Source of the DNA: a virus
Virus record (IMG/VR): IMGVR_UViG_3300006113_000004
Strand: one strand, 5' to 3'
Length of the DNA stretch: 39,929 bases
In this document: positions 1 to 39,929 of the stretch, piece after piece
Position numbering within the stretch: position 1 is the first letter of the stretch
How the letters are laid out: each line of letters opens with the position of its first letter
Notes under the pieces: model-generated
Database searches by the model: none
The model's input: only the letters and a program-made list of their open reading frames with translations
Told to the model about the DNA's origin: nothing
Program-made: the position numbers and the translations under genes

Positions 1-120
1 ACAAACCATTCCATATCTGCCGAATCGAGGTACAGAAGTTTCCCCTTGCGCTCCTGCATTGTCTTAGGACGGCCTACAGCTCTCATTCAAACGGCCTTTC
101 AGGGTCTTTCTCGTCGTTGC
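1..120. repeat. Terminal overlap, left copy, identical to 39810-39929. Signature of a circular or circularly permuted assembly
   Basis: A base-by-base comparison of the first 120 nt with the last 120 nt shows an exact match. The repeat lies inside coding sequence (Rad52-like 3' end plus the N-terminal part of the RHH gene), so it is an assembly overlap and not a non-coding physical end. Confidence 0.97.
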
Positions 121-664
121 CGATGGTTTCGGGCTTGGGAATGTGGCTCTCAACGTCCGGCGCTCCGGTGCCCTGGGGTCCACCACCCACGATGGTCTTA
201 ATCAACGGCCCCATTGAGCCCTTGTTGTAGAGGCTGAGGCCGAACTGGTCACCCAAACCGAACGCCGCACAACGCTTTAGAGCGGTGGAGATGGCGGTCG
301 TCATGGCAAGGTGGTGGGCGTCGGCGCGAGAAGGTTGGTTCACCGCGTCTCCTGCCGCCCCGTTCTCCCAACTGGCGACGTATTCGCCTGAGAGGTCACG
401 AATGGTCAGGCGCACCATCGCGGAGTAGCCCACGGTCCAAGCAACGTAATTCTTGTGCGTCTTAGCGTTCTCTTTCAATTCCTGTTCTTCAAAGAGAAGG
501 TTGCAGGACAGAGTTCTCGTCTCCCAATTCCCGAATCCGAGAACTCTCGTCAGGTGCGCCGCCACGTCATACGCTGGGACGTGCGACTGGCCCTGAGCCT
601 GTAGGACTCGTTCTGGGCGGATAGGGCGGAGAAGAACCTCGATCTGCTGGTCACTTAGCCCCAT
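83..664 (-). CDS. Rad52/Sak-like single-strand annealing protein
   Basis: 193-aa ORF. The core 'HHLAMTTAISTALKRCAAFGLGDQFGLSLY' matches the Rad52-family pattern (A..ALKR....FG.GLG..LY). It lies downstream of an exonuclease gene. Its TGA stop (83-85) overlaps the ATG (84-86) of the next gene. Confidence 0.85.
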   Translation of the reverse strand: MGLSDQQIEVLLRPIRPERVLQAQGQSHVPAYDVAAHLTRVLGFGNWETRTLSCNLLFEEQELKENAKTHKNYVAWTVGYSAMVRLTIRDLSGEYVASWENGAAGDAVNQPSRADAHHLAMTTAISTALKRCAAFGLGDQFGLSLYNKGSMGPLIKTIVGGGPQGTGAPDVESHIPKPETIGNDEKDPERPFE

Positions 665-881
665 CGTTGGCTCCGTTCAGAATAGTGAGGGCTTCAAAGA
701 CTTTGGTGTGGGCCGACTCCGCCGACTGTCCAATGAGTTCGTCAACCTCGCGGTCGCCCGTTGAACTCCCCAACTCAAAATTCTTGATTAACCCCTGTAG
801 GGCCAACTCAATCGTTCCGAGTTCTCGTGGCGTGAAAACGGGGTGGTGGTGTTTCTTTTCTCCGATGATCGGGATTGTCAT
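651..881 (-). CDS. Hypothetical protein (76 aa), start refined from track ORF 651-1013
   Basis: The internal ATG at 881 is preceded by GAGAGGAAGAAGA (SD-like). It forms an ATGA overlap with the stop of the unlisted 42-aa ORF. The N-terminal 44 codons of the long track ORF look non-protein-like. Confidence 0.6.
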   Translation of the reverse strand: MTIPIIGEKKHHHPVFTPRELGTIELALQGLIKNFELGSSTGDREVDELIGQSAESAHTKVFEALTILNGANDGAK

Positions 882-1006
882 TCTTCTTCCTCTCTCACAA
901 AGACGTATTTCGTCATGGTGTTCTTGTTGGACTTGCAGTTGTGCAGAACTTCCGTTGCCCGTGCGATGACTTCGTGTTGGCATTTGGGGCAGCGGAACTT
1001 TCTCAT
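878..1006 (-). CDS. Small zinc-ribbon-like protein (42 aa), not in the ORF track: MRKFRCPKCQHEVIARATEVLHNCKSNKNTMTKYVFVREEEE
   Basis: Hand translation of the minus strand. Its ATG (1004-1006) overlaps the TGA of the upstream gene (1003-1005). Its own TGA (878-880) overlaps the ATG of the next gene (879-881). It carries CxxC ... HxC. Confidence 0.55.
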   Translation of the reverse strand: MRKFRCPKCQHEVIARATEVLHNCKSNKNTMTKYVFVREEEE

Positions 1007-1245
1007 GCGCCAATTATTTCTCGGATGGTTTCGGCAACCTCGCCGTCAAGCATGAAAAATTTGTCAATGAGAAAATCGCAATACCCATCTTCTTGTTCTT
1101 TGTTGAACGACGCTTCTTTCAGAATTGCTTTGAGTGCGTCCCTCAAACGTCGCATTTCATTGGTTTGCGCCAGCATTACGTTCACAGCGGCGACCCACTT
1201 GTCGTACCAAAACTCGCCGTCCGTTTTGTCAACTTCCGCCATCAC
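1003..1245 (-). CDS. Hypothetical protein (80 aa)
   Basis: The ORF fills the gap between the exonuclease and the downstream micro-ORFs and overlaps the exonuclease stop by 4 nt. No recognisable motif. Confidence 0.7.
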   Translation of the reverse strand: MMAEVDKTDGEFWYDKWVAAVNVMLAQTNEMRRLRDALKAILKEASFNKEQEDGYCDFLIDKFFMLDGEVAETIREIIGA

Positions 1246-2174
1246 GCGCCCTTCAACTTCGGAACCACGCTGTCAAGAATCGGCACCGAGCCGCGTCCGT
1301 CGCGCTGGCAGGTGTCTCGGTGTGAACAGTATGCACATTGCCAGTCCTTGCCGAACGGGTCCAACTCCTTGATGTGGCCGTTGTCGTCTCCGGCGTAACG
1401 AGGGGGGAGAAAGCCATGCTCAATCTCGTCGGCGATCTGAGCCATGCGTTCGAGTTCGCGCTGGGCCAACGGCTCCCAATACTCACGGTCGAAATGCCAC
1501 TCGGCGGACATACGGGTGTAGTCGTCAAGGTGAATCCCCATCTGCTCGCACTTCTGCACGCTCAGGTTCTCAAAGGTTTCGCTGACGAGGATGATGGTGT
1601 TGATCGTAACTCCGAGGCGAGTCTCCAATCCAAGCGCGTTCACGCCCGCCTGGATGATCGCCCCCAACTTCGGGCCGTGGCCTTCGGGAAGAATCTGACG
1701 CTTGGTGGAGTTGATGCCTACCTGCTGGTCAAAGTTCCACCGGCCCATTGACTTGATTTCCACCACGGCGTTGCCCTTGGTCCATGACGGGTCCACCGCC
1801 ACAAGGTCGCCTTCGGGAATGTAAATGTCCACCGAGCCAGAAACAAACGGCTTGGCTGACGAGGGTTCCTCCGCGATGGAATTTGGATATACCTCTTTGG
1901 CGAGGATGGCAAACTGCTCACCGATAAGCGTTCCGTTCTGCATGACCAGAGCGTTCGGGCCAGAGATGGAATTGGACGCTGGTGCTTCGTGGTAGTTGTA
2001 CGCCATTTGTCGCGCACAGCCCAGAACGGCAGAGTTACGCAGGATTGTTCCTAGCGCAATCGGCTTCGGGGATTCCGCTTCATAGGCGGCTTTCAGTTGG
2101 CGAAGGTTCGCCACCATTGGACGGTTAACTGGTTTCACGCTGCTCCCTTTGTAGACGTTGGGAGCAGCATACAC
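1242..2174 (-). CDS. Cas4/RecB-family PD-(D/E)xK exonuclease with Fe-S cluster cysteines
   Basis: 310 aa. 'GSVDIY' ... 'VVEIKS' gives the D...ExK layout. An N-terminal Cys ('LGCARQ') plus the C-terminal 'CAYCSHRDTC' (CxxCx5C) is the typical Cas4/AddB 4-Cys arrangement. Confidence 0.85.
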   Translation of the reverse strand: MYAAPNVYKGSSVKPVNRPMVANLRQLKAAYEAESPKPIALGTILRNSAVLGCARQMAYNYHEAPASNSISGPNALVMQNGTLIGEQFAILAKEVYPNSIAEEPSSAKPFVSGSVDIYIPEGDLVAVDPSWTKGNAVVEIKSMGRWNFDQQVGINSTKRQILPEGHGPKLGAIIQAGVNALGLETRLGVTINTIILVSETFENLSVQKCEQMGIHLDDYTRMSAEWHFDREYWEPLAQRELERMAQIADEIEHGFLPPRYAGDDNGHIKELDPFGKDWQCAYCSHRDTCQRDGRGSVPILDSVVPKLKGA

Positions 2175-2178
2175 CTAA

Positions 2179-2562
2179 TTAGGCTTTGGTGTCGCCCTTT
2201 TCCAAAACAACTCCCATTTGTCGCGCCATGCGCTTGATGAGGTCACCTACGTTGTCGGTGTTCTCGCCGTTGGGGGTTTGGGCGTGGATGAAATCGTCCA
2301 GTTTTGTCTCGATGGAACAGACCTGCGTTTTGATGGAAGTAACTTGGGTTTCAAGGCTCGCCACGCGCTCTATCGCCGTGAGGGTCGCGGGGCGCACGCC
2401 TTCTATCCCTTTGTCCCCGTGGAGAAAAAGACGTTCTTTTCGCCATCGTTCGTATCCGCCGAAAAACTTGCGAACGGAAGGGATAACCCACGCGGTAGAA
2501 ACCGCGACAAGCCCTGCCGCCATCGTGCCAATCTCAATCCAGTTCGGGCGTAAATGAGACAC
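2179..2562 (-). CDS. Holin-like / lysis-associated membrane protein
   Basis: 127 aa. It has an N-terminal TM segment 'IEIGTMAAGLVAVSTAWVIPSV' followed by a coiled-coil-like tail. It lies immediately downstream of the endolysin with a 1-nt gap. Confidence 0.65.
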   Translation of the reverse strand: MSHLRPNWIEIGTMAAGLVAVSTAWVIPSVRKFFGGYERWRKERLFLHGDKGIEGVRPATLTAIERVASLETQVTSIKTQVCSIETKLDDFIHAQTPNGENTDNVGDLIKRMARQMGVVLEKGDTKA

Positions 2563-2563
2563 A

Positions 2564-3229
2564 TCACTTTCCCAACTTCTTGATGGGCTTCACGATGTTG
2601 ACAATCTGGTTAGGGGGTTTGGCTCCAAACAACTGAATGAACTCAGCGCGAGTGCCGAGCCAACGGGAAAGGTCCACGTTGCCGAAGATGCCGGGCACCT
2701 GCCCCTTGTCGGTGAACTGGTGCATCACGCACGAGTGGACGGGGCCGGGGTAGGCAGCGACCCAACGCTGGGCGTAGATCGGGACTTCCTTGCCGGTGCG
2801 AGGGTCACGCGAGGGGTCGGTGGCGGATTGACCGCCGTAGATGGCCTTGTTCTCGGAGTCTCCGTCGAGCTCCGCCAAGAACGCATTGGCCCACCGGACG
2901 TTGCCAGCCGTCTCCACGTCAACCACACGAGCGTAGTGAGGACCGGCCTTCTGGACAAAGAACTTGGCTTCCTTGGAAGGGTCAAAGCCTGCCGAGTGGT
3001 CCGCGATGGAAGCCCAGTGGTACGCGATGGCAGGGATGCCTGCGGAGATAGCCCCAGCGAGGTCGCGGTGATACCACGGGTTGACGTACTCGACGCCGTG
3101 CTTGTCCATTTGCGTTGCCTTAATGACGGCCCCAACAATCCCAGCCTGACGAACTCGGTGCCAGTTGATAGGCGCGTTGTTGCCGTGGTTGTTGCTGGAT
3201 ACGTCAATAATCAAACCGCGTACATTCAT
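2564..3229 (-). CDS. Endolysin, GH25-type muramidase
   Basis: 221 aa. 'IIDVSSNNHG..INWHRVRQAGIVGAVIKATQ' and 'AIAYHWAS' match the GH25 pattern (GIDVS..QG.IDW..V...G..F.IIKATEG ... GAYHFA). A strong SD (AAGGAGAGG) lies upstream. Confidence 0.85.
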   Translation of the reverse strand: MNVRGLIIDVSSNNHGNNAPINWHRVRQAGIVGAVIKATQMDKHGVEYVNPWYHRDLAGAISAGIPAIAYHWASIADHSAGFDPSKEAKFFVQKAGPHYARVVDVETAGNVRWANAFLAELDGDSENKAIYGGQSATDPSRDPRTGKEVPIYAQRWVAAYPGPVHSCVMHQFTDKGQVPGIFGNVDLSRWLGTRAEFIQLFGAKPPNQIVNIVKPIKKLGK

Positions 3230-3273
3230 GTGCCTCTCCTTGGCTCACCCTTGATATTAGGGCATTTCAGGGA

Positions 3274-4155
3274 TTAGTTAAAACCAATCACGATAAGTTC
3301 TTCATTGGTTGCCGTGCCCGTAGCGGTGTTGGAGATGACCAACTGTGCGCTGAAGGTGGCGGAGTTGCCTGGTGTAACCACGTCAAAGCCCGCCAAACTC
3401 ACGGCGTTGGTGTTCCCCCCAGCCCACGAACACGCGCTCGCGGCGACGGTGGAACCATTCACGGTGGCGGAGATGTTGAGGTTTCCGTTGCCCGTGGGGT
3501 TGAACTGAGTTTTGGCGATGACCAAGTAGTTGTTGTAGCCCGTGATGCCCGTAATGGCAGAAGTGCTGGTGGCCTTCCACGTCTTTGACGCATTTACGGC
3601 AGCAGGAAGATTTCCGATGCCAGCAAGCCACGTCGCCAACGTCGCAGAGGGAATGTAGTGGTTGTGGTCCGCCGCCGCGAGCGCCGGCGAGGAACCGGAC
3701 GAAGCCGTACCGGAACCGACAAGAATCGGCTGAGGGGTGGTGGTGCCTCCGGTGTTGAGAATGATCGCCTTCAACAACTGAACCGCCGCGCTCAATTCTG
3801 CGAGTTGCGTACCCGTGAAGATCGGGACGATGGAAACGCCAGCCGAGTGCGACGGTGGAGTGGGGGCGGTGCCAGAGGGGTAGTCAACCATTCGGGAAAC
3901 AATGGTGAAAGTCTGGCTGGTGGTGTTCACTGTGACCAGCATTTTTTCTTCCGTGTGCGTTCCTGTGCCGGGGTTGTAGTCAACCGCGACGTAGATCGGG
4001 TTGGCGAAGTTCGCCCCCGTCATGTCTAGCCAATTCGTGAGCGCGGTCGAGGACGTGAACGTGGCCCCCGTCGAGTCTCCTGAGTTGATGGTGCCTGCGA
4101 GAGTGCCTGGTACGCCAATACCAGCGACGGAGTATTTGGGGAAAGTGAGTGCCAT
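3274..4155 (-). CDS. Tail fibre / receptor-binding protein (short)
   Basis: 293 aa, rich in Thr/Ser/Gly/Ala. The N-terminal module ('..HTEEKMLVTVNTTSQTFTIVSR..HSAGVSIVPIFT') parallels the N-terminus of the 903-aa spike. It is the last gene of the tail block, before lysis. Confidence 0.7.
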   Translation of the reverse strand: MALTFPKYSVAGIGVPGTLAGTINSGDSTGATFTSSTALTNWLDMTGANFANPIYVAVDYNPGTGTHTEEKMLVTVNTTSQTFTIVSRMVDYPSGTAPTPPSHSAGVSIVPIFTGTQLAELSAAVQLLKAIILNTGGTTTPQPILVGSGTASSGSSPALAAADHNHYIPSATLATWLAGIGNLPAAVNASKTWKATSTSAITGITGYNNYLVIAKTQFNPTGNGNLNISATVNGSTVAASACSWAGGNTNAVSLAGFDVVTPGNSATFSAQLVISNTATGTATNEELIVIGFN

Positions 4156-4163
4156 GATGTTTC

Positions 4164-6248
4164 CTATTCAGTGTCAATGGGGGTAAAAAGCAATCGGCCA
4201 ATGGTGCGAAGTGTGACAACAATATCGCCTTCTAGACCGTAACCGGCGATTCCTGATTCTTTGTGAGGTATGGGTTCTACGGTGTAGACAATCACATTCG
4301 CGGAGATTTGTCCTTCTTGGAATGTGACGATTGTTTGGTTAAAACGTAAGTCGTCAAACCACGCGATGACTTCGTATGGGTTGGAATAGAAATTCTGCCC
4401 GTTCTGGGTATTGTTTCTAAAATTGCGAATGATGAGGCTGATTTCATACGACGCGGAAGTGGAGATGGCGGGCCACGCCTCGACCGTCCAACGGTAGAGA
4501 GTGGGGGTGTAGGAACGTTGCCCCGTACCGTTGAGCCCTGCCGTCAACGTCATCACCGTGCGGAATTGCTCTGACCTGATGTTTTCTGGTACGGACACTT
4601 GGGCGTCCGACGACGAGCTCACCGAAGGAATGGTGTAGGTCTGTGACAACGCAGGGTTAAGGGGGTTGGTGATGAGTTGCGCCCCACAAGTTCCCGACTC
4701 AATTTCCACGCCGTAGTCAAAAAACACCGGAATCTTCGGGTCCTTGATGCCGTACATGAAAATGGAAGAACTAAGGGTGCCTTGGGTGACGTAGTTGTTC
4801 ACAATTCCCGATGAGGTCACGTCAGGCGTGTAGACGCCCTTCCCCGCGACGGAGAACATGGGAACGCGAAGGTTGGGGTCCCAATCAAGCCAGTTGACAA
4901 TCCCCTGCCCCGTCACCATGAGGTCCGAACAATACGCAGGGGCCAGAAGGTCGCCAGCGATGAAGGTGGTGAGGTCGAGTTTCCCTAAGCCCGTCGAGGT
5001 TGAGTCGTAGTTGGACCACGCGAACCAGACAAATCTTCCGTCTCCCACAATGGCCGTGACGGGATTCGAGACGGGCTGAAGAAGGTTCGGGATGAACGGC
5101 CCTGCCTTCAAGTCGCCCGTCGCGTTGGCTGAGGGGTCGTAGATGGAAAGGGTCTGGCACATACGGATGCCCTGATTCGTCCCTACGAAGATGTAGTTGA
5201 GGTACGACGCGAGGCACACGGGGTATTCGTCCGGCGACATGGGGAGTGCCTGCACGGGGGTGTTGAGGGTCCACGGGATTGAGTTCGTGGCGGCAGAAGT
5301 ATTGAGGGAACTGCGATACACGCACCCAGCGAAGTTTGTCCCACCCTGCGAGACGTAGCCAGAGATGTAAGTCTGAGTTTCCCCACCCACCGCCGAGGAC
5401 CACACCCAATTCGGGTTCGGGTGCTGGTAGAGAATGTCTGCCGTGGTGGGGGCGGTGCCCACGGTGAAGTTGAAACGAAACCCGTAGGCGTAGTTGTTGT
5501 TGGCCGCGATCACCTGATCGTTGCACCAGCGAACTAATGTGTATCCCCCCGTATTCCCTGAGTCGGGCAGGGCGTACTGCGCCGCGAGTGTGGGGTAGAT
5601 GCTCTGCGCGTGGAAGTAGATAATCCCCACGTCCGTTGCGACGTAGACGTAGGAATCGTTGGAGCAAATGTCGTAGAACACCGAAGGCGGGGTTGATAGC
5701 GCCCCGTAACTCAGGGTGACCGGCGACACGCCCCACGAAGAAATGTATTTGACCGTGGCCCCGTCAATCAGGTACACCGAGGTTCCGCACCGCACCGCCT
5801 TGATGTTGGTGTGAGATGACGCAAATTGCTGAATCGTGTCCGGCAGGAGCGTGGCTTGGTAGGGCATCGTGAAAGGGTCAATGCCCTTGGACTCGTAGAA
5901 ACGTGCGCTCTGGCTGTCGCGTTCTATGTCAAGGTATTGCTCGCCCGCGCCCATTGACCAGTTGATCTGACCGCGCTGCCACAAACCCTCAATGTTGACC
6001 GCGCCTTCGCCTGGAATGTTGTCGTAGGTGACGGCTTCGCGCTGAGGGGGTAGTGAGGTCCACTTGTACGCCACGCGACGGTAAGGCTCGAAGGAAAGGT
6101 CAATCGTGAACGTCCTGCCGTTGATGGCGATGGGGAACACACCGAGGGGGACGAGATTGGACTGTGTGGGGTCACCGGGAGTGGGGTCTTGCCAGAGGGC
6201 GTCGCCAAGTACGCCCCCGTACCCAAGGGTCCCAGCTCCGAGCCCCAT
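4164..6248 (-). CDS. Large tail structural protein (nozzle / tubular-B-like by position)
   Basis: 694-aa ORF in the tail module, directly after a 321-aa tail gene with a 1-nt overlap. The function is inferred from position and size only. Confidence 0.6.
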   Translation of the reverse strand: MGLGAGTLGYGGVLGDALWQDPTPGDPTQSNLVPLGVFPIAINGRTFTIDLSFEPYRRVAYKWTSLPPQREAVTYDNIPGEGAVNIEGLWQRGQINWSMGAGEQYLDIERDSQSARFYESKGIDPFTMPYQATLLPDTIQQFASSHTNIKAVRCGTSVYLIDGATVKYISSWGVSPVTLSYGALSTPPSVFYDICSNDSYVYVATDVGIIYFHAQSIYPTLAAQYALPDSGNTGGYTLVRWCNDQVIAANNNYAYGFRFNFTVGTAPTTADILYQHPNPNWVWSSAVGGETQTYISGYVSQGGTNFAGCVYRSSLNTSAATNSIPWTLNTPVQALPMSPDEYPVCLASYLNYIFVGTNQGIRMCQTLSIYDPSANATGDLKAGPFIPNLLQPVSNPVTAIVGDGRFVWFAWSNYDSTSTGLGKLDLTTFIAGDLLAPAYCSDLMVTGQGIVNWLDWDPNLRVPMFSVAGKGVYTPDVTSSGIVNNYVTQGTLSSSIFMYGIKDPKIPVFFDYGVEIESGTCGAQLITNPLNPALSQTYTIPSVSSSSDAQVSVPENIRSEQFRTVMTLTAGLNGTGQRSYTPTLYRWTVEAWPAISTSASYEISLIIRNFRNNTQNGQNFYSNPYEVIAWFDDLRFNQTIVTFQEGQISANVIVYTVEPIPHKESGIAGYGLEGDIVVTLRTIGRLLFTPIDTE

Positions 6249-7213
6249 TAGTGCCTCCGGTGCGCGTAGCGCCGGCGCAGGCGAGAAGCCTCAGCCTTGA
6301 TTCGTTCGTTGCGCTGGTTCACCAGGGAATTGACGGAGCCTGCCACGGAACCGAACGGGACTTCCACGGCCTTACGCGGTTCGGGCTGTGAGCCCATGTC
6401 GTTGCGCTGGACTTCTCTCGGCTGGACAAGACGAATGATTGCGCCCAAAACCGGAATGTCGGTAGCGGAGTTCGGGAGGTTCTTCACTTGGGTGGTTGTT
6501 CCCCAGCCGTTGTAAGGGGGGTTGGGGTCGTTCGCCGTGGGGGTGAGTTCCACCGAATCCGTCAAGTTCACAAGGGGGATAAACGGGGCGGAATACTGAA
6601 TCATCATGGGCTTGCCCGGCCAACCCGTTTCGTACATAACAACGCCCTGCCCAGAGGGGAAGAACGAGTCGTTCAAGTCCCTGTTCACTTCCCACTCTGT
6701 AATTGAGGGGAGTTTGTGAATGGGGCTCGCCTGCTGCAAACGGATTGACAGAATGTCAATAAAGTCCGAACTAATGTCCCCAAGGTCAAAACCCATGAAA
6801 ACGGGGACGTAGGTGACGTTGGCGTTGCCGACTCGGAACACGCCATTGGTGGGGGCGGACAAGTCTCGCAGATCGTCGTTGATGGCCTGGAGAATGTCGA
6901 AGTAGGTGTATTCGGGGTTCAGATACACAATGTCTTGGTCGTTGTGCGACGTAGCTTGAGACCCGTTGTAGCCCCTGACCACTTCCGCCTCGCCCGTTGT
7001 CGGGGACCACGAGATGACCAGCATGATTTCAAGGCCAGACGAAAGCCGCGCCCCTGCCGTGATGCCTTGGGTCTGCGCCCCCATGAGGCCCACGTTGGTA
7101 ATCGCCCCTTGGGTTGAGGATGCCACGGCCCCGTTGAACTGCACAAAGGCTTCCGACACGCCACCCGTCAGACGAAGGTAGGTGCGTTCAATGAGGTCGA
7201 GGGCTGTGGTCAT
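6248..7213 (-). CDS. Tail structural protein (adaptor / tubular-A-like by position)
   Basis: 321-aa ORF with overlap coupling to both flanking genes. The function is inferred from position only. Confidence 0.55.
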   Translation of the reverse strand: MTTALDLIERTYLRLTGGVSEAFVQFNGAVASSTQGAITNVGLMGAQTQGITAGARLSSGLEIMLVISWSPTTGEAEVVRGYNGSQATSHNDQDIVYLNPEYTYFDILQAINDDLRDLSAPTNGVFRVGNANVTYVPVFMGFDLGDISSDFIDILSIRLQQASPIHKLPSITEWEVNRDLNDSFFPSGQGVVMYETGWPGKPMMIQYSAPFIPLVNLTDSVELTPTANDPNPPYNGWGTTTQVKNLPNSATDIPVLGAIIRLVQPREVQRNDMGSQPEPRKAVEVPFGSVAGSVNSLVNQRNERIKAEASRLRRRYAHRRH

Positions 7214-7551
7214 GCGAGTACGCCGTCCGCTTTCAACTGCTTGTAGTTGGTTTCGATTTCACGCGCCATCTTCGGGGTTCCGTAGACTTTGCCGCGCTCG
7301 ATTTCGGTTTTGGTGGTGGCAAGGCGTTCCAGAGCCGCCGCGTTCTTTGTCGCGGGGGGCTGTAGGCCGTCCTTCCGCAGACGCTTGTACGCATCAAGGT
7401 CCGCCACCAGCCGTTTTTCGTCCTGCACCTGTGACGCGGTTTCCACCTTGCGCCCTGGTGTCGCTGCCGCGCTGAAAGAAATCGTGGCGCACTTGCACGC
7501 GAAGCAATTGTCAACCTTGCAATTCTGAACATCGTGGGGGGTAAAAGCCAT
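7210..7551 (-). CDS. Hypothetical virion-module protein with N-terminal Cys cluster
   Basis: 113 aa. It carries 'CKVDNCFACKC' followed by a charged helical region. It is coupled to its neighbours. Confidence 0.65.
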   Translation of the reverse strand: MAFTPHDVQNCKVDNCFACKCATISFSAAATPGRKVETASQVQDEKRLVADLDAYKRLRKDGLQPPATKNAAALERLATTKTEIERGKVYGTPKMAREIETNYKQLKADGVLA

Positions 7552-8048
7552 CAGTCGCCTCCTGGAGTTATCTCACTGAGACAGTCTAGATAACCGGCCG
7601 CCGCTAAGCGAACTGCTGTAACGCCGTCTACGCGGTTTCTCCGCCCGCCGTAGAACACTCGTGTGACAAACACTTCCAACGCCTCAAACGTGGGCTGAGG
7701 GGCGTTTAAGGGCTTGCTGATGGGGTTGTAGATGGTGGCATAGGGTGCGCCGGGGTGCAAAGGGTCCAGAGGCATCGGAATCGCCGTGTTGGAGTTTTCG
7801 GGCGTGGGGTAGTCCTGCACGAATGTCCCGTCAGAAAGTTCGTAGACGTTCACGAAACGGTCGGTCGGGGCATAGTGACCGAAAAACAATTTGGTTTCGG
7901 GGCTGTCGTCAGGAAGAAATTGGGGAATTGTTCCCTTTGCCAACGGGGGTTCAAACCAGACGTATTGCCCAATCCAGTTGAGAGGGTTGAATAGTCCGGT
8001 GAAAAGCGCCGCGTCGTTATCAAAGAATCCAAGGTCAAGAAGGCTCAT
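7551..8048 (-). CDS. Hypothetical virion-module protein
   Basis: 165-aa ORF coupled to its neighbours. No motif recognised. Confidence 0.65.
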   Translation of the reverse strand: MSLLDLGFFDNDAALFTGLFNPLNWIGQYVWFEPPLAKGTIPQFLPDDSPETKLFFGHYAPTDRFVNVYELSDGTFVQDYPTPENSNTAIPMPLDPLHPGAPYATIYNPISKPLNAPQPTFEALEVFVTRVFYGGRRNRVDGVTAVRLAAAGYLDCLSEITPGGD

Positions 8049-8494
8049 GTTGCCTTCTTTGCCGTCTTTGACTTCGTGGCGATGCCGTCAATCTTTGCGT
8101 GAATTTCCGCGTGGTTTTCCTCAATCTTCTGGCGAAGAAGGTTGACGTGGTTTTCGTGGTGGCGCATGAGGATTTCAGTCTGCTCGTTGGTGTGGCGGCT
8201 GTGTTCGGTGGTGATTTTGGTCACCGACCCCTTGACAAAAGCACGGAAGCGAGGCCACACAACGTACAGGAACGAAGCCACGATCATTGTCTGCACGAGG
8301 CTGGCGAGAATGTTCGGGGCGATACGAGCGTTATCCAACGGCCAAAAGTCCGCAATCATCCGGTCACGCCAATGCGCGTCCAACAGACACCCGAAGAACA
8401 TGGCGAGAATGGCGAAGAACGACGCCGCGCCACCGATGATCTTGGCCTTCTGCTCGGAAGGGATTGCCTGCCAGACGGCGCGGAGCTGCTTCAT
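8045..8494 (-). CDS. Membrane protein (2 TM) inside the tail module
   Basis: 149 aa. The hydrophobic segments are 'IIGGAASFFAILAMFFGCLL' and 'ILASLVQTMIVASFLYVVW'. Confidence 0.7.
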   Translation of the reverse strand: MKQLRAVWQAIPSEQKAKIIGGAASFFAILAMFFGCLLDAHWRDRMIADFWPLDNARIAPNILASLVQTMIVASFLYVVWPRFRAFVKGSVTKITTEHSRHTNEQTEILMRHHENHVNLLRQKIEENHAEIHAKIDGIATKSKTAKKAT

Positions 8495-9252
8495 TAGCAG
8501 GCAAAAACGTAGCCGACACCGGCAACGGCTGTAGGTAGGTGGTACACGGTTGCGGACGATGGGGGCGTGGTGAGAGAAACGTCAGTTGCGTTTGTGCCCG
8601 CGAGAAACGGCCCTGCCGTTGAGTTGATGTTTCCCGACATGACGGTGGCCCAGCCGGAAATTTGCGGAAGGGTGTTGGACGATGCAACCAATACCCCGAT
8701 GTAATAGATGCCCGCGTAAGTTGTGACAAAAGACGTAATGCCAGAACCAGCCGCCGTGGAGTTGATGGCATACGAGTACGCGGTTTTGGAAGATGGTGTC
8801 ACCGCGCCCTGGTCGGCTGTAGCGGCAAGAAAATTCATTGAACTGTCGGCAAGAGCAAGCCATAGGTGCGTTGTTGCCCCAGCGGTGGCGTTGCCGGTAA
8901 TCCAACCAAGTTTTGACACGGTAACGCCCTTAGGCAAAGTAACTGCCGTCCACACCATTGTTCCGCTTGTAAGAGTGACGGCGGTGGTCGAGTTAACAAG
9001 TGCGCGTGGGAAAGGTTCAGCCAAACACCCACCCGTCATCTGCGCCGCGCTGCCGTTGTTGCCCAGAAAATAGCGGTTGCGGTCGGTGACGTTGGCTTGG
9101 TCAACATACGCCGTGGTTGCCGCATTGGTTGAGTTGTCGTTGGCGGATTGCGTCAAAACATTTGTGATGGCGTAGCCACCCATGTTAAGGGCGTTGCTCA
9201 TCGCGCCCGAAATGGCTTGGAACAACCCAGCGATAGAACGAGTAACGGCCAT
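8494..9252 (-). CDS. Tail fibre-like protein
   Basis: 252 aa. The N-terminal 'LNMGGYAITNVLTQSANDNSTNAATTAYVDQ' resembles the common tail-fibre motif (L..gg..ItNl..p....DAaTk.YVD). Confidence 0.7.
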   Translation of the reverse strand: MAVTRSIAGLFQAISGAMSNALNMGGYAITNVLTQSANDNSTNAATTAYVDQANVTDRNRYFLGNNGSAAQMTGGCLAEPFPRALVNSTTAVTLTSGTMVWTAVTLPKGVTVSKLGWITGNATAGATTHLWLALADSSMNFLAATADQGAVTPSSKTAYSYAINSTAAGSGITSFVTTYAGIYYIGVLVASSNTLPQISGWATVMSGNINSTAGPFLAGTNATDVSLTTPPSSATVYHLPTAVAGVGYVFAC

Positions 9253-9260
9253 GATTCTCC

Positions 9261-11972
9261 TTACGCCGGAACCGAAGTAGAGATTGCGTTTTCGTTAGCC
9301 AGCAAATCAAAGAGAGCCTTGACCGCCAAAGCAATATCCCCGTGACCTTGTTGCGTAGGGTGGACCGAGTTTGATGCAGGCTGCAAACCGTCGCTGATCG
9401 CTTGCGAAACCGAACCCCATCGCAGGGAAAGGTCCATTGAAGCAACTTGGGAAAGGTACGAGCTGATCGTGGTGTTGTTTGCCAATGCACCGATAGCCGA
9501 GATGTACGCCGATTGTGCGTAGTACGAAGAAGGCGCGGGGGAGTTGGTGCCGTCAGGGTAACGGCGAGGGCCACCAATAATGATCGCGTCCCACCCAGCA
9601 GCGAGAGGGCCGGTGCCTGGTGCGAGGTCGTTCAATAGATAATGCTGAATGTTGGCCGCAGATGTGGTTGGGGTGTTCCCGCCCGTTGTGGCAGGCACCA
9701 CTCGCGCATAGGTCGAACCTGAAGCGTTAGCGATGGTAGAACCACCCGTGGCCGCGATGGTCGCCGTGGTGGGCGAAAGAACCGCCGTGATCTTGGCCTG
9801 TCCGCCACCGCCAGTAATGCCGGGGCCGGTGATAAGCACGTTGCCGGGGTCGGTCAGGTAGAACGCCGGAAGCGTCAAGGTCGAGCCTGAGATGGAGCCG
9901 GTAAGCCCTGTGCCGGCCGGACCTTGACCTGAGTAGTCGTTCAGTTCCTCGTGGGCGATGATGACAAGGCCCGTTGTCTTGGGAGGTGTGATCGTAAGGG
10001 TGATGCCCGTTTGCGACGTTGGGGCGGGGTTTATAATTGCGTGTGTTGAGTCAATGTATTGGACGAGGGTTGAGTTCGTCGTGACTCCCGTTCCCGACAA
10101 TGCGTATCCTTGGTCGGTCGGGTTGAAGTAACCAGAAGTCAAAGTAATGACGCCGGTGGTCGCAAGGTTCGCCGTCACAGTGCGCGGCTGAGGCCCTTGT
10201 AGCCATTCGTAGGTTGCCCGAATGATGTAGTCCGTGTTGGCGTTGGAGTACGACAAATTCCCAGCGCCGGATTGTCCACCAAGAATTTGTGCGGTAACGG
10301 AACCGGCGACGCTGATGTTGTGGACGTGGACGCCGTTGGTGTCCCCAATCAAATCAAGGCCGGCAATACGGCAGTTGCCTGAAGCGGCGGGGCCGTCAAT
10401 TTCAAACGCTTGGCCCGAAGTCGGAGCCGCGACATAGCCGACAACGTACTTGTTCCCTGCTGAGTAGGTCAGGGGGACGTTGCCACCAGGGGTCGTGTAC
10501 ATCGTAACCGTGCTACCGCCAACCTTGACGGTCGGGATTGTCATGCCCGTGCCGTCCCATTGGATGATGCCGATGTAATTAGTGGGGCTGAAGTAGGTGT
10601 TATTCCAGCCGGAGCTCATCGTTGTTTGGTTGAGACGAATGTACTGCGATGTGGTGAGGGCGATGGTTTGGGCCATAGGGCCATACGCCGCGCCGGCAGT
10701 ACCGTTGTTTTCCAAACGTGGTTCTTGATTGGTGACGAAAATGAAACCTTCGCCGGGGTCGGTCCCAAATTGGGAATTCAAAATCGTGCGAAGTTGCCCC
10801 GCCCAACCCAAATAATTGTCCGAACTAAGGAACGGCAACGGGGTTTGTCCTGAGACAAGTGGGTTGCCTGCGTAGCCGACAAACGAACCTGCCCAATCGC
10901 TAGAACCACCGACGCCACGCCCAACAGAGTTTGACAAAATCACAATGTCAAATCGAGCGCGAGCCGCGCTACCCAACTTGGCGCGTGCGGTCCTCAGCCC
11001 AGCAGCGTTGGAGACGTAATTGCGAAGAAGTTGCGAAGCCGGGATGTCGTCAGAGACAACAACCCAAATGGCCGTTGAGGACTGGTACTGCAAAGTGATG
11101 GCTTGGTTGGGAATATAGATCGTCCCAGAGGTGGCCCCGCCCGTTTTGTTGATTACGTCCGAACCGCCACACGCATAAGTGAGGACGTTGCCGGCCGTAA
11201 TCAGTTTCATCCCAACGCGGGTTTTGTCCGCAGGGGCGGTGGGGAGAGTGACTGTGAACGCGCCGCCCGAAGTGTTGCAGAGAACAAAGTCCTGCGCCGA
11301 GGCGGAGTAGTTGGAAGTCTGCACGGCGGTCGGGACAAGGTTCTGGGCGCGAGCATTGGCCGTGGCTTGGGCGGCGTTTGCGGAAGTTTGAGCAGCGTTG
11401 GCGGCGGTTAAAGCCGTGGCAGCGGAACCGTAGGCGTCAAAGGTGGCAGACGTGACGGAGACGGTGGGGTTGTCCGGCGTGCCCCCAATGGTGATCGTGG
11501 CGTCACCAGCGGTCACCGAAGCAACGGGGCCGACACCACCAGCCATGAGAGCGATAATTTCCTGCTGCATTTGAAGCAACAGCCCTGCCTCAATGCAAGG
11601 GTAGCAATTCAGGGTTTCGGGAGGGTTCGGGGAACCAGCGTGGGTTTGAATGGTGGAGTTTTCCGCCCCACGCCCATTGTTCGTTCCGTCCGTCCACACC
11701 GTCACGACACCCGTGGAAAGGTTCACCGACGAGCAACGGATTTTTTCTTCTTGCTCCGTGCCTGCTTCAAGGATGACCATGAAGGGGCCTGACGTTCCCA
11801 AAGGGTTGCCGGTGGATTGAAGCGTGGTGGGGTCAAGTTCCGTCCAACTTGCCGTGTCGTCCAAGGCGAAAGTCTGACCCGGTGAGTACGAGTTCGGCAG
11901 GCTTGACACCAGCCATGTTTTGTACGCAGCACCCGCAATCGAACGGAGGGTGCTAATGGAAGGAATGGACAT
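9261..11972 (-). CDS. Tail spike / receptor-binding protein with an SGNH (GDSL-like) esterase domain
   Basis: 903 aa. The N-terminal anchor module is shared with the 293-aa fibre. SGNH-like blocks are 'IVILSNSVGRG' (block I-like), 'HEELNDY' (GxND-like) and the C-terminal 'NSVHPTQQGHGDIA' (D/N-x-x-HP..GH, block V-like). Confidence 0.75.
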   Translation of the reverse strand: MSIPSISTLRSIAGAAYKTWLVSSLPNSYSPGQTFALDDTASWTELDPTTLQSTGNPLGTSGPFMVILEAGTEQEEKIRCSSVNLSTGVVTVWTDGTNNGRGAENSTIQTHAGSPNPPETLNCYPCIEAGLLLQMQQEIIALMAGGVGPVASVTAGDATITIGGTPDNPTVSVTSATFDAYGSAATALTAANAAQTSANAAQATANARAQNLVPTAVQTSNYSASAQDFVLCNTSGGAFTVTLPTAPADKTRVGMKLITAGNVLTYACGGSDVINKTGGATSGTIYIPNQAITLQYQSSTAIWVVVSDDIPASQLLRNYVSNAAGLRTARAKLGSAARARFDIVILSNSVGRGVGGSSDWAGSFVGYAGNPLVSGQTPLPFLSSDNYLGWAGQLRTILNSQFGTDPGEGFIFVTNQEPRLENNGTAGAAYGPMAQTIALTTSQYIRLNQTTMSSGWNNTYFSPTNYIGIIQWDGTGMTIPTVKVGGSTVTMYTTPGGNVPLTYSAGNKYVVGYVAAPTSGQAFEIDGPAASGNCRIAGLDLIGDTNGVHVHNISVAGSVTAQILGGQSGAGNLSYSNANTDYIIRATYEWLQGPQPRTVTANLATTGVITLTSGYFNPTDQGYALSGTGVTTNSTLVQYIDSTHAIINPAPTSQTGITLTITPPKTTGLVIIAHEELNDYSGQGPAGTGLTGSISGSTLTLPAFYLTDPGNVLITGPGITGGGGQAKITAVLSPTTATIAATGGSTIANASGSTYARVVPATTGGNTPTTSAANIQHYLLNDLAPGTGPLAAGWDAIIIGGPRRYPDGTNSPAPSSYYAQSAYISAIGALANNTTISSYLSQVASMDLSLRWGSVSQAISDGLQPASNSVHPTQQGHGDIALAVKALFDLLANENAISTSVPA

Positions 11973-11997
11973 TAGCCAGTCTCCGTCTTGCTAGTAG

Positions 11998-12204
11998 TTA
12001 GTCGTCTCCACGAAAAATCGGGGCGGCGTTGGTCCCGTTGGGGATGGGGTCTACGTCTGAGCCAGTCTGCTGAGACTTCGGGTAGCCGTGCTTCCACGTC
12101 CCAATGCCCTTAGCGCGGAAGTCAGGGAAGGATTCACCGTAACCGGCCTTTAGCTGGTCCTCGGTGTTGGAATCTTCCTGAAGGTTGCGGTCGGCTGGCT
12201 TCAT
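11998..12204 (-). CDS. Hypothetical small protein (68 aa), start refined
   Basis: The ATG at 12202-12204 forms an ATGA overlap with the upstream stop at 12201-12203. Confidence 0.6.
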   Translation of the reverse strand: MKPADRNLQEDSNTEDQLKAGYGESFPDFRAKGIGTWKHGYPKSQQTGSDVDPIPNGTNAAPIFRGDD

Positions 12205-12455
12205 TCTTGCATCCCCCAAGGTTGCTTCACGTCATTGGCTGAGCGTGAGGGGCGGTTGCGGATATCGGTCGTGCCGCGAATCTCCAACGGGATTTCCCCC
12301 GCGCCGAGGTTCGTGTTGGCTTCGTGGCCGATGTTCTTGAAATACTGATCGGCGGTCTGGTCCGCGCCCAAGTGCAACTTGTGGTCCACAATGTTCTTGG
12401 TGCCTGCGAGTTCCTCTGCCGTAGCAGGGCGTTCGCCTTCCATGTACCCAGACAT
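12201..12455 (-). CDS. Hypothetical small head/neck-module protein
   Basis: 84-aa ORF coupled to its neighbours. Confidence 0.65.
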   Translation of the reverse strand: MSGYMEGERPATAEELAGTKNIVDHKLHLGADQTADQYFKNIGHEANTNLGAGEIPLEIRGTTDIRNRPSRSANDVKQPWGMQE

Positions 12456-12721
12456 CAGATGCTCCGCTTCAGGTCCACGTTGCCGTCTTGGTCGCCACGG
12501 GCCACAACGCCGTAGGCGGGTCCCATGTCCTTCAGGTCGTGGATGGAACGCTGAAGATGAACCGCACCGTCTTGGTTCGGCTGGTTGATGATATCCGTGT
12601 CCGTCAGTCGGCTGTACTTGCGAGCGACGGCTGCACGGTCGTAGAGTCCGCCCTTGTTCGGGCCTTGCGCGTCCGCGAGGGTACGAGTCTCGCCCTCGCC
12701 GCTAGGAAATGGGTTCGCCAT
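12455..12721 (-). CDS. Hypothetical small head/neck-module protein
   Basis: 88-aa ORF coupled to its neighbours. Confidence 0.65.
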   Translation of the reverse strand: MANPFPSGEGETRTLADAQGPNKGGLYDRAAVARKYSRLTDTDIINQPNQDGAVHLQRSIHDLKDMGPAYGVVARGDQDGNVDLKRSI

Positions 12722-12944
12722 GTTGCTCCTTTAGAGCGTTGTACTTCGCTTCAAGGTCGGTGTATGCCGCCTTCAGTGCATCGTGTTCCCGATTGAGATG
12801 AGCCTGGTACTCATCGTCGTTCAGAGTTCGCTGAAGCGGAGGGACCTGACGGCCTTGCGCTGTGGTGGATTCGCCGCAGGTCAGACAGTTGTACTTGTCA
12901 AGACCGCTTTGAACTTCCGTACTTCCACAGTGGGCGCAGCGCAT
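12702..12944 (-). CDS. Zinc-ribbon plus coiled-coil protein
   Basis: 80 aa. 'CAHCGS...CLTCGE' gives two CxxC pairs, followed by a helical C-terminus. It lies directly downstream of the capsid gene. Confidence 0.65.
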   Translation of the reverse strand: MRCAHCGSTEVQSGLDKYNCLTCGESTTAQGRQVPPLQRTLNDDEYQAHLNREHDALKAAYTDLEAKYNALKEQHGEPIS

Positions 12945-12971
12945 CAGGCCCCTCCTTTTCAGTTAGTTGAA

Positions 12972-14213
12972 CTACTCGTCAATCGGGGCGAGTTCAGCGT
13001 CCGTGTAGGAGAGGCTGGACTTCGAGATGACCGCACGCAGCGCCGGGGCACGGAAGCCGCCGTAACCGAGCAGGGCCTTCCAACCGACAGGCTGGAAACG
13101 ACGCAGGGTGTCAACGACCGGACCCATGACGACCGTAGGCATTTCGCCGTAGCCGTTGGACGCGGCGTATGCCTTGGCAAGTGCCTGACGGCCAACCACG
13201 AAGGACACGAACACATCGTTCGAGATGCCCGACGCAATCTGGTCCGAAGGAACCGTACCGGCAACCGTGGCCGTACCCGAACCCGACACCGTTCCCGACG
13301 AGGAAATGGTGATCGTACCCGTACCAGCCGAGGCGTTGACCGTGGCGATGGTGGCCGTACCAGCCGACAGCGTGGCGGTTCCCATCGTCAAAGCCGAACC
13401 AACGGTCGGAGGCAAGCCAGCCGTGAAGGTGAAGTTCAAGCTGGAAGCCGTCAAGTTCACAGTCGTGGTGGCGTTCGGGAACACCGGAGCGCGAGGCGTT
13501 TCGATGAACCGGATACCTTCAAACGCACCCATTTCACCCGACCAGATGTTTTCCGGCGTGGTGTAAATCTGGGGCAGACGCCAACCGGCAGTACCCGTGT
13601 CCTGCTGAACGTCGAACACAACGTCAGGGTGGACGAAGGCGACGTAGAAGCCACCCTCATACGGGACCACGTTGGCCGAACGCAAGCGCGCACGCTCCTT
13701 GGCGAAGTCACCACCAACGGCGGTGGCAGGCGTACCGGAGAATGAACCCGGCGAACCAGCGGTCCACACCAATGAACCCGAACCCGCGTTGTCCCAGTAC
13801 TGCTTGCCGTTGGCGAGCAACGCATCGCGCAGCGTGTTTCGGGCAACCGAGTCAATGGACGCACCAGCGTTGTAGCCGATGTTGTTTGCCACAATGGGGT
13901 CAATTTCCACGAACGATTCAGCGCGGAGCTTGGCGGTCGTGGTGGCGACGTTTCCATATTCACCAAGGGTCACGGTCACGGTGGAGTCGCTAAGGGCGAC
14001 CGGCGTGAGGTCCGTGGTTTCCGAGATGGTGGAGGTAGCCAGCGCCATGTCGTTCATGATGGTGAACTGCACGGACGAGCCGGGGTAGGACTGGTACGCA
14101 GGCTTCACGTCCGCAACTGAGTCGAAGAACAACTCAGGGCGAAGCGGGAAGTAGGCCATCTGCTCGAAAGCCTTTTGCGTGAAGTCAAGAGATGACACCT
14201 GAGTAAGCGCCAC
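12972..14213 (-). CDS. Major capsid protein
   Basis: 413 aa. GTG start with an AAAGGAA SD. It follows a scaffold-like coiled-coil gene. It has a Thr/Ser/Gly/Ala-rich insertion ('TTTVNLTASSLNFTFTAG...TATVAGTVP'). The call rests on position, size and composition. Confidence 0.8.
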   Translation of the reverse strand: MALTQVSSLDFTQKAFEQMAYFPLRPELFFDSVADVKPAYQSYPGSSVQFTIMNDMALATSTISETTDLTPVALSDSTVTVTLGEYGNVATTTAKLRAESFVEIDPIVANNIGYNAGASIDSVARNTLRDALLANGKQYWDNAGSGSLVWTAGSPGSFSGTPATAVGGDFAKERARLRSANVVPYEGGFYVAFVHPDVVFDVQQDTGTAGWRLPQIYTTPENIWSGEMGAFEGIRFIETPRAPVFPNATTTVNLTASSLNFTFTAGLPPTVGSALTMGTATLSAGTATIATVNASAGTGTITISSSGTVSGSGTATVAGTVPSDQIASGISNDVFVSFVVGRQALAKAYAASNGYGEMPTVVMGPVVDTLRRFQPVGWKALLGYGGFRAPALRAVISKSSLSYTDAELAPIDE

Positions 14214-14234
14214 AGCAATTCCTTTCGGGTTGTA

Positions 14235-14255
14235 CTCAGGTCACCTTGACCTGAG
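14235..14255 (-). promoter_or_regulatory. Intercistronic hairpin between the scaffold and capsid genes
   Basis: CTCAGGTCA-cct-TGACCTGAG has perfect 9-nt arms. It lies between the scaffold stop (14258) and the capsid start (14213). Confidence 0.35.
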
Positions 14256-14257
14256 GG

Positions 14258-14764
14258 TTACTGAACCTGCCCGTCGTATGCAACGCCAGGAATCAGGTTC
14301 TTGTCTGCAACTTCTCGAACAATCGCCATGACTTCCTCTTGGCTCTGCGCCTTCTCCATTCGTGCGTAAGCGTCTGCAACGGGGTCAATGGATTGACCTG
14401 CTGAAGAACTGACCGCACCTTGCAAAAGACGTAGTGATTCCAATGAAGGGTCTGCTTGCGGAGTCGGTGCCGGAGTTGGGGCCGGAGGCGTTCCGAGGGT
14501 CAGGCCGTATTGCGTTTTCAACGCTTCGACCTTTTCCGGTGTCGGTTCGCCTTCGATCAACTTTCGGATGAGAGCGCCTTGACCATCTTCGGGAACTCCC
14601 AAGCGGTCAAAAGCACGGGCGTTTTCAACCTGTGCAAGTTGCAGCTTCAGAGCCTCGGATTCGGCCTTGATTCTCTCGGCTTCCTTCAACTGGTCACGAA
14701 TCCCTTGGGATTTAATGACTTCATCTACGGAAACTTCGTTACCGTTTTCGTCAAACAGTGGCAT
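14258..14764 (-). CDS. Scaffolding protein, start refined to MPLFDENG
   Basis: Charged, helical and Ala/Glu/Gln-rich ('LKEAERIKAESEALKLQLAQVENA'). It lies immediately upstream of the capsid gene. A GGAG sits 8 nt before the ATG at 14764. Confidence 0.7.
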   Translation of the reverse strand: MPLFDENGNEVSVDEVIKSQGIRDQLKEAERIKAESEALKLQLAQVENARAFDRLGVPEDGQGALIRKLIEGEPTPEKVEALKTQYGLTLGTPPAPTPAPTPQADPSLESLRLLQGAVSSSAGQSIDPVADAYARMEKAQSQEEVMAIVREVADKNLIPGVAYDGQVQ

Positions 14765-14875
14765 GGTGATCGCTCCAATTCGTGTACGCACTCAGGCAAC
14801 GGAGGGCTGCAAGGTGGATGGGGTGCGGAAAGTCCGCGTTACTTCGGGGCCGGTTTCAGCACGCCCGATGCGTTC

Positions 14876-14904
14876 ATACTAGATGATGGTGTAAACAAAA
14901 GCAA
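14876..14904 (-). promoter_or_regulatory. Candidate late promoter, TTGCTT-17-TAGTAT on the minus strand
   Basis: Read on the minus strand, the -35 TTGCTT is at 14899-14904, the spacer is 17 nt, and the -10 TAGTAT is at 14876-14881. It sits in the 160-nt gap upstream of scaffold/capsid and directly follows an AT-rich hairpin. Confidence 0.4.
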
Positions 14905-14923
14905 ACGTTTTGCAAACTTTTGT

Positions 14924-16243
14924 TTATGACGTGGCCCCGCCAACGCCGGTCACGCCCTTTTGGGTCTGGTCGTAACCTCCGCCCTTTTGATCTATCCCAG
15001 CGCGAGCCGACGATGCTTTGTCCACGGCTTCCTGCGCGGCAAGTTGGTTGGTGCCGTCAAACCCTGCAATCTGAGAACCGATCAGGCTTTTCACGTCAAC
15101 CCCTGGAAGATTGGCCCCCGGCGCACCCGAACCTTGCAATTCAGCCCCCTTGGACGCAGAGAGCAAGGAGTTCTCAATGCCTGTCGTGGACGCGGCAAGC
15201 CCTTGGTTGCCTGCTGTGGCCCCTAAACGGGCGCGTGAGGCGAGTTCTTGGGCTTGGGCTTGGGTGAGTCCATTGAGCCCCACTTGCTGCGCGTAGCCCC
15301 CAATGTCGGCGGCGGCGATTTCTCGCTGCAACAACGGGAGTGCCTTGGTGGGATTCAACCAGTAGGCGGTCATCTGCGCGGGTCCGACGCCGTAATACTT
15401 TTGCAACAAAGCCTTGGCTTCGGGCGAAGCGTTCTGGGCCGCAACGTAACCGTCCGTCAAACGCTGCTGAAATTCAGCCGCCGAGACATTTCCCTTGATG
15501 AGATTGGAGATTGTCGTCTTGTCAAGAAATCCCTTGGGCAAGCCATACTGATTGCCGATTCCTTGATAGCCCTGAACAAGTTGCTGGTACTGCGCTTCGG
15601 TCAAGTGTTCCGAGCCTGCCCCGTTGGTGGCGTTGTGTTCCGTCAAGCCGGGGAAGGCGTTTTCGTATTCTTGGTGCTGGGGGCCTTTGCCGTAACGGAG
15701 CTCGTTAAGGATTGTCTGAGCCGTCGCGCCGTGGTTGAAAATCTGATCCTGCGCCCACGGCATGAGGTTCCCAAGGCCCCACTGGTCAAAGGCGTTCTGA
15801 ACCGTATCGTAGGCCGACCCGATGCGGTTGGCCGTCAAAGTTTGGGAAAGAACCCCGTTGGCCCCTACGGTTGCGGTGTCCTTGGTGCCGGTGCTGTAGC
15901 CGACTTCTGCTGGCTGGACGGCGGCAAGGTTGCCTTTGAGGGCAGGGACGCGCCCAAGGTCGTACAACTTTTCGATAGCCGACTTAACCGACTTGGCCGA
16001 ACCGTTGGGGTCAATCCCGTAGTGGGCGAGAAAGTTCTGGTAGTAGGCAGGGTCAATGACTGACCATGTATCCACCATGTCGTAGAACTTGGCGGCTGAA
16101 GGTGCGTTGCCTGCAAAGTTGTTGGTGGTGACGGGTGCGCCGTTGAGGTTGGATTTGACGCCGGGGAATGACGGAAGCGTGAAGATGTTGGTCCCCGCGC
16201 TGCCCGGATTGAAACCGGGGAGAACCGTAGTTGGTGTACTCAT
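14924..16243 (-). CDS. Hypothetical virion protein (439 aa)
   Basis: Long ORF in the head/internal-protein block, with an ATGA overlap to the upstream gene. No motif recognised. Confidence 0.7.
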   Translation of the reverse strand: MSTPTTVLPGFNPGSAGTNIFTLPSFPGVKSNLNGAPVTTNNFAGNAPSAAKFYDMVDTWSVIDPAYYQNFLAHYGIDPNGSAKSVKSAIEKLYDLGRVPALKGNLAAVQPAEVGYSTGTKDTATVGANGVLSQTLTANRIGSAYDTVQNAFDQWGLGNLMPWAQDQIFNHGATAQTILNELRYGKGPQHQEYENAFPGLTEHNATNGAGSEHLTEAQYQQLVQGYQGIGNQYGLPKGFLDKTTISNLIKGNVSAAEFQQRLTDGYVAAQNASPEAKALLQKYYGVGPAQMTAYWLNPTKALPLLQREIAAADIGGYAQQVGLNGLTQAQAQELASRARLGATAGNQGLAASTTGIENSLLSASKGAELQGSGAPGANLPGVDVKSLIGSQIAGFDGTNQLAAQEAVDKASSARAGIDQKGGGYDQTQKGVTGVGGATS

Positions 16244-16725
16244 GGCTTGCCTCCCATGTGGATATGAAACTCACGCGCAAAGTTGTCCGCGATTTGGTGT
16301 GCCATTTCGGTTTTGTCCCAGCCGTAACCGGAGTGCGAGCGAATGTGTGAACGCCATTCGTCGTGGGTCATGGGAACGGCGCGGCCCTTCTCGTCCCTGC
16401 CGCCTGAGATTGCCTTGCGGTCCTTCTCGTCGCCGTGGGGGTCAAATGTTGAATCCGGCCCCAGCATTTGCTTTTTGATTTCCGCGTAGGGCTGAGCGAT
16501 GTGCGCCGTGGCGATGCCGTTGTCAATGTGTTCGGCCCATTGAGGGAATAAAGCCTTGGACTGTTCCTTGAAGTAGTGGAGAACGGCCTCGTGCTTCGGG
16601 GGCTCTCCGTCTGGGTTGGCGATCTTGTGGGCCGTGTCGTCTGACGTGGGGACCATGTAATCGTGCGCCATCTGCTTGACGGTTTTGGTGTCAAGCACTT
16701 TTTCTTCGGTCTTGGGTTCGGTCAT
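16240..16725 (-). CDS. Hypothetical virion-module protein (161 aa), start refined
   Basis: The ATG at 16723-16725 overlaps the TGA (16722-16724) of the 2010-aa gene. An AAGGCGGG SD lies upstream. Confidence 0.7.
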   Translation of the reverse strand: MTEPKTEEKVLDTKTVKQMAHDYMVPTSDDTAHKIANPDGEPPKHEAVLHYFKEQSKALFPQWAEHIDNGIATAHIAQPYAEIKKQMLGPDSTFDPHGDEKDRKAISGGRDEKGRAVPMTHDEWRSHIRSHSGYGWDKTEMAHQIADNFAREFHIHMGGKP

Positions 16726-19700
16726 AATCCCGCCTTGGTTCCTAGACGCCGCATAACGGACGTGATGAAATAAGCCGCTGGTTTGGCTTCGGGGCTTTGC
16801 GCCAAATTGGTGCAGTAGTCGTACCACTCAGGGCGAAGGTTGCCTGCTTCGGCAGGGGTGGCGGTCTGTAGCAACTGTTGGAATTGCTCGGTGTAGTTCA
16901 CCAACTGCGCGTACATGGCCTTGTTGCCGCCGAACAACGGGGTTGCCTTGGGGTCATTCAGCATGGCCTTCACGTTGTCAAAGGCTTGGAACGCCACCGA
17001 ACTCTTTGCCGTGGGGTTGATGACGCTTCCGTACTGGCCCCACGTTGGGTTCGATTGTTTGGCGTAGGTCTGGGCCATTGTGGTCAGACTCTTTTGGCCC
17101 TCGTATGACAAACCAATGGTGCCGTCAGAGTAGGTCTGCGAGCCACCAGGAGCGTCCATCGCCATCGGGCGCAGGTAGTTGTAGTAGTAGTCGTCGCCAA
17201 TGGACGTGAGAATGGAGCGCAGGTATTCTTCTGGGGTGTCGAGGGTGCGAAGGCCCATCGAGGTTTCCAACTGATACGCCGCCGACGAGTATTGGCCGGT
17301 CTGGGGAATCAACATCGCTGAGCCGTAGGGGTATTTCTGGACCACGCCACGGTACTGCGTGAGGAAACTCAACGCGGCGGTGGTTTCGGGGTAAGACTCG
17401 TAACTCCCACTTGTCTTGGTCACAAGGTCAAGCAGGTGATCGGGGTGCTGCTGGGCGAACAAGTCCAACCCCTCAGACACGGTGTACTTGGGCGAGCCGT
17501 CCTTGTTTTTCTGGTTCAAAATCGCCTGCAACTTGGGTTCTTGGCTGAACCGTTCCATCGTGGAAATCGCCACGGGGGAAGAAGCGTTGACCGCCGACTT
17601 CAGAATGTAGAGAGCAAGGGCTTGGCTGTGCATGGCGTCAAGAAACTTCTGGGCCTCGGCTGAATTGGTTTCACCTTGGAAGAAGTTGACAAACTTGGCG
17701 TCGGCGTTAGCGCGAATCAACTGGACCAACTGCGACTGAGGAATCCCTTGGTTGATGTAGGTCTGCGCGTCCTTGGCGTATTCCTCGTCGTACATCTTGG
17801 CGTACAGTTCGGAGAGCGTGGACTTCATAACGCTGAGCTGCGTGGACAACAAAGCCGTGTTGGTCTTTAACGGAGACTCCGCGATGGTGAAAAGTGCGCG
17901 GGCGGTGCTGTTGGGAACAACGTCGTCCCAAATGGAAGTTTGCGAGCCAACGGGTCCGAGAAAGTCTCGATACACCTTGTCAACAAATTCGTTGTTTTGA
18001 AAGAAATGTTCGTGGGCGAACTTCAACGGAATGTCAACAACCGGCCCAAACGAAGGACGGGCGAACGTGCCGAACATATCGGTTCCCGTCGAGGACCCCG
18101 TAGGCACAACGGTGTTAATGGACGTAGGGGACGCTGCCAATCCAATGTCAGGCACCACGCCGTTGAAGCCAAAAATCTTCCCCACCACTCCCGTGAGGTA
18201 GGTGGAACCTGGAATGTACAACGAGGGGGTCTGGCCGTTCTGCGTGTGGCCCGCGACGTAATTGGTCAGCGCGAGGCACATCTTCATGTAGCGTTCCGCC
18301 GCCGCTGGGTTGTCTCCGAGCAGACGGAAAAACCTGCGGTATGCCTGATTCTGAGCGAAGTAGAACGGAGCCGCCACGCGCATATTGCGCTCAAACACCA
18401 ACTTGTCTTTGGGGTTGTGGACAAACTGGCTCATGTTCATTACGGCCTTGTATTCAGCCTCGGCCTCGGCCTGCTCGCGTGAGATAACCCCCGCCGCGAT
18501 CATGGGTTCCCTGAGTTCCATTTGGACGTGAAACTCGTGCGCCCAAATCGGGTCGCGTGAGAGGTTGTTGACAATCGGCCCCAAGATTCGCTCATGGCCG
18601 TAACGGGAAATGTCCTGAATGAGATTGGTGCGCGTGCCTGCTTGCAAAGCGTGGTACGCCTCAAACCCACGAGTAGGAATGTTGACCGGCGCGGTGTCGC
18701 CCATAGCCTTGACTTCTTCCGCGATGGACTGGACCGACTTCACGTTGTCAACATTGGTGGTCTGGCGAATCAAGGTGCCGTGGAAAACGGGCTTAGAGAT
18801 TCCCTCAGCGTCACGGACGGGGGAAAACCCTGAAACGTGGTGAATGGAGTCGTAGGCAAGTGCTTCCGCCCAACCCTTGATCGGGTCCGTTTCGCCTTCG
18901 CGCAACAACGTAAGTTCGGAGCGACGGTAGGCGGCTAGTTCGGACGGCGTGAGGCTGCGAAGTTTGTTCTCCGCGATGCCCTGAAGTTCCGCCATGAGCA
19001 ACTGCTTTTCGGCCTGCGAATTCAACGTCTTGGCACCAAGCCCAAGTACGAATTCTTCCAACGCGCCAGAAGGCTTCTTTTCTTGCAGCAAGTCACGGGT
19101 GAGTTTGCGGAATGAGAACTTGGGGTCTTTTTGCAACAACTCCGTCAGATTCGGGAGCCCCTTGTAATATTGCTCAACGTGCTTCGTCGCGGCGTTCAAC
19201 ATCTTGTCGGGGTTGGTGTTTAAGCCCTTTTCGATTTCGTCCAAGCCTCGGTTGAGGGTCTTGTCGTAGATGTGGGAGTAGAGGGGGGCTTTCAGCTCAC
19301 TTGTTCCCTGACGCAACAAAGCGTCACGCAACCCTGCAACGTAGCCGTTCTGCCCCAACGAGACGGGAACGTACTGGCCGGTGCGCGAAGCTTTGAGAAT
19401 CCCAATACGCCCTGACGGGTCAATGTCAACGTACTTGTCCGCGATGCGCTGGTTGAGAAGTCCAGGGTCGTAGATCGCACCTTCGACTTGGTGAACGTCC
19501 ATCGGCATATAACCCTTGTGACGCATGACCGTGGAAACCGTGTGGTCAATCATTCGCAAGCGCTCGGCCTCGTTGTAGCCTTCCAAAAGCCTTTCTTCAA
19601 TTCCCAAAAGAGAACCGGCCACAATGTCGCGCACTACGCGAACGGCACGGGCTTTAAGGTTGTTGGACTTGATAAGCAGGCTGGCGTTTTCGGGGATATC

Positions 19701-22700
19701 GCGGACGGGGGTTAACTTGCCCTTCCCAAGCCCCCACCAATGGTCGGGTTCGGTACGCGCCCACAAACGGGTGTCGTCTACCATCTCGTGCTTCAGAATG
19801 GAGTTGGTCAAGTAAGACTGAAGCATCGTGCCCCAGCCCATTCGGTAACCGTTGAGCAGGAGTTCGGAGATGGAGACTCGGAGCGCCCAGCCGTTACTTA
19901 ACAAAGCCATTGGGACGAAGAACTTGGATTGCGTGGCGTTCAGGAAGTCAACCGTGTGCTGCCAGTTGTTGCGGTAGTACGGGTCGCGCTGGCGTGCCTT
20001 TTCCATTTCGTTTGCGTAGTCCTTAGCGAAGTCTGCGCGGTCGTCAGCAACAATCCCACGGCGCTCTGCCATGTCGCGGGCGTACTGAAGGAAGTCCTCG
20101 CGTCCGAAGGTGGAAGAATCGGGAATGGTGCCGTTGAGCGCGGAGAGCAAAGTCTGGTTGGCTTCGTACTGCGCTTTGAGGGGTTCTGTAGAACGTAGTG
20201 CTATTTGTGCCTCTAGGCGAGCCTGTTCGTCAGTGACCTTCTGATAAACGGAAAGGAAACGCTCAGGGCTGGTGAGGTCTTTGTTCTTCAGCGTTCCGGC
20301 GAGGGTTTCGGCCAATCCCTTAATCTTGGTGTCAAAGGCTTCTTGATACGCCTTGGACATTCCCCTTACGTCCGTCGCCTCAACAATCTTTTTCCACGCG
20401 AACGATGCGTCTTTCACGTCAACCGAGGAATAGCGAATGACACGGGCCAGACTCTCAAAATCCTTGGCGGGCTGGGTCAGGTCTTTGGCGTCGGCGCTGG
20501 CAATAAGGGCTGCTTCGCGCATGGCTTTGGCAAGGTTCTTCACGTCACGCGCACGGGGCATGATGAGGGAACCTTTTTGGGTGTCGTCAATGGCGGCGTG
20601 AGCTCCGATTCCCTCGGACTCAGGGTTACCGAGTCGAGAGTAGAACTCACCCTCTGGCCCAGCAACGTAGGTGCCAACATCTCCACCGCGATCTTTACCC
20701 ACCAACGCGACGACGTTTTTAAAAACTTCGTTCTCTACGGCGGAGCCCATGAGGTCGAGGGTGGTCTTGGGGAGTCCGGCGCGAGCGAGGTTGTTGACAA
20801 TCATCGTCACGCAATTGGTAAATGCCTGCGTGTAGTCGTCGGGGTTCTTGGTCGCCAAGAGGAAGTCGCCCATTGACTTGACGGTTTCGTTCGGAACCAT
20901 CGCAAGTCGGGCAAGGTCCATCAACGGCCCGATGGCGGCAGGGTCGCCAGGAGTAACGTGGACGTTCTCGATTTTGGCTGTCAGTGTGTCAACCCACATT
21001 GACTCTTTGTAAAACTGACCGGCGAGTTTCCGCGCCCACACCGCACGCCAGCGAACATCGGCGTTGGCTGCGTAGAACGCTGCGCCATCGGGCTTGGCGT
21101 CGAAACGGTTTTCCTTAATGCCGTCCTGAAACGCTTTGGTGAACAGTTCGTCAGAGCCGAGGGCTTCGCCCAAGGTGGTTGCTTGGCGAACGATAGCGCC
21201 CTTCAGGACCGTTTTAAAACCACTCCACAATCCAATCTTGGGGGCGTCGGTGATGACGAGCCCGCGCCCGTCCGCAACTTTCGCCATTGTGTTGATTGTT
21301 TCGCGGTAAGCGGCGTAGACAGAGGGAAGGTCTTGGGCCTTGCCTAACTTCTGCGCGAGTTCGGGGCTGATCGTGCCGTTGAAGTGCGTGTAGATTTCTG
21401 ACGCGCTGTGGGTCGCCATGTAGTTGTAGGCGCGTTGGACGGCGGGGTATTGCTGAGCGGTGCGCTCAATGTCGTCGGCGCTGCGAATTCCCGTACCACC
21501 CCACCATTGACCAAGGCCACCAGCGAAGCCTTCGGTGCTTTTGGCGGTCTTAACAACCCCCAACCCAGCGGCCAAAGGGTCGGCGGCAAACGTGGTCAGG
21601 TACATCGTTCCCAGATTGTTGATGGGGTTGTAGAACTCGGAATTTGGACTCATCCCCAACATCTGCAACGCTTCACCAACTGCGGAGACGGGCTTGCCAT
21701 CTGCACCAATGACCGTGCCGTTCTTGGTCTGCTCCCAGAGGGCAGGGTCTTGGCCTTGTGCTTGGAGCGACGTGGCGACGTAGAACGAGTTGAGGGGGAC
21801 GTTACGACCGGGGCGGGAGATTACGTCGAGGGCTTTCATCGCTGGTCGGAGTGGAGCGGCAACGGTTTTGGCGGCGTTGATGGCGGCTTGGAACGCGGGG
21901 CTACGGTCGGCGCGACGAGCTGCTTGCGCGGCTTTGATTTCGTCCAGACGCTTTGCGCTGTCGGCTAGGCGTTGGGCGGCTTCACCTGCGGCGATCTTTT
22001 GTTCGTCGGTAAGGGCTTGACCGGCCTTCTGCGCGGCGTTGGCGGCGTCAACAACGGCTTGGTCACCGGCGAGCGCGGCTTCAGTTCCACCCTCGGCTGC
22101 GGTCGTGGCACCGTCTGAAATAACTGCGCCGGCGATGGCAGGAATGGCTTGGCCCAATGCGTAGGCATACCCGTGTTGACGGACCATAGATTCTTCGTAA
22201 GCAAGAATGTGGTTCGGCATATTGAGAACCGACTTGTCGCTGAACGGGTTGACGTTTTCGCCAAGATTTGTAGTGGTGTGCCACAGGTCTTTGTAGCCCG
22301 CCGTTCCGTGACCGCCCAAGAGTTCATTGGCGGAGATGCCGATTCGGTTGACCGCGTTCGCGCCTGAAGTAACGATTCCTGAAACGGCGTTGTAAGCGCC
22401 CTTGCCTACGTCTGAAAGAGTGCTGGTGATATCCCCCCAGAGTCCAGGGCGAGGGGCGTTGATCTTGGCCGCTGCCGCCGCGTTCACTTTGGGGTCGCCC
22501 GAACACGCGTTGAGACGCTCGGCTGCGGTGGTGGCGTACTTCAGCGCAAGGGCGGTTTGCTCAGGGTTGGTGTTGATAGATTGCGCGAGGGCCAGAACCG
22601 ATTGAGGGTCTTTCACCAAAAAAGGGTTGGTTTGCGCGATGCCCGTGATTTTCTGCTGAAGGCTGGTGGAGAGGTCGTTGTACGACTCCGTACCGGGGAA

Positions 22701-22754
22701 AGCCGCGATGGAATCGTTGCCGGTGTACGCAGGAAGGCCGGTGGGTTCAGCCAT
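16722..22754 (-). CDS. Giant virion-associated protein (2010 aa), function unknown. Candidate internal/ejected protein
   Basis: A single uninterrupted 6-kb ORF between the portal-proximal genes and the scaffold. It is mostly helical-looking and Ala-rich at the N-terminus. I could see no polymerase, protease or lysozyme motif. Confidence 0.9.
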   Translation of the reverse strand: MAEPTGLPAYTGNDSIAAFPGTESYNDLSTSLQQKITGIAQTNPFLVKDPQSVLALAQSINTNPEQTALALKYATTAAERLNACSGDPKVNAAAAAKINAPRPGLWGDITSTLSDVGKGAYNAVSGIVTSGANAVNRIGISANELLGGHGTAGYKDLWHTTTNLGENVNPFSDKSVLNMPNHILAYEESMVRQHGYAYALGQAIPAIAGAVISDGATTAAEGGTEAALAGDQAVVDAANAAQKAGQALTDEQKIAAGEAAQRLADSAKRLDEIKAAQAARRADRSPAFQAAINAAKTVAAPLRPAMKALDVISRPGRNVPLNSFYVATSLQAQGQDPALWEQTKNGTVIGADGKPVSAVGEALQMLGMSPNSEFYNPINNLGTMYLTTFAADPLAAGLGVVKTAKSTEGFAGGLGQWWGGTGIRSADDIERTAQQYPAVQRAYNYMATHSASEIYTHFNGTISPELAQKLGKAQDLPSVYAAYRETINTMAKVADGRGLVITDAPKIGLWSGFKTVLKGAIVRQATTLGEALGSDELFTKAFQDGIKENRFDAKPDGAAFYAANADVRWRAVWARKLAGQFYKESMWVDTLTAKIENVHVTPGDPAAIGPLMDLARLAMVPNETVKSMGDFLLATKNPDDYTQAFTNCVTMIVNNLARAGLPKTTLDLMGSAVENEVFKNVVALVGKDRGGDVGTYVAGPEGEFYSRLGNPESEGIGAHAAIDDTQKGSLIMPRARDVKNLAKAMREAALIASADAKDLTQPAKDFESLARVIRYSSVDVKDASFAWKKIVEATDVRGMSKAYQEAFDTKIKGLAETLAGTLKNKDLTSPERFLSVYQKVTDEQARLEAQIALRSTEPLKAQYEANQTLLSALNGTIPDSSTFGREDFLQYARDMAERRGIVADDRADFAKDYANEMEKARQRDPYYRNNWQHTVDFLNATQSKFFVPMALLSNGWALRVSISELLLNGYRMGWGTMLQSYLTNSILKHEMVDDTRLWARTEPDHWWGLGKGKLTPVRDIPENASLLIKSNNLKARAVRVVRDIVAGSLLGIEERLLEGYNEAERLRMIDHTVSTVMRHKGYMPMDVHQVEGAIYDPGLLNQRIADKYVDIDPSGRIGILKASRTGQYVPVSLGQNGYVAGLRDALLRQGTSELKAPLYSHIYDKTLNRGLDEIEKGLNTNPDKMLNAATKHVEQYYKGLPNLTELLQKDPKFSFRKLTRDLLQEKKPSGALEEFVLGLGAKTLNSQAEKQLLMAELQGIAENKLRSLTPSELAAYRRSELTLLREGETDPIKGWAEALAYDSIHHVSGFSPVRDAEGISKPVFHGTLIRQTTNVDNVKSVQSIAEEVKAMGDTAPVNIPTRGFEAYHALQAGTRTNLIQDISRYGHERILGPIVNNLSRDPIWAHEFHVQMELREPMIAAGVISREQAEAEAEYKAVMNMSQFVHNPKDKLVFERNMRVAAPFYFAQNQAYRRFFRLLGDNPAAAERYMKMCLALTNYVAGHTQNGQTPSLYIPGSTYLTGVVGKIFGFNGVVPDIGLAASPTSINTVVPTGSSTGTDMFGTFARPSFGPVVDIPLKFAHEHFFQNNEFVDKVYRDFLGPVGSQTSIWDDVVPNSTARALFTIAESPLKTNTALLSTQLSVMKSTLSELYAKMYDEEYAKDAQTYINQGIPQSQLVQLIRANADAKFVNFFQGETNSAEAQKFLDAMHSQALALYILKSAVNASSPVAISTMERFSQEPKLQAILNQKNKDGSPKYTVSEGLDLFAQQHPDHLLDLVTKTSGSYESYPETTAALSFLTQYRGVVQKYPYGSAMLIPQTGQYSSAAYQLETSMGLRTLDTPEEYLRSILTSIGDDYYYNYLRPMAMDAPGGSQTYSDGTIGLSYEGQKSLTTMAQTYAKQSNPTWGQYGSVINPTAKSSVAFQAFDNVKAMLNDPKATPLFGGNKAMYAQLVNYTEQFQQLLQTATPAEAGNLRPEWYDYCTNLAQSPEAKPAAYFITSVMRRLGTKAGL

Positions 22755-23215
22755 TAGTAACCTGCGAGTCGGGCGGTGGCGGCAAGGTTTTGGAGCGTGC
22801 TAGAAGCGTTCGGGAGTGACGCAAGCGCGCCGAGCTGGTCCGCGATGGACGGGGCTTGACCTAGAACTTCAGGACCCCCACCGGGGCCAAAAGGCATACC
22901 GTGAGTGATGGGTTCGGCTGGGCGCGTGGAAGGGTGGTCGAACAACAATGAGCCGGGGGCTGGTCCTACCTGCTGGGGCATAGTGGCAGAAGGGGCGGAC
23001 GTGCTTGGAGTTTCCACCGAAGTGTTCTGGGTCTCCTGTGGAAGCGGTACGGCACGTTGCGCTGCCTGCTGTTGGGCTTTCACCCCATACGGCTGGTTGG
23101 GCGCGGCAATGACGGGCTGGTGTTGGTTGAGGTCCGTGCGGTTGGCCGAACTCTCGCCCTGCGCCATTTCCCTTGCGCCGCCTCGTGGGTCGCGCTTAAA
23201 CGTGCTGCGTGGCAT
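22754..23215 (-). CDS. Hypothetical Pro/Gln/Ala-rich protein
   Basis: 153-aa low-complexity ORF between the portal and the giant gene, with a 1-nt overlap to the giant gene start. Confidence 0.65.
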   Translation of the reverse strand: MPRSTFKRDPRGGAREMAQGESSANRTDLNQHQPVIAAPNQPYGVKAQQQAAQRAVPLPQETQNTSVETPSTSAPSATMPQQVGPAPGSLLFDHPSTRPAEPITHGMPFGPGGGPEVLGQAPSIADQLGALASLPNASSTLQNLAATARLAGY

Positions 23216-23223
23216 CTTCTCTC

Positions 23224-25146
23224 CTAAGCACCAACGGGTACGGCGCTACCCATAGAAGCGGTTGCTGGGCCGGTGGCTGGCATATTGCTAGTCAACATGG
23301 GGGCTTTGCCTGCGGTGGCAGGGTGGGCGGACGCTAACAAGGAAACAAGGTCGGGCGGTCCTTGCGCTCCCTGCGGTGCCGGTGCGCTCGTGGGCTGCGT
23401 CGGGTCAAGTCCAGGCTGGGCTTCGGAAGAACCGGCCTGCTCTTGCTGGGCTTGGGCTTGGGCCGCTTGCTGCTTCTGAACATCTTTTTGGACCTGCTGA
23501 ACGACCGCTTCAATGGGTTCGCCCTTCAACCTTCCTTCGATGATTTGTGCAATTTCGTGAGGGGCGATCTGGCCCTGAGCCGCTTGCTGGTCAAGAGAGT
23601 CCATCAACGACTTTCGCAATTTCTCAATCTCAATCTTTTCGATTTCGGCGCGAGCGTCCTTAATCATCGGGTCGGCTTCCATCGCGGTCTGCTGGCTCAT
23701 CAACCCACCGCCGTACTTCTGAGCGAGCATGATCGTAAGCCCCTGCGCGTCGGTTCCGGCCATCGCGTACTCCACTTTGGAGTAGGTCATGGTAAAGAGT
23801 TCGTTCGGAACGTAGTCGCCTGGGCCCTCGATCTTCCCACTCTTGGGAATGAAGAACATGGACGGCTCGTCGCCGTAGTAGGACTTCATAATCCGACACG
23901 CGATTTCGTTCTCTTGCTCAAACGAATTGGCGAGAATGGTTTGGTCCTCTTGGATTCGTCCGTCAACCGTCGCGCCAAGAATATCCTGCCCTCGTCGTCC
24001 GGTGCGAATGTTGGACGCGGACTCTGCACCCCAGTCGGCAGGGACTCCACCGTTGGAACGCTGATTGGCTTCCAAGCGGTCCATCATCTGCATGGCGTCC
24101 TGTGGGCCGGGGTTGTGGATCGTCTGAAGTTGGGCGTTTTGGATTTCACCGATAATGCCGCGCTTGCCGTCCGCGTGAACAATGATGTTCGGCGGGGCAA
24201 TGGCGTTGGGGGTTCCAACCGCCCACTGGTCGTTAAACACGTTGTCAACAATGGCGATGGTGGAGAGTGCCATGAGCTTGCTTTGCATCATGTACATTCC
24301 GATCATCTGGTCAAACTGACCCGCGATTCGGTCAAGGGTAATCCGACCCGCAAAAACAACGGGGCAGACTTCGGCCTTGTTGACAATACGCATCAGAAGT
24401 TCGCACGAACTGTAGCCCTGAACGTTCGGGTCGTCCTTGTAGTTTCTACGTCCAGGGGGGTCTTGGCCCACGACAACCAAAACGTGTTCGCGGTCGTCAA
24501 CGTACTCCAAGACTTTGAATTCCGTAGTGTCGTTGAACTGCCGCCCCTTGTAAAGACGCTGAGCCGCGCCGGGGTAATTAGCTTGCAACCAACCGAGGGT
24601 GCGCTTGTCAGTAAAGATGCAGTTCTCAGGGTTGACGCCAAGGTGTTCGCTCATGCTCGATGGGAACGCCGTCAAAGGATTGCGGACGCGCCAGTGCGGA
24701 ATCCGGCGCTTGTCGGTCGGGTCGAGGGAAATGGGGGAAAGCGAAGCACAGGTCGAACCGTAGGCGGAAAGGTGGCGAGCCCTGCGACGGGTCTGCATAT
24801 CCCACTTGTTCATGTCCCACCAGCCAAGGTTTGCGTTGCGGCGGTTGTCGGCGGCTTGGTCGTGGCCCTTAAATCCGGGGCGGAAACTTGGATACCAAAT
24901 GTCCGGTCGGACAGACGCGACTCGCATGGAGTATTGGTCAATGCCCTGAGCAATCAGGTTGGGAACGGCGGATTGTTCCTCTTTGTCAAGTTCGGGGAGA
25001 TACACATGGGTGTCACCGTTGTAAGCATCGCGGACTTTCTCCATCGCCAAAATGCTCTTGCCGCGCTCCAACTGACGCTGCCGGTACTGAGAAAGAATTT
25101 CGCGGGCTGCTTCGTCGTCATTAAGCGGTAGGCGTGGGGTCCACAT
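23224..25146 (-). CDS. Portal protein, start refined to MWTPRLPL
   Basis: ~640 aa, directly downstream of the large terminase. The ATG at 25144-25146 shares one base with the terminase TGA (25146-25148). The C-terminal tail is Gln/Ala-rich. The call rests on position and size. Confidence 0.75.
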   Translation of the reverse strand: MWTPRLPLNDDEAAREILSQYRQRQLERGKSILAMEKVRDAYNGDTHVYLPELDKEEQSAVPNLIAQGIDQYSMRVASVRPDIWYPSFRPGFKGHDQAADNRRNANLGWWDMNKWDMQTRRRARHLSAYGSTCASLSPISLDPTDKRRIPHWRVRNPLTAFPSSMSEHLGVNPENCIFTDKRTLGWLQANYPGAAQRLYKGRQFNDTTEFKVLEYVDDREHVLVVVGQDPPGRRNYKDDPNVQGYSSCELLMRIVNKAEVCPVVFAGRITLDRIAGQFDQMIGMYMMQSKLMALSTIAIVDNVFNDQWAVGTPNAIAPPNIIVHADGKRGIIGEIQNAQLQTIHNPGPQDAMQMMDRLEANQRSNGGVPADWGAESASNIRTGRRGQDILGATVDGRIQEDQTILANSFEQENEIACRIMKSYYGDEPSMFFIPKSGKIEGPGDYVPNELFTMTYSKVEYAMAGTDAQGLTIMLAQKYGGGLMSQQTAMEADPMIKDARAEIEKIEIEKLRKSLMDSLDQQAAQGQIAPHEIAQIIEGRLKGEPIEAVVQQVQKDVQKQQAAQAQAQQEQAGSSEAQPGLDPTQPTSAPAPQGAQGPPDLVSLLASAHPATAGKAPMLTSNMPATGPATASMGSAVPVGA

Positions 25147-27098
25147 CAGGCAATCCTCTGTCGTTGTTGTAACCAACTAGGCCGAGTGGCCGCCCGTACT
25201 TCGCGCACTCTAGTTCTTATATTAGGCAAGTTCCACTCAAAAAACCACTGAGCCATCACGCAGTCGTCAGTTCGCATACCGCCGACTCCGTATTTGGTCA
25301 CTTCGTCAATGAGTTTAATGCTGGAAGTTGCCCCGCGTCCTTTGAGGGGAAGATTGACTTTCCCATCTCGATACAGCGGTCCAAGGGATTCTACACCGTA
25401 ATCACGGTCAGCCTTGTTTGCTCCCGTGGTGTGGGGGGTGACTTCAACGTTGTGCCTCAAAGTCCATTGTTTCATTGAGCTCGTCTGCAAGAAGAACTTG
25501 GCGGCGGCGTTTTGCTCAAAAATCCATCGCTGGATAGGGAACCCTAGACGGGTGGAGCGAACTTGCCATTCTTCCGCGAGGCCGGTGAAGGTGCTGGTGT
25601 TGAGGTCAAAGTCAAGAAATTCGGGGGCTTCCATCTTTGCGCGGTGCAGGGCAATTAGATACCTCATGTCGGTCGGCTTGTGATACACCCACACTTGGCA
25701 GGACCAATACATCGCTGGGGAAGGGTCCACCGAACCGACGATCAAACACTCTTGGACGGGGAGCATGGACCCGTCTGCCTTCTTGGGCCATTCCCATTCG
25801 TCGCGGTCGTAGTCAACGCATTTGGTCGGGTGGCCCTGCTGCCCGTACACCCACGCCGGATTGACCAAGGTTTGTGTCTGGGCTATGTCCTCTTGCTGGT
25901 AGATGACTTGGAAACGTTCGGAACGGTTGGTCATCAAACTTTGGATTTTGCGCCACGTCAATCGTTTGGGGGAAAGCAGACAGCCCTTCGGGTACGGCTC
26001 GGCGGAGTAAGCGTGGGAACCCTCGGTGCATTTTTCTTCGTAATGCGCTCGGTAAATAATGTGCTTGTACTTAGGCACCATCGCCGCGTCCTCTAAAGCT
26101 TCGGGGTCCTCGTCGTCGGGCACGTCATCAAGGGGGCGTTGCATATCAAGCGCAAATCGGTACAGGTCGTCAGACGCGATTCTCTGGCCCACTAAAGCAA
26201 AGAGCCCACCTGGTTCCAGTCGCGCTTCCATCACGTCCTGAAAGTTGTTCTCTAGTTCTTCTTTGGCTTCGACGGTTCGGGTTTTGCGTGGGTCAACGAG
26301 GTCGTCCCAGAGCGAAACGTCAATACGCGAACCAATATAGGAAGTGTCCATGCCGTAGGCTTGAAGCGTGGGGTCCTTGTTGGTGATTGAGGCCCCGTCC
26401 AACTGCTCCACAATCAACGCGGATTTGGTCCACACATCTCGCTCAATGGGCTTGAACCTGCCAAAGTCCTGCGCGAGCGAAGCCTCAGCGTCAAGGGCCA
26501 AGCCCCTGCGCTTCATGTCAGACCTAGCCAACATGGGTTGAGTTGATTCTAGAATTCGCTTGGCTTCCGACAGCATCTTGTCGGCTTGGGTCTGGGTTAC
26601 CGAACCAAAAAGAATTCGTACCCCTCGGTCACGGCAGATACACCAGAGGGCAAAGTCGAGAAACAGAGCCGACTTTCCTGAACCCGGTGGGCAGTTGACG
26701 ACAACGTATTCTTCTTCTTCGGACTCCCTCAACTCCATGAGTTTAAGGATTGCTTCTTCCTGCCACGGAATAGGGACTCGCCCTAGATACCGTTGGCGGA
26801 AATAGCGCAGGTCAGACAGAGCGCGTTTGGCTTCTGGCCCCAACGCCTCATACGGCAGAGGGGGCTTGATGGCCTTTTCTTCTTTTTCCTGAATCTGTTT
26901 TTTGATAACAGACTCTTTGGTGGTGAACTTGGCCGACCCGTGTTCTTTGGCGTACTCCGCTATTTTGGCCTTGTTCATCCAATCCAAAGCGGTTTTGTAG
27001 GAAATGCCCGCTTGACGCGCTGCTTCCGCTTTAGTAAGGCCAGCGTTGATGCACTTGAAGAAAATGCGGCGCTTGTCCTCGGATGCGTAGTTGACCAT
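25146..27098 (-). CDS. terL: Terminase large subunit with a fused N-terminal HTH domain
   Basis: 650 aa. Walker A is 'NCPPGSGKSALF'. The N-terminal 'INAGLTKAEAARQAGISYKTALDWMNK' is a helix-turn-helix of the type usually seen in small terminases or transposase HTHs. Confidence 0.9.
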   Translation of the reverse strand: MVNYASEDKRRIFFKCINAGLTKAEAARQAGISYKTALDWMNKAKIAEYAKEHGSAKFTTKESVIKKQIQEKEEKAIKPPLPYEALGPEAKRALSDLRYFRQRYLGRVPIPWQEEAILKLMELRESEEEEYVVVNCPPGSGKSALFLDFALWCICRDRGVRILFGSVTQTQADKMLSEAKRILESTQPMLARSDMKRRGLALDAEASLAQDFGRFKPIERDVWTKSALIVEQLDGASITNKDPTLQAYGMDTSYIGSRIDVSLWDDLVDPRKTRTVEAKEELENNFQDVMEARLEPGGLFALVGQRIASDDLYRFALDMQRPLDDVPDDEDPEALEDAAMVPKYKHIIYRAHYEEKCTEGSHAYSAEPYPKGCLLSPKRLTWRKIQSLMTNRSERFQVIYQQEDIAQTQTLVNPAWVYGQQGHPTKCVDYDRDEWEWPKKADGSMLPVQECLIVGSVDPSPAMYWSCQVWVYHKPTDMRYLIALHRAKMEAPEFLDFDLNTSTFTGLAEEWQVRSTRLGFPIQRWIFEQNAAAKFFLQTSSMKQWTLRHNVEVTPHTTGANKADRDYGVESLGPLYRDGKVNLPLKGRGATSSIKLIDEVTKYGVGGMRTDDCVMAQWFFEWNLPNIRTRVREVRAATRPSWLQQRQRIA

Positions 27099-27469
27099 TA
27101 CAACTTCAGGTCAGGGCTCCCCGTGACCGGCGTAGCCGAAGTGCCGTCAGGGGTTGAGACGCTGCCAGTGAGGTCGCGCATCGAAGCTCCGATTTCGTCA
27201 ACCGCTTTAGCCGCTTCTGCGACAGGGGCAGGGACGACATTCTGATTTGCCAGAATCGCGTTTACGACCTTGCGCTCGTCCGAGAGTGCGGTCAAGACCT
27301 TGCCGGAAACGTGCAGGTGCAACGACTGAAGAACGCCGATGAGAGCGGTGGCGGCAATCACAACGATCTGCTGGACCGACTGTGACACATGGAATCCAGG
27401 GTGGACGACCGCAACCAAAGCGATGACACCAGCAAGGGCCGAGGAAACGTGGGTAGGAACATTCTTCAT
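27098..27469 (-). CDS. Membrane protein (2 TM), start refined to MKNVPTHV
   Basis: A strong SD (AAAGGAGAGAC) precedes the ATG at 27469. The TM segments are 'ALAGVIALVAVV' and 'IVVIAATALIGVL'. Its TAA shares one base with the terminase ATG. Confidence 0.7.
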   Translation of the reverse strand: MKNVPTHVSSALAGVIALVAVVHPGFHVSQSVQQIVVIAATALIGVLQSLHLHVSGKVLTALSDERKVVNAILANQNVVPAPVAEAAKAVDEIGASMRDLTGSVSTPDGTSATPVTGSPDLKL

Positions 27470-27523
27470 TGTCTCTCCTTTGACGTTTGTTACATTACAC
27501 GGTTTCCGCCCCATAATGCGAAA

Positions 27524-27542
27524 TGCCCCCCATAAGGGGGCA
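27524..27542 (-). terminator. GC-rich hairpin upstream of the structural operon (terminator or processing structure)
   Basis: TGCCCCC-cataa-GGGGGCA forms a 7-bp stem. On the minus strand it is followed by ATTTCGCATTAT. It lies between the tRNA region and the first structural gene. Confidence 0.35.
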
Positions 27543-28053
27543 ATCGCAGTCACCAGTGAGGGAGCAATGGAACGCTCACATCGTATCAGATGTTTAGTCC
27601 CATTTGCGTGCGTTGAGAGCAAAAATTGCTTTCTTCCGCAACGAGGGTGAGTTGGAGTTCTTCGCCGCCTTTAGTCGCGCCAGAGGAATCTTCTCATGCT
27701 CAGGGATGTGGAGTACTTCGTGCAGACTCCCGACTTTGCTGGGCTTGATCTTGATGGGCTTTGTCACGTTCTCTCTTTTCGGCTTCTAGACGGGCGACTT
27801 CTTTGGGGCTGACTTTTTTCTTCACCGGACAAGTGTAGCCGTGGCAGTAGAGTGGTTTTCGTGCATCTCGACCGCTACGGAGTGTGGGTGGGAAGTGACG
27901 TGGTGCGAAATGGAATTATCGGCTCCGCGCTGGTGATTGTTTTCGTGGTGTTAATCCACTTCTACACCAAAGGCCGGTGAGCGCAGCTATCGCAAAATCA
28001 GGCGTGTCTCAATATCCGGACATGGCGTGATGTACCAAAATCAGAACACCCCT

Positions 28054-28127
28054 TGGCCCCCACTACCGAGAGTCGAACTCGGTGTTACGGTTCCCGAAGG
28101 AATGGCAACGGCTCCCGGCCAGCAGGG
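28054..28127 (-). ncRNA. tRNA-like element without an anticodon loop (or a degenerate tRNA)
   Basis: The minus strand reads CCCTGCT-GG-CCGGGAGCCG..TTCC-TTCG-GGAA..-ACCGAG-TTCGACT-CTCGGT-AGTGGGG-G-CCA. It has a canonical T-arm with a TTCGACT loop. The 7-bp acceptor stem has two G-U pairs, which would be C-A mismatches on the other strand. CCA is encoded. The anticodon arm is replaced by a UUCG-capped hairpin. Confidence 0.35.
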
Positions 28128-28165
28128 TAAATCACCAGTTGCATACGCGCCATGCAACCAGCTAG

Positions 28166-28239
28166 TGGCGGATACGGGACTCGAACCCGTGACCTAGTGA
28201 GCATGAGTCACCCGCGCTACCAAACTGCGCCAATCCGCT
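28166..28239 (-). tRNA. tRNA-Met (anticodon CAT; could also be Ile2 if lysidinylated)
   Basis: Hand-folded cloverleaf. Acceptor AGCGGAT/ATCCGCC has an A1-C72 mismatch. U8 is present. The D stem is GCGC/GCGC. The anticodon stem is GGTGA/TCACT with loop CT-CAT-GC. The T arm is ACGGG-TTCGAGT-CCCGT. CCA is not encoded. Confidence 0.8.
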
Positions 28240-28248
28240 AAACAAATA

Positions 28249-28479
28249 TTACCGACCGAGACGGGCTTTGTCAAACATTTCTTGAACTCTGAGACGAGCT
28301 TCGGCCACGGCGGGGGAATCAGGAGTCTCGGAATAGTCTTTCTTCTTCGCCTTGGGGACAGTTTCCCTGGAACGAGGCACCCACCCCCCACACCGGAGAC
28401 AACGATTCCACTTCGCAGAAATCTTCACCGTCTTGTGATCGCACCATTCGCGGTACGGGGTTCCAAGTCGAGTAGCCAC
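28249..28479 (-). CDS. Possible small basic zinc-finger protein (76 aa, GTG start)
   Basis: The ORF lies directly upstream of the tRNA on the same strand. It carries 'CDH...CLRCGG'. There is no clear SD. A TTGCTT-17-TAGACA element ends 6 nt before the GTG, so the transcript could be leaderless. Coding status is uncertain. Confidence 0.4.
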   Translation of the reverse strand: MATRLGTPYREWCDHKTVKISAKWNRCLRCGGWVPRSRETVPKAKKKDYSETPDSPAVAEARLRVQEMFDKARLGR

Positions 28480-28659
28480 AAAGATTGTCTATCACCCCAC
28501 CCCCTCACAAGCAAGTCTTTTCAAAAACGTTATAGAACGTGCAAACACTGAGGATTGAGTCATCGTCAATTTTTTTCCTTGCCATTACTGAAGATTGAGA
28601 TTTGCTACAAAAAAGGGATAATTCCATAACGAAGAATCTTCAGACATAGAAAGAAAAAC

Positions 28660-28689
28660 TTGCAATGAGTTGACACGGGTGACTAGACT
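28660..28689 (+). promoter_or_regulatory. Candidate rightward promoter, TTGCAA-18-TAGACT, with an A-rich UP-like element
   Basis: The -35 TTGCAA is at 28660-28665 and the -10 TAGACT at 28684-28689. 'agaaagaaaaac' lies immediately upstream. It points into ~680 nt with no convincing ORF before the plus-strand cassette. Confidence 0.35.
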
Positions 28690-28989
28690 AGGCGGAGCAA
28701 CGCACGAGTGAGCGCAGAAGCGAACGACAACTACCTGCCGCCCTTTACACGCCAGCCTGACGGCGGCGAGTTACGGTTGCCGCTACCGCGCCGTTTCACG
28801 GCTTTGGTGTCTGGGGGAGTTCAAATCTGGGAGTCAGAGATTCTGGACCTGGAGTTACGAAGTACAAAGAGCGATCACAGTAACAAATGCGGTGATTGCA
28901 GATATGCAAATTACACATTGGTGTAGAGGGGATACCCACAGCGCAACACAAGCTGGCCTCGGCACACTACCGGTCAAAGCCGGTGAGAT

Positions 28990-29020
28990 TGTGGATAAGT
29001 TGTGGAAAACTTGTGGGAAA
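28990..29020 (+). promoter_or_regulatory. Array of three head-to-tail DnaA boxes with 11-bp phasing
   Basis: TGTGGATAA (28990-28998) is the exact complement of the consensus TTATCCACA. TGTGGAAAA (29001-29009) fits TTWTNCACA. TGTGGGAAA (29012-29020) has one mismatch. The starts are spaced exactly 11 and 11 bp apart. Confidence 0.5.
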
Positions 29021-29307
29021 AGGGGGGGTCTGAGAGAACGGAGCGATTCGCTTAGGCCCCCAGCCACGATGGTCACCCAAGGCCCTCACAACTTGACATA
29101 ACCTTGAAACCCAAGTCCCTGCTAATGATGCTGTCGATCTGGTCCTCACTACGTTATGTAAAGTGAGACTGATTCTCAATACCTATCCCTTGCAAACTAA
29201 AGTTCACACTTTGCAAACTATTGTTAACACCTGTGGGGGCTGCGTTATGTCAAGCTACCTAGGTGTCTGGTAGGTGGAAATTTCTCTCTCTGATGGTCCT
29301 TTGTGAC

Positions 29308-29335
29308 TTGGCACTCACCTAGTTATGTGTATACT
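29308..29335 (+). promoter_or_regulatory. Candidate promoter of the plus-strand cassette, TTGGCA-16-TATACT
   Basis: The -35 is at 29308-29313 and the -10 at 29330-29335, about 38 nt upstream of the ATG at 29373. It is overlapped by the CACCTAG and GTTATGT repeat motifs. Confidence 0.45.
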
Positions 29336-29372
29336 GAATAGGTGGCGACAATGCCAGTGAATAGGGGAGAAT

Positions 29373-29741
29373 ATGAGTATCGAAGAAATGAGAGCTGCGG
29401 TAAAGATCCTGGCTGATTCGCGGCGGGGCGCTATCGCGTTCTCGCTGCCCATTGTGTCAGGTGCTTACGGATTCGAGGAAGTGCGTGAGCGCATGGCGCA
29501 GAAAGTCACAGTTACGCGCAGGGCAACCATAAAAGAAGCCCTAAAAGATCAGGATTCCGTTCCGCTCACTGAGGCGCGTGGGATGACGGTCACAGTGAAG
29601 GGTTACGCGTACCGTGATTCCGGCGGGCGCGTGGTGATTCTGCGAGACGGGACCGCCACAGTTGATGGTAAGAAGATCAAGGTTCGTAAGGTGGTATCCG
29701 TTCTCTCCCCGCGTGAGATTCTGTCACTGGCGGCAGCATGA
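29373..29741 (+). CDS. Hypothetical protein (122 aa), first gene of the opposite-strand cassette
   Basis: ATG with a GGGGAGA SD. The N-terminal half is helical and the C-terminal half is beta-rich ('TVTVKGYAYRDSGGRVVILRDGTATVDGKKIKVRKV'). No motif recognised. Confidence 0.75.
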   Translation: MSIEEMRAAVKILADSRRGAIAFSLPIVSGAYGFEEVRERMAQKVTVTRRATIKEALKDQDSVPLTEARGMTVTVKGYAYRDSGGRVVILRDGTATVDGKKIKVRKVVSVLSPREILSLAAA

Positions 29742-29890
29742 ACGTTACATTCGGGATGGTCGCGGACCGGCTGAGTGATCTAGTCGCGGAGCTACGGGAG
29801 ATAGGCGTAGATTCGCCAGGGGTCGCCAACGTGGTCGAAACGTTGGACGGTATCCGCGAGGGGTGCGACTACCGGAGCGTGAACGGATGA
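29738..29890 (+). CDS. Small acidic protein (50 aa), not in the ORF track: MNVTFGMVADRLSDLVAELREIGVDSPGVANVVETLDGIREGCDYRSVNG
   Basis: Hand translation. It has ATGA overlaps at both ends (29738-29741 and 29887-29890), which couple it to the flanking genes. Confidence 0.55.
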   Translation: MNVTFGMVADRLSDLVAELREIGVDSPGVANVVETLDGIREGCDYRSVNG

Positions 29891-30084
29891 GAGAACATTT
29901 TTCAAGCGTTCTAGCGACGGTGGCGGCGGTGGTGGTCGAGTGCTTACTACTGCCCCACGTCCTCACTTTTGTGGCGTTGTTTGTCGCGTTCATGGCGTGG
30001 TGCGTGGCGTGGGCACTCATCCATGCTACGCTGACCTCCCTAGCGCGTTCTAGAGCCTTCAGGAAGGTTCCTACGCGGTGGTAG
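29887..30084 (+). CDS. Small 2-TM membrane protein (65 aa)
   Basis: An internal ATG of track ORF 29863-30084 is coupled by ATGA to the preceding micro-ORF. The hydrophobic segments are 'VLATVAAVVVECLLLPHVLTFVALFVAFMAWCVAWALI'. Confidence 0.6.
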   Translation: MREHFSSVLATVAAVVVECLLLPHVLTFVALFVAFMAWCVAWALIHATLTSLARSRAFRKVPTRW

Positions 30085-30091
30085 CCGCGTG

Positions 30092-30129
30092 GTGCTGGCA
30101 AGGTTTCTCCCCTGTTCCCTTGCCAGCGC
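30092..30129. terminator. Convergent-junction hairpin (bidirectional terminator candidate without a U-tract)
   Basis: GTGCTGGCAAGG (30092-30103) pairs with CCTTGCCAGCGC (30118-30129). The 12-bp stem has one G-U on the plus strand and a 14-nt loop. It starts 8 nt after the cassette stop and lies 80 nt from the end of the minus-strand array. Confidence 0.5.
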
Positions 30130-30209
30130 CACAGGGTTACCAACGATCAACACAATCGCGCATTTTCTGAACGCAGATCACAATAACCGCGCATTTTTAG
30201 AGCTAATTT

Positions 30210-30692
30210 CTATTTTTCGCTGGCGATGATTCTGTATGGCGGGCAGACAGTCGTGCTGTACTTGTTCGCGGCTTTCAGGGCTGTTAAGAGGTCGTCTTTG
30301 GTGCGATGAGCTGCGAACAACGCTCCCGTGGCGATAATCCACCCACTCCCGATGGCCGCATACGCCGCGCCTAGAGTTTTCTTTGCTCTTAGAACCGCGC
30401 ACCCCTCATCAACCTCGTACAGGTTCCCGCGTTCAATCACCAGGAGCGAGCATTTGAGGGGCTTAGAACGAAACTCAGCCGCGAATGAATGGACTGTGGG
30501 CCGAGGGTGGCTTCGCCACCACTCGATAGCCACTTGGCCCGAACCGTACTCGCCGGCGAACCCGATCAACGTCTCCCCGACTCTCACGACCTTGGGCGAA
30601 CTTGTGGCTGAGAAATGGTCATCCATCACCGCCGCTGAGTCTGAGCCGAGCCACGCGCCATGAGGGGTCACTAGCCCGACGATGACAGTCAT
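30210..30692 (-). CDS. HslV/proteasome-beta-like Ntn (N-terminal Thr) hydrolase
   Basis: 160 aa beginning 'MTVIVGL..GAWLGSDS'. Thr2 would be exposed as the nucleophile after Met removal. 'KVVRVGETLIGFAGE' parallels HslV 'KVRRLYNDKVIAGFAGG' (Lys33 region). 'AAIGSGWIIATGAL' parallels 'IAIGSGGPYAQAAA'. Confidence 0.8.
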   Translation of the reverse strand: MTVIVGLVTPHGAWLGSDSAAVMDDHFSATSSPKVVRVGETLIGFAGEYGSGQVAIEWWRSHPRPTVHSFAAEFRSKPLKCSLLVIERGNLYEVDEGCAVLRAKKTLGAAYAAIGSGWIIATGALFAAHRTKDDLLTALKAANKYSTTVCPPYRIIASEK

Positions 30693-31751
30693 CTACCACT
30701 TCTCATATTTGCGGTCCGAGGGCTGAATAGCGAACTGCCACGTCACCCCTCGCTCTGGGGTTGTAATCCACATCGCCTGCTGGGGAACCTCGAAACCAAA
30801 ATTTGAGATAGCCGCGTATTCGTCATAGCCCTTGGCCGAGCCGTTGATGGTCCAATTCCTACCGACGAGGTATTGGTGGAAGTGCCCCATGATGGCGTGA
30901 TCGAACGGATTGTCCACAGAGGCGTAATTCTGACCTTTACGGAACATTCCGAGGCTAATGGGTGTATATATGCCCGAAATGCCCGAACCGCCACGGAACT
31001 GATCGCCGTGAGTCATCAGAATTCTGGTGTCGTATTGCTGACACACCACGTCTGCTGTTAGGGGGATGGACCAAGTGAATCGTGGGTCGTGCTTCAGCTC
31101 ACGGTAGAGAATCCGCGCAAACAGCCAGTCGAAATTGTCCTCGACGCGGTTCTTCATAATCGCTTTGTGGGTGTTCCTGCCGTGGTTCCCGACCACTGAG
31201 GCGACGTGGACCTTCCCGTAGTGGTCTGCGAGCATTTTCATCCCCGCCACGAATGGGTCTACCCAGAAATCCACTGAGGCCATGATCGGGACTTCGTTGG
31301 TGTTTTTCAGTTCCTCGTGAATGTTCCCAGAGAAAATATCCCCACCAAGCCATAGGCCGAATCCTTCCGTCTTGATGCCCGAAAGGTAGTCCCGTGGGTG
31401 TTGAATGGCTTTCTCAAAGGTCCTCTGAAGCCTAAACAGAGCAATCTCGCGGTTATAGGCGTTGACCCAATTCATCTGTTCGGGGACCACGACTTCATCC
31501 AAGTGAAGGTCCGAGAGCATGAGGTTGGCAATCCCCTTGGCCCCGGTGGACTTTTTGGGGGTCAACCATTTGGGCGGGTCCGCCGTCACGCCGTCGATCG
31601 AGGTCAAGAGATCTAACTGGACCTTCAGTTCCTCTACTCGACGGTCCAACTGGTCCCTCTGCCTACGGGCGTCGTCGCGCTCCCTCTTGTATTTCTCCGC
31701 GTTGTCTTTGGGGAATTCGCCCTGATCGAGAGTTATTTTTGACACGCGCAC
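30693..31751 (-). CDS. Calcineurin-like metallophosphoesterase with an N-terminal coiled coil
   Basis: 352 aa. The motifs are 'SDLHLD', 'GGDIFSGN', 'VVGNHGRN', 'MTHGDQ' and 'GHFHQY', which match DxH / GDxxD / GNHE / H / GHxH. The first ~60 aa are charged and helical. Confidence 0.85.
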   Translation of the reverse strand: MRVSKITLDQGEFPKDNAEKYKRERDDARRQRDQLDRRVEELKVQLDLLTSIDGVTADPPKWLTPKKSTGAKGIANLMLSDLHLDEVVVPEQMNWVNAYNREIALFRLQRTFEKAIQHPRDYLSGIKTEGFGLWLGGDIFSGNIHEELKNTNEVPIMASVDFWVDPFVAGMKMLADHYGKVHVASVVGNHGRNTHKAIMKNRVEDNFDWLFARILYRELKHDPRFTWSIPLTADVVCQQYDTRILMTHGDQFRGGSGISGIYTPISLGMFRKGQNYASVDNPFDHAIMGHFHQYLVGRNWTINGSAKGYDEYAAISNFGFEVPQQAMWITTPERGVTWQFAIQPSDRKYEKW

Positions 31752-31981
31752 TCGCCCCTTCGGTGGCGCTGCACGGTGTCTCTCTTTAGATCAAGCTCTG
31801 GGGCTTTGGCGTTCAGGTGTCGCACAATCGCCGCGCCGGACAATGATTCGTCCTGCAACCAAGTGTCAATGACCTTTAACGCTTCGTCGTCAAAGTAATT
31901 TGCCACTCTGGTGAATTGGCAGATTGGCCCTTTGCACAACGGGACCGGACGGTCGTTGTTATCCAACGAAAGTTTTTCCAT
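31733..31981 (-). CDS. Hypothetical protein, possible HTH DNA-binding
   Basis: 82 aa. 'LSGAAIVRHLNAKAPELDLKRDTVQRHRRGEC' is HTH-like. This is a weak call. Confidence 0.6.
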   Translation of the reverse strand: MEKLSLDNNDRPVPLCKGPICQFTRVANYFDDEALKVIDTWLQDESLSGAAIVRHLNAKAPELDLKRDTVQRHRRGECACQK

Positions 31982-31989
31982 GACGCTCC

Positions 31990-32376
31990 TTAGTTTAGTT
32001 GCCTTCTGGCTTTACCCTCTGCTACATAAAGTCGGTGCGCCGCCATTGACGCTTCGCACGGTTTCTCGCCGTAACGGAGATGGCGCATATAGGCCGCGTT
32101 GGTGCTGCACGGCAGTAACTCTTTAAGGACGATTCCTGCTTCTTTCCTCATGCCTCGCAAGGTGTTCGCGGAGTATCCGGCTTGGAACCCCAGTGCACAA
32201 TTCCGCAACGCATCTTGGAAACACGCATCTCTGACGGGACAATCCTTGCAGATTCTCCGTAGTTCGTTGAGCCGCTTTAACCCGAACGAGGTTTTGTCCT
32301 TGTTGGGCATCCACATTTCAGGGTCGGTCCCAGCGCAATGCCTTTCGGGGTTGAGATACCAAGGGTTGTCGCTCAC
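31990..32376 (-). CDS. whiB: WhiB-like Fe-S transcription factor with a C-terminal Cys-containing extension, start refined to GTG
   Basis: 'CAGTDPEMW...CKDCPVRDAC' is the WhiB 4-Cys pattern. The GTG at 32374-32376 overlaps the upstream TGA (GTGA). The C-terminal 'CSTNAAYMRHLRYGEKPCEASMAAH' is an extra motif. Confidence 0.85.
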   Translation of the reverse strand: MSDNPWYLNPERHCAGTDPEMWMPNKDKTSFGLKRLNELRRICKDCPVRDACFQDALRNCALGFQAGYSANTLRGMRKEAGIVLKELLPCSTNAAYMRHLRYGEKPCEASMAAHRLYVAEGKARRQLN

Positions 32377-32714
32377 GTCACCCTCACAATGGACGACAGA
32401 AGGCTCTGAAAGGCACTCATACGGGCTTGTGAGGCTCGCAACGCTTCTCTGAGGGTAGATACATTGGCTTCGGCCAGAAGGCACGCTCGGCGCTGTTCTT
32501 CGGTCTGCACCATAGCAATATCTTCGGCTCGCTTGTCCGACGACGCCCCATTGACCCGTGCGGTAATTCGTGCTTGGGCTGAGGCGACTTTGTAATCCGC
32601 GTCAAGGTTTGCGGCGTTGGTGGTGGCTGGGCCGAGTTCTTCCACCAGCTCACGGAGTCTCTTGGCTTCCTTGCTGATGGCCTGCTCGACCTGGGCTTGG
32701 ACAAGAACCTCCAT
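32373..32714 (-). CDS. Hypothetical coiled-coil protein
   Basis: 113 aa, helical. It shares one base with the SSB stop. Confidence 0.7.
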   Translation of the reverse strand: MEVLVQAQVEQAISKEAKRLRELVEELGPATTNAANLDADYKVASAQARITARVNGASSDKRAEDIAMVQTEEQRRACLLAEANVSTLREALRASQARMSAFQSLLSSIVRVT

Positions 32715-33106
32715 CAGAACGGTTCGTCCGAGACGGGTGCAGAATTCTGGGGCTTGGCAACTTTGGAAAGTTGTGCTGACGAGAAACGAAGTTCCGCGCC
32801 GAGGGAGTCAACCTTGACTTCGACCGTAGAACGCTTTTCGCCCTTATCGGTTTCCCACGTCCGTTGCTCCAAACGTCCGGTGACGATCACGCGGTCGCCC
32901 TTTTTGAGCGAGTTGGCGACGTTCTCCGCGAGGGTGCCGAAACAATCCCCGTTAAAGAAACTTACCTGCTCTTGCTTGTTGCCTTGCTTGTCGTTCCACA
33001 CTCGGTTCACGGCGATGCTGATTTTCGTCACCGCTGTTCCACCGTTCAGGAACTTCAGTTCGGGGTCCTGTGAAAGATTCCCCACCAGTGTGATTGTGCT
33101 GTCCAT
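32714..33106 (-). CDS. ssb: Single-stranded DNA-binding protein
   Basis: 130 aa. The OB-fold pattern is 'ITLVGNLSQDPELKF..GTAVTKISIAVN...FFNGDCFGTLAENV..SLKKGDRVIVTGRLEQRTW'. It has an acidic C-terminal tip, 'SDEPF'. Confidence 0.9.
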   Translation of the reverse strand: MDSTITLVGNLSQDPELKFLNGGTAVTKISIAVNRVWNDKQGNKQEQVSFFNGDCFGTLAENVANSLKKGDRVIVTGRLEQRTWETDKGEKRSTVEVKVDSLGAELRFSSAQLSKVAKPQNSAPVSDEPF

Positions 33107-33127
33107 GATTCTCCTTTTGATTTTCCG

Positions 33128-33469
33128 TTAATATCCGGCTTCTTTGAGCAGGGTTATGGCGTCCTCCAATGTTAGAACGCAGTACGCCTGCTCGACGGGC
33201 TTTCTGGCCCGCTTGACAATGCAAAGGCCAATCTCGGCCCTCGCGTTTTCCTTCTCCACCGCCGTCTCGTCCATGAAGGTTGAGAGAGTGATAGATTTGT
33301 GGTCTTTGCACTCAATGACGATGGCCCCCGCGAAACCGTTGAGGTCGCCCTTGTCTTTGGTGTTCCCAGCCCCGTAGCGCCGTTCGACCTGTGGGTAGCC
33401 TCGGAGATTGAAATATCCCGCGACGGTCCTTTCCCACAACGACCCTTTGTTCTTCTGGGGGTTAGCCAC
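33128..33469 (-). CDS. Hjc-like PD-(D/E)xK Holliday-junction resolvase
   Basis: 113 aa. 'NKGSLWERTVAGYF..RGY...R..GAG......GDL...AGAIVIECK' matches the archaeal-type Hjc layout (KG..ER ... D ... ExK). Confidence 0.75.
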   Translation of the reverse strand: MANPQKNKGSLWERTVAGYFNLRGYPQVERRYGAGNTKDKGDLNGFAGAIVIECKDHKSITLSTFMDETAVEKENARAEIGLCIVKRARKPVEQAYCVLTLEDAITLLKEAGY

Positions 33470-33754
33470 TTACGGTCGCTCCAAGATTTCGATTTCGGGG
33501 CACGGCCACCTGACAATGCACTTGTTACATACCAGCCAGTCCAAGCCTTCGTGCATGAAGGGTGGGTGCAGCGCCCTGATCGCGTCCAGCTTCTCCGTAG
33601 CGTTCAACAAGGCTCCCGTAATCGCGTCCCTGGACTCACGGTGCGCTTTGCGAATGATGTTCGCTGAGGTCAACGAGGGAACCGCCACGTCAACTTCCTT
33701 TTGGAAAGTTTCTTCGGGGTTGGGTTCTTCTGGGATAAGTAGGTGTGGAGTCAT
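33470..33754 (-). CDS. Hypothetical protein
   Basis: 94-aa ORF. Its stop abuts the resolvase ATG, and it overlaps the upstream stop by 4 nt. Confidence 0.65.
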   Translation of the reverse strand: MTPHLLIPEEPNPEETFQKEVDVAVPSLTSANIIRKAHRESRDAITGALLNATEKLDAIRALHPPFMHEGLDWLVCNKCIVRWPCPEIEILERP

Positions 33755-34293
33755 GCCTTGGCCTTACGGACTGCCTCTGCCACGGCTTCATGGTGCAAAC
33801 AAACAAGGTCGGCGTTGCACGCAAAGTTTTCTAGAGCATGGGTGAATTCCGCCTCAGGTTCGTAGTAATCCAAACCGGCTTCCCAAACAATCGCGTATTG
33901 CCCGTTGTCCTTTTGTACATAGGCAGAAAGGTTCGGGCCTCCGGCTTCATCGGAAACCGTCCCCACCCATCCGTTTGCGTGCTTTACACGGTCGCCTTTC
34001 TTGAACTTAGGTTCCCACGCCGCCGAATCCAACAAATCTTCTTTGTCATAAGCGTCTGTGCGTGGCACTCGGACGTACGGCTCAAACGGCGGTTGCTCCA
34101 AGCCCTTGACACGCTTGTTCAGATCGTCCACGCACTTCTGTAAAGTTTCCGCGTATTGGAAATACGCAGTCGCCGTGCCATGCGCGTTAGAAATAAGCCC
34201 GTACAAGTCCCGGACATTGGATACCAACGCCTTCACTTGCTCAGCCAACAAACGCATCTCGTTACGTAATTCTTCAACGGTGGCTTTCTTCAT
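33751..34293 (-). CDS. Hypothetical protein with an N-terminal coiled coil
   Basis: 180-aa ORF. It shares one base with the HNH stop. Confidence 0.7.
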   Translation of the reverse strand: MKKATVEELRNEMRLLAEQVKALVSNVRDLYGLISNAHGTATAYFQYAETLQKCVDDLNKRVKGLEQPPFEPYVRVPRTDAYDKEDLLDSAAWEPKFKKGDRVKHANGWVGTVSDEAGGPNLSAYVQKDNGQYAIVWEAGLDYYEPEAEFTHALENFACNADLVCLHHEAVAEAVRKAKA

Positions 34294-34661
34294 TAGTTCT
34301 CACTTTCGTCTTGGTAGCTCCGCAGCGACAGGAATAGCGCGTTGGAAAATGCTTCATTGTGGTGAATCCACCCGTGGCAACCTAGGCATACGTCGAGAAG
34401 ATTGTCAAGGGAATTTGTGCCACCACGGGAACGGTATTTCCGGTGATGGACGTGAACGGCCCTGCCTTGGCACGGACGGTCAATGATGTACTGAGCGAGG
34501 GCGGCGGACATTTCAGGGTGCTGGTGGGCCATTTGAGGGGCTTCACAACGCCCCTGACTCCGTTTTCTCACCATTGGGCGCATCTTGTCAAACTCTTTGT
34601 CAAACAAGTTCTTGGTGCGCTTTGAGTGAATCGGTTTCCTTTTCAGGTGTGTCCGTTTCAT
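34293..34661 (-). CDS. HNH endonuclease
   Basis: 122 aa. The N-terminal 'KRTHLKRKPIHSKR' is typical of phage HNH proteins. 'CE...HVHHRKYRSRGGTNSLDNLLDVCLGCHGWIHHN' carries the H-N-H and CxxC elements. Confidence 0.85.
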   Translation of the reverse strand: MKRTHLKRKPIHSKRTKNLFDKEFDKMRPMVRKRSQGRCEAPQMAHQHPEMSAALAQYIIDRPCQGRAVHVHHRKYRSRGGTNSLDNLLDVCLGCHGWIHHNEAFSNALFLSLRSYQDESEN

Positions 34662-34794
34662 GTTCGTGCCTCCATTCGTGGTTGATGCGTACTACGGCAG
34701 TACGACAGACGTTGCAGAATCCTCCGTCTGCGTCAATGGTGTGGTCCACGGGTTCTCCAATGTGTAGCTCTGCTAGTCCAAGGGGGTAGATCAT
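34600..34794 (-). CDS. Possible small protein (64 aa)
   Basis: Its ATG shares one base with the upstream TAA. However, its last 62 nt overlap the well-supported HNH start, so the coding status or the true end is uncertain. Confidence 0.4.
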   Translation of the reverse strand: MIYPLGLAELHIGEPVDHTIDADGGFCNVCRTAVVRINHEWRHEHETDTPEKETDSLKAHQELV

Positions 34795-35054
34795 TAGTAA
34801 CAGAACACACCGAAATCCGGTGGCTCCTGATAGTGGTTGTTGTCAAATTGCTGAATACATGAGGGCAGTTGGCTTCCCGTTTTCCCCGTGTTCACACCCT
34901 GACCCTTGGACCAGACCATGAACCAACTCCCCAGCAACAACGTGACGATCAGCACCAGAATCGCGCCGATGGGCTTTGTCGTTTCGGGGGTTTCCCAATA
35001 CCCTGATTCGTCTTGGGTCCATGTTCCGTTAGGTAAGTTCCAAGTTTGGGTCAT
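34794..35054 (-). CDS. Small membrane protein (1 TM)
   Basis: 86 aa. The TM segment is 'PIGAILVLIVTLLLGSWFMVW'. Confidence 0.65.
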   Translation of the reverse strand: MTQTWNLPNGTWTQDESGYWETPETTKPIGAILVLIVTLLLGSWFMVWSKGQGVNTGKTGSQLPSCIQQFDNNHYQEPPDFGVFCY

Positions 35055-35461
35055 TTCCCTTCCCCTAGAGCAGCTACCAGATTGAACAAATCTTCTAGGT
35101 CGCTCAAAGACACGCCGTAAGTAACGGAATCGCTGGATGCGGACCGCGCCAAGTCTCTAAGGTCAGAAACCTCCGCTTGCACCCGTTCCACCGTTTCCCG
35201 CAGTTCTCTGGCCTCGTCGTTCAGGGTTCTCACTTGGTCGGCCCATTCCGCAGGGGTCTTGCCGTGCTGGGGACACATTTCGTCTTGGTAATCGAATCCA
35301 CACAAACACTTGCCCTGCTTCCGTAGTCGTGCGTTCTCGGCGCGGAGTTCAATTACCGACTTATGGAGAGCGTCCGCGAACTCTTGCAAACCCCAATAAC
35401 CATCGGGAAGCCGAGGGTACAGTTCCAAAACCTCGTCAAGCGTCATTCCAAGCGTGTTCAT
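35051..35461 (-). CDS. Hypothetical coiled-coil protein
   Basis: 136-aa ORF coupled on both sides. Confidence 0.7.
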   Translation of the reverse strand: MNTLGMTLDEVLELYPRLPDGYWGLQEFADALHKSVIELRAENARLRKQGKCLCGFDYQDEMCPQHGKTPAEWADQVRTLNDEARELRETVERVQAEVSDLRDLARSASSDSVTYGVSLSDLEDLFNLVAALGEGK

Positions 35462-35820
35462 TCGTCCCTACCTCTCAAAATTTCAATGGCCCTAGAAACG
35501 CCGCTGCACTTGCACCCGTGGGCAACGTATTTCAACACTTCGCCCAGTCGTGCGTTCTCAGCCAGTAGGTAGCGGAGGTCGTCGGGGGCGTTGGCGATGA
35601 GGGCAGCGTCCTCAAACGAATACCCCGCAACGCTGCAATCAGGTCTTCCATTGGGGTTTTCATCACAAAAAACCTTGTTCCAAGTCAACCATGCTGTTGT
35701 TGGGTCCCAGCACGACATACAACGACAACCCTCTTGACCGTGAGCATGTCCGTCGTCCAATCTCCACGGCCCCGGTGTCGCCAAATCCAGTCGAGCCTGT
35801 ATCTCTTGTTCGCGTGTCAC
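35458..35820 (-). CDS. Conserved phage protein of the 'ATPGPW ... ANAPDDL..LL' type (Ead/Ea22-like pattern), start refined to GTG
   Basis: The GTG at 35818-35820 is preceded by GGGAGGA and overlaps the upstream TGA. The motifs are 'RLDLATPGPWRLDD' and 'AALIANAPDDLRYLLAEN'. The upstream part of track ORF 35458-36042 is out-of-frame overlap with another gene. Confidence 0.65.
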   Translation of the reverse strand: MTREQEIQARLDLATPGPWRLDDGHAHGQEGCRCMSCWDPTTAWLTWNKVFCDENPNGRPDCSVAGYSFEDAALIANAPDDLRYLLAENARLGEVLKYVAHGCKCSGVSRAIEILRGRDE

Positions 35821-36002
35821 TGGTCCTCCCCCTCTCTGGCAAGCAGGCGGTTTAGCGCGGTTTCGATGCGTTCCAATCTTTGCTCCAATGCTGATGCGGA
35901 AACTTCCGGTTCGCGGTGTTGCGCGGTTTGTGGAGCGCACATAGGGCACGGGTATGCAATGCAGCCGTGCGCGACTCCGTAGTTTGCTGATGCCGTGTTC
36001 AT
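35817..36002 (-). CDS. Small protein (61 aa) with a Cys cluster and a C-terminal helix
   Basis: The start MNTASANY at 36002 shares one base with the upstream TAA. It carries 'GCIAYPCPMC'. Confidence 0.55.
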   Translation of the reverse strand: MNTASANYGVAHGCIAYPCPMCAPQTAQHREPEVSASALEQRLERIETALNRLLAREGEDQ

Positions 36003-36415
36003 TACTTTTCCTCTCTGGCAAGCAGGGCGGTGCAAAGGTCAAACGCCTTCTTGGGAAAAACCAGTGACGGGGTTCTCCAACTGGTTGCTCCTTCCAAGGC
36101 TTCGCGACTCACTTCCACGCTCTCGCTGTCTCCCGTAGGCCCGGTGAGGGTCAGGGTGTAGGTGGTGGGGATGAGCTCCCAGACGTTTTTGCCATAGGCG
36201 TAAACACCGCCCGAATCAAGTTCGACAACGGGCTCGCCTTTACTGGTCGCCCCGATGAATACCCCTCTCTGTGGACTATGCACGGAGGTGTCTTGATACT
36301 TGCGCATACGCACCTGCGTCCCCAACTTTACTTGTGTCCCCGGTTTTACTTGCGTCCAGTCAGTCGCCTTCACGGGCGGTCCTCCTGGCTCTCCTGTGGT
36401 TGGGGCTTGGCTCAC
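36002..36415 (-). CDS. Hypothetical protein
   Basis: 137 aa. The GTG start overlaps the upstream TGA (GTGA). Confidence 0.65.
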   Translation of the reverse strand: MSQAPTTGEPGGPPVKATDWTQVKPGTQVKLGTQVRMRKYQDTSVHSPQRGVFIGATSKGEPVVELDSGGVYAYGKNVWELIPTTYTLTLTGPTGDSESVEVSREALEGATSWRTPSLVFPKKAFDLCTALLAREEK

Positions 36416-37188
36416 TTCGTCACCTCGCGCAGTTCATATTGCTTGCCGTTGATTTCCACTATCGTTCCGGCGCACGTCGGTTCTTCCTTGACCGGCTCGA
36501 ACACTCCGTCTTTGACCAGTGTGATGTAATCGCCCACTTGAATTTCCGTGATGTTCCAATCGGGGCTCTTGGTAGCAAACGCCCAGCCCGAAACCATGCG
36601 GTGGTCGCCGGACACCCACGCATTGCCGGACACCCGCGCATCGCCGTGCACCCACGCATTGCCGGACACCTGCGCATTGCCGGACACCCGCGCATCGCCG
36701 TGCACCCACGCATTGCCGGACACCTGCGCATTGCCGGACACCCGAGCATCGCCGTGCACCCACGCATTGCCGGACACCTGCGCATTGCCGGACACCCGAG
36801 CATCGCCGTGCACCCACGCATTGCCGGACACCTGCGCATTGCCGGACACCCGAGCGTTGCCGGACACCCGAGCGTTGCCGAAAACCCACGCAGAGTCTTG
36901 GTCGCTCAGGTTCTTCTCTGACTCGACCAATCCTCCCTCGTCTCCCTTCTTGACCCCAAATCGCACGTCACGTTCAGCAACGATGCGGAACAGTGGCTTC
37001 CCGTTTGGGGTGACCAGATCGGTTTCGCGTAGTGAATACTTACTGTTCTTCATTTCTTTTTCCTTTGTCATTTCATTCTCCTTTGGTAGTGGTTTCCAGT
37101 TGATGCAAATTCCTTTAATGGTTGCGCTTTGTCGTTGGTGGGGGAGCAGGTGCATGGAAAACGGGTTGTCGCAGGTTCCAAGTGTCAT
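36412..37188 (-). CDS. Hexapeptide-repeat (beta-helix-like) protein
   Basis: 258 aa. It contains 16 consecutive hexads of the A-x-V-[SHF]-G-[ND] type (AWVFGN ARVSGN ... AWVSGD). The ATG at 37188 is coupled by ATGA. An alternative start at 37071 has a strong AAGGAGA SD. Confidence 0.8.
   Translation of the reverse strand: MTLGTCDNPFSMHLLPHQRQSATIKGICINWKPLPKENEMTKEKEMKNSKYSLRETDLVTPNGKPLFRIVAERDVRFGVKKGDEGGLVESEKNLSDQDSAWVFGNARVSGNARVSGNAQVSGNAWVHGDARVSGNAQVSGNAWVHGDARVSGNAQVSGNAWVHGDARVSGNAQVSGNAWVHGDARVSGNAWVSGDHRMVSGWAFATKSPDWNITEIQVGDYITLVKDGVFEPVKEEPTCAGTIVEINGKQYELREVTK
36604..36891. repeat. 18-bp tandem repeat x16, with a 54-bp higher-order unit x4
   Basis: Units such as attgccggacacctgcgc / attgccggacacccgcgc / atcgccgtgcacccacgc are read directly from the sequence. 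They are in frame with the CDS. Confidence 0.95.
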
Positions 37189-37529
37189 CGTGTCTCCCTA
37201 AGTAGGTCCAGAGCGCGACGTAGGGCCGCGAGTTCACCCAAACGTGCCAGTTCCTCGTCGTCGTCGGCAATTTCGGCTTCGACGCTTTGGCGGTACGTTT
37301 CGATCTTGGCGATTGCTTCCTCTAGTCGGTCATAGCCGTCAATAGCGTCTTGGATGCGTTGGGCGCAGGCTTTGGCTTCGTCAAGGGTGGGGGTGTTTGG
37401 GTGTCCGATGTAGACGTTCCACCCTCCACGGTTGTCGTCGGGGGAAATCACGAACTGACCGGCGACGTGATCGCTTCCACCGCCCTTCGCCTTTTCCTCG
37501 GTCCACTTCAATACTGTGCGCTCAGTCAT
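37185..37529 (-). CDS. Hypothetical protein
   Basis: 114-aa ORF coupled on both sides. Confidence 0.7.
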   Translation of the reverse strand: MTERTVLKWTEEKAKGGGSDHVAGQFVISPDDNRGGWNVYIGHPNTPTLDEAKACAQRIQDAIDGYDRLEEAIAKIETYRQSVEAEIADDDEELARLGELAALRRALDLLRETR

Positions 37530-37891
37530 GCGAACCTCAATCCTGCTGCCTCGTCATCATCCCTGTTGGCTAGCTCTACCTCTGTCTCGTGACAGTCTGA
37601 GCAGGGAATGGAGGACTGGTTGAACAGGTAGAGAACGTCGGAGAGATGTTGGGCGAGGGCTTTGAGGTCGTCCACGGTTGGCCCTGTTGAAACCCTTTCG
37701 TCTCCCATGTAAAGGTAGATGCACGAATCGGCGACAAATGCATCCGTGACCGTCCAATTACCAAGCCTGTCGTACCAAGACTTCCCGTTGGTTCCAAGCG
37801 TCCACTCCAAGTCCGGTGGTTCAATCTCTTGCTCATACCCACATACGGGGCAGGGGAGAATGTGGCCGGTGGGTTCGTAGGTGTAAGTCAT
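37526..37891 (-). CDS. Hypothetical protein with a split CxxC...CxxC
   Basis: 121 aa. It carries 'CPVCGY' near the N-terminus and 'CSDCHE' near the C-terminus. Confidence 0.7.
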   Translation of the reverse strand: MTYTYEPTGHILPCPVCGYEQEIEPPDLEWTLGTNGKSWYDRLGNWTVTDAFVADSCIYLYMGDERVSTGPTVDDLKALAQHLSDVLYLFNQSSIPCSDCHETEVELANRDDDEAAGLRFA

Positions 37892-38166
37892 GCCACTACC
37901 TCGAATCCTGCCTTGTGGAATCCGTCAAGGATGGTGTTGGCTGATTCCACAACTGAGTCAAGAGATGTGGAACGCTTGATGACGCGGTTAAAGAAGTCCA
38001 AGCGGTAGATGTGACGAGTGCCCGCGCCGTAGTCGGTGATGGAGACGGACCCGCACCACTCGCCGCCGCCCAGAATGTCAAACTCCACGCACTCGGCAAA
38101 TCCTTCGGTGGTGAAACGTGGTGAGGCTTTTTCTTCCAGTCGCTTACGAGTTTCTGAATTGTTCAC
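37888..38166 (-). CDS. Hypothetical protein
   Basis: 92-aa ORF coupled on both sides. Confidence 0.7.
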   Translation of the reverse strand: MNNSETRKRLEEKASPRFTTEGFAECVEFDILGGGEWCGSVSITDYGAGTRHIYRLDFFNRVIKRSTSLDSVVESANTILDGFHKAGFEVVA

Positions 38167-39008
38167 TTTGCCTTCCCCTCAATGTCCACTTCCACGCACT
38201 TGAGAATCTTGGCAACCTTGCACTTGTCTGAACTTCCGTCATATTCGGTGATTGTCACAATGTCGGCCACCGCAACCGTGCAAGCCACAAAACGGGTTGC
38301 CTCATTCATGCAGCGCAGAGCGTGAAAAGGGGTGGGGCATAGGTGGAGTCCGTCACCGCAGGAGTTTTCGGGGATCCACTTTTCGGGAACGGGCTTCGAG
38401 CCAGGGGAGTAATCCCATCCGTAGCCTGACTTAAAATTGTCGTCCACGGCCTTGAATAGAACCACCTTGCCTGACTTGGTAATCGGGATGCCGTGGTACT
38501 CCAACCAGCCTTGTGTGTCTCGCAGGTCAGGGCGTTCGATAATGACTCCACCCGTGATTTTTGCGGCCTTGCTCAATTTGTGTACGGCGACTCGATCACC
38601 AGCCGTGACCGTGGCGGAGTCGTAGGCCGTGACCGTGGCGGAGCCGTAGGCCGTGACCGTGGCGGAGCCGGTGGCCGTGACCGTGGCGGAGCCGTAGGCC
38701 GTGACCGTGGCGGAGCCGGTGGCCGTGACCGTGGCGGAGCCGGTGGCCGTGACCGTGGCGGAGTCGTAGGCCCTGACCGTGGCGGAGTCGTAGGCCGTGA
38801 CCGTGGCGGAGCCGGTGGCCGTGACCGTGGCGGAGTCGTAGGCCCTGACCGTGGCGGAGTCGTAGGCCCTGACCGTGGCGGAGTCGTAGGCCCTGACCGT
38901 GGCGGAGTCGGTCACTTCCCAATAGCCCTCACGGACTACGGGAATGTCACCGTCCTTGATGGCTTTGTCAAATTCCTTTTGAGTTTTGCACTCAACGTAC
39001 TTGTTCAT
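38163..39008 (-). CDS. Octapeptide-repeat protein with a conserved Cys-containing C-terminal domain
   Basis: 281 aa. It contains 13 tandem copies of [DG]SATV[RT]A[YT]. The C-terminal domain follows: 'VVLFKAVDDNFKSGYGWDYSPG...CGDGLHLCPTPFHAL'. Confidence 0.8.
   Translation of the reverse strand: MNKYVECKTQKEFDKAIKDGDIPVVREGYWEVTDSATVRAYDSATVRAYDSATVRAYDSATVTATGSATVTAYDSATVRAYDSATVTATGSATVTATGSATVTAYGSATVTATGSATVTAYGSATVTAYDSATVTAGDRVAVHKLSKAAKITGGVIIERPDLRDTQGWLEYHGIPITKSGKVVLFKAVDDNFKSGYGWDYSPGSKPVPEKWIPENSCGDGLHLCPTPFHALRCMNEATRFVACTVAVADIVTITEYDGSSDKCKVAKILKCVEVDIEGKAK
38601..38912. repeat. 24-bp tandem repeat, about 13 copies
   Basis: The unit is gaccgtggcggag[tc]cg[tg][at]ggcc[gc]t, read directly from the sequence. 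Only 4 positions vary, and the array is in frame. Confidence 0.95.
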
Positions 39009-39020
39009 TCTCTGCTCCCT

Positions 39021-39407
39021 TTAGTACGCCCGACAGAATTTCTGATCGGGCCATCCGTAGCGATTGGCAAATTTCCACATCGCTCGTGCTTGTTGTTCTG
39101 GTGTTGCGTAAGCCATGTTGATTGGGTCAGACGAGGTTCTGAATTCCTGCCACGTCGCCACCAACCAGCCCAAACCCCCGTAGTATTTCCATCCCTTCTT
39201 TCCTAGCCCAACGTGCCAGTCGCCGCCTTCTTCGCAGAAGTTGACTCTACGCGTAGCCTTCATCACCCACGAAGGGACCCCCACGGTGCGAGGGGGAAGG
39301 GACCGCACCGTGGGGGTAGTTGCAATGGGGGCTGCAACGATATTCGTGCTGGGGGAATACGAACCCACGCACAGGACAATGAGGACGGCTGAGGCGAACT
39401 TTGCCAT
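39021..39407 (-). CDS. Secreted Rpf-like (resuscitation-promoting-factor type) transglycosylase-domain protein
   Basis: The N-terminal signal-like segment is 'MAKFASAVLIVLCVGS'. 'FCEEGGDWHV..G..YYGGLGW...TWQEF...ATPEQQARAM...YGWPDQKFC' parallels the Rpf domain (CES.G.W..NTGNG.YGGLQF...TW...A...EQI.VA......G..AWP.C). The start could instead be 39428. Confidence 0.8.
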   Translation of the reverse strand: MAKFASAVLIVLCVGSYSPSTNIVAAPIATTPTVRSLPPRTVGVPSWVMKATRRVNFCEEGGDWHVGLGKKGWKYYGGLGWLVATWQEFRTSSDPINMAYATPEQQARAMWKFANRYGWPDQKFCRAY

Positions 39408-39412
39408 GATGA

Positions 39413-39679
39413 CTACTTGATGCCCCACACCTGAGCGAGACGCCCTGATGAAGTCTTACGGGTGCCCTTGGACTCCACCAAACCCAGCGCGACAAGTTCG
39501 ACGCGACGAGGGCGGGCGGTGTTCGGGCTCATGCGAAGCTTCGTCGCAATCTGCTCGTCGGTCATTGGACGCTTGGCGATTGCTTTGAGGACGCGCTCTC
39601 GGTCCTTCGGCGCACGCTTCGTCATTGACTTTGCTGCGGACTTTGACGTTTCGCTCGTGGAGATAAACGGCAATTTCAT
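39413..39679 (-). CDS. Winged-helix DNA-binding protein
   Basis: 'RVLKAIAKRPMTDEQIATKLRMSPNTARPRRVELVALGLVESKG' is wHTH-like. The ATG at 39679 has a GGGAG SD. The longest ORF starts with GTG at 39715. Confidence 0.7.
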   Translation of the reverse strand: MKLPFISTSETSKSAAKSMTKRAPKDRERVLKAIAKRPMTDEQIATKLRMSPNTARPRRVELVALGLVESKGTRKTSSGRLAQVWGIK

Positions 39680-39715
39680 AGTGGCTCCCATCACTCGGTT
39701 GTAACAAGCATACAC

Positions 39716-39895
39716 CTAATTGGCGCGGTAGGTGTTTCTTTCTTGAAATTCTTTTGCGGCTTGGCGCAGAAGATTGTTGGTGTTCGTTCCTCGACGTTGG
39801 GCTTCTTGAACAAACCATTCCATATCTGCCGAATCGAGGTACAGAAGTTTCCCCTTGCGCTCCTGCATTGTCTTAGGACGGCCTACAGCTCTCAT
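39716..39895 (-). CDS. Ribbon-helix-helix (Arc/CopG-like) protein (59 aa), not in the ORF track: MRAVGRPKTMQERKGKLLYLDSADMEWFVQEAQRRGTNTNNLLRQAAKEFQERNTYRAN
   Basis: Hand translation. The 'GRPK...KL.YLD...W....A...G...N.L.RQA' layout fits a beta-strand followed by two helices. Its ATG overlaps the Rad52-like TGA (ATGA). Its first 86 nt are also present at window positions 1-86 because of the end overlap. Confidence 0.6.
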   Translation of the reverse strand: MRAVGRPKTMQERKGKLLYLDSADMEWFVQEAQRRGTNTNNLLRQAAKEFQERNTYRAN

Positions 39896-39929
39896 TCAAA
39901 CGGCCTTTCAGGGTCTTTCTCGTCGTTGC
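39810..39929. repeat. Terminal overlap, right copy, identical to 1-120
   Basis: Exact 120-nt match to the window start. Confidence 0.97.

Follow-up and report, generated by a model that had tools for sequence, protein, structure and literature searches.

The stretch between positions 27470 and 29372 consists of several elements rather than one, and the best reading of it, to which we give about an even chance, is a divergent control region with a replication origin that would depend on host DnaA. The window, that is, the whole 39,929-nt stretch of DNA analysed here, represents a closed phage genome of roughly 39.8 kb; it is circular, joined by an overlap of 120 nt in the assembly that lies away from 27470–29372. 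With moderate confidence, the stretch can be described as the hub from which a small siphovirus-like phage is controlled, situated where its early and late genes meet and composed as a mosaic of four kinds of element (Table 1). The phage encodes a WhiB gene, which suggests that its host is probably actinobacterial. Its relatives include the contigs L044 (90% amino acid identity in TerL and approximately 72% identity in DNA) and L001 (72% identity in TerL).

The left boundary of the stretch, 27469, is the ATG of a minus-strand 123-aa gene directly upstream of TerL, and the right boundary, 29373, is the ATG of a plus-strand 122-aa gene. When minus-strand ORFs were tiled, ORF-free stretches (no ORF ≥60 aa) were at most 229 nt everywhere outside 27623–29744. 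The gap reported in the initial annotation is therefore genuine and by far the largest in the genome, and its position just upstream of the terminase operon was confirmed by the start of the 123-aa gene, followed by TerL. The statement that it is gene-poor, with at most one doubtful ORF, was wrong for about 40% of its length, which is occupied by two conserved small genes and a tRNA cassette; the truly non-coding part is 28480–29372. Both transcription directions had been said to diverge here. Conserved candidate promoters do point each way, but the rightward branch is only a 0.7-kb, three-gene unit, and all genes outside it run leftward. The more general claim of a control region with cis-acting elements was supported.

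Table 1 Features in and around 27470–29372 (a point in the strand column means no strand assigned).
Feature	Positions	Strand	Details
TerL (large terminase)	25146–27098		phrog_38
Leader of the 123-aa/TerL late operon	27470–27517	−	SD-like GGAGAG 27473–27478; −10-like TAATGT 27492–27497; read from sequence
GC-rich hairpin	27518–27547	−	GCGAUUGCCCCC-UUAU-GGGGGGCAUUUCGC; between small-gene unit and late operon
41-aa small gene	27700–27825	−	VKKKVSPKEVARLEAEKRER...; collinear homologous ORFs in relatives
Window-specific spacer	27826–27999	.	contains hydrophobic plus-strand ORF 27852–27980 (42 aa), antisense to operon
Palindromic cassette end	28000–28053	.	common to L170 (blastn, 85% identity over 54 nt, both orientations match)
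tRNA-like element (TLE)	28048–28162	−	structured RNA, four helices; 82% identity to L170 1614–1731
tRNA-Met	28165–28239	−	anticodon CAT; ARAGORN; Rfam RF00005 60.7 bits (gathering score 29)
Candidate cassette promoter	28246–28274	−	TTGACA-17-TAATAT; 10/12 matches in promoter scan; tRNA 5' end 6 nt downstream
76-aa zinc-ribbon-like gene	28249–28479	−	motif C-x-H-x11-C-x2-C
Block A	28525–28640	.	hyper-conserved, AT-rich, non-coding; about 90–93% identity to L044 vs ~72–74% in flanking genes
13-mer, two copies	28547, 28587		ACTGARGATTGAG; in Block A; unique to this spot
T7 and A6 tracts	28570–28576, 28609–28614		in Block A
P_R1 (putative promoter)	28660–28689	+	TTGCAA-18-TAGACT; hexamers and spacing identical in L044
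Conserved non-coding core	28898–28986	.	~90 bp; conserved in window, L044 and L001
TGCAGA and palindrome	28911–28926 (palindrome)		TTACAC-ATTG-GTGTAG; within core
Weak inverted DnaA box	28932–28940		ATACCCACA; within core
CTCGGCA	28958–28964		within core
Hairpin	28969–28984		ACCGG-TCAAAG-CCGGT; within core
Three head-to-tail DnaA boxes	28990–29020	−	TGTGGATAA 28990, TGTGGAAAA 29001, TGTGGGAAA 29012; period 11 nt
Block G	29041–29058	.	GAGCGATTCGCTTAGGCC; flanks array; conserved in L044 after 14-nt indel
Lineage-specific spacer	29060–29300	.	does not align to L044
11-mer, three copies	29092 (−), 29153 (+), 29244 (+)		GTTATGTMAAG; in spacer 29060–29300
20-mer, two copies	29190, 29211		TTGCAAACTAAAGTTCACAC; in spacer 29060–29300
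P_R2 (putative promoter)	29308–29335	+	TTGGCA-16-TATACT; 10/12 matches in promoter scan; short 5'-UTR hairpin and SD follow
Rightward three-gene unit	29373–30084	+	122 aa, 50 aa and 65 aa (membrane-like); gene calls on identical contigs

When the core was aligned three ways, little consensus RNA structure emerged (−6 kcal/mol); therefore, its primary sequence is what is conserved. Local folding on its plus strand reached a z-score of −3.0. The adjoining DnaA boxes, read on the minus strand, are the 9-mers TTATCCACA, TTTTCCACA, and TTTCCCACA with 2 nt between them. Nowhere else in the genome is TTWTNCACA matched than at the first two boxes, although this consensus may not be that of the host. 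The 11-nt array was also detected by TRF, and L044 carries four perfect copies of TTTTCCACA in the same phase (353–394). Thus, the array that had been noticed initially was borne out as three phased boxes, two of them exact, with a conserved counterpart. In L001, the core was kept and no box array was seen in the available part of the contig; hence, the core rather than the boxes may be the essential element. The reading frame across Block G differs between the window and L044, so the block is non-coding.

Head-to-tail 9-mers matching TTWTNCACA with an 11-nt period were searched as a phased pattern. Bacterial genomes gave at least 120 matches, against about 0.07 expected by our estimate, and dnaA or dnaN was nearby (median 188 nt) in 62 of the 120 matches listed. 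At least 120 matches were also obtained in viral contigs of many kinds; none of those listed was near dnaA or dnaN, and they were enriched in long ORF-free gaps (53% vs 14% for gaps ≥300 nt). Rozgaja et al. (2011) reportedly described arrays in E. coli oriC whose 9-mers lie 2 bp apart. The box pattern of the phage is equivalent to such chromosomal oriC arrays in its 9-mers, orientation, and period. Unlike chromosomal oriC, the phage array comprises only three or four boxes, has neither dnaA nor dnaN adjacent, and lies between two promoters.

The most AT-rich 150-nt window of the genome is 28516–28665 (33% GC), which overlaps Block A. The sole open frame of Block A showed 2 synonymous and 8 non-synonymous codon changes, with differences by codon position of 2/4/5, and the block was unstructured as RNA (z about 0). 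An AT-rich block with a 9-bp inverted repeat had been noted here; both are present, but the right arm of the repeat was not conserved in L044. The block adjoins the putative rightward promoter P_R1, and P_R2 lies further right, before the three small plus-strand genes. At the P_R1 site, L001 reads TTGACA-17-TAGACT (as the reverse complement) despite diverged flanks, and P_R2 corresponds to TTGACA ... TATATC/TATCCT in L044. The putative promoter P_R1 was thus conserved in three lineages and P_R2 in two. Overall, the divergent promoter-like elements mentioned previously were recovered as five consensus matches, against 1.7 ± 1.3 expected.

On the basis of these elements, we propose that the core with its three (in L044, four) head-to-tail DnaA boxes, phased by one helical turn between P_R1 and P_R2, may serve as the origin. 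Host DnaA-ATP would form oligomers on the phased boxes in the way it does at oriC arrays, P_R1 transcription running through the core would aid duplex opening, and the host replisome would be loaded thereafter. A cluster of consensus boxes and an arrangement as at proven origins are both present. The phage encodes SSB, an exonuclease, a RusA-like resolvase, and an HNH protein. Pfam and PHROG scans of the early genes, several of whose products have no family, recognised no initiator, helicase, primase, or polymerase, which suggests that the phage needs the host DnaA and replisome; an unrecognised initiator could still be among the family-less early proteins. The same scans gave no Rep/initiator family for an iteron-type origin such as lambda ori or P1 oriR, a weak negative given the unannotated proteins. 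At the corresponding junction, distant relatives have perfect tandem iterons of their own. In addition, the cumulative GC skew has its maximum at about 29–31 kb although the flanking genes share one strand, a weak turn that could reflect differences in gene content. Neither an AT-rich unwinding element nor a DnaA-trio-like repeat was recognised directly beside the boxes, and direct reading revealed no trinucleotide repeat beside them. Block A is about 350 bp away, and an AT-rich stretch 70 bp to the right of the boxes was not conserved in L044.

In the left arm of actinobacteriophages such as mycobacteriophage L5, the genome end is followed by small genes, tRNAs, and then the terminase. In the phage, small genes and a tRNA likewise separate the terminase from a non-coding region that serves as control region or end, and its distant relative L009 has 24 tRNAs in the corresponding slot. 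It differs in showing neither DNA similarity nor close protein similarity to any cultured phage, and its assemblies are circular or cut at arbitrary places. Origins that use host DnaA include P1 oriR, RK2 oriV, pSC101, and F, and lambda ori is subject to transcriptional activation from pR. These resemble the present region in being intergenic cis elements with boxes or tandem repeats near an AT-rich block and a promoter reading across. They add iterons for a self-encoded initiator (RepA, TrfA, or lambda O), whereas neither an initiator gene nor a second iteron family was found here. Phage and plasmid origins that use host DnaA are among the subjects of PMC3017604.

The core could alternatively be a cos/pac site. 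Its palindrome and flanks, possibly with the 11-nt repeats as terminase 'R sites', would be recognised by an N-terminal helix-turn-helix of TerL, and the genome ends would lie about 1.4 kb upstream of TerL. A location just upstream of the terminase operon is typical of such sites; TerL residues 6–50 match the small-terminase HTH family phrog_4102, with no separate small terminase recognisable; and the nearest cultured TerL relatives, from Streptomyces phages, start TerL approximately 1.1 kb from the start of the record. Furthermore, the core was kept in three lineages sharing TerL at 72–90% while the surrounding DNA diverged, the palindrome is two-fold symmetric, as a nicking site would be, and Block A, being rich in A-tracts, might serve to bend the DNA. 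However, the overlap that closes the window is elsewhere, identical contigs are cut at three other positions, and the L044 and L001 contigs run straight through the palindrome, which is degraded in L001. A terminase-site repeat would match the 9-nt DnaA consensus exactly by chance with a probability of about 1e-3 (our estimate). We consider a packaging site unlikely.

A second alternative, also rather improbable in our judgement, accepts that the boxes bind host DnaA and assigns them a non-replicative purpose: control of the rightward promoters, which would couple phage development to the replication state of the host; titration of DnaA, as at the chromosomal locus datA of E. coli; or a membrane anchor or injection pause, which has been suggested for the DnaA boxes in the injection-stop (iss) region of phage T5. 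The boxes lie between the conserved promoters, with P_R1 300 nt to their left and P_R2 290 nt to their right, and no unwinding element was recognised directly beside them. Phased arrays are, moreover, common in viral contigs of many kinds. The iss region of T5-like phages offers a precedent: more than 1.6 kb of non-coding DNA with repeats and palindromes, better conserved than coding DNA, contains consensus and near-consensus DnaA boxes beside the first-expressed small genes (bioRxiv 10.1101/866236). The region described here is similarly long, non-coding, repeat-rich, and better conserved than coding DNA, with DnaA boxes near small genes. In T5-like phages, eight boxes are kept in a 1662-nt region that is not their origin, as pairs 3 nt apart in the long inverted repeats IRC/IRD within the terminal repeat (bioRxiv 10.1101/866236). 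The T5 model is itself a hypothesis, however, and T5 is an unrelated and much larger type of phage. An injection-stop region of the T5 type was rejected for the window: its boxes form a single head-to-tail triplet 2 nt apart, with no surrounding long inverted repeats and no known terminal repeat. In addition, for a phage with no initiator of its own, replicative use of DnaA would be more economical.

It is very improbable that the region encodes a large structured non-coding or decoy RNA, such as a long P_R1 transcript or a relative of GOLLD, ROOL, or HEARO. Transcription from P_R1 would cover approximately 670 nt that lack a conserved ORF in both the window and L044, the corresponding length in L001 being at least 400 nt; plus-strand 28800–28950 folds better than shuffled sequences (z to −3.0; z −2.2); and the TLE, although only 115 nt long, is a genuine structured RNA. 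Against this, Rfam scanning of both strands returned tRNA alone, whether at the gathering threshold or at E ≤ 1, so the large RNA candidate of the initial annotation did not hold up. The reported abundance of hairpins was not seen either: mean folding z-scores (−0.30 and −0.08) equalled those of the coding control (−0.19 and +0.16), and only two local minima stood out. Apart from the core, whose alignment shows conservation at the level of primary sequence, 28700–28890 and 29060–29300 were poorly or not conserved.

That the stretch is decayed coding sequence with no cis function, such as a frameshifted former gene, is scarcely credible: the spacers 27826–27999 and 29060–29300 are lineage-specific and unexplained, and L048 and L049 have genes in place of the latter, but the blocks in 28525–29058 are more conserved than the neighbouring genes and lack codon-position bias, Block G changes frame, and no ORF was conserved between the window and L044 across 28480–29372. 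The refuting condition named in the initial annotation, a conserved ORF spanning the region in homologous phages, did not hold for that part, in which no frame is kept. For the core, the conservation pattern already contradicts decay.

The tRNA cassette, about 420 nt in length, comprises tRNA-Met, the TLE, its own candidate promoter, and a terminal palindrome. L044 lacks it and has just 2 nt at the corresponding position. The unrelated viral contig L170 shares it at 82% identity, promoter included; there, TTGACT-17-TATAGT likewise stands 6 nt from the tRNA. The cassette is probably a self-contained, horizontally acquired unit inserted between the 76-aa and 41-aa genes, and it illustrates how a tRNA, a promoter, and an unclassified structured RNA may move jointly between unrelated phages. 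The tRNA-Met reported earlier was detected by both ARAGORN and Rfam. It has an unusual anticodon loop, CUCAUGC, identical in L170, and an A1.C72 mismatch. Bacterial initiator tRNA-fMet is characterised by a mismatch at 1:72, a run of three G:C pairs at the base of the anticodon stem, and A11:U24; with the anticodon stem GGUGA/UCACU and C:G at pair 11:24, the tRNA-Met was rejected as an initiator.

The TLE folds into a 12-bp hairpin (28134–28162), a closing stem (28119–28128 with 28048–28056), a long arm (28084–28109), and a T-arm-like hairpin (28066–28082, loop UUCGACU). Alignment with L170 revealed covarying pairs: 94.6% of cells were paired, against 32–43% with slid partners; both partners were substituted in five pairs and one partner in eight, and pairing was retained. 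Where the window has 'CCA', L170 has CUA, with a matching change of UGG to UAG; thus, these nucleotides pair within a helix and do not form a tRNA 3' end. The element is therefore a real structured RNA beside the tRNA, as the initial annotation implied, but not a tRNA: default ARAGORN gave none, RF00005 had no match at E ≤ 10 (171 nt), and the covarying pairs favour another fold, with four helices. ARAGORN called a tRNA-like structure only once its threshold was lowered, with a 43-nt 'intron' and mismatches. A tmRNA was also rejected (ARAGORN tmRNA search negative at default and 80% thresholds; no tmRNA match in Rfam). No Rfam family matched the TLE at E ≤ 10, and it appears to have no described counterpart. 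Phage tRNAs with altered anticodon loops are reported to escape tRNA-targeting defences (eLife 2023, PMC10264068). The tRNA-Met resembles these in its non-canonical loop and its location on a mobile cassette with its own promoter; it differs in having no known nuclease target and in its TLE companion.

Tentatively, we suggest a joint proposal in two parts: that the array belongs to a class of phage cis-elements that is widespread and essentially uncharacterised, namely oriC-mimicking phased arrays in long non-coding regions, and that the TLE represents a new mobile RNA family that accompanies a tRNA with a variant anticodon loop, acting, for instance, as a decoy or processing scaffold. If so, phages without their own initiator would start replication with, or capture, host DnaA through such arrays. 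Many small phages, including many actinophages, have no recognisable initiator, and how their DNA synthesis starts is largely unknown; an oriC-style array in the sole long non-coding region of such a genome is a concrete, testable candidate. The occurrence of the phased pattern in at least 120 viral contigs, with none by dnaA among the matches listed, takes the question beyond one genome.

The 76-aa ORF, initially called doubtful, proved to be a conserved gene. Its product showed 64% identity to that of L044 ORF 917–1135 and 34% to that of an L001 ORF, with C13, H15, C27, and C30 invariant among the three, and its reading frame had a third-codon-position bias (5/1/10 and 6/3/11). The ORF is annotated as a gene on JGI contigs (P0121); no Pfam family was found for the protein, and its AF2 model was of low confidence. 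The 41-aa ORF was conserved as well, with collinear homologues at 1138–1281 in L044 and 986–1111 in L001; over its first 22 codons, the window and L044 differed by 8/3/9 at the three codon positions, with six synonymous codon changes. The adjacent spacer 27826–27999 had no homologue in L044, L001, or L170.

These two genes probably form a leftward unit that ends in the terminator-like hairpin just before the 123-aa/TerL operon. Within the region, local folding was strongest in minus-strand 27500–27600 (z = −4.7), and L044 keeps the stem with a different loop, followed by UUUUCU; the hairpin looks like a terminator or attenuator. The −10-like TAATGT in the leader, replaced by TATCGT in L044 at an equal distance (21–22 nt) from the start codon, may be the promoter of the late operon.

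At the other end, the spacer 29060–29300 is replaced by other genes in L048 and L049. Its 11-mer occurs only here, in three copies against 0.62 expected, and the 11-mer and 20-mer repeats are possible operators. Most long-range repeat pairs in the stretch were single two-copy matches and probably due to chance. The rightward unit is the only plus-strand unit of the genome (relatives P0124 and P0125). Its 122-aa protein gave no family or fold match. The 50-aa ORF showed third-position bias in the plus frame between the window and L048 (4/3/11); thus, an overlapping 132-aa minus-strand ORF is probably spurious. Small genes, promoters, and a terminator before the terminase operon are ordinary phage genome organisation.

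The interval 27470-29372 is flanked by the start codons (ATG) of two genes, one of 123 aa on the minus strand (27469) and one of 122 aa on the plus strand (29373), and was described in the initial annotation as a 1.9-kb gene-poor control region. This long gap proved to be real and the only one in the genome, as tiling with minus-strand ORFs left gaps of at most 229 nt elsewhere. The tRNA-Met (ARAGORN and Rfam), the DnaA-box array, and the AT-rich block reported there were also recovered. A 9-bp inverted repeat was found in the window but was not conserved, its right arm being lost in the related contig L044. Overall, the observation was partly confirmed and its interpretation partly supported; most of what the region contains is usual for a phage genome.

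The window is a closed assembly, with positions 1-120 repeated exactly at 39810-39929. Contigs identical to it in JGI and ENA are cut elsewhere (window 33739, 29883, and 29239), and hence the 120-nt overlap arose in assembling a circular or concatemeric molecule and is not a terminal repeat. The breaks of two assemblies fall within 29239-29900, beside the hypervariable spacer. Nearly all genes are carried on the minus strand. Gene scans of the window recovered no family of integrases, initiators, helicases, primases, or polymerases. WhiB and distant matches of the large terminase (TerL) to Streptomyces phages point to an actinobacterial host. The TerL identity to Streptomyces and Weizmannia phages was only 22-30%; cultured phages gave no DNA-level match to the window. 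A TerL scan of IMG/VR and JGI metagenomes yielded 43 loci with 41-72% identity. The closest TerL relative, P0001 (90%), came from the protein database and is located on contig L044 (Logan SRR3657438), which spans the entire junction, while L001 (TerL 72%) spans the left two thirds. Two further contigs, L048 and L049, carry a 122-aa gene 90-93% identical to that of the window, but their upstream DNA differs.

Features in and around the gene-poor region
Feature	Position	Strand	Remarks
Major head protein	12972-14213	minus	
Portal-sized gene	23224-25176	minus	
TerL	25146-27098	minus	phrog_38
GC-rich hairpin	27518-27547		between 41-aa ORF and 123-aa gene; lowest folding z in the region, -4.7
41-aa ORF	27700-27825	minus	collinear homologues in L044 and L001
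tRNA-like element	28048-28162	minus	
tRNA-Met	28165-28239	minus	copy in L170 at 1730-1804 (minus)
76-aa zinc-ribbon-like gene	28249-28479	minus	homologous ORFs in L044 and L001
Block A	28525-28640		
P_R1	28660-28689	plus	TTGCAA-18-TAGACT, putative promoter; identical in L044
Conserved core	28898-28986		motif run kept in window, L044, and L001
DnaA-box-like 9-mers	28990, 29001, 29012		
Block G	29041-29058		conserved in L044 after 14-nt indel
Variable spacer	29060-29300		no alignment to L044; genes occupy the place in L048 and L049
P_R2		plus	TTGGCA-16-TATACT, putative promoter; conserved in L044
Exonuclease, HslV-like peptidase, SSB, RusA-like resolvase, HNH, WhiB-like regulator	30-35 kb part	minus	

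The array comprises three boxes in the window versus four perfect TTTTCCACA boxes in L044, with an 11-nt period in both. Single near-matches to the DnaA box were no commoner than chance in the window genome, and exact TTWTNCACA sites occurred only twice, adjacent and in phase. The pattern TGTGGAWAANNTGTGGAWAANNTGTGG was scanned in GTDB species genomes (596 Gb, with about 0.07 matches expected by chance according to our estimate), and at least 120 loci from very diverse phyla were found. DnaA and/or DnaN was detected with Pfam beside the array in seven of the eight bacterial loci checked, and tblastn placed dnaA or dnaN within the locus in 62 of the 120 bacterial matches listed, with a median distance of 188 nt to the array. 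The pattern thus marks out chromosomal origins. At least 120 viral loci of IMG/VR (L172-L291) also carried it. Among the viral matches listed, dnaA or dnaN was near the array in none of 120, 53% of the arrays, versus 14% of random positions, lay in stretches of 300 nt or more that contain no ORF, and 20 of 120 were no more than 150 nt from the end of a locus. The oriC-style array is a member of a widespread, unstudied class in viral contigs and deserves follow-up. In L044, a second 11-nt tandem array (CGTAGGGCTCT x2.8, 304-334), absent from the window, immediately adjoins the four DnaA boxes.

The truly non-coding part, 28480-29372, was compared with L044. The core of all three lineages contains TGCAGA, a CTACAC-N4-GTGTAG palindrome, TACCCAC, CTCGGCA, and GTCAAA. 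Viral contig pattern searches detected no extra copies of the conserved blocks. Block A was approximately 90% identical to L044, compared with 72-74% in the flanking genes. It lies inside the segment with the highest AT content in the genome and contains T7 and A6 tracts and two 13-mers, 40 nt apart, found nowhere else; its folding was no better than chance. Judged from its sequence, Block A may act at the level of DNA, as a promoter/operator, as bent DNA, or perhaps as a site of unwinding. A 40-aa ORF across it, the sole frame open in both genomes, was rejected, with eight of ten changed codons non-synonymous (two synonymous) and differences of 2/4/5 by codon position, without third-position bias. 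An ORF through the DnaA array, open in the window and L044, was also discarded, as the frame is lost after the array. The variable spacer contains one 11-mer three times, confined to the region.

P_R1 has a counterpart in L001 (TTGACA-17-TAGACT) amid diverged surroundings. Downstream of P_R2 is a plus-strand unit of three genes (122, 50, and 65 aa), the latter two of which were put at 29738-30084 by gene callers. A 132-aa minus-strand ORF at 29745-30143 is probably spurious, because comparison with L048 gave third-position bias (4/3/11) in the frame of the plus-strand 50-aa ORF.

The favoured reading, which we hold at about even odds, is that of a mosaic control region with a core that recruits host DnaA and acts as the origin of a phage without its own initiator. 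The conserved core would bind host DnaA, replication would start there, and transcription from P_R1 across the core would serve as an activator. A turn in cumulative GC skew falls at 29-31 kb though genes share one strand on both sides, and two distant relatives carry perfect tandem iterons, unrelated to DnaA boxes, at the analogous intergenic junction (L030 1207-1236, GTTGCCCTAAGT x2.5; L031 546-580, TGTTGCCATGATC x2.7); together these weakly back the origin. Counting against it, no unwinding element abuts the boxes, and L001 retains the core with no box array in the part covered by the contig.

Alternatively, the region could be a packaging site recognised by a TerL bearing a helix-turn-helix, which we regard as unlikely. 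Residues 6-50 of TerL match phrog_4102, a helix-turn-helix family of small terminases, and the window had no recognisable small terminase apart from TerL. The similarity of TerL to T7 gp19 in PDB (E = 0.0045) was too weak to serve as a clue to packaging type. The 123-aa protein upstream of TerL appears membrane-associated. Binding of DnaA for a non-replicative end, whether regulatory, titrating, or T5-like, likewise seems improbable. The literature surveyed offered essentially one comparable case, the injection-stop region of T5-like phages, which is non-coding and repeat-rich with eight DnaA boxes and whose proposed function is hypothetical (bioRxiv 10.1101/866236). A large ncRNA is very improbable: the many hairpins claimed initially did not stand out in sliding 100-nt folds (mean z -0.30 and -0.08 vs -0.19 and +0.16 in the coding control), local folding minima were limited to 27450-27650 and, on the plus strand, 28800-28950, and the core showed next to no consensus RNA structure across the three lineages. 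The RNA comparison of Blocks A-G covered two sequences. Decayed coding sequence is scarcely credible as the source of the gap; Block G is read in different frames in the window and L044 owing to the indel.

The left part holds a mobile tRNA-Met cassette with an unclassified structured RNA, which deserves follow-up. Its DNA recurs in L170, a viral contig unrelated in other respects (28239-28047 of the window vs L170 1804-1614, 82% identity), and in both a putative promoter ends 6 nt ahead of the tRNA (TTGACA-17-TAATAT and TTGACT-17-TATAGT, respectively). The anticodon loop CUCAUGC, identical in the L170 copy, has G37 and C38 in place of the usual A37 and A38, whereas the related tRNA-Met of L171 has the normal loop CCCAUAA. 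An A1.C72 mismatch is present, but other initiator features, including the anticodon-stem G:C pairs, are absent. The tRNA-like element gave no default ARAGORN call and no Rfam match even at E<=10. Its four helices are preserved between the window and L170, with 94.6% of cells paired versus 32-43% with slid partners. Both members differ in five pairs, two of them in the T-arm-like hairpin (CCGAG/CUCGG vs CGCAG/CUGCG), and eight one-sided changes retain pairing. In L170, CUA stands in place of the "CCA" of the window, with a covarying change from UGG to UAG; the "CCA" thus belongs to a closing helix. This covariation is suggestive of a four-helix structure, as predicted from the same two sequences. 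Viral contig pattern scans found no copy beyond that in L170, and a covariance model run over 36 sources recovered only its two training sequences. The idea that the tRNA-like 3' half is an integration site (attP) was rejected, since an integrase was not detected and the "CCA" sits in the covarying helix. In the distant relative L009 (TerL 45%), 24 consecutive tRNA genes (2089-4502) occupy the same slot upstream of the terminase operon as the single tRNA of the window.

The 76-aa ORF, initially called doubtful, is by its sequence pattern a real zinc-ribbon-like gene: it is conserved in L044 (64% identity) and L001 (34%), C13, H15, C27, and C30 are invariant, and differences pile up at the third position of codons (5/1/10 and 6/3/11). 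In L044, 2 nt separate the homologues of the 76-aa and 41-aa ORFs, versus 423 nt in the window, and the same slot in L001 holds a 70-aa ORF. Substitutions in the 41-aa ORF were coding-like (8/3/9 by codon position, with six synonymous codon changes). A 57-aa ORF at 27594-27767 was rejected; part of it lies over the conserved 41-aa ORF, neither L044 nor L001 has a counterpart, and it scored about 0 with a home-made Markov coding score of weak discrimination. The 123-aa, 122-aa, 76-aa, 57-aa, 41-aa, and other small ORFs had no Pfam or PHROG match. AF2 models of the 122-aa and 76-aa proteins were poor (pLDDT 59.7 and 62.3), and no fold in the PDB matched at E<=0.001. The GC-rich hairpin is retained in L044 with an altered loop and a U-rich tail, and we infer that it is a terminator or attenuator ahead of the late operon. 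A hydrophobic 42-aa ORF (27852-27980, plus; 26 aa from an internal GTG), antisense to the leftward operon in a window-specific spacer, resembles a type I toxin; a homologue search found none.

Elsewhere in the genome, a 2010-aa ORF (16722-22754, minus) is the second gene downstream from the portal-sized gene, after a 153-aa gene; it has no Pfam match and is kept in L044 (2000 aa). Two long in-frame tandem repeats were observed at 36607-36892 (18 nt x15.9), within a beta-solenoid/bactofilin-like 258-aa gene, and at 38602-38910 (24 nt x12.9), within a 281-aa gene (DUF7666).

Follow-up and report, generated by a model that had tools for sequence, protein, structure and literature searches.

A phased array of DnaA-box-like repeats in the control region of a phage genome as a putative landing pad for host DnaA

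Three DnaA-box-like 9-mers lie head-to-tail, with starts exactly 11 bp apart, in the single large control region of a phage genome (IMG/VR record IMGVR_UViG_3300006113_000004; the window means the whole stretch of 39,929 nucleotides analysed). The array is non-random, is conserved in a moderately diverged relative (L024) and has the architecture of the arrays at bacterial chromosomal origins. On balance it is read here as a cis-acting landing pad for host DnaA, whose binding is predicted, and it would probably capture host DnaA rather than serve as a self-sufficient, oriC-like origin. We infer both the binding and its effect from sequence.

Sequence and phasing of the array

28990-28998 (TTATCCACA), 29001-29009 (TTTTCCACA) and 29012-29020 (TTTCCCACA), minus strand: three DnaA-box-like 9-mers, head-to-tail, with 2-bp spacers
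29022-29028, plus strand: run of seven G adjoining the third box; read on the strand of the boxes, a C-run 5' of the array (sequence reading)

The TGTGG core starts at 28990, 29001 and 29012, in exact 11-bp steps and in identical orientation, and by sequence reading the plus strand of 28989-29021 consists of three 11-bp units, aTTGTGGATAAG TTGTGGAAAAC TTGTGGGAAAA. This confirmed the three head-to-tail boxes described in the earlier note, and its grading of them was reproduced by sequence reading: TTATCCACA is a perfect box, TTTTCCACA fits the relaxed consensus TTWTNCACA, and TTTCCCACA has one mismatch, at position 4. Tandem Repeats Finder returned a period of 11, 2.9 copies and a score of 43. 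The classical actinobacterial DnaA box is TTGTCCACA, and the units in the window carry T or A at position 3; A or T at this position was also found in actinobacterial examples, namely the phage Tiff81 and the Aeriscardovia chromosome (L172). The G run was not kept in L024.

The cluster is unique in the genome, as the earlier note had expected, since a scan of the whole window gave two exact matches to TTWTNCACA and both fall inside the array. The total number of boxes is at chance level (2 observed, 2.1 expected), and sites with at most one mismatch are if anything depleted (31 in the genome against 47.7 +/- 7.0 in shuffles). In 2000 dinucleotide-preserving shuffles, any three sites within 40 bp occurred in 56, and a same-strand triple with a 10-12 bp phase in only one. 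Enrichment over shuffled sequence thus holds for the phased triple but not for the number of boxes, and the repeats are supported as a selected element, not a product of chance.

Gene content of the window

The ends of the window overlap by 120 bp, which indicates a circular assembly of ~39.8 kb, and almost all genes are located on the minus strand. Pfam and PHROG scans of about 55 ORFs identified endolysin, major capsid protein and large terminase (TerL, 25146-27098, minus strand), together with SSB, RusA, a metallophosphoesterase-type exonuclease, a Cas4-like exonuclease, a Rad52-like annealase (83-664), an HslV-like peptidase and HNH. The same scans revealed a WhiB gene (31990-32484), a sign of an actinobacterial host. 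The identity of TerL to the terminases of Streptomyces phages is 26%, and neither the array region nor half of the genome had a nucleotide match in cultured phages.

No polymerase, primase, helicase, helicase loader or initiator was found among these ORFs, and Pfam searches of the window (E up to 1 for small ORFs) gave no phage-encoded DnaA domain IV. The earlier note had described a phage with no recognisable replication genes, which stands for polymerase, primase, helicase and initiator but overlooked a recombination toolkit composed of SSB, RusA, the Rad52-like annealase and nucleases. This toolkit could support origin-independent, recombination-dependent replication.

The sign of the GC skew flips at ~30 kb and ~37 kb (about 29500-30000 and 37000-37500), though the genes to either side share the minus strand, and the coding strand of the structural region is C-rich. 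Two in-frame tandem repeats were observed, one at 36607-36892 (18 bp x 15.9) in a beta-solenoid/bactofilin-like ORF and another at 38602-38910 (24 bp x 12.9) in a DUF7666 ORF. Gene calls of contig L017 in this repeat region have 120, 61 and 123 aa, versus 194, 137 and 258 aa for the ORFs of the window, and the start of that contig falls, by arithmetic, near the 18-bp repeat.

Control region around the array

28249-28479, minus strand: small Cys-rich ORF of 76 aa, first gene leftward of the control region
28527-28690: AT-rich block, 30-37% GC, ~330 bp from the boxes
28595-28622, plus strand: promoter-like TTGAGA-16-GATAAT in the AT-rich block, pointing towards the boxes
28890-29069: conserved non-coding island holding the array, 60-77% identical to L024 (30-bp identity profile)
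28911-28926: palindrome TTACAC-ATTG-GTGTAG (CTACACnnnnGTGTAG in L024)
28932-28940, plus strand: inverted box-like element ATACCCACA, weak (2 mismatches), facing the array
28969-28984: small hairpin ACCGG-TCAAAG-CCGGT, 5 bp from the array
29308-29335, plus strand: sigma-70-like promoter TTGGCA-16-TATACT of the only rightward operon

The array is located in the sole large non-coding stretch (~27.8-29.37 kb), with the late/packaging operon on one side and, on the other, the single rightward operon, which starts at 29373 with ORFs of 122, 50 and 65 aa. In an exhaustive HMMER search the 122-aa neighbour gave only two close homologues plus weak repeat-domain matches, and its AlphaFold model had a pLDDT of 59.7. 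Two ORFs crossing the boxes (28892-29101, plus strand, and 28855-29076, minus strand) were considered as genes and rejected, because conservation stops at the repeat itself. On the left side, the unannotated 76-aa ORF carries CLRCGGW, has no family match, and shows a coding-type substitution pattern against L024; a tRNA-Met (CAT, 28165-28239, minus strand) with a promoter-like site at 28274-28246 lies inside the non-coding region and is absent from L024.

Two hairpins had been noted as flanking the array, and both fold in the window. The one at 28969-28984 is weak (-5.1 kcal/mol, z about -1.2), and its pairing is kept in relatives, where the stem changes compensatorily to AACCCG/CGGGTT in L024 and to ACC-CAG/CTGGGT in L001 with the loop TTTGAC retained; the one at 29024-29061 (-10.2 kcal/mol) does not fold in L024, so it is not conserved. 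The motif CTACCCAC(A/C)G near 28932-28940 is common to all three relatives, and the palindrome at 28911-28926 is possibly the site of a dimeric regulator.

Further to the right, a repeat cluster specific to the window occupies 29091-29335, none of it alignable with L024. It contains a 21-bp tandem, TTGCAAACTAAAGTTCACAC x2 (29190-29230, absent from L024), and four GTTATGT(C/A)AAG-type motifs, two of which form an exact 11-bp inverted repeat (29092-29102 / 29244-29254). These repeats may be operators of the 122-aa operon.

The core of the AT-rich block (28530-28619) is about 92% identical to L024, versus about 70-75% for the adjoining coding DNA. The block carries ACTGARGATTGAG twice, 40 bp apart, and the promoter-like TTGAGA-16-GAT(A/G)AT, which keeps its position and is aimed at the boxes in both the window and L024. 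Judged by identity, the block is a separately conserved element with stronger constraint than that on the boxes. Within 100 bp of the array, 40-bp windows have 45-65% GC, and the closest AT-rich DNA is at 28520-28660. The AT-rich block that the earlier note had proposed as an unwinding element ~320 bp away is real, but it is not adjacent to the boxes (330 bp) and is conserved independently together with its promoter-like match.

Conservation in related phages

Five public contigs derived from different samples match the region at 100% identity and are hence uninformative, and only three relatives were informative for the comparison of the array. L024, a Logan contig with a TerL of 90% amino acid identity, is the only moderately diverged one and covers the whole intergenic region. 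Its array (353-400) reads ACTTTTCCACA-AGTTTTCCACA-GCTTTTCCACA-AGTTTTCCACA, four phased units of which all four are TTTTCCACA, and resembles a duplication of a 22-bp two-box unit. The non-coding flanks are about 74% identical to L024 or unalignable: left of the island, 28710-28889 is mostly 23-58% identical with the exception of the bin 28800-28829 (73%), and right of it 29070-29309 is unalignable (23-43%).

L001 (TerL 72%) keeps the hairpin, TGCCGAG, CTACCCAC(A/C)G and a palindrome, and at the homologous position it has no boxes and no CCACA repeats, with unrelated sequence containing GGTCGGGA x2 there. The array is therefore kept, and expanded to four units, in one related phage but absent from another. 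In the IMG/VR relatives found via TerL (L001-L016), which are too distant, no DnaA-box cluster was observed upstream of TerL.

In relatives whose TerL is about 44% identical (L010-L013, L016), a gene pair lies 1.6 kb upstream of TerL, at an inter-module position syntenic with the array region of the window; its first member encodes an HTH_36 protein and contains three iterons, and its second encodes a G39P-like loader. By its gene families this pair is an SPP1-type origin module. In L016 (4370-5685) the HTH_36 initiator contains three AAGAAGTACTAT iterons (16-bp period) and 2x TCCACCGCTAACGGC, and then the G39P-like loader follows. No remnant of this initiator module was detected in the window by tblastn, and the family scans gave no HTH_36 or G39P matches.

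In relatives whose 122-aa protein is 90-93% identical (L022, L023 and the ENA ERZ1426851 contig), two plus-strand ORFs (154 and 164 aa), not non-coding DNA, lie directly upstream. In L022 and L023 homology ends about 30 bp before the start codon of the 122-aa ORF, which marks the control region as a mosaic hot spot. A block of 24 tRNA genes was observed just upstream of the terminase region in L009 (6089-8502, TerL 45%).

Occurrence of the same architecture in bacteria and other phages

When 185,579 species genomes were scanned for exact triples of TT(A/G/T)TCCACA separated by 2-bp spacers, at least 120 matches appeared, versus a chance expectation of about 0.002. Among the large ORFs flanking the triples listed, 37 of 111 encoded DnaA and 25 the beta clamp DnaN, together 62 of 111, so head-to-tail units in 11-bp phase are a hallmark of origin regions on chromosomes. 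In the actinobacterial chromosome of Aeriscardovia (L172) the array lies just downstream of dnaA; cyanobacterial and Saccharibacteria-labelled contigs among the matches listed carry TTTTCCACA units, and an Actinomycetota MAG contig (L217) carries GCTTTTCCACA x3, with the unit and GC spacer as in L024.

Phased pairs were present in at least 120 IMG/VR contigs, half of those listed with three to seven boxes and about two thirds of those listed intergenic, while exact TTTTCCACA triples were found in 21 IMG/VR contigs of 38-66% GC without protein similarity to the phage of the window. A C-rich tract stands 5' of the array in 15 of the 120 listed IMG/VR arrays versus one of 120 on the 3' side, and also in Tiff81. 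In the Arthrobacter phages Tiff81 and Seahorse the array is 50-90 bp from the linear record end, in T7-like Berlinviruses it lies in the non-coding junction beside a packaging gene, and in lactococcal 949-like phages it lies in a 1.6-kb gap; T5-like Klebsiella phages and microviruses carry similar arrays. The T7-like and T5-like phages have their own replisomes, and therefore such arrays need not be origins.

Phage arrays of 2-7 units were seen in IMG/VR contigs L025-L144 and L269-L288 and in the cultured phage records PV105567 (L145), MK685668 (L146), KP090453 (L267) and KY554768 (L268), mostly in large non-coding regions and several near a record end, with (A/G)GTTATCCACAG or GTTTTCCACAG as the extended unit. 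A partner gene common to the phage arrays was considered and rejected, the flanking families being heterogeneous: 150 ORFs flanking the listed IMG/VR arrays included AAA_25 four times and PriCT_2 three times (primase/helicase) and a few terminases. A jackhmmer search of 5,797 ORFs near these arrays with typed E. coli and B. subtilis seeds gave no DnaA domain IV.

Possible functions of the array

In the proposed mechanism each 9-mer would be read by domain IV of DnaA. Because the units are head-to-tail and 2 bp apart, adjacent DnaA molecules would be able to touch and assemble into a short cooperative oligomer, in the manner of the phased arrays at chromosomal origins. The pad would be sited in the single large control region (~27.8-29.37 kb), with the divergent 122-aa operon on one side and the late/packaging operon on the other. 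A shared host factor, DnaA, is favoured over lineage-specific phage proteins because one motif and one phasing recur in unrelated phages and at oriC. Points against DnaA binding are the loss of the boxes in L001, the small number of informative relatives (three) and the departure from the classical actinobacterial box at position 3, which the actinobacterial examples with A or T soften. As to what the captured DnaA would do, two roles seem likelier than others, neither of them probable by itself: its use or sequestration for timing, tethering or titration in a control or terminal region, as proposed for T5, is a possibility that we hold tentatively; that the array helps to recruit the host replisome in an initiator-less phage, perhaps with transcription from the AT-rich block, is conceivable and slightly less likely.

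The alternative that survives best attributes the repeats to a protein of the phage itself.

26901-27098, minus strand: N-terminal helix-turn-helix (HTH) of TerL (gene 25146-27098), candidate reader of the repeats

On this view the repeats would serve as iterons for a phage DNA-binding protein, chiefly this HTH, and would form a pac/cos-type array upstream of the packaging operon whose likeness to DnaA boxes is coincidental. We regard this as somewhat improbable. An N-terminal HTH (within residues 1-66 in the window) exists in every TerL of the family (window, L001-L016 and L024) with a clade-specific recognition helix, which suggests a built-in packaging-site reader replacing a separate small terminase. 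The window and L024, both with boxes, share the helix ISYKTALDW without change, and L001, which has GGTCGGGA x2 and no boxes, has ITRKTGDSW in its place, but this covariation comprises three sequences and any lineage-specific feature would give the same pattern. The position is also suitable, since the only large non-coding region holds the array 1.9 kb upstream of TerL, the records of the distant Streptomyces relatives have about 1.1 kb before the start of TerL, and the similar array of Tiff81 is close to its record end. DnaA boxes were what the first reading specifically sought, so that a chance box-likeness of ordinary iterons is selected for. Against the terminase reading, a random 11-bp iteron fits the relaxed DnaA consensus with a probability below about 1e-3, and motif and phasing recur in unrelated phages, including terminase-less microviruses, and at bacterial oriC. 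If the terminase reading were true, the array would mark the packaging recognition site of a family whose TerL carries its own DNA-reading domain.

That the array and the AT-rich block together make an origin opened by host DnaA alone, an oriC mimic replacing the phage initiator, is considered unlikely. An origin of this kind would fit the oriC-type architecture, a gene set in which initiator and replisome genes were not found, relatives that hold an initiator/origin module at the syntenic position, the primase/helicase genes beside some listed IMG/VR arrays, and the strongly conserved AT-rich block with its promoter-like match aimed at the boxes. It is opposed by the local base composition, with AT-rich DNA 330 bp off, and DnaA-trio (3-nt) periodicity was not visible in either flank of the array in the window or L024. 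The boxes number only 3-4, and L001 is without them at the homologous spot. The cumulative GC skew has a maximum, not a minimum, at ~29.5-30 kb, a terminus-like polarity that is a weak test for a phage. SSB, the Rad52-like annealase, exonucleases and RusA could sustain recombination-dependent replication without an origin, and similar arrays occur in phages that have their own replisomes. Reliance on DnaA alone is not known for any phage. An iteron origin of the lambda O or SPP1 G38P type was not recognised either, no initiator gene overlapping or adjoining the repeats in the window. The earlier proposal of a host-DnaA-dependent origin or titrating site was partly upheld: DnaA-box match, oriC-type phasing and the lack of an own initiator stand, but adjacent unwinding DNA and DnaA-trios are missing, the skew is terminus-like and L001 lacks boxes.

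A bolder generalization, which seems doubtful to us, is that phased oriC-style arrays are a widespread and essentially undescribed phage cis element and that host DnaA alone may start replication or anchor the genome here, in a lineage that would have lost the SPP1-type initiator module of its relatives. If true, a phage replicon or control region would for the first time be seen to depend on the host initiator alone.

It is very improbable that the repeats act as RNA, as UGUGGAAAA repeats and a hairpin in a transcript from 28595-28622 (plus strand) forming a protein-binding or structural motif, or that they are an inert tandem duplication, and RNA-level roles and chance taken together remain at the same low level: the kept promoter-like match, the compensatory stem changes and the duplication-like array of L024 are in accord with such readings, but a scan of 27700-29450 by Rfam E-value gave tRNA only, consensus folds were weak with few covarying pairs in an alignment of two sequences, the box-crossing ORFs are not conserved beyond the repeat itself, and an inert duplication would not hold seven units within one mismatch of a DnaA box while the flanks diverge.

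The landing pad for host DnaA is thus preferred. If DnaA binds, this phage, and apparently many unrelated ones, would plug into the host initiation switch via a short DNA array alone, which would offer a handle on the copying of phages without replication genes, on phage sensing or disturbance of the host cell cycle, and on the role of the recurrent DnaA-box arrays in large non-coding phage regions. Arrays of TT(A/T)TCCACA in 11-bp phase could become a searchable annotation feature of phage control regions.

Comparison with known DnaA-box systems

The closest likeness is to the arrays of bacterial oriC, such as those of E. coli with low-affinity boxes 2 bp apart: the 9-mers fit TTATCCACA or TTTTCCACA and stand head-to-tail with starts 11 bp apart. 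The window and L024 contain 3-4 such units, a facing weak box is close by in the window, and the flanks (A/G)(G/C) resemble GTTATCCACAG. Unlike oriC, the array is carried by a phage, is not beside dnaA or dnaN, has far fewer boxes, and is without an adjacent AT-rich unwinding element or DnaA-trios.

For phages, no account of phased DnaA-box arrays was found in the literature beyond the preprint on the T5 injection-stop (iss) region, cited again in 2026, and the classical plasmid and lambda cases. In the T5 iss region, clusters of DnaA boxes lie in a large repeat-rich untranslated region and were argued to be non-replicative; the boxes come in pairs with a 3-bp gap, lying inside inverted repeats of the terminal repeat, and their role is only proposed (bioRxiv 10.1101/866236). 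The boxes of the window likewise lie in a large untranslated repeat-rich phage region, but they form a single direct array with 2-bp spacers, and no inverted-repeat framework or evidence of a terminal repeat was seen.

The SPP1-type module, a G38P-like initiator with internal iterons and a G39P-like loader, occupies the syntenic position upstream of TerL in L010-L013 and L016. Its genes are absent from the window, and its direct repeats (AAGAAGTACTAT x3, 16-bp period) differ from those of the array in both sequence and period.

The chromosomal loci datA and DARS and the DnaA-box clusters of Bacillus are, like the array, small groups of boxes away from an unwinding element. Loci of the datA/DARS type could sequester or remodel DnaA, and they are chromosomal, with another arrangement of boxes and with IHF dependence, in contrast to the array, which is phage-borne and without identified IHF-type partners.

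P1 oriR, F, pSC101, RK2 and the DnaA-modulated lambda ori resemble the window in that a mobile replicon has host DnaA boxes in its control or origin region. They possess an initiator of the Rep or O type that has separate iterons, unlike the window, where neither an initiator gene nor a second conserved iteron set was found. Going by its sequence, the array belongs best with the DnaA-box clusters of mobile replicons, an already known kind.
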